From Amoebidium appalachense (taxonomy: Eukaryota > Protista > Ichthyosporea): a DNA stretch of 64,000 nt. Every line of letters starts with the position of its first letter. Positions within the stretch are counted from its first letter, which is position 1. The stretch lies in the NCBI GenBank assembly GCA_963693365.1, contig CAVNZM010000001.1:20406125-20470124 (forward strand). Reading direction: 5' to 3'. A program made the position numbers and the translations under genes. Positions 1-64,000 of this stretch are shown one piece after another. The notes under the pieces are model-generated. The model did no database searches, was not told the origin of the DNA, and worked only from the letters and a program-made list of their open reading frames with translations.

Positions 1-1214
1 GGGTGATAGACTTAGTGGCAGTTCAGCTTTCATAACGGACCAATCAAGCAAACGTATCAAAGATACAATATGCGGATAAAGAATTACAGCCAAAACGATT
101 TTAATTACAGTCTGCTTTGATTGGTTTATTTGCTTTACGGCTGTAGCATACCAATGTTATCTCTCGTGTATAACAGATTAGCGAAATATGATTGGCCATC
201 TATCATGCTATTAAAAGACGATGCTCAAAAATGCGACAGGATCTGAGCTTTGGGAACTGGGTCTTGCTTTTTTGAAGATTTTTTCGGTGCTGTGGTTCTA
301 TTTGCCCACAGCAGCCAGCTCCTTCTCCTTACGAGATTTTTTTTTTTCCCTAAGGAAAAAAAAAATCAACAATTTTTTGTTCTGTTTGAATCCTTACCAA
401 CATTATACATACTGTACAACATCTCTCAGGCTGATCTATCATCGAATGGATCTATAACCATGATCTATACAAGCGGGCACCTTCTTTTATCCAATTCCAA
501 ATCATGGTTTGGTCTCCCACAACAGTAACGATTGGTAAGATCTCATACCATCGGGTTACCGAGCCATCTGCACAATGCACCCACCTTCCATTTTGGGCTT
601 TCCCGCAGCCGGCGCCGGGCCGCCGGCTGACAGCTGTACACTGATTCAGCTGTGAGTTCGAGGCTGGCCCTGCAATCGGAAATTTATATATCCTAGCCCC
701 TTAAAATTTCTCACTTGAAAATATGTGTTTTGCTTGCTATTTTTTTTCTTGCTACGATTGGATTTATTTGCTACCATCTATCACACATGAGTTATGCAAG
801 GCGGGCTATTGGTAAGATCAGGCTTAGGGCCAGAAAATTGTCCCTGAAAGTCCGATAATCGTCCCTAACTTTTCGAGGCTAAGTCCATCAAGTTCTGAAA
901 TATTGGCCCTAGAAGAGCTAAATATACTAGAAAAATGGCAACTAGAAAAGGTTTTTGGCTCTATTAGGGCCATCCAGGCTGGTGGAAAGCTGCCAAACTG
1001 GCACTAGCCAAAAACAATTTCACACCCTGATGGAGATCTTGGCCAGATCTCTGCATGATATGAAATCTAATTATAACTCCTGACAGATACCAGTGGCTTA
1101 CCTGGCCAGGCCGTGCTGAGGGCCGTGCAGGCAGCCGCGTCACCCTTTTTTTTTCTTTTCGTTTGCACGGAATCAAGCGCCACCTTATACCTACCACCTA
1201 CTGAGGCGGTGTGT

Positions 1215-1251
<37 letters not shown>

Positions 1252-2761
1252 AAAAAGGGCCGCCTGAAGTAGATGTATAACGCCGCACGTGTGGCAACAC
1301 GTCAGTACGTGTTAGACCTTATAATTATACACACGAGCAACGTTAGGAAGGAGCCATGGGAAAAGGCAATAAACAGTTTCTGCACATTGAACGAGGAGGT
1401 TTCATTGCACCTGCTTGTTATAACTGTGCGAAACAATTATACTCAAAGTTGCTTGGGCCACATCATGCTGGCATTGCTGTGTAGGGTGTCGTTGAGCTGC
1501 GCGCCGGCGAACCACTATGGTGAAATACAGTGATGATATACTAGCTCCCGTATTGCACGCCCCACACTGACGTTACGTCTCATGGCATTCCACTCACGTG
1601 AGCATAGCATTACGAACACGGTTTTCAACAGACCACGAACACACTTCGCCTGGACAGAGCACTCACCCAAGCAAACAAAATCCAAGCAAACAAAAACGCT
1701 TGGGAACGTGCAAGCATTTCGCTGAACTTCACAAGAAGAAACCTTTAACAATACTGAAACAAACATGGTATCATGCACACGCAGACAGGAGCACCAGGAC
1801 GGCACCGTATTCATGCCCACCCATACACACATACCGTTGCACACACATCCCCACTCACAGAGACACACACACAGTTAGACTCACAAAAACTCACTGTAAC
1901 AGAGCACCCGCTAGTAATAGCACACACGCAGAAAGAAGAAGGGGAGAGAGAGGGGGAGGGGGGGAGAGAGGAGTGAGAGAGAAAGTGAGTGAGGGAGTGA
2001 GAGAGTTGAGAAAGAGAGAAAGGAAAGAGGGAGGGAGGGAGAGAATAAGAGAGGCAGTAGAGCTTCAGTGTGTACTTGTGTGTTTGTGTGTGTGGAGGGG
2101 GAAGGGGTGGGAGGTGGGGGGTGGGGCAGCCGGGGGGCGGAACGAAGAAATGACGAGGGAAAAAGAGGGAGCAAGGGAAAGGGAAAGAAAGAATCCGGAG
2201 AAAAGGGGTGAGGCGGGGAGGGGGGGGGGGGGGGGGGGAGGGGGATGCAGACAGATAATAGTAGGCCGCGATGGTGCGCTTTGAAAAAGGATAAGTTTTT
2301 CTTATCCTTTCTAACTCGTACCCTTGGAAAATTGAGAGTAGACATGCTCATACGGCGGCTGAGGCCACAGTCGCATGTGGCAGCCAGGTAGGCGAAGCAA
2401 AACCATGTTTGGGTAGACTGCCACAAGTCAGAAAAATATTGTATGGCTGCAAGCGTACCGATTAAGTTGCAGTGCGCACGTACTATGTAATGAATTTACC
2501 AATACGCACACTTTGCGCATGCCAATGAGAACAAAGTGTGCGTATCGGGATAGTCCGTGTGTAGGCGGACGTGTGTCCTGGTGTGTGTCTGTGACGTGTG
2601 TTGCAGCGTGTGGTGTGTGAGAGGGTGCATGTGAGTGTTGCGGTGTGTGGGTGTGTGCATATGTATGTGTTTGTGTGTTTGTGTGTTTGTGGTTGTCACA
2701 ACTTGTGTGTCACGGCCGGTGCACGGTGTGTGTGTTGTACTGTGTGTCAAGGCGTAGGACA

Positions 2762-2763
<2 letters not shown>

Positions 2764-2845
<82 letters not shown>
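2764..2845. repeat. (TG)n microsatellite, one of many (also 18722-18791, 27341-27447, 33997-34074, 55958-56044, 60772-60851; (CT)n at 6088-6155)
   Basis: Directly visible dinucleotide arrays. Confidence 0.95.
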
Positions 2846-2846
<1 letters not shown>

Positions 2847-3890
2847 GTGTGGCACGATGTGTGTGTGTGTTTGAGTGCTAGAGCTGCCTGAGGTACGTCA
2901 AGTCATGTTGGTACTGGGACCACCTACTGAGACCGTGCACGGTGCCGGGACCCAGCCTCTGGCCCGGCCTAGGCTCCATGGCAGGCATATGAGCGCTATT
3001 TTTCAAAGCGCCGGACTAAGGAGGGTGACTGATCGATCACGTGCCTGCCTTCTGATTTCCTGTCCTGGAATAAAAGCTCTCAAATAGATGTATTCTTACG
3101 GCGGCTGGAGGGCCCATCGTCTGGTGGTGGCCCTTGTCCTGGACTCCTGTTGCAAGCTTTTGCAATTGGGCAGGGCTCTGCCCTGAAAAAACAAGCCGCA
3201 TCAGTGGCGTCCAAGGCCTCCTCAAAACAATACTCTGACAGGGGGCTTTGGTGGCGTCACGCTGTGTTGTCACGATATACTGTGTGACATGTGTTTTAAA
3301 TCCTGAGGCTGACTTCTGAACTTCAAAGTATGAGGGTAGCTAAAGTTGTTCAAGTGACCGTGGTTCGACAGTCAACTTCGAAGTTCCGTTCCACGGTCTC
3401 CTGAACATTTGCAGTGTGGAGAAAGGCATGTGCGAAGTGTTGTCCTGATTGGGTGAACGCGAACCCGCAAAGCCCCAGAATACTGATTGGATGGTTTAAG
3501 GGTTTATGTCCGTTTATGGTGCCACACATGCTTGTCATTGGCTGTAAACGAGGTAAGTATGCTGTTGAGAGTTATAATATGATTGGGTGGTCAGGTGTAG
3601 GGTTGATAACGTTTTATATGGTAGACCTAAGCCCTGGGCCCCTGAGCTGCCGTAAGGCTTGCTTTAATAATCCCGAAGTGTTCCAGAGATACATTTTATT
3701 CCTTTCAAACACCTTTTATCATTTAGAATGGTCAGGGACTTTTGAATGGGCTAAGATGTAGTAAATGGGTTGCCTGCATGTTGGCCACTAGGTGCCATGA
3801 CAATGACGCTATCATTCAAGGCGCAGGTGATTAGATACAAATCAGCAACACATTTGTTCTAGCCTCAACCATTGTTGCCCCAGAAAAACC

Positions 3891-4292
3891 GCGGGTTCTT
3901 GTGACTTGACTTGACTTGGAGTCGTGCCTCGACTTGAGACCCGATGTCTCAAGTCGCGACTTCAGGTGACTTGTTACTATTTTTAGTGCACATTTTGACC
4001 GATTCATCGCGCGCTGGTGGGCGGGGGCTGGGGGGAAGGGGGGGGGAGGGGGTAAAGGACTGGGGGGGGGGGTGGGGGGGGGGGCTCCGGACGGCTCCCC
4101 AGTCTCCCCCCCCCCCTCCTCCTCCCCCCCCCCCCCTCCCCCCAACCCCCTCACGCCACGGGCGGGCCGAGGCCCCCCACCCTCGGCCCAAGTCACCCCT
4201 GAGTCACGCCTGATGGCCTGACTTGACTTGAGTCAAGTCAGGAGCTTTCGTGACTTCAAGTCGCGACTCGGAGTCAAGTCGTCACACCCCTG
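3891..4292. mobile_element. Non-autonomous hAT-like MITE with GACTTG/CAAGTC subterminal repeats
   Basis: Many GACTTGACTTG / CAAGTC / AGTCGCGACT units at both ends. The right end read on the minus strand is CAGGGGTGTGACGACTTGAC, a hAT-style CAGGGG terminus. The left terminus is degenerate and no clear TSD was seen. Confidence 0.55.
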
Positions 4293-4485
4293 TGTGCGTT
4301 AAGTTGCACGTTGTGATAGTTGGTGTGCTGATTGCTGTTCGTGCTTTCAAAGTCACCTTAGTCACCTCTTTGACAAGTCCTAGTATCTACTACATAGACC
4401 TGCTTTAGCTAAACCAAGTCGAAGAGCTATGTTGCCACAATATTAAAAACCTGCAGGCCACTAGACTTGCTGCTCGCACGCCACC

Positions 4486-5406
4486 ATGCACCAAATACTG
4501 TGCAACCTTTCGGCCTGCCTGCCGGTGGGCACGCGCAGCACCAAAGTACACCCCGCCCTGCCCCCACAACCTCCAAAAACCCCACTGCCCTCCGACCGGC
4601 GGTTTAAGATTTTAAAACCGAACGTAGCTACTGGTGCCTCAGCAACTGTGGACCTTGCGCTGGACACTTTTACTGGGCAGAAGGTCGTGGTGAAACGGGT
4701 AAAGCGTACGGAGAAGAACCAGAAGTCCCTGCTCTCGGAGGAGATAATCCACCACAAGTTGTCACAACACAACCACCCGCACATAGCGCGGTTAGTAGAC
4801 ACGCGGCACGAGTCTGATGCCGTGTCTTTTTACATCGAGTACGCAGAGGGCCGTGACCTTTTGGAGAACATCCAACCTGACGTGGGGCTGCCCACCGAGC
4901 TAGCCCTGCACTATGCGCACCAGCTGTTCCTGGCCCTGGCCCACATACACAGGCTGGGCTATGTGCACAGGGACGTCAAGGGCGAGAACTGCGTGCTGAC
5001 AGGGGACAGGCGGGCGCTGAAGCTGATAGACTTTGGCTATGCCGTGCGCCTCTCCGATAAGGCCGCCATATCAAAGGCCTCGGGCACGGTGCCGTACCTC
5101 GCACCTGAGCTGCTGGGCAACTACTGCTCGGACCTGGCACGTGCCGACTGTTTTTCTGCCGGTATAGTCCTATTCACAATGCTGACGGGTAGGTTCCCGT
5201 GGGCACGGGCCAACAGCAGTGACAGCGAGTATGCGCTGTTTGTGCAGGGCAGACACTCAGCCTCGGAGGCACCCAGGTGGCAGGCCTTCCCCCCCATGGT
5301 CACGGCCCTGCTCACCGACCTGCTGACCCACCTTCCGGACAGAAGACCTTCGGCGGCAGAGGCGGCAGAGAGAATAGCACTCCTGTTAAGGGCGCAGGGG
5401 GCATAG
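4486..5406 (+). CDS. Ser/Thr protein kinase, CHK1-like (CAMK group), kinase domain only, 306 aa, intronless
   Basis: Single ORF with VVVK (beta-3 Lys), HRDVKGEN, DFG and GTVPYLAPE. IQPDVGLP and FPWARANSSDSEY resemble CHK1 IEPDIGMP and PWDQPSDSCQEY. The Gly loop is degenerate (ATGASATV). Confidence 0.9.
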   Translation: MHQILCNLSACLPVGTRSTKVHPALPPQPPKTPLPSDRRFKILKPNVATGASATVDLALDTFTGQKVVVKRVKRTEKNQKSLLSEEIIHHKLSQHNHPHIARLVDTRHESDAVSFYIEYAEGRDLLENIQPDVGLPTELALHYAHQLFLALAHIHRLGYVHRDVKGENCVLTGDRRALKLIDFGYAVRLSDKAAISKASGTVPYLAPELLGNYCSDLARADCFSAGIVLFTMLTGRFPWARANSSDSEYALFVQGRHSASEAPRWQAFPPMVTALLTDLLTHLPDRRPSAAEAAERIALLLRAQGA

Positions 5407-6085
5407 ACTCAGTCGCCACACTCTGCATATTTGATTAACTACGCATGAAGTGTTCTGTGTAGGCTACGTACACTACATGCCTGCGGCTTGCCACGTACCA
5501 CCAATTTTGCAAGGGACTCTGTATTCATCCAGTGATGTTTATATGTTTATAACTTAACATATGTACCGAATATTCTGATCGTGAGCATGTTTTTCCAGGC
5601 AGGAATGTACCAACAGCAGACTGTAAACTTCTGATTGTCATATTTTGATGTAAATAGTTAGACCTGTGTGCAAAGACAAATAGCGCTGTAGGAACAGTTA
5701 TTTCTGTATCAAACCCTGATGAACAACCTTGTTTTGAAGTCCTCTGTAACCTGCAGTAAATGTAAAAATGGCCGGAAATATGGACCAGGGCGGTTTGTCG
5801 CGATGCTTAACTTACCTCTTCTGCACATCAAACTCATCCATGTCTTCCCTTCCCCCTCCCCCCCCCACCCCCCACCCCCCTCTCCCTCCCCCCCTGTGGC
5901 ACTCGCCGAGCTCGAGAACTGGGAAGTACTCAACGATGAGAATACTCTTGTTTTCTTGCACAGTATTACTGTGGGCCGGAACCTAAGCCGTCCCCTCCTC
6001 CCCCCTTCCTTACTGTGGGCCGGAACCTAAGCCGCCCCCCCCCCCCCCCCCCCTCCCCCCCCCCCCCCCCCCCACACACACACAC

Positions 6086-6158
<73 letters not shown>

Positions 6159-6640
6159 TCCCCCTCCACACACCCCCCACACACCCTCTGCCACCCACAC
6201 ACCCGCTTTCTCCTCTCTCTTCCCCTCACCTCCTCTTGCCCGCCCCCAAGACAGCCACCCCCTCACCCCTCTGCCCCGTTCCAAAAAAAGAAAAAATGGG
6301 GTAAAAAACAACCACGCAGGCAACATCCCAACCTTCCTGTGCAAGCCATTTCACACAACAATGTAAATGCACGAATTCTGCCATTCCGAGGCTTGATAAC
6401 ACACCAGGTTCAAACGGCCATAAGTACCACTGGTCGGGCCCTAGATCGGACGAAGCCTCAGTGACCACAAGTTTATAAATGCAGATAGCCAACAGTACGC
6501 TGCTGATGCTCTGTTACAGTTGGCTAGTTCTTTTTGCATAAAACAAGCAAGGAATCACAGAAGAGGGTGCGGGGACGGAACAACAGGACGGGAAGGGGGT
6601 GGGGTGGGGTGGGGGTGGGGGTGTGCGTGTGTGCGTGTGT

Positions 6641-6690
<50 letters not shown>

Positions 6691-8177
6691 GGTGACAAAA
6701 CAGTTTGTACTTTCCTACATGTGCGTGTGGATCTTACGTATACGAGATGTCACTGTCTTGTACAATTTTTTATTCTGGAAAATTCAAGACTTGGATCACC
6801 GGTTCAAACGAGAGGAAGGTTTGCTAGGTCTATTTTACGCGAGGCAGGGTAGCCTCGGCGGGAGGTATGGGGGAGGCCCCGGGGGAGGGGCCAATCCTCT
6901 CCCCACTTTATGTGTGACCTCTATGTGTTAACTTGACTCACACACTCTATTCGCTATTTCCATCTCTCCCTCCCTTCGTCCCCCCTCACCCTTCTCCCCC
7001 CCCCCCCCCCTCCCCTCCCTCTCCCCCTCCCTCTCCCAGGGCCTCCGCCCCCTCCCCCCCCCCTCTCTCTCCCCACCCCCACCCGCTCTTCCGGCGCCCC
7101 CCGTCTTTTTAGAATTCTCTATCTCTTTCTGCGCCCCTGCCCGCGAGCTCTCTATCGATCTCTTACCAACCTAGTTATTGTAGAGAGTTCTCTCTCCCAC
7201 TTGTCCGTGTTCAGAAACCTGCCCCGCAGCTGAGGCTGGTGGTTGCACGATGTTCCGTGCACCGGACCGTGCACCTCATAGACGTTGACTGCAATGATAA
7301 GGCAGTATAACTGCTGCTGTGTTCCAACTGTACTTGTCAAACTGCTACCTTTCACAGTGTTTGGAGGTAGCTCTTATTTTTCAAGGCCGACAAAACTTTC
7401 CTTTCGATGCGAGTGCTCACGCGCTAACTGATCGCCAGAGTATAGTTGATCATACGGCAGCTGAGACCACAGTCGCACGTGGCAACTTGTCAAATGAGCC
7501 CACAGCATTCGAATTCAACCATGGCTTTTGGGCTAAACACTTTATAACGGGCATACCGTCTCGCCTTATTCTCAACGTTGCGGCATTAAACACCGTCTGC
7601 ATGTCACGGGCATTACAACTGTCCTACATGCATGTGACTGTGTGTGCGACACAGCACGTCTGCCTAGGCAGGTGCCGTTTGTTGTTCGTGCGCAGCCAAT
7701 CAGCAACGAGCCTGGGTGCGCTTCCAAAAGTGAGACTACACCCAGTACTACGTCATGCCTTCTTCAACACACACGTGCATGTAACTCATTTGGTGCCGGT
7801 GAAACAGACAAAAGTTTTTTTTCAGGGGGGTAAAAGAACAAAAGCTCTCTAATAGTCACAGCTCGTAAAGATACGTTAACTCGGGCATACCAGACAAGGC
7901 CTCAGGACCCTTGATACCAGATTAATCACAACGAGCCAGAGCGTTTACGTTTGAGACTAAAAGCCAATCTGGCTCCCAGCCAACTCGTGTCGAGAGCTCT
8001 CTCACCTCTCGCACAAATTTCGTTTTGTCTGTCAACTGTCAAAGCCTTCCAACATAGCACAGTTGTGGGTTACCATATATACACAGCCAAGTACTACATA
8101 CAACCTAACGTTAGGCTGCACACGCGCAGGAAACACGCACACTGCCACGTGGCACACCCGCACACACAGCCGCCAAC

Positions 8178-9932
8178 ATGCCGGACTTCACCGTTGATGG
8201 GGACCACTTTGTGCTGGACGGCCAGAGGGTGCGGTTGCTATCCGGGGCTGTGCACTATTTCCGCTCGCTGCCAGCGCAGTGGCCCGGCATACTCGCAAAG
8301 CTGAAGGCCCTGGGCTGCAACTGTGTGGAGACCTATGTGGCCTGGAACATGCACGAGACGCAGCCCGGCGTGTTCGACTTTAAGGGTAGGAACAACCTTG
8401 CCGCGTTCATACGGCACGCTGCAGACCTTGGGCTGCACGTTATTGTGCGCCCAGGCCCGTACATATGCACCGAGTGGGAGCTCGGGGGGTTCCCTGCCTG
8501 GCTACTGCGCGACGGCGACATGAAGCTGCGCTGTGCGCACCCTTCCTACCTTCAGGCTGTGGACCGCTACCTCGATGCCCTTGTGCCGCACCTTGCGCCT
8601 CTACAAGTGCAGAATGGTGGCCCCATCATAGCCGTGCAGGTCGAGAACGAGTACGGCAGCTTTGGCTCGGACAAGGTCTATCTAGAGCACGTGCGCGCGG
8701 GCCTGAGGTCACGCGGCATTAAGTGTCTTCTGTTTACGTCTGATGGGCCCAGTGACCCCATGCTGACGCACGGCACAATCCCAGGGGTGCTCATGACCGC
8801 AAACTTTGGGTCCAACCCAAAGGAGGGCTTTGGTATATTGAAGAAGTTTCAGCCCACCGGCCCACTCATGTGCACCGAGTTTTGGAACGGATGGTTTGAC
8901 CACTGGGGCGAGGTACACCACGTACGCAACCCAGAGGATGCGGCAAAGACTTTGGACGAGATGCTAGCCATGGGGGCCAGTGTGAACTTCTACATGTTTC
9001 ACGGGGGCACCAACTTTGGGTTTATGAATGGTGCCAACACAGAAAACGAAACATTCAAATTCCAACCCACAGTTACCAGCTACGACTACGATTCCCCTCT
9101 GAGCGAGTGTGGTGACGTGACACCAAAATATCTCGCCTTTAGGGACGTGATTAAAAAATACGTCGATATAAAGGATTCGGTTCCTGAGAACACGCCCAAA
9201 CTGGCCCTTGGTGCTGTTACGTTGACGTCCGCAGCAGCACTCTTCCCTTCCATCGACAGACTGTCTAAGCCGGTGCATTCGGCAGCACCCCTGTGTATGG
9301 AGCTAGTGGGCCAGAACTACGGGTTCATTCTGTACCGCACAAAGTTCAGCCACCCTGTGGGCAAAACGAACCTTAACTTTGAGGAGGTTAGGGACAGGGC
9401 CCAGGTGTTTTTGGACGGCAAGGAGATAGGGTTGATGGAAAGAGACGGGCCCAAGAAAATGGAGATAGAGGTGACGGCACAGACACACACCCTCGACATT
9501 TTGGTGGAGAATATGGGCCGGGTCAACTACGGGCCGAAAATATTCGACCGCAAGGGGTTGGTGGGTAACGTGCGGCTCGGCTACACACAGCTGCACGGGT
9601 GGGACATGTACCCCCTGCTCTTGGACAACCTCACCACCCTCGAATACTGGAACGCAGCACAGCTACCAGCCGGGCCTGCATTCTACCGCGGGACATTTAA
9701 GGTTCCAGAAAAGGGAAAAGATACGTTTTTGGCACTCCCTGGGTGGAAAAAGGGTGTGGCGTGGGTGAATGGGTTTAACCTGGGGAGGTACTGGGAGAGG
9801 GGGCCGCAGAAGACGCTGTATGTGCCGTGGCCGTTGCTTGCTGAGGGAGACAACGAGGTGGTGGTCTTGGAGCTGCATGCGCCACACAGCAGCATGCAGG
9901 TCAGCTTTGTGGATGCACCAGGTCTGGGGTAG
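8178..9932 (+). CDS. Glycoside hydrolase family 35 beta-galactosidase, 584 aa, intronless
   Basis: GH35 motifs SGAVHYFR, ETYVAWNMHE, RPGPYICTEWELGGFPAWL, QVENEYG (acid/base Glu), TEFWNGWFDHWG (nucleophile Glu), NFYMFHGGTNFG, TSYDYDSPL, VENMGRVNYG and NGFNLGRYW-GPQKTLYVP. No signal peptide. Confidence 0.97.
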   Translation: MPDFTVDGDHFVLDGQRVRLLSGAVHYFRSLPAQWPGILAKLKALGCNCVETYVAWNMHETQPGVFDFKGRNNLAAFIRHAADLGLHVIVRPGPYICTEWELGGFPAWLLRDGDMKLRCAHPSYLQAVDRYLDALVPHLAPLQVQNGGPIIAVQVENEYGSFGSDKVYLEHVRAGLRSRGIKCLLFTSDGPSDPMLTHGTIPGVLMTANFGSNPKEGFGILKKFQPTGPLMCTEFWNGWFDHWGEVHHVRNPEDAAKTLDEMLAMGASVNFYMFHGGTNFGFMNGANTENETFKFQPTVTSYDYDSPLSECGDVTPKYLAFRDVIKKYVDIKDSVPENTPKLALGAVTLTSAAALFPSIDRLSKPVHSAAPLCMELVGQNYGFILYRTKFSHPVGKTNLNFEEVRDRAQVFLDGKEIGLMERDGPKKMEIEVTAQTHTLDILVENMGRVNYGPKIFDRKGLVGNVRLGYTQLHGWDMYPLLLDNLTTLEYWNAAQLPAGPAFYRGTFKVPEKGKDTFLALPGWKKGVAWVNGFNLGRYWERGPQKTLYVPWPLLAEGDNEVVVLELHAPHSSMQVSFVDAPGLG

Positions 9933-9951
9933 ACCACGTGGGGGGAGGGAC

Positions 9952-10002
<51 letters not shown>

Positions 10003-10592
10003 AGTAAATGAAGGCCCGGACCAAATAAAGGCCCGGACCCTTTCAGCTTTCGAGTATTTGTATGTAGGTCGCGGAAGGTGGATGTGCTGGTGGTGGTGTT
10101 TGGGTGGGTGGGTGGGGTGGTTTTGTGGGTAGATGTGTGTGTGTGTGTTTGGGGCGAGGGGGGGGGGAGAGGGGGCCACAAAGACGCAAAGAGACAAGCT
10201 CAAAAGATTAGAATGAAGCATTTTTTGCAAACGATTTGGTGACAATTATGTTAGTAACAGGCATAGAAAATGGCTTACCGGAACCGGGTTGCTAGCATAC
10301 CTGACACGGAGAAAATGTATAATCATTAGCACTTAGACACTAAATGATGCACTGACTGCTGGTCGAGGAAAAATATCATATTTGTGAAGCTTACCCCTAT
10401 TTTTGGTATGAAAAACAAGTGCGCCCAAATATATGAACCCTCAACCCTGCACGTGAATGCTGCTATTCCCGGGGATGTTGTATGTGTGTGTGCGTGTGGT
10501 GTACGTGTGCGCACGCACACATACACACACACAGGCACGCGCACATGCACAAGCACACAAGCGCGCACGAGCACACGCTCACCCGAACACAG

Positions 10593-10631
<39 letters not shown>

Positions 10632-11759
10632 GTGGCTATGCACCTCCCTTGAGTGGGGTATAATATCTATTAGTGGCTATTGGTGCCGTGACAATCCCGC
10701 GGTATATATATATCCGGTAATTACGTGGACGGTCTGAGGCGGCCTGTAATTTCAATGGAACAAATATCTTTCAGGGGTCTGATTTCCACCTTATGAGGGC
10801 CCCTGGTACTAAATAGACGCTGTTGAAAGACAACAATCAAGAAATTAATTCCTTTCGGGTCCAAGCGGAGGCATGCACCAACCCCTCCCCAACCCACTGC
10901 CAGATCTCATTACAATATGGTACAAAACCCCCCCCCCTCTCCCCCCCCCATCCTCCTCCCCCCCCCTCCCCCGCCCTTCGGATGCAAATCACACTATGGT
11001 ACCCCCCCTCTTCCCCCCTCCGGACCCTCCGGGGGGCCTGGGTGCCGGAGGCAGTATCGAATGCCCCCCCCCCCCCGCGCCCAACTCTTGTCCGCCCTTC
11101 CCCAACCCCCAACTCAACCCAAGGGGAGTGTGGGGGGGGGGGGGGGGGGGGAGGGCGGATACAGTAAAGCAGAATCAATGAATGAAAGGGCAGAGGTGAC
11201 CAAACTATGCATATGGCCATCATGCTGAGAGAAAGATCGAGGGGTGTATGCTATATATTCCGTGTGGGCTACAATTGAAAACCTCATTTTAGAAAAGCAA
11301 ATGCCGAGGGACCTGGGGCGGGTTTTATGGTTCTGAAAGAAAGGGAGGGTCAAAGAGAGAAAGGGGGATTGAGGGCTGACCACAAACACTAGATGGGCAG
11401 CAACAACAAAACACCGGCCCGTGTATGTGGTCTGATCTGTCGAGCCTCACTGTTCACACATCGATCAGTGTCAACATTCATTTATTGTGCATTTCAGTAT
11501 CATTTAATAGGCGTCTAGAGACCCATAGCGCAGAGCTTTCATTCATTTTGCCGTTACAATCGACTGGGTACCAACACAAGGCCATATCACCCAGGCTAGT
11601 ATTTGCCTTGTCTGACATACAATTCTAAAACTTTTTAGCTTTAAGGCTGGCAGCCACATATGCATATTCCTACTTTTATAGTTGTTTTGATAGTAGTGCG
11701 CCAATTCTAAATCGAAAGAAAAGTTGAACACTGCATATGGCAGTTGCCGTTTGATAATA

Positions 11760-12414
11760 TCAGTGGGAGGTGTTGCCCCCGTATTCGATCAGGCCCTGGG
11801 CCGTGTTGAAGAGGTTGATGGGTGACTTGCCGTCCGTGATGAGGGTGGACTTGAGCCCCAGTGCACTCAGAAGCTTGACCTGCATCTCGGGCCTGTGTGT
11901 GTGTGTGTGTGTGTGTGTACGGGGGGGGGGGGGGGGGGGGAGGGAGGTCAGTATGCGTGTATTTTTGGTACATCAGTACTTTCAACTTGTTTTTACTCTC
12001 TTTTGGCCTGTTCGTTTTCCTTCTTTCTTTTACGGTTGGTGGACTCGGCAGGTGGTGATGTTTGTGGTTGGTTGGTTGGGTGGGTGAATGGGGTGGTGGA
12101 TGAGTGGGGGGTGGGTGGGGGGTCGGGGTGGTGGTGGTTGGAGGTGGGGGGGGGGGGGGGGGGGGGTGGGTAAAGCATGCGTGAGAGTAGAGGTCTGTCT
12201 GTATGTGTTGCCGCGGAGGCGCCAGTGCACTCGTATTTGGGCTGCGGAGGGGGAAGGGGGAGGGGGGGGGGGGGGTAGAGGGTGGGGGGCTCCAGGCCTA
12301 ACGTACGACCAATCGGACAAGAACAGCTATCCATGCGCTGCCTGATCGTGTATGTGCTTTCCTTCCTGTTTTCTACCAAAACATAAAGGGCGCATGAGGG
12401 GACGGGTGTCTTTG

Positions 12415-12458
<44 letters not shown>

Positions 12459-14056
12459 GGGGGAGGGGGGGAGGGGGGGGGGGGAGAGAAGGGGTTGCAT
12501 GTGTGTATGCTCAATTTAGCCAGTGTTATCTTGCCGATTGTGGGCTGCGTGTGTGTATGCGTGCACGGGTGCAAGTGTCAAAGTCTGGTCATATGGGGAT
12601 GATGCTGTGGGTGCATGTGTGTGCATGTGTGTGTGTGGGCAGGGAAGCGAGCGCGAGAGGGGCTCGAGGGGGGGGGGGGGGGGGGGGGTAGCAGGTACCC
12701 AGCGAGTGCGATTGAGCGCAAGGTGTCGCCACCACCAATGGCCTGGACCATGCGGTCGAACTTCTCCACCTCGATGGCCTGCAGCTCCTTGGCCTTGGCT
12801 ACCTCAAGCTCGTTCTGCCGCCTGCAGTGCAACAACATGTGAGGAGGGGGTGGCCCCTTGAAAACGTGGTGTGTACTGTCTGTGTGCCCACGTGTTTGTG
12901 TATATGTGTCTGTGTGCCTGCGCTATGTGCCTACGGGTGTGCGTACGTGCATGCCTGCATGAATGTGTGCGCACGTGTGCACACGTGTGTGTGCACTGTC
13001 ACACGCACGTGCATTTCTCCGTGCGTGCACACGTGTGCGCGCAGGTGTGAGAAATTCATGGGTGCGTGCATGTGTGCGAGTGTGTTTGTGGTTTGTGCAG
13101 GTAACCCCGTCCAACCACCCTGTTCTGTTTCCTCTTGCAATGACCCCCAATGCATGGATGGCACGTACATGATGAAGTCCAGCTCGGCCCTTCTAGCGGC
13201 ATCCAGCCTCTCCAGCTCACTCCTAGCTTCGATGTTGTCAGCCTCTGCCTTGAGCTGGGCCATCTTGACTGCTGCCTCGGCCTCGATGCTCTTGACCGCC
13301 GCCTGCGCCTCCGCCTCGGCCTTGGCTTGCCCTGCACCGTGCGGTCAGTAAAAGTGTGTGTTGGAAGTGCAATAACAGGGATGATGGGGGGGGTGGGAGG
13401 GGGGGGGGGGATGCACGAGCACAAGCATGCACGGGCAGCAAGAATGTGGCACGTGGGCTCATGTGGATTTTGTGTGGGTGGTGATTGCTACCATTTTGCA
13501 TTGTACGGTATTGCCCACGACATCATCATGGCTCCCAACTACACCTAATGCTGAATTGGCATACATCTCTAGGAAGACACTGTGCAATCTCCTGGCATAC
13601 CATGTTTGTGCTAAACGGAAGGCGTCCCGGACGGAGGGAGTTTGGGGCGGGGTGGGGTGGGGGGGGGGGGGGGGGGGTCATGGCAGGAGAATGGGCAGAG
13701 GCAAGATAGAAGATGCATGTCTGCAAGGCACCATACCAGCAATCTGCACGGCTGTGGTGTCAGCCTTGAGCAGCTCCAGGTCCTTGCGCAGCCGCTCTGC
13801 CTCGACCTCGTCCCTGATGCGGGCCTTGTCCAGGTCACCCCTAGCACGCTGCTCCTTCTGCAGTGCATGGTGCCGGGCCTCGGCCTCCGTGGCATTGGTC
13901 GTGATCTCGATGGCTAGCTGCACACTCTTCTGGAGCGCATCCCGCGTGCGCTGCAGGCACAGGTATAATTAGCACTGAGCAGGTGTGGGTTCCATGCTCG
14001 TGTGTTGCCACTCAATTAATGCATTGTGTATAGTGTATAAGATCTGTGTATGTGCG

Positions 14057-14092
<36 letters not shown>

Positions 14093-14201
14093 TGTGGACT
14101 GCTGGGGATAGAGACTGGGTGGAACGGAGGGGAGGGGGGCGGGGGCGGGCGGCGGGGGGATAGGGGGAAGGGGGGGAGGAGGGGGAAGGGGAGGGGAGGA
14201 A

Positions 14202-14235
<34 letters not shown>

Positions 14236-14250
14236 GGTGTGTGTGTGTGG

Positions 14251-14286
<36 letters not shown>

Positions 14287-16584
14287 GGGGGGGGGAGGGA
14301 CTGACCTGGTCCACGGGCTCAGCACTCTGGATGTCGATGCTTGTGATGCTCAGATGGTTGGCTGGGAACCGCAGGCAGTCGTTGGGCTCCACAACGTCAG
14401 AATCCTGCACACACGGTCAGCACACAGTCAGCACGAAAACATGCATGCACACAGCCAGCACAGAGGCATGCACACAGCCAGCACACACACATGCATGCCT
14501 ACAATATGCATGCATACATACGGTTGACAGCATTCATGGATGCATGCATATCTCACTTCTCCCCCCCTTCCCCCCCTTCTGATCGTCACCCTTCCCCTCC
14601 CCCCCTCCCTCCCCATTTCACATTTCACATCCCTGCATCCATCTCCTGCTTAGATCTCAACCTTAAACGCAAAGTATAGCATCATATCAAATCTCCCTAA
14701 CAGCACGGTAACTTTCGGGGATTGAGGTGACAGGTGTGCTCAGGTCGCTCATAGGTACAAGGGGGGGAATGTACCTTCTTTGGGCCAAACACGGCCATGC
14801 GAATGATGTGCACCGAGTTGCGGTGAAAGTCGTCAAAGGTGGTGGCTGCCACGGCACCTCGGATGGCCGAAGCAGCGGTCTTGCATAGGTCCCCTATGAA
14901 GTCGGGCACGGCAAACAGCTTGAGCGCCTCCTGCATGGTCAGAGAGGGGGTGAGGAGGGGCACAGGGGGGTGTGGGTGGGCGAGGGATGGCCCCTTGTAT
15001 TCACATGCATGGTGGCAAAGCCGACGTGGTAGCAGTGCACGTGAATACAATGGGCATGGGCGTGGGCCGGGGGCCACATTTTTGCGCCTTGGAAACACCA
15101 GCATCTGATTGGTGGCGATGGCTGTGCAAATGTATAGGTCCACATCAGCAAGGTAAACCTGTGGCTATAGCTTGCAGGATGTGTAAAGTACAAGCACCGC
15201 ACATAGGAGGGGTGGAGAGGGGTGGAGAGAGAGAGGGAGGGGGGGGGGGGGGGGGGGAGGGGGTTGGTGGGCTGGGTCACCCGGGAGAGCCGAGGGGGGA
15301 GAGGGGGGTTTGGACCTCCGGGCTGTCGCGGTCGACATCGAAGCGCCAGTTGTAAGCAATGTGCAGCTGCATGCGGGTGTGGTCTGCCGTCTCGATCTGG
15401 ATGATGTCTGTACAGAAGTCCGGCCCCAGCAGCAGCACTATGGTTCGGATCTGGTTGGGCTTCTTGGGCTTGCCCCCACTCAGCGACACCTGCGTGAACT
15501 CCTCGTCCGGCCCCTGTCCTGGTCGTTAGCAAGAGCATTGCAGAGGGGAACAGAGGAGACAGAGAGAGGGGAAGAGAGGAAGAGGGAGGGCGGGGAGTGA
15601 GAGAGGGGCCGCCGGGGGGGGGGGGGGGGGGGGAGTTTGGGGGCCGGGAGCGGGGGAAGAGGGGAAGAGGGGGGGAGGGTGAAGAAGAGACGTGGAAGCT
15701 GGGGGGAGACCCAGACTAAGAGGGTGAGGCGAGGATCGGCTTTTCAAGAACAGGTAGGTCTGGTAAGTGAGGGGGAGAGGGGGGGGAGATTTGGGGGCCG
15801 GGAGCGGGGGAAGAGGGGAGGAGGGGGGGGGAGGGTGAAGAAGAGAGGTGGAAGCTGGGGGGAGACCCAGACTAAGAGGGTGAGGCAAGGATCGGCTTCT
15901 CCAGAACAGGTAGGTCTGGTAAGTGAGGGGGAGAGGGGGAGGGGAGGGGAGAAGGATGTGTGTCGGTACCAGCATGACCAGGTCGGGGCCAAAGACCACC
16001 CTCGACTTCTTCTTCTTGTAGTCGTACACCTGCACGGCTGCATTGTGCGGCACCCTGCAGCCCAGAGTCAGTGTTAACATGCTGCCTATAGGCCTGGACT
16101 GCAGGCACGGTGCATCAGGCCAGAACAGGAGCATCGGAAAGGAACCATTTGCCCGGCAACGGTGGTGATAGGCCAACGAGGGAGAATGCTTGGGGGAAGG
16201 GGGGGAGAATGGTGGTGGTGGTGGTGGTGCTGCGGGCACCGGGGCAGGCGGGAGGGCGGGGGGAGGGGTTCGGGGGGAAGGGGGGGGAAGATGAGTAGAT
16301 ACGGATGGTACGTACCTGTAGGTGACGACCCTCGTCTTGTCCCTGCCGCGTGGGGCGCCAGCCTGGCTGGGGCGCTGGCTGCGGTCTGCCAGGGCGTCTC
16401 TGTCGCTGGCAAGCAGCTGCTCCACGGCATCGGGCAGCTGCTTCTGCCACAGCTCCTCGTACTCGTTGAGCATGTACGCCTTGCCCGTCTCCGCACGCAC
16501 CTTGCCTGTGCACACGTCAGTGCGCGCACGTGTGTGTTGGGGAGGGGGGGGGGAGGTGGGGCATATGCGCGTGGTTGGGTGGGT

Positions 16585-16632
<48 letters not shown>

Positions 16633-16765
16633 GTGGGGGTGGAAGAAGTGCATGGGCCTGCACATGTGTTATGGTGTTGGTAGAAGGAAAATCGGTATGC
16701 GTTGGGGACATGCACATGGTGGTGGAGAAGGAGGTGGAGAGGTGGTGGAGATAGTTTTTTTTTTT

Positions 16766-16796
<31 letters not shown>

Positions 16797-17929
16797 GGAG
16801 GGGGGGGGGGGAGGGAGACAACTGGCCATTGTAGTGGGCACATGTGCATTTTGTGGGGGGACGGAGGGGAGGGCATGGTACCTGTGCGGATGTCGCGCAC
16901 GTAGATGCCCTCGTTCTCCTCCAGGGGGATGGACTGCCGCCTGTCCAGCACCTCCACGTCCACTGATGGAATGTACTCCCCTGGGCCCTTGATCATCCAC
17001 CGATCACCGGGCTGCCGGGTGCTGCTGCCGTCCTTGAACTGCTTGACCGCCCCTGCACAAACACGTGTGAGCGCCCAGCATACACGCTGCAGGGTCATAT
17101 GCACACGCAGGGGTTTTATCACACACACCACTGCAGGGTTACGCACATGCAGGTTTTAGCACACACACTGCAGGGATATTATACACATGCATAAGGTTTT
17201 GCACTCACACTGCAGGGTTATACACATGCAGTGGGTTTGGCACACACACACACTGCAGGGTTAAACACATGCAGGGGGTTTACTTACTCAGCACCAGGCC
17301 CTCCTCCTCGCTCAGCACGTAGATGTCCTGGATGCCATCCTCCAGCCTCTCCCCCGGCTGCAGGAAGAAGGACTTCTCCCCCGCCACCACCTTGCGTGTG
17401 CCCAGCTGGTTCTTGCCGTTCTGCTCACACCCTCATGTCAACCCTGGTTCATTCTCCTACCATTGCTCCCCCCTCCCCCCCCCCCCCCCCCCCCCGGGCC
17501 CCCCGCCCTCCCCCCCCGTCACCACCCCACTGCACTCCTGACCTTCTGCTCTTACACCCAATATACAATGTATGGCAGTCTGTTCCCACACCTCCCCTGC
17601 CACCTCTTAGGCTTTCTCCACGTAAAGCCCAGAAATGATAAGGTGCAGCTTCACATTCTTCCCTTATAGCCCCTTCTTGCCAAGGCGGCACCATCAAGCC
17701 TGCCTTGGCTCTATCCCTTTCTAAACCCCCTCCGTACATCGTTGTTCAATTAGATTTCCCACCCTGTTGCTGTTACAAAGCCACTCCCCTCCACCCCCTT
17801 CCCCCCCATACACACACATTCCCCCGTACCCCCCACACACAAATCACGACCCCCCCCCCCCCCCTCCCCCTCCCACCCACCCATACAACTTGTGACACTC
17901 TGAGAAAAGACATCTAGCTATCTGTCAAC

Positions 17930-17968
<39 letters not shown>

Positions 17969-18719
17969 ACTCACACACACACACGCGCGCGCGCGCGCAC
18001 GCACACACACACGCGCGCACCAGCACGGGGTCCACAATGACGCAGTACTGGCGGTTGCTGAGGGTGGTGATGTCGACATTCTTGACCACCTCCTCGTGCA
18101 CCGTGGGGATGAACGACTCCGTGTCGGCCAGTGTGATCAGCCACTCCTCACCACTCTGCAGGAAGTGGAGGTAAGAAAAACATGCAGTGCAAGAGAAGAG
18201 ATCAACATGTGGGAGAACCAGGACGAGGGTGCCGGGAGGAGGGTGCGCGGGGGGGGGGGGGGGGGGAGGCGGGAAGGGCATGGCAGGATAGTGTCTGTGT
18301 GTTGCTTTGCTGTGGGACGTTAACCGGTGGTGGAGTGGGTGGGTGGATGAGTTATTGTGTTTGTGTGTGTGTGTGAGTGCATGCATGCACGGGTGTGTGT
18401 GTGTGTGTGTGTGTATCTGTGTCCGTGTGTGTGTGTGTGTGTTTGTGTGCGTGTGTGTTGGTATGGGGAGGTGTTGTGTGTGTATAGCCTCTGTATGGGG
18501 CAAGTCCCAGCATGGAGCCCGAAATAGGGACACCGACCTTTCTTGTCTTGCCGAACTTGTCCACAAAGGTCTTCTTTGCGCGCATGTGCAGGGCCGTCCT
18601 CTCAGTGAGGATGTAGGCATCCAGCGTCTCCACCACCTCCTCGTAGGCCGCTGGCAGGTACGCACCAATCGTCTCCACAGTCCACTCGTCCCCAGTCACG
18701 TGCGCCTGCCCGTCCCTGT

Positions 18720-18793
<74 letters not shown>

Positions 18794-18881
18794 TGTGCAT
18801 GTCCGAGGGGAGGTGGGGAGGGAGTCAGCATTTTTGGGCACGAGTTACATGAGCCACGCAGAAGGGAAATAAGTCAAGGAA

Positions 18882-18917
<36 letters not shown>

Positions 18918-18996
18918 AATCTGTAGGTGAAGGAGTGGGGGATAGGTGGTGGTGGTGGGGGGGGGGGGGTGGGGGGGGGGTGGTGGTGGTGGTGCG

Positions 18997-19037
<41 letters not shown>

Positions 19038-19289
19038 CTGGTATATCTATGTCCCAAAGGCGTTACAAGTCAACTCATGCAGCTCAAGAGCGATCTGGAT
19101 TAGCGTAAAACAGCTGAGGAATTGCAGCTAAGCTTTTACCCAGACGGGCAGGGTTGCTCAAGGAGCAGGGTTGTTCAGAGAAAGCAATCTTAAACAAAAC
19201 ACAAAACACATCCAAACTTATTAAAAAAAAAGATAGCTCAAAGTAGAGAAAAGGTGGGGCCTCTACTTCCCCAACGGGGAGAGAGAGGG

Positions 19290-19320
<31 letters not shown>

Positions 19321-20163
19321 AGGCGGGGGGGGGGGGGGGGGGGGGGGGGTCCAGATGGAAAGTGGTGAGGGTGGAGCATAAGCAGCAGGAGGAAGGGAGT
19401 GTGTTTGTGTTTGTGTGTGTGTGTGTGTGTGGCTGTGGCGTGAGGGGGAGGTATTGCCACCTGCCAGTGCAGTCCTTCCTAGCACGCAGCTTGAGGGCCT
19501 GGTTGGGGCGGATGACCGTAGCAAGCACCCTCTCCACCACCTCCTCGTTAACGTGTGGAATGTACGTGCCTGCCATTAAGCACATAAGTTAACACCGGTA
19601 GCGTGCATATTCCCCCCCTCCCCCTGGCCCTCCCCCACTCTCCCCGCTTTCGCCACTACAAAGCCACAACCAAATGAAGGCATTGCCCCTCAACATTCTC
19701 CCAACTATTCCCAGAGCCTTTGGCTATGATTTTTTGTTATGTCCAAAAACACCAGGTAAATACCCACGTCCCAAACAAACCCCTAACCTCCCTCCCCCCC
19801 TCCCCCACTGTCTCTCCTCCTCTCCCGCCAAAGGGGTTTCCAGGGCCAATCCCATGTCCTCAATGCCAAAACCCTCCACTTTTCAACAGCCTTGCAGCAC
19901 ATACCCGGACCCTCGAAGAGCCACTCATCCCCCGCAACCCTGACCACGCCCTTTGCGTCCTGGAAGTCCAGCACCGCCCTCAGCCGCAGGGCCACATTTG
20001 CAGCCACAATCGCAAGCTTGGTCAACGGCTTGACCACCTCCTCCCCGGGGTACAGCGGGAACGGGTCCCCTGCAAGACGCACCTCCAGGTCGGCAAACCG
20101 GAGCTTAGCCTGCCCACTGCTTTCAACAACAACCTGGGGGAGGAGGGGGGAAGGGGACAGGTA

Positions 20164-20195
<32 letters not shown>

Positions 20196-20758
20196 GGAGG
20201 GGAGGGAGGTTAGCACAAATGGCAACGGAGCAATTAGAAGTATGAGCGGGAAAAGAAAAAGGAGTTGACGATTGGGCAAAGGGAAGGGGATGGGGAACTA
20301 CAGGGAAAGAGGGTGAAAATTTCTTCCTCTCATACTTGTATTTGTTCATGACGGCAGGGGAAGAGAAAAGTGAGTGATACAGGCCGAAAATGGATCATAC
20401 CGCCTACCCTCAAGTAACAGGTAGTGGGTATAGACTCCTAGTTTTACAACAGTTGTCACGGTGTGATATATGGTGGACTAAGGTTGTGTTAGCGTTTTGT
20501 GCGTCTTTGTATGTTTGTTGGTAGTGGTTGTGGCGGCGGAAAAAAAGGGGAGAGGGAGGAGGGGGGCGGGGAGGGGGAGGGGGGTGCAAAGGAGCCACCG
20601 GTGGGTGGCATCCTTTCGACCCTGCAGGTATGATAAAAAAGACTCTTGTTACTTGAAGAGGGAAAAAAATCGACACTAACCGGATAAATAATGATAACAA
20701 GGCTGGGTAGGGCGCCTAGGCAGAAGAAAGGGAAGGGGCTCTAGGGGTTGTTGCTGTT

Positions 20759-20789
<31 letters not shown>

Positions 20790-20834
20790 GGGGGGGGGGG
20801 GGGGGGGGAGGGGTTGTGTGTGTGTGTGTGTGTG

Positions 20835-20867
<33 letters not shown>

Positions 20868-20918
20868 GGGGGTAATCAGGAAGGGGAGGGGATGAGGGTT
20901 GAGGGGTTGAAGGCTTTT

Positions 20919-20986
<68 letters not shown>

Positions 20987-21434
20987 ACCTCTCCGTCTTC
21001 ATCTCGTTGGACTGGGTTCTGGACTACGCAATAGTGGTTTGGAGGTACCGTGACCATACGTGTTGGGGTGACCACAACCTGCAACCCAAACGTTAGCACA
21101 CTCTAAGCAGAGAATGGGAGAACTACATACAAGATGACCTTGCTTCATGATCTGCACTCTGCACCAACAAAAGCTGGGCTAGCCAGGCCCTCGGCTTACG
21201 ACTCGGCAACAGCTCGAACCCATGGCCAATTAGAAGCAGCCGTCTACATCAGTTTACAATATGTCGCATGCAAGACAGGTTAAGCATATAACAACACACC
21301 TGTTCATTGTCCTGGCGAATGAAGGTTTGTGGGCCGATTACAAGGCGGGTGACGTTGGTTTGTGAATCAAAGACATGGATGTAGTGGTATGGGGCAATCC
21401 GAATCAAACTGCTCTTGTCGTCGGCCGGCGCCAT
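11760..21434 (-). CDS. MVP: Major vault protein, 17 exons, about 846 aa (860 aa if the in-frame ATG at 21476 is used)
   Basis: GT-AG exons with consistent phases: 21434-21300, 21078-20989, 20133-19905, 19569-19461, 18715-18538, 18155-18021, 17420-17288, 17052-16882, 16505-16316, 16054-15970, 15513-15316, 14930-14775, 14404-14306, 13950-13737, 13331-13169, 12821-12699, 11892-11760 (total 2541 nt). MVP motifs: [104 protein letters not shown]. Confidence 0.96.
15633..15945. repeat. Tandem duplication of about 155 bp in MVP intron 10
   Basis: TTTGGGGGCCGGGAGC...GACCCAGACTAAGAGGGTGAGGC...AGAACAGGTAGGTCTGGTAAGTGAGGGGGAGAGG occurs twice in tandem with few differences. Confidence 0.9.
17080..17280. 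repeat. Minisatellite (about 40-bp unit, about 5 copies) filling MVP intron 7
   Basis: Repeated CACACACTGCAGGGTTATACACATGCAGGGGTTTT-like units. Confidence 0.8.
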
Positions 21435-23259
21435 TTTCTCTATTCTTGGTGGGGCTGCTGCTTGCTTGCCTGACATAGTTCCCGAGATCCTGTGGGGTTT
21501 GCACAGGTGTCTGCTTGAGTTTGGGCTTTCTCATTGAACACAACATAACAGGGAAGGGATCTACTGTTGGTTAGTCCAGGCATAGAAGGTCTGATTAACA
21601 TGCGGTTACTAAAACCAGGCTAGATGTCTGATTAAGGGGTATCAGTGACGTGTTTCACAGAAAAGACTTGAAAATTAGCAAAAGAACAAGCAGCTCTTGT
21701 TTGCAGGTCACCTGGGGCATACCGACCCAAAAAGACGGCCACATACGTAACCTACGGAAAGGTAGCCCTACGTATACACCTTGAACCTGTAAGGCCTTTT
21801 GTCTAACCGGGCTTTTACGCTTTGTAAGGGTCCAGCACGTTCATGCGGAGAAAGGCAGAGAGAATAGGCAGAGCAAGGCGGCAAGAAAAGAGAAGGGGCT
21901 GGGGAACGGGATTACTAACAGAGCTCGGTTATACTCTCATACGCCACACACTGTTGAGGGTGGCTGCTCTGCGGTCAACTTGAAAACTGGTGCGAAGATT
22001 TTGTTTTGACTGACTTTATAGTAAATTGCGTAACCCACACAGCTTTATTGTGTTATGAAATCTATGATTTAGAGACCCCCTTTAAAGCATTTAAATTATA
22101 GAGAGTGTTATTTCTGTATCATTTAGTCTGCTGATTGGTTGAATGGCTTTATTTTTAGTTTTACCAAACGCCCATTCCATTCGACATCCCAGGGCTTCAT
22201 ATGATCTATCAGGATGACGGCTCTAAAAATGAGGTCAACATTCATATGAATGAGATCGACTGTTGAAGTTAATACATATACCTGCACTAAATAATTCTCT
22301 CTATTCAGAGTATGAGCTTTAAATGGCCAAAATCATCATAATAGTGTCATGTATTTCATTAGTGTATTTTCGAGAGAGTAATGCCTGCCATATTTGGCAG
22401 GTTTCGGTGACCAATGAAAGGCGACTAGCTATTATGACGTAACCGTTGGGCGAGGCGGCCAAGTTGGCATTGCGCCTTCTCGGGAGATTAGGCGGAGGCC
22501 TTATGATCTCACACGGCCACGGCCCAGCAGGCCTAGGCCTAGGCCCTAGGAGCACTGTCACCTGTGGCAGGCAGCCGCAGGAGCTGAGTCGAGCTTGAAC
22601 GCGCAGCTTGCGCGGGTACGCGTGGCCGTGCAGCACACGTGTGCTGCATCACATGTGCAGACACTCACGGCACAGCTCACCCGGTGACCATGGACGTGTA
22701 CGGTGTTTGTGCCGGGCTGCACTCGTACTCCTTTGCTACGTACTGCATGGTTGATTCAGGTACTGCTCAATCGACACGATTTGCACCTTGCTCGACCCCC
22801 AGGCACAGCCCGGCGGGCACAGTTTTTATTTGACGCCATCATTATGTCCCGACCAGTGTTGATCCAGTCTGAACGACCCATCATCGTGCTATAACGCTAC
22901 TAGCACATGCATACACTCGATTATATAAAAAAAGTGACCAGCCTGGAAAAATGCATAAAAAACACCGCCCACTTGTGGCATGACCTGTGCTTTGTAACCA
23001 GTTGCAAGTGTAAGAGCCAAAAACATGTGTGTGGTTCTATTTCCTGAGTGCTGACCGGTCAATAATGTGCTGTTGCCAAACAAAATTTTAAGTGATAAAC
23101 GGCCAACGACACAAAAAGAAGCAGAACAAAACACCGTGTTTACTGTGTCAGAGCCCCAACACCCCACAACCACGCTAAATGCTATCCCACCCACCATGCA
23201 GTCTGACTCTGCGCACACGATATTAGTTTTTCACTTGGGGCATAGTATTATTCATTGCC

Positions 23260-30973
<7,714 letters not shown>

Positions 30974-31485
30974 GTTTGACCCTTACGCAGAGCGCTACCG
31001 TGATAATAACACCTATACCCTCTTGCCTATACAACCTCGCTAACTACCCACCTACTACTGTGCTACTTACTGGTATAGAGGGACTGCGCGCTACCAAGGC
31101 CTTTTTGCCTTCCGTCAGTTTTCTCGTTTTTTTAGACCGGCCGGCTTCGAAGCTTCAACTTTTGATCATTAGGTGACAATCTTGGTTGCCATTTTTGGTA
31201 ATTTAGTGGGTCTTATATGCAAATATTCCAAGTTCAAACAAATCCGCTCAAGAAATGTGCAGTTACATAAGGATTAACTTACATAGATTATAAAATGTAA
31301 AAAGAAAGGTTTCAGCTAGAACAATAATGCCACTTAGCTGGCCTTTTTTCTTATATAACTCTTTTCCATACCTTTTCTCTGCAGAGTCTGGAGTCTCAAG
31401 AAAGAGACGGCGGATCTGATTGGCTGTCTTATTTTTGGTCTGATGGGTTTTCAATTGGTTCATGGTCACGGCATTGACTTTGCCG

Positions 31486-31517
<32 letters not shown>

Positions 31518-31696
31518 CCTCTCTCTCTCTCTGTTCCCTTGGAAGCTTCAAAGACGCCCGTGCTTAACTTAAAAGGGAATCCGAAGCCCTCTTGTCGATC
31601 TATATATTTTTTTTTCATTTTCTCCCTTCTCCTAGTACATAGCACCTTGGTTTCTGCTGAACAACCTATAAGACATCACCCTTATACTCGATAAAA
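30974..31696. promoter_or_regulatory. Probable bidirectional promoter between V-ATPase C and the PAC-like gene
   Basis: 723 bp of AT-rich DNA between divergent ATGs, containing a TGATTGG (CCAAT) box near 31417. Confidence 0.5.
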
Positions 31697-32461
31697 ATGG
31701 CTATGGACACCGAGTCAGGCAGTCTGCTGGTTGCGTCGCAGGGTGGGTGGGCTGGGCAGTGGGCCAAGCACGCGTTTGTTGGTTTTGCAGACCTGGCTGG
31801 TGTGGGCAACAGGGCACTACTTGGCGCGGCAACAGCACCGGGCCCAGGAGCAACAAGTAAGTGCACAATGACCCTTGCCTGCCTATGTGAAGGCTTAAAA
31901 AGCGAAAACTAACAACGAAACCACAGACAGCTATGAGGTGAAGAACAGCAGAGTTGCTACTGTCGCGACAGGAGACGTCAGTCTGGCGGCAGTTCTTGTT
32001 TCACACTTCTTCTCAACAAGCCCCGAGACACCGAGCAGCACGTTTGTGACCGTGAATGTGGTGATGGATGACGAGCTGGCTTCACACCTAGCAAACGAGT
32101 TGTTAAATCTTTTGCTGGCAAAGGGGGTAAACCGGCTTTCGATTGTGGCCGGACTTCACTTCACACCAGCCACCCGCTCAGACCAGGACAAAGTTCATAC
32201 GTATAGTTTTAACGATTCTCTGTCGGAAAAAATCCTCGCCCCATGCCCCGCCCTCCCTTCGTCTGTCCCTGCCAAAGATACCTTTTTTTCTTCGCTTTTG
32301 AATCTGCTTGTTGTTGAGAAGTTGGGCACCAGTGTGTATGCGTACCCAGCAAGAAAAACGGTTAACGGAGAAGATGAGGCTGTGTGGATCGGCGTAGCAG
32401 CACTCCAAGAAGGTAAGCCAATAAGTTGTCTGCCTTGTTGTCCCTTAGGTCTATTAAGGAG

Positions 32462-32492
<31 letters not shown>

Positions 32493-33022
32493 GGTGGTGC
32501 CTCTATTGTTGCTTGCTAAGCAGACTTAGCCTCTGCATCCAACTAAAAGACGAATTACTCTTGGTTCACATTCAAGTTCTAATTTTCTTTATCCTAAGCA
32601 ATCACGAGTATGCTTGCTTCTTATAGATTTCTTGTGCTGTAAGTCTTGCATTCTTTCTTTCTCTTCGTCTCTATCCGCACCCCCAACACCCCGCACTTCT
32701 TCGGCCCGGTATGCCAAAGCCTGATTTCCTGCTTTGGCACACATCCCGTTTTCTTACTTCTTACGTTAGATACTGTTCATAGAGGCACACGCCCGCTTTT
32801 AAATGTTCCCACCTTCACCGCCAGCGCATCTGTCCCTCTCTCCTGCTTATTGACCTACCCCTTACCCTTTTTTTGGCATGTGCCCCTTTTCAATATACCT
32901 TCTGGTTTTGCCTCTACCCTTTCGTTCTATTCCCCACCTCCCCCCCCCCCCCCCCCTCCCCCCTTCCCCGGCCCATTCCCCCCCTCCCCCCCCCCCCCGC
33001 CCCGCCCCCCCGCCGCCGCCAT

Positions 33023-33073
<51 letters not shown>

Positions 33074-33083
33074 ACCCTTTCCC

Positions 33084-33115
<32 letters not shown>

Positions 33116-33408
33116 AAAAAAAAAAAACAGACACACAAACACAAACACACACACAGCAAGAACACACATGTCCCTCCCTCTTCCCTCCTGTAGTTTTTCT
33201 TACCCACCCCTCCACCCCCCTCCCCCTCCTCCTCCTCCTCCTCCTCCTCCCTCGTGCTTCTGCAGTTGGCATACCCTCCTTTCCCCCCAACCTATGACAT
33301 TTCGACTTCGCAATATAACGACACACCTGCTTTCTCCTGCTTCGTATATCTGGTCACGTGTAGCTGTCGTGCAATAATACTATTGGTGCGCACAAATCTC
33401 AGGCTGTG

Positions 33409-33439
<31 letters not shown>

Positions 33440-33994
33440 TATTGCATATTTGAATGTTTGCATTTGCGTGTGTCCTGCACCATGCTTCTCATCGTGTGTG
33501 CGTACTTCGTACCGTGTTCCGCATTCAAACCCCCCCAGTCTTGTTTCAGAGGTGTCCTTTCAGGACAGACCACTGTGTGGAGACAGCTTTACTTCCATGC
33601 AACCGGGCATGGTTGCTCTGTGTGGTGCATCTGTAAGCATATACGCATTTTTCGCTGCATGCTGCATTAGCACATCTTCACCTTTTAGCTCACTTTGCTT
33701 GCATAAGCAACCCTGTTCGTATTTGATCAAGACGGGTTGACCCTCCCTAGTTCAGTTGATGCTGCTGTCTGAGTTGAAGAGTCGTATATACGCGGGGCTA
33801 AAGGGTCGAAACTCAGACGCAATTGATGACTTGGGCCCTCCCTGAGGATGGGTTCTGCTTATGATGCATACTGTGCGCATTGCTGATATTGCATATTTGA
33901 ATGTTTGCCTTTGCATGTGTCCTGCACCATGCTTCTCATCGTGTAGGCGTACTTCGTACCGTGTTCCGTATTCAACCCCCCCCCCCGTCCCCCC

Positions 33995-34076
<82 letters not shown>

Positions 34077-34193
34077 ACCACCACCACCACCACCACCACC
34101 ACCACCATCATCACCCCTGTGCACACGTGCGCGCACACATGCACGCACGCAAACAAAAAAACATGCTTACCTTATCCACCCACCTGGCCCTTT

Positions 34194-34278
<85 letters not shown>

Positions 34279-34850
34279 ACACACCCATAATATGTACTCG
34301 CTGTGTGTATTTTGCAGAATTTTGTATTGTTTGCTCGGTCGAATCTATTTTGTTTGCCCGTCGTGAAAGTGTGCTTGGTGCAATAATACATTTCCCTTCC
34401 CCTGGGCGGTGATTTTTTTTTATTTTTTTTTTATGCATGCTTTGTGTGCTTATCTGGACAATCCTGTGGAAATTCTGAACTGTTGTACATCGTGAATGTT
34501 TTCTTCATTCGCAGTAATGCATCCTCCCCCCCCCCCACCCACCCCCCCCCCCTTGGGTATTGTGGGTAACTTGGACCTCTCCCCAAGGATGGGCTATATT
34601 TTTGATGCATACTCAGCGTGTGCTAGCGCCCTCTCTCTGCCCCCTCTCTCCCTCTATATCTCTCTCTTTCTGTGTGTGTGTGTCCCCTCCCCCCCCCCCC
34701 CCCCCCCCCCTCCCTCCCTCCCTCCCTCCCTCCCTCTCCCCCTCTCTCTTTTTCCCTCTGTCTCTCTCTTTCTGTGTGCGTGCGCCCCTCCCTCTCCCCC
34801 TCTCTCTCTCCCTCTTTCTCTCTCTTTCTGTGTGCGTGTGCCCCTCCCCC

Positions 34851-34886
<36 letters not shown>

Positions 34887-35071
34887 TCTCTCTCTTCCTG
34901 TGCGCGTGTGCCCCCAACCCCCCTCCATCGCTCTCTCCCTCTCTTTCCCTGCTCTCTATCCGTCTCACTCTCCCTGTCTTTGTGTGTATGTCCCTCCCTC
35001 CCTCCCTCTCTCTGCCTCTCTCACTCCCCCCCCCCCCCCCCCCCCCCCCCCCCCTTCTCTTTCCTCTCTCT

Positions 35072-35112
<41 letters not shown>

Positions 35113-35216
35113 GGCCTTTCTTTTCTTCTTCTATTTTTTTTTTTTTTTTTTGGGGGGGGGGGGGGGGGGGGATCTGCATTGTGTTGCAGATGTGTACTTG
35201 TTACTCTGTAATGTAT

Positions 35217-35271
<55 letters not shown>

Positions 35272-35570
35272 CGAGGCCACACACACACATCCTTTCAGCA
35301 CTTTGTATGTGTGGCTGATTGGTAAGAAAGAAATGGACGGTGGGGGTTGCGGTCCACTTTTCCTCCTGATGTTTTTCTCTGTAACCTTATCACCAAGGCA
35401 CACCTACCAACAGGCCATGTACATGTGTTTCAGAGAGCTGCCGTCTCTGACCTCATTTCCTTTCCACAGTGGTGGGCTCGATCACAGGAGTGGCCATGAG
35501 TGTGGACACTGCAAAGCAATATCAGCACATATCTCCAAGGCGAGAAGTCCAGAGCATGCTCTATCTGTAG
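31697..35570 (+). CDS. Probable proteasome assembly chaperone (PAC1/PAC2-like) with a C-terminal HbYX motif, 3 exons, about 248 aa
   Basis: Exons 31697-31856 (GTAAGT donor), 31927-32412 (ACTAAC branch site upstream, GTAAGC donor) and 35470-35570 join in frame and end ...EVQSMLYL*. The alpha/beta pattern (LANELLNLLLAKGVNRLSIVAG; FFSSLLNLLVVEKLGTSVYAYP) and size fit the PAC2 superfamily. The family call is inference. Confidence 0.62.
33840..33985 (+). repeat. About 140-bp intronic dispersed repeat (other copies at 33439-33537, 52125-52265 and a fragment at 34581-34620)
   Basis: Shared consensus CCCT(G/A)AGGATGGG(T/C)TCTGCTTATGA...TGAATGT(T/C)TGC(C/A)TTTGC(A/G)TGTGTCCTGCACC...ATTCAA followed by a C-run. 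Confidence 0.85.
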
Positions 35571-36319
35571 CACTTTATGATGTGGACGCGCACGTAGCTA
35601 TATTCTGGATAGTGTTTTGTTGTTTTGCTTTGCTGGTAGTGAACAACAAGGCTCTAGAGAAAGTGTGACATGGTGCAGATGCCTGACCTATCTTGTATGA
35701 CGTGCCCATGTACCCATGTGATGCTTTTAGAACACAGGGTGTGATTGCAAATGTACATGCTTAGTAAATAAAAAGATTGATTTTGTCGACACATATCGCC
35801 GTCGCATGTACATGTACATTGACAGGTGCGCATCACTGGTTCAACACGCAATCGTGTGCGTGTGCACGTGTGGTACATGTGTCTGCAGGTACGTGTGATT
35901 CAAATACGTGTGAATTCGAAACGTGTGTGCGGGACACATCTGTGGATGTACGGCGTGCGATGGGGAGACTGGAACCGGGTTACTCCTGAGCTCCCTCTAG
36001 AGGGGGGGGGGGGGGGGGGGGGGCATGAGGGCGTGGCTGGTGTTTCATGTGATCAAGGACTACTAAGCTTCAATATTAAAGCTTTGGGAATCATGGCAAT
36101 TATTGCCAAATCATAGCGCCACATGTGGTCCAGGTTATGATTACGTTTGGGAACGTATGTAAACATGTAAACACTGCTAATAGTAGTACCACATATGATC
36201 ATGTAGGTCATATATGCATTTGCATAGCAGCCTGTGAGGTGTGTGTGTGTGTGTGTGATGTGTGGTGGTGGTGGTGGTGGGGACCTACTTATTGATCAGG
36301 TGGCCGGGTGGTGCCCTCC

Positions 36320-36387
<68 letters not shown>

Positions 36388-37217
36388 CCGCCTCCCTTCC
36401 TCCTCCCCCCCCCCCACGCTGCTAGCCGGAGGGGTGGCAATGAGCCCCACCCACCCCACACCCTGCCATGACTATATCAGATACCCGTCCAAAGGAGCCC
36501 CCCCCCCCCCTCCTCCCCCCTCCCCCCTCCACTCACCCTCCCAAAGTTAACACTTCTACCACCCTGCCAGCTTTGGAATCAAGAATTCCTGATATTTATT
36601 TCACGTGGTTACTAAACACCCCATTAATACGGCAGTATGAGCCTAACATACTCAATTGAGCTTGTGGTAGGCATCTGAGGGCCACCGGTTGTACCTGCAC
36701 CTAATCAGGTGGTTCTTGATTGGCAGAACTTGCCCAGGGGAGGAGGGGCTGCGACCGGGCAACTAGGGGGGGGAAGGGGGGGGGGGGGGAGGGGGGGGGG
36801 GGGGGTGGAGGGGGGGGGGGGGGGTTGGAGGTGGAGGGGGAAAGGGGGAGGGGCGGGGGGCACCTGCTGAGATGGGTGGACCTGGGTATCTTCTTAGGGG
36901 AGGCTCCTTCCCAGCTCCCTGATGCTCTCCAGCTAATTGGGCCTAGCGCGTTGTCGGTCTGTCCCCCCCCCCCCCCCTCCCCCCCCCCCAATACCAATGG
37001 AACCCCGCACCCCCTCTCTCCCTTTCCTCCCCCACCACCACTATGTGCCTCTGTCCCTGGCTGCATCTGATTGGCCCTGCCGAATATGGAACATGCAGTG
37101 CGGGCCTTTAGATGACGCTGGGCTCCAAGATGGGGCCGTAGCAGTAACGAATAGTGCTTCACCCTGGAATTTCTCCAACCAAATCAGTGATCATGAATCG
37201 TTTGCCCCCCCCCCCCC

Positions 37218-37332
37218 GAGCACAAGGCTTCCACTCACGTGTGTGCCTTGAGACGCAATCCGTCCCAACCCACCAAGCCAGTAGTAGTAGCCACCTCGAA
37301 TTCCGTTGTATATCTAGAGGTGCAGTTATCTC
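37218..37332. repeat. 115-bp dispersed repeat, copy 1
   Basis: GAGCACAAGGCTTCCACTCACG...GAGGTGCAGTTATCTC matches 49972-50086 with 4 substitutions by eye. Confidence 0.9.
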
Positions 37333-37464
37333 ACTTCGAGATATGTTTGAGGTTGATTCGGACCAAGCTATCTTGTAATAACGACATAATGATGGCCATT
37401 GGGGCACAAGTAGTGTGCGTGCGTGTGTGTGTGTGTGTGTGTGTGTCACGTGTGTGTGTGCCAG

Positions 37465-37495
<31 letters not shown>

Positions 37496-39408
37496 TTGTG
37501 TGTGCTCTGTACCTGTGTGTGCATGTGTCCGCTTTGTGTGTGAGAGAGAGTGTTTTCTGTGGGTCAACAGTGGGTTGTGTGTGCTTATGTGTGCTCGGAA
37601 TATGTGCAAGCATGTGTAAAGTTGCTTTCTATACACTCGTGTATCATGACGCGTATGTCTTTGTGTATGTGGGTGTGTGTTTGTTGTGTGCTTTTTATTT
37701 GCGTCCGCGTGTGCGTTTGACACTGTGTGCGACGGCTCACATGAGTGTGTAACTGTGCCATGATGTGGGTGTGACACCCATGGTGCTTTCTGATACCAGA
37801 AGCCCTCTGGACTCAAAAACATAAACATGCGCTGGCGTGTACATTTGTGCTGCCGGGCCGAGGGGTTGAGGGAGGTTTGGAGAGAACAGACGAACGGTTG
37901 CTGCAGTGTGAGAGAAATCCGTTGTCTTTATGTGCGTGCGTGCCTGAGAGAGAGAGAGAAGGAGGAGAGGGAGGGAGAGTGAGCAAGAAGAACCCTCACT
38001 GGTAGTCCAGCGAGAATCAAGGGGGAGGAGGGGGGAGGGGGAAAAAGGTGGGGGGGGAGAAGGGAATTGAATATGACGTCGCTCCGGGTTGGAGGGCGGA
38101 GTGGGGAGGAGGGGGGGGGGGGGGTGTGGAGGGGGGGGGGGAAGGGGGAAAGGGGATTGGGTTGAGAAAGTGGGGGTTGCTTCTCGTAGTATAATATGAC
38201 TACCCTCCGGGTGGAAGGGAGGGGAGAGGGGGGCCGGGGGGGAGAGCGTTAGGGACGGGAGGGGGGATGGGCTCGGGGAGCAATGCAGTTGTATTATAAA
38301 CCAGAAAAGGTCCCAGGTCCCCACATATGATAATCCCTCTTCCTCTGTTGCCTCGCTGATCGCTCTGGGGCTGGACCTACCTTAACAGTTGAACTTGAGA
38401 AAGTCCCCCTCCCAAAAGACTGAGGGGATAATAAGTGTCCTCCCCAACCCCCATGCCCCCCCCCCCCCCCCCCCCCCCTTCCCCCCTCCCCCTCCCCCCC
38501 CCCCCCCCCCCCCCCCCAAATAAAGCCTCTCCCCTTTTCTTAGCCTAGAAAGCTATTCAGCACCACCCTTTTTAGCTGGGCACATTCTTATCGAAGAAAA
38601 AGGTTTGTATGTTTTTTTTTTTTTTTTTTTTTTTTTTTTGAAAAGAACAGCACAGGCCTCGTGACCTTTATTAAAGTCGTATCGAACCGCTGTTTTTAGG
38701 CCGCAGGAGTTATCACTAAGCGTGTTTTATTTGGGCGGTCTTCGGGTTGTCAACTTTCTTCAGGTCTGTTAGAGTTGCCACAGCATTCAACATAATTACT
38801 ATGTAATGTCGCGATCGTGCGGTATCTTTCTGGAACCACTTGCGTGTTTTCAATACAAATGCGTCTCAGCTGTACACGTGGTTGAGGAGCAGATGGCAGG
38901 CCCAAATCACGAGTGGTCAAGACGGGTTTGGTACCACTTCCCGAGAATTTGAGGTATAAGAGAGAGAAAGAAAGTAAGGATGGCGGGGAAGGTATATATG
39001 TGACGGAGGTGTCTCCTTAGGGCTTAGAAAAAAGATTCAACCGCTCTATAATCAAGAATACTGCGGGTTATGTACTCATTGCTGTCTCAAGTTGCAGGCT
39101 TGTTATAGCTTATGTGCTCAAGAATGTTGTTGAACAGTTATTGAATAGATTGAGGGTATATAAGATAAGATTACTCTTATATCAATTAGCAGCTATTGCA
39201 ATTGGTACCAGGCCACACACCAAGGCCCAGAGGTATACAGATAAGAACGGAGCAACAGAATTGGGCTAGCGGTGTATTTTATGCTCTCTGGGCCATATAG
39301 TAGCTATCACCTTTCTTGTCTTTTTACTCTACTAGGTGGCAGTGAGCTATTTAGGGGAAGGCCACACCTAAAAACAGAGGTATAACCGTGCAAGTATGTG
39401 AGGGCCCA

Positions 39409-39667
39409 GGCCCAACCACTAGGCAAAGTCAACTTGCTCCGAGCAAAATTATTCGCTCTTCTGCGCAGAATCTTTTTGGTAAAAGCAGACTCTATGACAC
39501 CGTCACGGCAGCAGGGTAAACTTGCTCCAAACAGAGTAATTCTGCTGTTTGCCGGATCATTATATCATTATAGCTTCTAACTATAATAATTAGCAGAACA
39601 ATTCTGCTTTTTGCACAACAATTCTGCAGCAGCTCGGAGCAAGTTGACTTTTTTATGTGGTTGGGCC
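39409..39667. mobile_element. MITE with about 36-bp terminal inverted repeats (PIF/Harbinger-like GGCCC ends)
   Basis: AAAGTCAACTTGCTCCGAGC (39425-39444) is perfectly inverted by GCTCGGAGCAAGTTGACTTT. An outer pair GGCCCAACCAC / GTGGTTGGGCC is present, plus an internal AACTTGCTCC copy near 39519. Confidence 0.7.
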
Positions 39668-41120
39668 CATATGCGAAAGCTCTTTTATACTGGCGTAAGG
39701 TATCACTTTGTGTGCCTGTACATGTGGTGTATTTTACTTGAGGTAAACACACCCATGACGGTCTACTAGGTAATCAGAGTTCATAACTTAAACATCGATA
39801 TCATATTATTATTCTGGCAGTGTATGTACAGCAGTTCTCGATGAATTGACTGGGAATCAAACTTTATGCTTATGTTGGGCGTGAAAGAAGACAGCATTGG
39901 TTTTAGGAGGGCAAAGGGCACCACAATATTCTATGTACTTGCAATTGCTGATAAGCATATGCATGTCTTGCAGAGCACTGTATACGTATATATCTACAGA
40001 TGTTGTTAGAGTCGTCTTACGTTACGGCATTTTGGTGGGTACACTGGCGCATAGTTTACACATACATATACAGACACACGCCAGGAGCGTGGCCCACAAA
40101 CACAATTGCATGCATACGCCTTAATGACCTTGTTGAAAAGTACAAGCCGTTAAGTCTCGGCGGCTCATAATTAGCTTGAAACACTTGTCATCTGACTACG
40201 TACGTGAATGTTCATTCGAATAACACCATCAACCTATGTCGGTCAGTTCTGACCTAAACAAAGCTTGAAGGACCCCATGCTCCACACGCTAACTTGCACT
40301 ACACAAGTGCATACAGACGCGTACGTGTGACACATGTGGACTGTGGAACACGGTGTGCCAAACCCAAGAATGCTCGCCGATGCATCTGATTGGTCACCAG
40401 CCAAAGGTGAAATCTGATTGGTGTGTTTCTCAGAACAACCGTGTTTTGATTCGTGTAGGCCCAGAGAACGGGTAGCCATATTTGGGTAACGTTGTTGTGA
40501 TTGGTCAACATAATCTCTGATATAGGCTATCAGCATGTACTAGTCTCGAAGTGTCACAGGAGCGCTGTTGCTCCGGGAGCGCGGCGACGTCTGTGGACCC
40601 TTCTTTGTTCCAGCAAGTCTTTGCACCAACAAAAATGTCGAGAAAAAAGCTTTATGTGTGCCAAAGAACTGCTACTTGTATTTGAATTGTTACAGCTAAG
40701 GAGTATTCAGTTGAATCAGTTCTGGTGTGTTGGGCACAGCGACGTGCAAGCCTAATGAGCGGCTGATGCATACCTGAAATATGGGCTCCAGATGGCGTTT
40801 TTTACATTTTCTCATTTTCTAAATTATTTGGGGTCCGACGGACTCAAGTTGCTCTCAGTCAGCTGCATGAACAATGACTGATGCAACGAAAAAAATTGAA
40901 AAGAGAAAAGGTGCAGCAGGTTAATGGCCCAAAATAAAAAATGCCAACAGCCAACATTGTACTGCATATTTATATAAGACAAGCAGGGCAATTAGTGTCG
41001 ACAAAAGTGCTCGCCTCTGCCGGTCGAATTTCGAGGCTCAGCTGGCGAAGAGCCCCCAAATATTCATATTTTCTAATTTTCAGAATCATGCCATGTTCTA
41101 TCTTATCTGGACGGCGGGCG

Positions 41121-41128
41121 TATAAAAA
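41121..41128 (+). promoter_or_regulatory. Candidate TATA box of the orphan gene
   Basis: GGGCG-TATAAAAA-CAGGCCG, a canonical TATA box in GC flanks upstream of the ATG at 41265. Confidence 0.45.
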
Positions 41129-41264
41129 CAGGCCGCTCCGATGGCCATCGTGCACAGTCCCTCACCAACACTTTTTGGGTCAGACTGAGCGAACAGGCTG
41201 TGTCAGAGCGACTAGGCCCCAACAAAACAAACATACCCCAACTCTACGTCTAGAAAACTACAAA

Positions 41265-41561
41265 ATGAAGTCGCTCCCGCAGCTCCCCGCTGGCCTCCGC
41301 ACTGCTCTTGGCTCTGGCCTCACCGAAGCACCCATGGCGAAAGTCAGTCGGCTCGCCCCACCCACCCTCCACAACAAGTCACCCCTGCCTGCTATCCCGG
41401 ACACCGAGTGCACGCACCCGGAGCTGCATGCAAAGACCTTCGAGGGGGAGAGGGAGTGGGTGCGCAGACCAAGCAGCAGGACACGGCACGTGAGGGGCAC
41501 GGCGGTGAACGTGTCGGTCGACCAGCTGAGAACGCTCACCTTCACGAGGTGTGAGCATTAG
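41265..41561 (+). CDS. Small orphan protein, 98 aa (MKSLPQLPAG...TFTRCEH)
   Basis: GC-rich coding-like stretch inside AT-rich flanks, with AACTACAAAATG start context and TATAAAAA 144 nt upstream. No recognisable domain. Confidence 0.5.
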   Translation: MKSLPQLPAGLRTALGSGLTEAPMAKVSRLAPPTLHNKSPLPAIPDTECTHPELHAKTFEGEREWVRRPSSRTRHVRGTAVNVSVDQLRTLTFTRCEH

Positions 41562-42244
41562 TGCCGTGTGGAGGAAAGACACCCACGAATGAGAAACATT
41601 AGTTGTTTAACCCGAACAAGTTCTTTTCGAATGTATGAAAGATAGATGGAAAGGAGTGACGTGTTCACGCTGTAAGCGAGCAAGTCGAGGGAAGAACCTT
41701 CCATGTGTCGGGCCTACCGATTGAATGCAAGTGTTCCGTCCGCTACACCGTCCCCATCAGGCCATCACCATGTTTGACGGTCGATATCCACCTACACGGT
41801 GCCGTGTATAAATATTCTTAAATCTCGAAACTTACATAAGCTCAATTATCTTTGTCAAATGACGATACTTCTTGATTTACGATGTGTACATTTTATGTAA
41901 AAAGATGGTGCTCCCTGAATTGCCATGTGAACATATGATGTAAACTTATTCCCTTAGGTGGGTTAGAGTCTGCAACCTCTCAAAATATGTACAGGAAAAC
42001 CTCATAAAGTGTTTACAGTAAATAAACCGTACCATGTGGTGTGCAGGCACACCTACTAACAAGTATGCTTCCTAAGTGGGGCGTATGTGGCAGAAACGAT
42101 GCAAACATGTGCCCATGGTTCCGAACAATGGCAAACATATCATCGGATGTTAACTTTACAGTGCTCCGAAGGAAGTCTCTGCTCATGATCAGCAGGCACT
42201 CCAGATCTCCGACCTGCGCAGTACAAAAGGCACACACGTGCATG

Positions 42245-42275
<31 letters not shown>

Positions 42276-42323
42276 CCACCGCGGGGGACACGCTAACATG
42301 ACACATGCGCGTGCGCGCACACA

Positions 42324-42362
<39 letters not shown>

Positions 42363-42822
42363 GCATAGACACACACACACACACACGTACATGCTTGCAT
42401 GCATACGTAAGACCACTGTTGCGGTGACCACCATCCACCCACACTGTGCAAACGTTAGCACGGCAAATATATCCGAAGCCATATATATATTCATCATCAA
42501 ATACAAAGCAGAATGGAGGCCCCAAAACAACCAGCAGACACACACCGCCTACTAATCAGTAGGCCACCACACCACTGCCCGGCACACCCACATGACCTGT
42601 GCGTGAAGGGGCACAGTCTATATATAACGTTGGTATGTTAGGCTCCGGACACCGGTATGTACCATACGACCGCAGTAGCCTATGGTAGCTATTTAAGGAA
42701 ATATGACATTGTACAAGCCTCTACACACCTCCATTTTGAATTTGTGTGGAGCACATTATTAATAAGGTGGGCACGTCTCGGGGGGAGGGGGAGGATGGGG
42801 GGTCGGGGAGGTGGATAGGTGT

Positions 42823-42853
<31 letters not shown>

Positions 42854-42880
42854 GGGGGGGGGAAATAAGGGGATGGGTCG

Positions 42881-43249
42881 TTCGTTTTGATTGGTTTGCC
42901 CAGAACTTGCAACCCCCCCCCCCCCCCCCCCCCAACCAGCCTTTGTCGTTTTTTAGTTTGCCCAAAACTTCTCCCGGGAGGAGGAGGAGGAGGGAGGGGG
43001 GGGGGGATAGATGTTTCGGGGCGGGGAGGGTGTTGGGGGGGGGGGGGGGGGGGGGGGGGGAATAGAGGTTTCGGGCGAACCAAAGTAACGAAAGCCCCCC
43101 CCCCCCCCCCCCTCCCCCCCCCCCCCCCCGGGGAGGGAAGGAGGGAGGAAGGGGGGAGAATAGCAGTTTCGGCCGGAGAGGAGGAGGTGGTGGTGGTGGT
43201 GGTGTTAGGGGGGGGAATAGAAGTTTCGGGCGAACCAAAGTAACGAAAG

Positions 43250-43252
<3 letters not shown>
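42881..43252. repeat. Inverted and tandem array of a 30-bp motif separated by G/C homopolymers (foldback-like)
   Basis: GAAGTTTCGGGCGAACCAAAGTAACGAAAG occurs twice on + with two further partial copies. Two diverged copies lie on - at 42881-42910 and 42940-42971. Confidence 0.7.
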
Positions 43253-43288
<36 letters not shown>

Positions 43289-44028
43289 ACCCACCCCCTT
43301 CCCGCCCGCCCCTCCCAACCACCACCACCACCACCACCACCAGCACTCAAAAAATAAAAAATAAAAAAAGCCAAAAAAGAGAAGGAAAAAACACTGGTAC
43401 CACTACTGCAAGCTATCAAGCCCCACCTAACCCCCACTGTGCGCCCGCTTCATTCTAGGCTATCCTATTTGTGATGTGTTGACAGACACGGGCAGAGCAT
43501 ACATGCAGATATTCTCCCGCGATCATCCCACTAACCCTTGCATTTGAAACCGTGCAGGGGGAGACGAACACTGTGGAGGGTATTGCTGTATAATCATTAA
43601 ATGAAGGACTCTGTTTACTTGCAGGGAGTGCTTTACCATTTAGAATGATCCAGTTCACTGCCCAAAAACAAGTGACCATGCTTGTCACACAGAGTAAATA
43701 CAATTGGTTTATATATTGCATTAATAAAACAAAAAAAGATCAAAGGGAGAAAGGAGCTTGGGTTGCTGTGGCGAATTCGAGGGCCCTTTTCTTTTTGTGA
43801 TGTTAAAAAAACTCTAACCGTGAGAACCAGTATTCCCTAGTCAAACACTGAAGCTAGATGAACATACAACGGCCATTAAAGCACACAACAAACAAGAACT
43901 ACAGACCAGCTGGGGGAAAAACATCCCTACAGCCCACGGGGAAATAGCAAACAGACGACACACAGACGACACATGGCAGCTGGCACATCTCATTGTCCGT
44001 GTCCATCCACCGAGCTGATATTGACCAA

Positions 44029-44238
44029 TCACAGCTGCAGCTTGAGCCAATGGCGGAGGGCAAAAATGGTCCCCGTGCTGAGTCTGCAGCCCAAAATGTG
44101 TCAGTGTGGTTTTAGGATTCATGCATGGGTATATTGGAAGTGTCTTTGGGTGCAAATAGGGGTGTGTGCATTTTCACATCAATGATACGAGTCACACGAC
44201 TCATTACATCAACCCCTCCCCCCCCCCCCCCCCCCCCC

Positions 44239-44317
<79 letters not shown>

Positions 44318-45117
44318 GAAGAAGAAAAAGAAAAGGAAAGAAAAAAGGCCGAAAAAACCCCAAGAAGGCACACACACACACACACACACACGTGCACACG
44401 CACGCACGCACGCACACACACACCATCATCACCCAACCACACACACATGAACAACATACCTCTCACTCAAGGGCACTAGTGGATCGGCGCCAGCCAGTGG
44501 GCCAATAGGCAACCCCACCCTTATCACCTCCTCCATCTCTGCCCAATCATCGTCGGGGGTTGGTGTGTGCTGTGGGTCTATGCCCTGCAGGCACCGTGCT
44601 GTGTATGTGACGTCACTGGCACCGTCAGCAGCCACAATGGCCCTCAGGCCCTCTAGGGGGAACCAGGCAGCCCTGTCGACCTCAAAGGCCTGCAGCCGCA
44701 GTGATGACAGCTCCACATCTACCTGGAGGTAGGCATGCACAGTGTGTGAGCACCAGCCCATGAGTGTGGGCTATTATTAGGACTAATTTTTAGGTATGCA
44801 ATGGTGGGCAGCAGCAGTGATGGTCTGCTCGGATGGGTGGCCAGTGTATTACAACAAGGCCGGCCATTTATGCTTGTCTCCCATTCTCCCCCTTCCCATC
44901 CCTCCCCCCCCCCCCCCCCCCCCCTCCTCATTCTCCCCTTCCCCCTTCCTCCCCCCCCCCCCCCCCCCCCCCCCGCCCCCTCCCCTCCCCGTCACCACCA
45001 TCAAACCCCCCCCCCTCCCCCCCCCCCCCCCAAAAAAAAAGCCCTCCTCCGCCTTTTGTATAATCTATGTTCTTCTTGCCCGTTGTGACGCACTTCGTGC
45101 TCTCTAAGCATTCGACC

Positions 45118-45154
<37 letters not shown>

Positions 45155-45248
45155 ACAAAAAAAAAACAAACACCGCCATCACCACCACCTCCTTGGGGTC
45201 CTAACCAACAACTAACCGACAATCACCACACCACCACCAGGCCGCACG

Positions 45249-45297
<49 letters not shown>

Positions 45298-47176
45298 AAA
45301 AAAAAAAACCCCTATTCCTCACCACCTACATATGCTACCTCCCCCCCTCCCCCCTCATCCTCCCCCCCCCTCCCCTCCCCCGCCCCCTGCTCTATTCCCT
45401 CCCACACACACCTTTGCAGTGTAGTAGACGACCACGTGGTGGCCCCGTGGTGCCCCCATGTGCAGGTATGTGGGGTAGACACTCTCCCACAGGGCAAACG
45501 GTACCATAGCCCGCTCACTCACCGTGACCCCTGTCTCCTCGAACACTTCACGCACAGCCGCCTGCTCCAACTGCAACGAGGAACGAGGAACGAGGAATAG
45601 GGCACCAATGAGCTTATAGAGCACTGTGTAATTCCACTGAAGAGGCCACAGTAAATTCAGCCCCCACCCCCTCCCCCCCCCCCTCCTCCCCTCCCCCCCC
45701 CCCCCCCCCCCCCCCCCCACACACACACACAGGGGAAAAAAAAATGGCAGAGAAAATAAAAGAAAAGGGAAAAAACCCAATCCTCCCAGGAGAATAAAGT
45801 ACCCTAGCACTTCTCCTTTCAACGTACGCGAACTATGAAGGTGAGCTGCCAGAAGCAAAGAGAGAGAGGCTTGCAAAGACTAAGGTCCAGTATCCCAGCC
45901 AATCCAATGTTGGGCTAGCGGCAGCTGTTGCCTTTTTTGGCACTTCCTATGCCCTCCATGCACACGTGCTGGTAGCAAGATGTGACCAGCAACAGGGAGA
46001 GGCTGAGCAATTTGATTGGTGCAATGGTCCAATCACCATGCTGCTGTGATTGCCGCTCATATTTGGAAGTGCAAAGGCAATGGGTAGGGGAGGGCGGGAG
46101 GGTGGTGGTGGTGGTTGTGAGGGGGGGGGGGGGGGGGGGAGGGTAGGAAGGAGTGCGGAAGGGGCGGGGGGGGGGGGGGGGGGGGAGGAGGAAGGGGGGA
46201 GAATAAAAATGGGAGAAAGCAAAAGGGAAAAGAGAGAAGGCCTCACTGTCTCACCAGGATCCAAATGGCCCCCAGGCGGCACCCAGCTGTGGGGGGGAAG
46301 GTGTGGAGTTAGGGAGATGGCTATGAGTGGAAGGGGGGGGGGGGACAAGGTGGCTTAGAGACACTTGGGAGGTGATTGGGTGGCATTGGTTGGTGGAAGC
46401 AAGGTGGCACGTTTGTAATGAGCAAGCAAACAGTAGAGGAGGATGAGGGGGGGGCATACGGAGTTCAAACTTTACAATTGTGTCTGGTGAGGCGGAGGAG
46501 TGAGAAAACAGTGTCTGTGTGCGTATGGGAGGAGGGGGAGGGGGAGGGGAGAGGAGGATGGGGGGGAGGGGGGGGGGGGGGGGTTAGCACGTACACACAC
46601 GGGAATGTGCGCATCCACGGGGGTCTCCTTGTCAGCAGGACCTCCCCCCGACCATTTGTCAGCAACACAGACACCCCCACAGCAACCCTCTCCCGGCCAG
46701 AGGTAGGTGCAAGCACCGTGCCCTGCATGCGGGCCACTTGCACGGGGCAGTCTGGTGCATGCTGCAGTGATATAGCGGGTCAAATGCTGTGCATACATCG
46801 GTATAAGGTCGTGTTGGTGCTCGTGGGTGCTTGGTGTTTGTTTCTATGTTTTTACTTGGTCGGGGGGGGGGGCCGGGCGAGGGGGGGGGGGGGGGGTTGA
46901 ATGGGTTGGGTGCATGGGAAAACGGCAGAGGGGAATGGAGAGGGAGGAGAAGGGCGGAAGAGGGGGGGGGGGGGGGGAGGAGAGAAATCCGAATTACACA
47001 CGGAGGCGGGGCGTGCGGGGGGGGGGGGGGGGGGGGGGGGAGGGGAGAGGGGTTATTTTGTTATTGCCGCCAACCGACCACCCTTTCAACCAACACGGTC
47101 TTTGGGTAAATGCACACCACCACCAAGGCACTGGCTCTCCTTGCCACCCAGCCAGCACCAACACTACACTGCCAAA

Positions 47177-47230
<54 letters not shown>

Positions 47231-47347
47231 ACCGTACCGGTGTCTCCCCTCCCAAAAAGTTTTGCAGCCACGTTCCCCATATTGACACCCCTAGTGCTCA
47301 TGCATCCACGCCCATTAAGATTACAAGTGCTTTGTGTGCACTGGCAG

Positions 47348-47397
<50 letters not shown>

Positions 47398-49349
47398 TAA
47401 AAGAAAAAAAAAAAAAACTGGCAGTCCTCCCTCCCTCCCCATCCCCGCCCCCTCCTATCTTTTTTTCCCCATCCTCCCCCTCCCACCCCCCCCCCCCCCT
47501 CCCACCCCCGAACACACACACACACACCCGACACACACCTCCAGCACGAGGCCCCCCTTCTTTGGGGTCAGTGTGAGGGCCGCCTGACTGCTGTCGAATG
47601 TAAAGGCCACCTGTGTGGCCGTGCCCTCCACACCCATCACGTCAAACAGGCACTGAGGAGCGTAAGATTGTCAGTGGTGCACACAGTACCTGCAGTGCAC
47701 CACTCAACACAGATTCTCTCACCAAACTAAAACGACAGGTGGCGTACGCAATCAAGCATGAGTGCAACAGGTACACACAAACACGTGTAAGCAATTTTAA
47801 GCAACAACCAAAACAGGCACCACACCTTCTCAAAGGGAACTGGATAGTGAGCATGGGTCGTGTCTGTCAGCAACACACAAGGAGGTGGCTGGGGGGTGGC
47901 CATTTTTGTTGTGGCCCGTAGGGGTTGGTCGCCCAGACAGAGCCCACGGGTGTGCTGAAGGGAGACGGCAGGTAGACTAGCTGTGAGAATGGAAGACAAC
48001 GTGGGAGAGGAAGATTTAGGGTAAGTCTCGGTTGGGTCAAAGGAAAGGACTGGGTGCAGACATGTTTGTGCACATGCTGCACAAGTGCACGCGTGTGTTT
48101 GTGTGCCTTGCACACTTTCTTCGGGTTGTGTGCCGTACCTCTCATGTGTGATCATAACCGTGTGGTGCATATGGAGATGTGTGCAGGTTTGCATGTATCA
48201 GCTAGAAGCTTCGGATTCAGACGGATTGGGACATTTAAATAAGCAGGAACCCAAGGTAGAAAGGCAAGAGAATAAGAGCTGAAGGGGAGTAAAGGGAAGG
48301 GGGGATCGCGAGGAGAGTGGGGGGGAGGGGGAGGGAAGGGGGTACAAGAGGCAGGCAGGGGCAGGGGCCCGGGGGGAGGAGGGGCACAAGAAAGAGGGAG
48401 AGGCAGAGAGAGAAGGATAACATGATGAAAAGAAGCGAATGGCTCTCTTCCCGAAGGATGGACGGTGGAGGGAGAGAGGGAAAATGGGCGGCACGGGGGG
48501 GAGAAGGAGGGTGGGCGGGTGGGGACGGGGGGGAGGGACGGGGGAGGGGGTGGGTGTGGGGGTGGCGGGGTAACGGATGCAGTGGAAGAAGGAATAGTGT
48601 GTTGAAGGAAGGAGAACTCCCCTGTCTACATGTGTGCTTGTGTGTGCAAGAAGATCTTTTGCGTGCGCGTGCCTTTGCGGCTGCACAAATTGCAAACATG
48701 GGTATGTGGGATCGTTTGTATGTCTGTGTGTGCACCTTTGTGTCAGCGTGAGAGATGTGATTGTGTGTATACGTGTGCGTGTGCATGGGTGTGTGCATGT
48801 GCGGTGCGTACATGCGTACGTTTGTGTGTACAGGGTGGGTGGAGGCGTCCATGAGCAGTGTATGTGTGAAGAGTCAATAGATCCACACTATTGCATGTTT
48901 GTCTGTGGCAGTATGTTCGTATGTGTGAGCCTATGCGGGCGTGTGCGCTTACAGGTGTGTGGGTACGTCTCCGTGCCTATGTGTGTAATGTGTGCGCCCT
49001 TGCGTGCGTGCGGTGCGTGTGTGTGTATGTGTGTGTTACAGGTGCAGGCCATGTGTGTTGGAAGAGATTGTCGTCCATTGGAAAGATGGGTATGGTTGCA
49101 ATTGGTGAGCAGGTGGTTTTGAATGGCCTGGAGGTCATTCGGAGAGGAGGAAAGGAGGGGGGGGGGGGGGGGGGGGGGGGAGGGGGGGGCGTATATGTGC
49201 CATAATGCAAGCTCTTGCGCACATTTGCGGCGTGCCAACTGAGTAGACTTAGGCACAGTCACCGTACCTGCAGGAAGGAGGCAACGGTGGCTGTGTGCAC
49301 GCGCAAGCAACCCCCTCAGCTGCAAGCCTGCACGCACAACACGGGCCAT
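44029..49349 (-). CDS. NUDT17: Nudix hydrolase NUDT17-like, 7-8 exons, about 291 aa from the ATG at 47903, with a possible N-terminal targeting extension from 49349
   Basis: Exons (49349-49268, needs a 1-nt fix), 47954-47826, 47652-47539, 46761-46595, 46286-46247, 45570-45412, 44722-44460, 44083-44029. Contains VGVSVLLTNGRGEVLLTRR, the Nudix box [35 protein letters not shown]...HHVVVY, and the C-terminal ERLSTGTIFALRHWL typical of NUDT17. Confidence 0.88.
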
Positions 49350-49971
49350 GAAGTGGTGCGCCTATATTAAGCAACGGCAGGAGTTATGAAAGGAGTGGAG
49401 TAAGCTTACACTCCCAGTAACGTCCTACATGACATAGAAAAGGAGCATGTAGACTTTTAAGAGAACAGGTTCAAGTCTGCAGGCTGACTGATGACACTGG
49501 CCCGGTGACTGACAGTGAAACGAGTAAAACGAGTCAAAACTTTTGACTTTGGTGAGCCTCATGAATATCTAGCCCTGGAGCCAAGGTCCTGTTCTAAAAA
49601 TAGCTGTCGGAGTTAGAGGTCTCTCACATACGCAAAACAAGAACAGGAAGTAGTGTCTATTGGTGTAATTCACAGTTTTACGTGTTCATTATGGGTGTGC
49701 TACCTTGACTCCGGTGTCAGAAAGAAGGTAACTAGGAGGGTATGCCGGAGTGGCAACTGAGACTACGTGGGGTTCGAATTTCATCACATCGTCAGAAGAT
49801 GCAAGATTAGCCAATCATAACGTTTAAAACATTCTATTGGCTCATTTTGCACTCCCTGCCGTGCTCCTATTGGTGGACACATGTCTTGGGTACAGGGTTC
49901 GAATTTAGCTTTTGAAACTTGGGGTCGGGTCCAAATTGTTTGGAATAGTTTTTTTTCCCTTTTGCCAGGGG

Positions 49972-50086
49972 GAGCACAAGGCTTCCACTCACGTGTGTGC
50001 CTTGAGACGCAATCCGTCCCAACCCACCAAGCCATTAGTAGTAGCTACCTCGAATTCCGTTGTATATCTGGAGGTGCAGTCATCTC
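49972..50086. repeat. 115-bp dispersed repeat, copy 2
   Basis: Near-identical to 37218-37332, in the same orientation. Confidence 0.9.
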
Positions 50087-50488
50087 TGGCAAGTATGCAC
50101 GGCATACTTAGGAGGCAATAAAAAAAACTTCAAGAGTTATCCAGTAACAAGTGCATACTGAGATACCTGAACACTGTACGTGAAAATCATAGAGATACTC
50201 AGAGGTGGCGACCAACAGAATTCAAAAAAAAATCTAAAGTATTCACATTGCCAGCCAGTGTAGCAGACACCCGTAGGAAAAGAGGTAAAACGCGACATAA
50301 AAACTCACACCCATCAACATGAAAATTTCGATTAAAAAGTTCAGCACAAAAAATCATAGAGATACTTGGGGTTTCGCCATAAAAACTTTGGGAAAAGCGT
50401 TTGGGAAAATCCCGGGCGCGCACAAAAACATAAACAGACACGTGCACGGCCCTCCTTCCCGCCCCCCGGCCCCAGTGGCCCACTGTAG

Positions 50489-50535
<47 letters not shown>

Positions 50536-50740
50536 GCGCCCTCCCCTGCCTGCCGCAAGTTCCCCCTGAATGAAGGGACGTCGACGCGTCCCACGGGCGT
50601 GTGGCCCCGCCCTCCGATGATGATCAGCCCCAGCCCCCCCCTTCCCCCCGCTCCCCGGCGGGTCCAGGCCATGGGCACCAATATTCACCCACAGCCACAA
50701 TCCACTTTAACCACTGAATGAGTCCCGCTCCTCCCTATCC

Positions 50741-50774
<34 letters not shown>

Positions 50775-51408
50775 CCCCCCCCTCCCCCTCCCCCCTTCCC
50801 TTCCCCTCCCCTCCCCTCCTCCTCCTCTCCCCCCTTCCTCCCCCCTCCCCCCCCCCCCCCAAAAAACCCCCCCGAGGTTCTTGGGAATCCGGAAAAAAGT
50901 TTTGGTAATTCCCAAACCTTTTTTTGGGAATTTCGATCCCTGCTTTGGTACCCGGGCGCCGGGCCGCTGGCCGACCTGAGTCAAAACTGTTGCCCTCGGC
51001 CTTTGCCTCCAACACTTTCAACGTTGGTGACACTAAAATAGCCTAAAACCCCTTGCCATTTAAAGGTCTGGCCGTGCCCTAGGAGCACTTCCTGGCTTAA
51101 TACGTCCTGTGTTCAGCAACTTGAGGGGTCGGCATATGCAGCAATACCCCATAGGGGTGGGCACCGCCCAAGTGTATATTTCTCTAAAGCTTCTTTGTGC
51201 AAGTAGAAGCAAGTTGAAGGTCTGAAAAATATTAGAGGCCTACGTATGTTGAAAACGGCGAGGCGCAGTCACTATCACGCTCTCTTGCGAAGGGAAGGGA
51301 ATTTTTTCGATTATATACAGCGTTTTAAGGGGATTTGTTTCCTCCCCACATCTGTTAGCATACCATGGAAGCACAGTAGCAGCATAGCACCTACCTGCTT
51401 TATCTGAA

Positions 51409-52080
51409 ATGGGCTACTGTGGGGCCGACCAGTTCCACCTGTCGTGGGGTGAAGAGGGGGCTGTCTCCGTGTGCTGTGGACACGGTGCTGAGTGTGTTTG
51501 CGGCCGGGTTCCTGGCCAGCACCATACCCAGGCTGTGCTGGCTGCCTCTGTCCAGGGATAACTACATCCCCCCTCAACAAGCTGGTAGGTCTGACACTTT
51601 CCTCTTGCACTTCCATACTGATGGATTACTGCCTTGCATAGCAAATTTCCTTTATGATATTATATGATGGAGAGGTAGTGTTAGTGGTCGTGCTGAGCGA
51701 AAGACATTTAAAATGTGTGTGGGCAGTGGGTGGGCCTGCAGATATTGTTCAGCCTGATGGGGATGGCAGCCGGTGCCTTGCAACTTATGACCCACAGCCA
51801 GCTGGCCGAGGGGCTGGCGCCGTATGACGTGGCGGCACAGTCGCTGCTGTGCGTGTGCTGGTGCGTGTGCCTGGCACACTGTGTGGCCGACGACATGCAC
51901 AACCGCAAGAACCCGGGCATACTCTATGCCTTCTGGTTCTTTGCCCTCCTCCGGCAGGTGCTGGACTGCCTGGCCTGGGCCACCGACCAGGGCTGGAGGT
52001 AAGGGGGGTTGGCTGGGTGCTGAAGCTGGCAGGCTGTGCTGTTTCCTGTGTACGTGCCATCTTACCGTCCCATACCCCTC

Positions 52081-52118
<38 letters not shown>

Positions 52119-52282
52119 CCCTCTCCCTAAGGATGGGCTCTGCTTATGACACATACTGTGCGCATCGCTGATTTTGCATACTTGAATGTCTGCCTTTGCA
52201 TGTGTCCTGCACCTTGCTTCTCATCTTGCTGTGTACTTCGCGCCATATTTCGCATTCAACCCCCCTGCCCCTCCTCCCCCCC

Positions 52283-52313
<31 letters not shown>

Positions 52314-52843
52314 ATCCGGGTACACAGTACGGGCACCTCACCCTGGCCTTCACTCCCTTACACGTTCACCCGCTCTTGGTCATAACCTTCGGAGGCAGGG
52401 CACCTCCTAACACCCTATGCCGACAGGAAAGGCACGGCTGGAGGCACACCCGCCCTGTTAACGGCCACAGCACACATGGTTGCACCCGTAGGCTGCATGG
52501 TCGTGTCAGGCTACATATGGAGGCAGAGGTATCTGCACTACAAGGCATACACACCCATCCCAGACACCGTCAACCCGTTTGAATACAACTCCCCCGTGGG
52601 GTTGGTTGAGGGGCTGCAGATTGCAATATCGTCTTTGGTGCTGCTGCCCATCATCCGCCTGGTGCTGGTGTTTTTTGTGTTCTTTGTGGGGTGGATATGG
52701 GCGTGCCTGTGCACGTACTCGTTCAAAAAGTACACGGCAGATGAGATATCGGTGAGGCGCCTGTCCAAGTGGAGAAGGTGAGTGTGCTTCCTTCACTGCT
52801 GGTGTCTAAGTTGGGTGTGAAGTTGGGAGGGTGTGTGTGTGTG

Positions 52844-52876
<33 letters not shown>

Positions 52877-53400
52877 GGAAAGGGGGGAGGGGAGATCCGA
52901 GGAGGGGAGGGCAGTTGAGGGGAGGGGATGGGGGATCCGAGGAGGTTTGGGGGGGGGGGGGGGGAGGAAGAGGGGGGATGAAGGGGATATTGGATAAATA
53001 GTGGGATCTGCATATGCGTAAAGCGGGGGGGAGGGAAGGGGGGGAGAAGTAGGAGAGGTTTGGGGGCGAAGAGGTAAAGGGAAACGAGATGCATGAATTT
53101 GAAGGAGAATTTTAAGTTTTTTCGCCTTGTGGGGGTGTGTGTGTGTTGTTGGGGTTGGGGGGAGAGGGGGGGGGGGGGGGGGGAGGGAGGGAGGTGGGGG
53201 GGGGGGGCAGGGAGGGTGGAGGGGGTGTATGGCTTGTAATAGTCTGGCTGTAGCAACAATACCCCTGGGGGGTTGATGGAGGGGAGGGGGACGACCTTGA
53301 AAGAGTGAGAAGAATGAATATCCGGTTTGGATGGAGCACCCAAAATGGTCGGAATGAGCATGAGGGGAGAAGGGTGTGTGTGTGTGTGTGTGTGCGTAAT

Positions 53401-53435
<35 letters not shown>

Positions 53436-54013
53436 GGGAGGGAGAAGGCTTGACAGATGACAGTAATCGGAGGATACTTCTATGTCTGTTGAGTGGCTGC
53501 AGCCATATGTGGCAGAAATTATTGTCGATAGTTCATGGGAGGGCACTATCGGGGGGGTGAGGGGGAAAGGGAGGGCAGGGGCTGGGAAATTTGATTGGAT
53601 ATGGAGGGGAAATTTTGGAAGGGGTTTGTGTCAGGTTATGCGTTTTCTTTTGTTCTCCCTCTTTTTCTTGGTTGAAATTTGAGATGGGCGGTGGGGAGGC
53701 ACGGGCACGTGGTGAACAAACCGGCGAATGTGCAAACTATTGATACAGTTGTGACGGTGGTGTGGGGGCAACCCAGGGGCGGGGGGAGGGACGGGGGGAG
53801 AGGGGCCAGACAGAGAGGGGGGCGGGCGGGGGGAGGGGGGGGGGGGGGAGAGGATGGCGGTGGGGGGGGGGGGGGGAGGGAGGAGGAGGAGGGGGGGGGG
53901 GGGGGGGAAGGAGGGGCCGAGGCTATGAAGGGTGCTGGCCGTGTTGACATAGGGATAGCTCTTTTTTTTTTTTTATGGTAGCGTGGGGGGGAGGGGGAGG
54001 GGGGGGAGGGGGA

Positions 54014-54044
<31 letters not shown>

Positions 54045-54719
54045 TTCAAGTTGCAGGGGATATCCGTGGTTGGTTGTGGGTTGGGAGGTGCTGGTCAGAT
54101 GGCGGGGGGCTGCATATTTGTTTTGTAATTTTTTTTTATTGGCCGACTGTCCTTATCTTCTTGATTCTTACTGGCCTGTTTTATGGTTGTTGTAAGTATT
54201 GCAATGGGGAGCTGGTGGAGGGTCTGTGGAGAACACTGGCTGGAAGGTGATTGGATGATGGCCAGCTGTATGGCCAAGAGGCTGTAATAGCAGGAGGAAG
54301 AAGGCGGGGAGGGGGGGGGGTGTTACCGACCGGCAGATACGAGTTTTTTTTTTTTTTTTTTTTTTTTTTCCCTCCCCCTCTTCCTCTCTCTCTCTCTCTC
54401 TCTCTTTTTGAGCTTTTCCTTGTGCAGATGCATCGGTGGTTGGATGGGTGGGTGGTGAACGTGTGGGTGTGTATGAAAGTCAGGCTGGCGGAGGGGAGGG
54501 TGATGTGGAAGGGATTTAGGGGCCCCCCAGGGGGGTTGGGGGGGGGGCGGAGGAACGGGGGCAGGTTGGTATGCTTAAGGCTGGTCGTTGATTTGGTGAC
54601 TTGGGGTGTGCAGGTATCTGTTCTGGATCCCGGCCTACATTGTGGGCAGAATCATTCTCTTCATCCTGGGCTTCTACTACATCAGATTCAACACCCCGGA
54701 AGTAGCAGAACCCACAGAG

Positions 54720-54752
<33 letters not shown>

Positions 54753-55954
54753 ACCCCCTCTTTCTCCCTAACCCCCAAAGCATACATATCCCCCTCCCCC
54801 CCTCCCCCCCAGCACCTTTCCCTGTATCCCACCTACCCCCTCTCTTGTTAGAATTCGTGAGCGCACCCTCCTCTCCTATTCTTTTCCTCCGGTTTCTTTT
54901 CTCCATTATGTCCCTCCCCTCCTCCCCCCCCCCCCCCCCCCCCCCCCTCCCCCCCCCCACCTCCCCACACACGCGCGCGCACACACAGCTCGCTCTCTCT
55001 TATTTTATTTCCAACCATTGTTACCCTCTACCTGGGAAACAAAACTATGACTGAGCATGCATGCCACCCTTGCTAGATATTATCACGGTAGTGGGTGCTA
55101 TGTTCAAATACAGTTGCCTGTCCTGGCACGCACACATGCACATGTGCAGCCTTCCATGTCTGTCTACACTTGCATTTTTGTGGTTTTGCACCGTGCACAC
55201 ACCCCCATGCTCGTACCCAACCTAATACGTGCACAGGGCTACTGGCGCATGTGGTGGGAGGGCACGCTGCCCAACATCATCGTGTGCAACCACGTGGCCG
55301 TGTTCGATGGCCTTCTATTGGCCCTGCAACTGAGGGTCTGTGCCATCACAAAGGCCAGCATCAGGAACGTCCCTTTTCTTGGCAGGTCGGCACCCAACCC
55401 CTCTGGAGAAAAGCAAAACAAAACACTACCTCCCACCAATACCTGCATTATAACCCACCTTGTATTACGCCCCCGATCTCCTCCAACCCCCTCCCCCCTC
55501 CCCCCTCCCCCCTCCCCCCCTCCCCCCTCCCCCCTTCGGTACACACAAGAGCCCACACCCTACCTGTAGCCTGTTCCGCACTCAAGCTCAATCGATTGCG
55601 TAGCCATGCACCTCATGTACACCAATGCCTTGTGGCCTCAGCCCCAAACAACAAAATCAGCCATTTTTTATGAGCCGATCACAGACCACCTTTTTAGTCC
55701 AGAAGCCATAACGAGCTCCTAATAGGTGCTTGCTGTGCCCTTTCCTTAGGCTCTAGGGGGTGTGGTCTTGGCTCATACCAGCTCTGGAATTCTAGTCATT
55801 TCCAGAGCATATACAGTGCCATGGCCCTAGGGCATGCGTGGTGGTCTGCTCATGGACACGAAAGTTCAGGCATTGACACGTCCTGCATGTGGCACACATG
55901 TCCCCACAAAGGCTCTTCTCTGCGTGCACACATGTGTGTATGTATACGCATAAG

Positions 55955-56045
<91 letters not shown>

Positions 56046-56809
56046 CCTGATGGAGGCCATGCAGTTTGTGTTTGTTGAACGGTCCACTCCGGAACAGCGC
56101 CAGCGTGTGCTGCAGATTATTGACACGAGAGCACATGCACCCCCCGGGGCCTACCCACCCCTCCTGATCTTCCCGGAGGTAAACTAGAGCTGACCATTGC
56201 TATTGTGTTTGCAGCGGTAGTTGGCATGTTGGTGTGGATGGTGCTGATGGTGTGGTTGGGTGCAAGAGTAAGGGATTGGCAGCTTTGTGTTAGGCAGTGG
56301 TTGGAGTAGTTCAGGTGAGTACGGGCATAGTGACGAGTCAGGGTAGATGGGAGAGATATGTATGGAGGTGGGTGCCGATGCCTGGCCCCCAACGGCTCGC
56401 AATAAGCGTTGAAACTGGTGTCTCCCTAAGCACGTGGTATTGCCTCCTCTCCCACTTCTTCTCATCCGGTCACCTACCCCCTTCCTCACCCTCACTTCCC
56501 CCTTCGCCTCCAGCAAACACACACACTTGAACACACACAAACAGACATGAAAACGCGTTTATTTGCTTGGCGGGTAGAAAGCCACCCACTGTTTTTACAG
56601 CACCGTATCTGATGTTTGATTGGGTGCACAGGGGACGACCAAGAACCAGGCCAGTCTGATCATGTTCAAAAAGGGCGCCTTTGTGCCCGGGGTGCCTGTG
56701 CAGCCAATCACCATCAAGTACTATAACGGCATGTACGACCCCTCATTCGTCAGCGAGGTACCCATTTGCCCCCCACCCCCACCCCTCCAACACACCCACA
56801 CACACACCT

Positions 56810-56845
<36 letters not shown>

Positions 56846-57495
56846 TTCCCCTCCCCGCCCATCTGTGTTGTGTTGTCCGTCGTGTATGTGCACTCGGTAC
56901 TCCATTACACATCCCCCCCCTCCCCCCACTCTCCCTCCGTTCGTTCCTGCACGTAGAAATCTTTGGTCATTGCCCTTTCATGCTACTCTCCCCCCTCCCC
57001 TCCCCCCCGCCCCTTTTTCTTTTCGCCCCAAAACGCTCACACACACACACACACACACCACACACCACCATCATGATAATACCCCCACCCAGCCTCCTCC
57101 GTGATTTTTTCGCCGCCAGTGTCAACAATCCACATATAGATAATGCACTGAGGCTGTAGAGTGAGATGTAAATAGGTAACTGGACAGAGACAAATGTGAA
57201 GGAGACGAGCAATTAACGAATGATTACCTATTGGAAAGCAGTTTTGTGTGCGACGGCGACTGTGCCCACGGGGTGTTCAACAAGATCATGTTTAGAGGTA
57301 TCAACTACCACGTTTCACTTACTCATGACTTCCCTTTTTCCCATACCCTCTCTCTCTTTTCCCTCCGTCCCCCTGCCGTCCCTTTTTATTCCCCCGGGAC
57401 CCCGAACACACGCCATACCATGCAGGGTGAAACGATGTTTTCAATGTGGCGCATGCTCTGCCAGGTACCGTTAACCCCACTCCCCTCCCCCCCCA

Positions 57496-57526
<31 letters not shown>

Positions 57527-57665
57527 TTCCCCCCTCCCCCCTCCCCCTCTCCCCCTTCCCCCTGCTTGCTTAGGGCACAGCAGGGTGCCCAACAACTGCA
57601 AACACACACAGCAAGCACTTGCGCACACCTGCCTGCAAAGCACGTAGGCATGTGCACACACATGC

Positions 57666-57702
<37 letters not shown>

Positions 57703-58579
57703 TTCTTGCACACACACACGCGCGCGCGCGCGCCTACACACACGCAGACACACACACACACTGACACGTACACGCGCACGCGCACACACACAAACCCAGA
57801 GAGAGAGAGACGCTAGTGTGCACATCCACACGCACACATACATAGCCATACATTACTCATCCACACGAACTATTACATATACGGGTGCGCGCACAACACT
57901 GGTGAGTGGAAAGAATAATAAGATTGCAATCAGAGGGTGGCTCCCAGCCACTGTTCCCTCAACCTGCTAATCACGACACTCTCGGCATTGGCCTCATAAG
58001 GTGCCATGATAATCGGCCAATCACCAATGCATCTATATTTAGCCATGCCCCAACCAACCAATCCCCTTGCAGTGGTTCATGTTCATCCGCATCGAGTTTC
58101 TGCCCCCCTACATCCCATCGGAGGAGGAGAGGGCTGACCCCATTCTCTATGCAAACAACGTCAGACACGTGAGCAAACCAAATCCCCCCTTCCCCCCCCC
58201 CCCCCCCCACATACACACATCACCTCCACCACAACTCACCACAAACGTCCCCCCCCCCTTCCCCCCCCCAAACCGCAATCCATCGGGCTGTGGGTACGTT
58301 GCACCGTGGACTGACAACGCCCAAAATGTGTCTTTGGTGGTTGAAAGAGGGAAGAAAGAAAACAGAGGTGTTGGAAGTGTGTTGCTCACCCATTCTCACT
58401 CTGATGGTAGTTTTGGATATGATGAGGCTGGATAAGTGTCTGTGGGGCAGGGCAGAGAAGGCAAGAAGTGAAAGGGCATGCATATGCACGTGAACCTATC
58501 TCCTTTCTTCTTTCTCTTTACAAACAGGCGTGTGTGCACATGTGTGTGCGTGTGTGGGTGGGTGGGTGGGTGGGTGGGT

Positions 58580-58627
<48 letters not shown>

Positions 58628-58642
58628 CGCGCGTGCATGTGT

Positions 58643-58715
<73 letters not shown>

Positions 58716-58859
58716 AAGTGTGTTGTTATGTGTCAGTGTGTGTCTGTGTTGGTGTGTGTGGGTATGGCACAGGTGTGTGTGTTTGTGTACGTGCAGCTGT
58801 CTTAGTGGAGGGACGTGTATGTCTCACGGTGTTTTGTGTATACGTGTGTGTGTGGGTTT

Positions 58860-58913
<54 letters not shown>

Positions 58914-59058
58914 GGGGGGGGGGGGGGCAATGTGCCATCACATTGAACGGATACGAATTTCTCACATGGGGGATCCAATAGGTGATGGCGCAGTCACTGA
59001 ATGTGGCCGTTACGGACCACTGCTTTGAGGACTATCTGCTCTATGCCGCAGCTAGAAG

Positions 59059-59111
<53 letters not shown>

Positions 59112-59416
59112 CGCCCCCCCACCACCGCTGTCTGTGTTGCTTCTCAGCCTGGCAGTTTTACCCGTGACAAGCGTCTCATCTCCTCCCTCACCCTCCTCTC
59201 TTTCGTCCCCGCGTTTCCAAAGGAGTTAATCGTGCATTATTGCTCAGTGGTACTTTTTCGTCCGACTCTGCACATTGGCAAAACCAAGATGCAGAAGTGC
59301 CTAAACCTAATCAACACAGACGAGGAGACAACATCGAAACCACAAAAGTAAACGTCACAGAGCTGAAGCAGGTTTGTACCCCCACCCTCCCCCCACCCCA
59401 CCAACCCCCCCCCCTT

Positions 59417-59454
<38 letters not shown>

Positions 59455-60070
59455 CACACACACACACACGCACACACACATGCACGCACGCACGCACACG
59501 CACACGCACACAATATGCACACACAAAAAAAAATAATGCAAGAAAGAAAGAACCAAAAAAAAAAAAGAGACCCCAATTCCCCTTGTTCTATTCTCCTGTC
59601 ATCTTTGCTCCCTATGGCCTTCGATAACTTCGTCATTCCTGTGTCTTCCGTTGAGTAATGAGCAGGTTTATTCTCACATATTCAAACCTCTCTACACGTC
59701 ATTTTACCTCCACATAGAGCCGCTCTCCCTCTGTTGTTGTGGACATGTGTGTGCCTCTATATACAGGTGTTATTTGCAGACGGAGCAGTGAATGATCACA
59801 CTTGGTGCACGTGATGTTGATAGACTCTATGGTGGCTGCAGTCCCTGGCATCTGCCTCACTGTTTGGGGGGTTCCGTCCCCATATATGGCTTGCTCTCTT
59901 TTTGCTTCCTCCGTTCTTCCCCGAATGCTTGTGATGGAAGGTGATCGTGTATCTGTGAGTACGTGTTCCCCCCCCCCCCCCCCCCCTCCCCCCCCCCCCC
60001 CCCCCCCCCCCCCCCCTTCAGCTCTCCGTGAAGCGAAAGGTGACTGTATGTGTGATTGTGTCCCTCCCCC

Positions 60071-60104
<34 letters not shown>

Positions 60105-60770
60105 ACCCACCCACCCACCCACCCACCCACCCACCCCACCCCTCCAGGTATGTGTGTGTGCACCCCCATATGAAAGCGGAAAGTGGCAGTGTGTGGCACG
60201 TGTTCATGTGTGTGGCTGCAGCTGTACGATGGATTCACCCTGGACACGGCCAAGAGTCTGCTGGAACGATTCGACCACATGTCCTCGGGGGGTTACATCA
60301 ACCCCGAGCAATTTGCAGGTAAAACCCCCTTCTCTTTGCCTTGGCCACCTCCAACACACCGTGCCAACAAATAGAATTTTGGAGGTGGATAGTTACGCAG
60401 ACTAAGGCACATGCATGCGGCCACACAAGTGGGGCATCCACACCCAACCACAGCTCCATACTGAGGGCCTATGTAACCCCCATGTCTCCACGCCGGCATG
60501 ATCCGACCTTGACCAATACCTTAGTTGGTTAGTTGGGGGCACCCTTACCCCCACCCCATATGCCTCGACCTTGCCTGCTGCCTGTCACACACCCGGAGGC
60601 TTCATGTATGATGTTGCGGAATCCCTGCTTAGCTGACAAGCCCCCGTCCCCTCTTTCCCCCCCCCCCCCCCCCCCCCCTCCCCTCCCCCTTCCCTCCCCC
60701 CCCCCTCTCCCCTCCCCCCCAGCGAAACAAACACACGTACACGTGTACAGACAACAACACGGGCGCACGT

Positions 60771-60852
<82 letters not shown>

Positions 60853-62597
60853 CTTGTCACACTTGCATGCACATGCACAGAGGGTGTGTTTGGTGCCCCC
60901 CTAGACCCCCACATCCAGGAGATTTTCAACTTCTTTGACATTGATGAGGACGGCCTGATCGACTTCAGAGACTTTTGCATTGCCCTGCTCTCATGCAGTC
61001 CAAAGGCCTCCACAGATGATAGGCTCGAGCTGGCCTTCCAGGTCAAACTACCCCCCCCCCCACACCAACCCCCCCCCCCCCCCCCCCTCCCCGTCTTTCC
61101 CCCTGAACCATGACCACCACCCACGCGTATTTGCTTCCTGTTTCCCCCTCCACCTACACCAATAATGCAGGAATCCCATACCCGCGACAAACATTTTTAA
61201 CGCACACACCACCACCCACCCCTACCATGGCCCGCCAAACTTTTGTGTGCAGCACCTTAAACCCCCCTCCCCCAGCCATTTCAGTTTCTAATTATTATAA
61301 GTCGAAGATGGTGGGGCGGGCGGGCGGGCAAGAGGAGGGGGGGGGAAAGCGGGGGGGGGGGGGGGGGGGGAGGGTCGGGTGTCGATTGCCGGGTGTTAGT
61401 GTGAAAGGAGTAGTGCATCGTTTTGTGCATGGGCAGGTCTCTATCCCCATCTAACCGTGTGGGCCCATGTTACCTACCACAGATTTACGACCAGAGCCAC
61501 CAGGGCACCATTGGCCGGGCAGACCTGCGGCGCATCCTATTGGGCGCCAGTACCATGGGGTCCTCGGTCACGGCCGCAAGGATAGACACATTCCTCGATG
61601 CAAACGGCGTGAGGGAGGACAGCAAGATCGACCTGGAGGAGGTGGGCCATGGCACACACACACGGACATGCGTGCCTGTGCACGGGCACGGGCACTTGCA
61701 CATGCTGAAGTCAGCTTGGGCACACACACACACACACCTGCTAAGTGCCGGCCATCAACTATCGATCTTTGGGCACTGTGCGGTAGCATAGCAAGGAGAT
61801 ATTTGTAGAAGGAATAGAGTTAGATAATGTGTGGGTGCACATTACTAACTACATGCATGTGGGGTGCTACGTGTGCCTAAGCTGGGTGGGGTGCAGTTTA
61901 AGTGCATGGCGGCAAGAGACGACCGGCTGACCACCACCGCCCTGAGCCACATCAACGAGGCATATGCCGCCAACCAGGTACTATTGTGTGTGCAACGTTC
62001 AAATTGGACATGGTCTGAACCGTGCCCCTGTCTAGGCGTGCCTATGGGTGTGTTTGGATGTTGCTGACTGCTCCTGGCAGTGCTTGCGGGGCAAAATCCT
62101 TCGGTTGTCTTTTTGAAACACCTGTCTTTGGCATGAGATACAAGCTTGGCCACCCCACCCCCCACCCACCCCCCACCCCCCACCCCCCCTTAACCAACCA
62201 ACCACCATCACCCCCCCTTTTTTTTTTAACCAACTAACCAACCACCACCAACCCACTCATCCATTCCTCCCTCCCCCCCCCCCCCCCCCCCCCCCTTTTC
62301 TCTCCCTCCCCCATACACACACATGCACAACACACCCATGCCGGCACTTGCACACACACACACACGCACACACACACACAAATACACACGCGCGTGCGCG
62401 CGCGCGCACACACACACACACTCACTCACACTCACACGCAGAGGCGGCCAACTGTGTTCTTCCCCTTCCATACGCCGCACCTTGGGCTGCGTCTGTCACG
62501 CATGTCATCGGCCATGTCTACACCCTCTCTCAGCACCCTCCCACGCATGTCAGAAGAAGAAATAGCAACCTCGGCACCAGTAGACTCAAAGGTGTGA
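51409..62597 (+). CDS. LPCAT: Lysophospholipid acyltransferase (LPCAT1/2-like) with an N-terminal ABCB6/MRP-type TMD0 and C-terminal EF-hands, 16 exons, about 736 aa
   Basis: Exons 51409-51584 (two 1-nt homopolymer fixes needed), 51727-51998, 52427-52777, 54614-54701, 55237-55385, 56046-56178, 56632-56757, 57426-57464, 58073-58168, 58982-59058, 59320-59371, 60222-60318, 60881-61041, 61483-61641, 61897-61977, 62442-62597. Acyltransferase motifs NHVAVFD, FVER, LIFPEGTT, FKKGAFVPGVPVQP and EFLPPYIPSEEERADPILYANNVR. EF-hands DIDEDGLIDFRD and DQSHQGTIGRAD. Confidence 0.9.
52125..52265 (+). repeat. Copy of the 140-bp intronic repeat in LPCAT intron 2
   Basis: Aligns over its full length with 33840-33985. 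Confidence 0.85.
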
Positions 62598-63027
62598 GGA
62601 TGTGCACGCGTGTGTGTGTGGTTTTTGCTTGTTCCCTGAATTTTGTATTGTCGGCTCGTAATACATGCGCGAAGAAATGGTACCCAGCTGTGACTAAGGC
62701 TCTAGTTATATCGGTAGAAAACGATATGTAATCAATGATAGTATAATGAGGAGCAATATATGCGCTAGTTATGAAGCAACGCGGAGAGATTTAGCCGGCA
62801 AGGCTGTTTCCTTTCTCTGTCATTCTGGATCAGGACTTTAGGGTATTTGTGATGTTTGTCATTTTTCTGTTACAGCAGTATAACTTCGATAGAGATGCTT
62901 AGGATTGCCGTATAACGTACACCACATAGAGTCTCTGTTTGTCCAGACTAAGAGCTGGGTGCCCCCTATTGATGAATTTGCATGTATGTTAAGAGTGGAA
63001 TGATTGGTGCCACGAAAGAGGGGGAGG

Positions 63028-63065
<38 letters not shown>

Positions 63066-64000
63066 TAGATTGGCGAGAGTAAGAGATGGAGGTCGGGCAC
63101 GCTGACAGGTATCTCATGGACACAAAAGCATAGTTTTAGCGTTAGCTTATATTACATAGAACGAAAAGAAGTGTCACGGTCATAGTTAGATCTAGCTAAT
63201 AATGTTTAGTCTCTCTTCGTATTTAGTGGTACGGTAGCCTGTGTCTCGAAATAACGGACGTAGTAAAAAGCACCCGGCAATAAGGGTAGCACGCATATAA
63301 TTGAGAACCTGTTGCGGGTTCTGTAAACCAATATAGGCTATATTAAGCGCCGATGTCAAGAAAATAAGGCGTGTTTTTGCATCTGGCTTGATCGCTGTAC
63401 AATACCACGGGAATTGGACAACAATGGCCAAGAACATCCTGACAAAGCTGCCAGCAAGTGGATCCGGCTGCAAAGCCCAACCAGGGAGCCTTCTGCATGC
63501 ACTGCCGTGGCTAGTGCGCTCATAAACATGCATGTGTACATGTACCAATTGCAACATAATCCGTTCAGTATCAATGAACTTCTTGTCTGCATGCGGCATT
63601 GTGCATTCATTCTGCGACTTCAGGATGAGCATCATATAGGTATGTATATATACAAGTAGGAGACTCGGCGAAGGCTTCAATCATGGAACTGACGCCATAA
63701 TATGCAGCTGGGCTAGAACACTGAAGAATGCCATATTGGGTTGAAAATACGGCTGTGTGGGGGGGGTTTTGAGTGGTGGTTGTGGGGAGGGGGGGGGAGG
63801 TGGAGGTTGCCTTCCGAGATTCAACCCTCTGCTGATCATGGGACACGGGTTCACGTTTTTGCCAGCCCGGCACGGTGCGCAAGTTGCATGAGCATGCTTA
63901 CACGGAAGGTTCGTGCAGTACCAGGCGCTGGTGTTGGCACGAAAGCAGCATCTGTTGAGATTGGCACTTACTAAATTTGCCTTTTAGCTGCCGTACAAAC

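Follow-up and report, generated by a model that had tools for sequence, protein, structure and literature searches.

A TMD0-like five-helix domain in frame with an LPCAT1/2-type acyltransferase in the ichthyosporean Amoebidium appalachense

LPCAT1 and LPCAT2 are described as monotopic enzymes of the ER and lipid droplets that carry a dilysine ER motif (PMC12315963, PMC4293825), and the multispan enzymes LPCAT3 and LPCAT4 remain on the ER (PMC4293825). AGPAT motifs 1-4 are given as HxxxxD, GxxFxxR, xxEGxx and xxxxPxx (PMC8753187), and Ca2+ inhibition mediated by an EF-hand has been reported for LPCAT1 (PMC3439698). TMD0, in turn, is regarded as a domain of ABC transporters alone, and there is dispute over what it does. 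One report states that the N-terminal segment of ABCB6 occurs in no other protein, that the TMD0 of ABCB6 folds by itself and brings GFP to lysosomes, and that the residues responsible for this sorting are unidentified (PMC4410673). Elsewhere the TMD0 of worm HMT-1 is described as insufficient for targeting, that of MRP1 as redundant and those of HAF-4/9 as dispensable (PMC6077975), and the role of the domain has been called unsettled (PMC9385563, PMC11574312).

Here we describe a gene of Amoebidium appalachense, modelled with 16 exons, in which a TMD0-like five-helix domain stands in frame with an LPCAT1/2-type acyltransferase and EF-hands. Spliced contigs confirm that the fusion is real. With a scope so far of one gene in one organism, it offers a natural test of TMD0 as a self-contained sorting or docking unit.

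Gene model and spliced transcript

The window, the whole 64,000-nucleotide stretch of DNA that was analysed, contains the gene on its forward strand. The model spans 51409-62597 in 16 exons, with GT-AG borders at every intron and one open frame of 736 aa. Contigs confirm the first three exons and the point at which exon 4 begins; the remaining exons, and with them the tail of the protein, are predicted.

51250..51408, + strand: 5' UTR, with at least 174 further bases upstream on the contig
51409..51584, + strand: exon 1, coding part, aa 1-58; Cys4, Cys21, helix 1 and loop 1; Pfam MTABC_N 2-36
51456..51460, + strand: G5 run, one G shorter on the contigs; frameshift 1, likely an assembly error
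51568..51573, + strand: C6 run, one C shorter on the contigs; frameshift 2, likely an assembly error
51727..51998, + strand: exon 2, aa 59-149; helices 2-4; TMD0_ABC 72-140 on residues 70-137
52427..52777, + strand: exon 3, aa 149-266; helix 5, linker and, from about aa 194, the LPCAT N-terminal membrane anchor; fusion point
54614..54701, + strand: exon 4; second helix of the acyltransferase anchor; start by contig, end predicted
55237..55385, + strand: exon 5, predicted; AGPAT motif 1, His314-x4-Asp319; Pfam Acyltransferase, E 0.0025
56046..56178, + strand: exon 6, predicted; motif 2 (FVER) and the first part of motif 3 (FPE)
56632..56757, + strand: exon 7, predicted; remainder of motif 3 (GTT), then motif 4 (PGVPVQP)
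57426-57464, 58073-58168, 58982-59058 and 59320-59371, + strand: exons 8-11, predicted; remaining acyltransferase region and linker
60222-60318, 60881-61041 and 61483-61641, + strand: exons 12-14, predicted; EF-hands
61897-61977 and 62442-62597, + strand: exons 15-16, predicted; tail ending -DSKV, stop; no dilysine motif

Three public runs were returned, all from one sample in one study and none recorded as RNA, and the stretch is present in two of them (X1 and X2). In X1 a single spliced contig of 3,451 bases, at a depth of 120, joins exons 1-2-3-4. Compared over 51250-52075, contigs of both runs splice 51584 to 51727, removing intron 1 exactly, and both carry the splice from 51998 to 52427. 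For 52777 to 54614, the X1 contig exits exon 3 into exon 4, with the exon-3 end at contig position 1130, as the gene model predicts, and X2 has the same two loose ends. The last two junctions had already been named, together with their exons, in a first-pass annotation of this DNA, and the contigs bear them out. The precise removal of three introns indicates that the contigs represent spliced RNA or a copy of spliced RNA. Two details of the predicted part deserve mention: a start of exon 11 at 59148 would interrupt the frame, so that the model uses 59320, and the predicted exon 4 donor, GTAGCA at 54702, is weak, such that the true end of that exon may shift by a few codons.

The 5' leader of 333 bases (51076-51408, + strand) leaves 907 contig bases over, a plausible length for a 3' UTR. 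A stop in frame at 51385-51387, 24 bases before ATG 51409 and also present on the contig, makes that ATG the first possible start. Three ATGs lie within the leader. One of them, ATG 51246, opens 53 codons that end with a TGA at 51405-51407, directly before ATG 51409, and may represent a regulatory upstream ORF; position 51406 is A in the contigs, which keeps the stop as TAA.

Read literally, the window frame from ATG 51409 meets a stop after 51 codons, and the N-terminal, middle and final parts of exon 1 lie in three different frames, owing to two +1 shifts at the G5 and C6 runs. Since the contigs represent spliced RNA or a copy of it and lack the extra bases, these are most likely homopolymer errors of the assembly; an allele difference is a less likely explanation. 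The exon-1 peptide had earlier been written as it appears on the contigs, and in that respect it stands, but the window letters give a broken frame and two bases had been silently removed to obtain it. Given homopolymer errors within exons, further apparent frameshifts in this assembly are to be distrusted. Introns throughout the window abound in poly-G/poly-C tracts of about 30-40 bases and in CA repeats.

The genome is intron-rich across the window. Its other contents include a protein kinase frame of 313 aa (4465-5403, + strand), an intronless GH35 beta-galactosidase of 605 aa that may be a retrocopy or a horizontal transfer (8115-9929, + strand), a multi-exon major vault protein gene with Vault repeat and shoulder domains (~14700-21530, - strand), a multi-exon gene for V-ATPase subunit C (~23447-30982, - strand) and a NUDIX-domain exon (45358-45879, - strand). 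A V-ATPase C exon scores 80 bits against 382-residue chains, which we take to be mammalian, and 65 bits against a 392-residue chain, presumably that of yeast; such scores would suit a unicellular relative of animals but do not establish one.

The enzyme part and a proposed sorting role

To judge from its motifs, the second part of the protein is an LPCAT1/2-type acyltransferase with EF-hands, and its preferred substrate may be lyso-PE or another lysolipid. Hydrophobic segments at aa 204-250 and 266-294 make up a predicted two-helix anchor, and the four AGPAT motifs follow as HVAVFD (314), FVER (354, without the leading Gly), FPEGTT (387) and PGVPVQP (408), with the motif-1 residues His314 and Asp319 intact. 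Exons 5 and 6 match Pfam Acyltransferase weakly; exons 13 and 14 match EF-hand families, with exon 13 reaching 27.9 bits for EF-hand_1, above the cut-off of 25.4. Neither an ABC membrane domain nor a nucleotide-binding domain follows TMD0, the downstream exons being those of the acyltransferase and the EF-hands. The predicted tail, -DSKV, lacks a C-terminal dilysine ER motif. We take this ending to fit the class I PDZ-ligand pattern, for which our own estimate of the chance expectation is ~3%.

On balance, we favour a reading in which a likely TMD0, standing in front of an LPCAT1/2-type enzyme, carries that enzyme from the ER to membranes of endosomes, of the vacuole or of the cell surface. 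The N-terminus would lie on the lumenal side, stabilised by a bond between Cys4 and Cys21, and the membrane would be crossed five times, so that the enzyme emerges on the cytosolic face, the side on which a monotopic LPCAT acts. The multi-pass anchor would exclude the protein from lipid-droplet monolayers, and TMD0 together with the missing KK tail would sort it past the ER, to a destination at which lysophospholipids may be re-acylated with acyl-CoA, probably under Ca2+ control. Lys and Arg number 7 in the three predicted inner segments versus 2 in the three outer ones, a bias that favours the N-out orientation; the 2 Lys/Arg of loop 4, on the predicted outer side, run counter to it. An N-out domain of five helices has its C-terminal end in the cytosol and is thus topologically compatible with a monotopic LPCAT, and a predicted tail without KK fits relocation from the ER. 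If the proposal is true, phospholipids would be re-acylated locally, outside the ER and lipid droplets, and comparison with the TMD0s of ABCB6 and ABCC proteins could reveal sorting residues.

The main alternative, which we hold to be rather unlikely, retains a true TMD0 and assigns it no new organelle, the domain serving as an ER anchor that confines the enzyme to the ER bilayer and away from lipid droplets, or as a scaffold that binds partners and so docks the enzyme to another membrane protein. Such contacts have been described, Kir6.2 being touched by the TMD0 of SUR1 (PMC5344670) and LAMP-1/2 being bound by that of TAPL (PMC6199259), and in thraustochytrids the extra N-terminal helices of DGAT2C are reported to hold the protein in the ER, a paralogue being found on lipid droplets (PMC10686087). 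Retention in the ER is harder to reconcile with a predicted tail that lacks the KK motif of mouse LPCAT1/2 and thraustochytrid PLAT1, or with the arrival of the ABCB6 TMD0 alone at lysosomes.

Identity of the N-terminal domain

Our preferred reading, relocation by TMD0, concerns a domain that is very probably homologous to the TMD0 of ABC transporters. Hydropathy gives five hydrophobic segments over about aa 17-180, with peaks at 21-39, 58-76, 93-111, 123-141 and 158-176, in agreement with the five helices that had been expected. The outer N-terminus has 20 residues and includes Cys4 and Cys21, the latter at the entrance to helix 1; the two may form a bond. The loops between helices measure 15 residues, then 11, 9 and 14, and an N-glycosylation sequon is absent from the N-terminal segment.

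Each of the first two exons finds a single family in Pfam. Exon 1, with the query read through by an X at the first break, matches MTABC_N (positions 2-36 on aa 3-36, E 0.003, 17.6 bits), and exon 2 matches TMD0_ABC (72-140 on aa 70-137, E 0.019, 15.6 bits). Both matches are in register, protein and model numbering agreeing within 3 residues, and both, with single exons scored, lie below the Pfam cut-offs of 29.1 bits for MTABC_N and 27 bits for TMD0_ABC. The profile hits anticipated by the first-pass annotation are therefore present and collinear, at scores short of the family thresholds. Because TMD0 was a prior hypothesis, the E values for two of 24,736 families become ~2e-7 and ~2e-6, figures that are optimistic given hydrophobic bias. 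As a control we took the top 150 by hydropathy of 206 hydrophobic stop-to-stop frames from the rest of the window, minus one overlapping exon 1; none of the 149 matches MTABC_N or TMD0_ABC, and 11 match some family at E <=0.05. The overlapping frame, scanned separately, had no match. The control is modest, since these frames are mostly non-coding and make a weaker comparison than real membrane proteins.

Several negative results count against the assignment. Helix 5, encoded in exon 3, has no TMD0 family match in Pfam, no ABC transporter came back when exons 1, 2 and 3 were searched against PDB sequences (exons 1 and 2 at E up to 10), and NCBIfam offers no family for exon 1 or exon 2. A model of exon 2, folded without an alignment at a pLDDT of 67, contains three helices; Foldseek returned nothing for it at E <=0.001, and VIA-align found generic three-helix bundles, with a best Z of 9.8 and no TMD0 among the best 50 rows. 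It is because both profile scores are below cut-off and the fold comparisons uninformative that we hold the assignment to TMD0 as very probable and not as firm.

A competing reading is an unrelated five-helix bundle that has come to resemble TMD0 by convergence or composition, for which the sub-threshold Pfam scores, the absence of PDB and NCBIfam matches and the largely non-coding control frames can be cited. We consider it improbable, since two separate exons each find a TMD0-type family and nothing else, in near-identical numbering, and since the number of helices, the lengths of the loops and the pair of cysteines all fit TMD0. If the domain is a TMD0, its donor would have been an ABCB6- or ABCC-type transporter gene in the past of the lineage. 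The first-pass annotation drew its comparison from ABCB6, but the domain is not specifically of that type: the match of exon 1 is to the model of the ABCB6 family and that of exon 2 to the general TMD0_ABC, a split that would suit a donor of either type.

Fusion point, novelty and comparison with known systems

The boundary between TMD0 and LPCAT lies within exon 3, at about aa 180-194 (52518-52560), and the reading frame stays open across it. Window and contig agree over 355 bases across the junction without a mismatch, and the uninterrupted passage from one domain into the other that had been noted earlier thus holds in both. The accompanying idea that the module was shuffled gains no support as far as exon shuffling is concerned, because the junction sits inside an exon.

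It is quite improbable that TMD0 is a mere passenger, the working product being an ordinary LPCAT that arises by initiation within exon 3 or by cleavage. In-frame ATGs do exist at 52476 (Met166) and 52497 (Met173), contigs are blind to transcript starts, and the three ATGs of the leader might divert ribosomes. Against this, the sole X1 contig on exon 3 enters it from exon 2, with 0 mismatches over exon 3 (region compared, 52330-52826), and the TMD0 part reads through in the transcript with a coding-like codon bias, its GC at third codon positions being 0.81 versus 0.77 for the enzyme part. A mis-assembly, or the merging of two adjoining genes, is scarcely credible: the window does contain homopolymer errors and a broken exon 1 as written, but the junction falls within an exon on which window and contig agree, and none of 264 frames scanned in the rest of the window matches an ABC transporter family.

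When exon 3 was compared by phmmer with 1.84 billion representatives, two matches were returned at E <=0.001, both to the LPCAT part only. These nearest relatives align from aa 194-198 on, with ~45-55 residues before that point and no TMD0 match, which places the fusion point inside exon 3; one of them, P0002, aligns over aa 198-317 at 36% identity. Each forms a cluster by itself, comes from a contig of ~1.3 kb and may be a fragment. When longer proteins were searched by word seeds with exons 2, 3 and 7, no fused relative emerged, blanks that say little because conserved exon 7 drew only 2 candidates. Two metagenome scans confirmed a fused relative in 0 of 235 and 0 of 278 pattern matches, and the ESM Atlas gave no usable match for exon 2 or exon 3.

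Among the literature matches listed, no fused TMD0-acyltransferase is described, and supplementary domain-architecture tables might contain one. The earlier statement that no such protein had been described is in keeping with these searches, but uniqueness does not follow, because searches with single short exons missed even well-known LPCATs: the architecture is likely undescribed and is not established as unique. What we have is a new architecture built from two known parts, and it is transcribed. More tentatively, we speculate that it is the first natural case of TMD0 on an unrelated enzyme, a portable sorting module that would put Lands-cycle remodelling on endolysosomal or plasma membranes, from which no LPCAT of the AGPAT family is known, and that perhaps marks a conserved subfamily in poorly sampled unicellular eukaryotes.

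The enzyme part most closely resembles LPCAT1/LPCAT2 (LPLAT8/9) and thraustochytrid PLAT1, which are described with the same two-helix N-terminal anchor, four AGPAT motifs and C-terminal EF-hands (PMC12315963, PMC8753187, PMC4121067). Compared with LPCAT1/2, the Amoebidium protein has ~190 extra N-terminal residues with five helices and is multi-pass instead of monotopic, and its predicted C-terminus lacks the KK of LPCAT1/2 and PLAT1. The N-terminal part resembles the TMD0s of ABCB6/HMT-1 (MTABC_N) and of the ABCC proteins SUR1, MRP1 and Ycf1 (TMD0_ABC) in its place at the extreme N-terminus, its five helices and its Cys pair before helix 1. In the SUR1 TMD0, as described in PMC5344670, there are ~25 outer residues versus 20 here, a C6-C26 pair versus Cys4/Cys21, and a first loop of ~14 residues versus 15, the later loops being short in both. 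In contrast to the ABCB6/ABCC proteins, an acyltransferase follows in place of the ABC core, and the outer N-terminus has no sequon.

A second lipid enzyme offers a parallel. The DGAT2C of Aurantiochytrium, a sterol acyltransferase, differs in that it belongs to the DGAT2 family, that its 10 extra helices are not described as TMD0 in the cited part of the report and that their effect is ER residence; it is likewise hairpin-anchored, and it likewise gained a multi-pass N-terminal extension, one that sets its location (PMC10686087).
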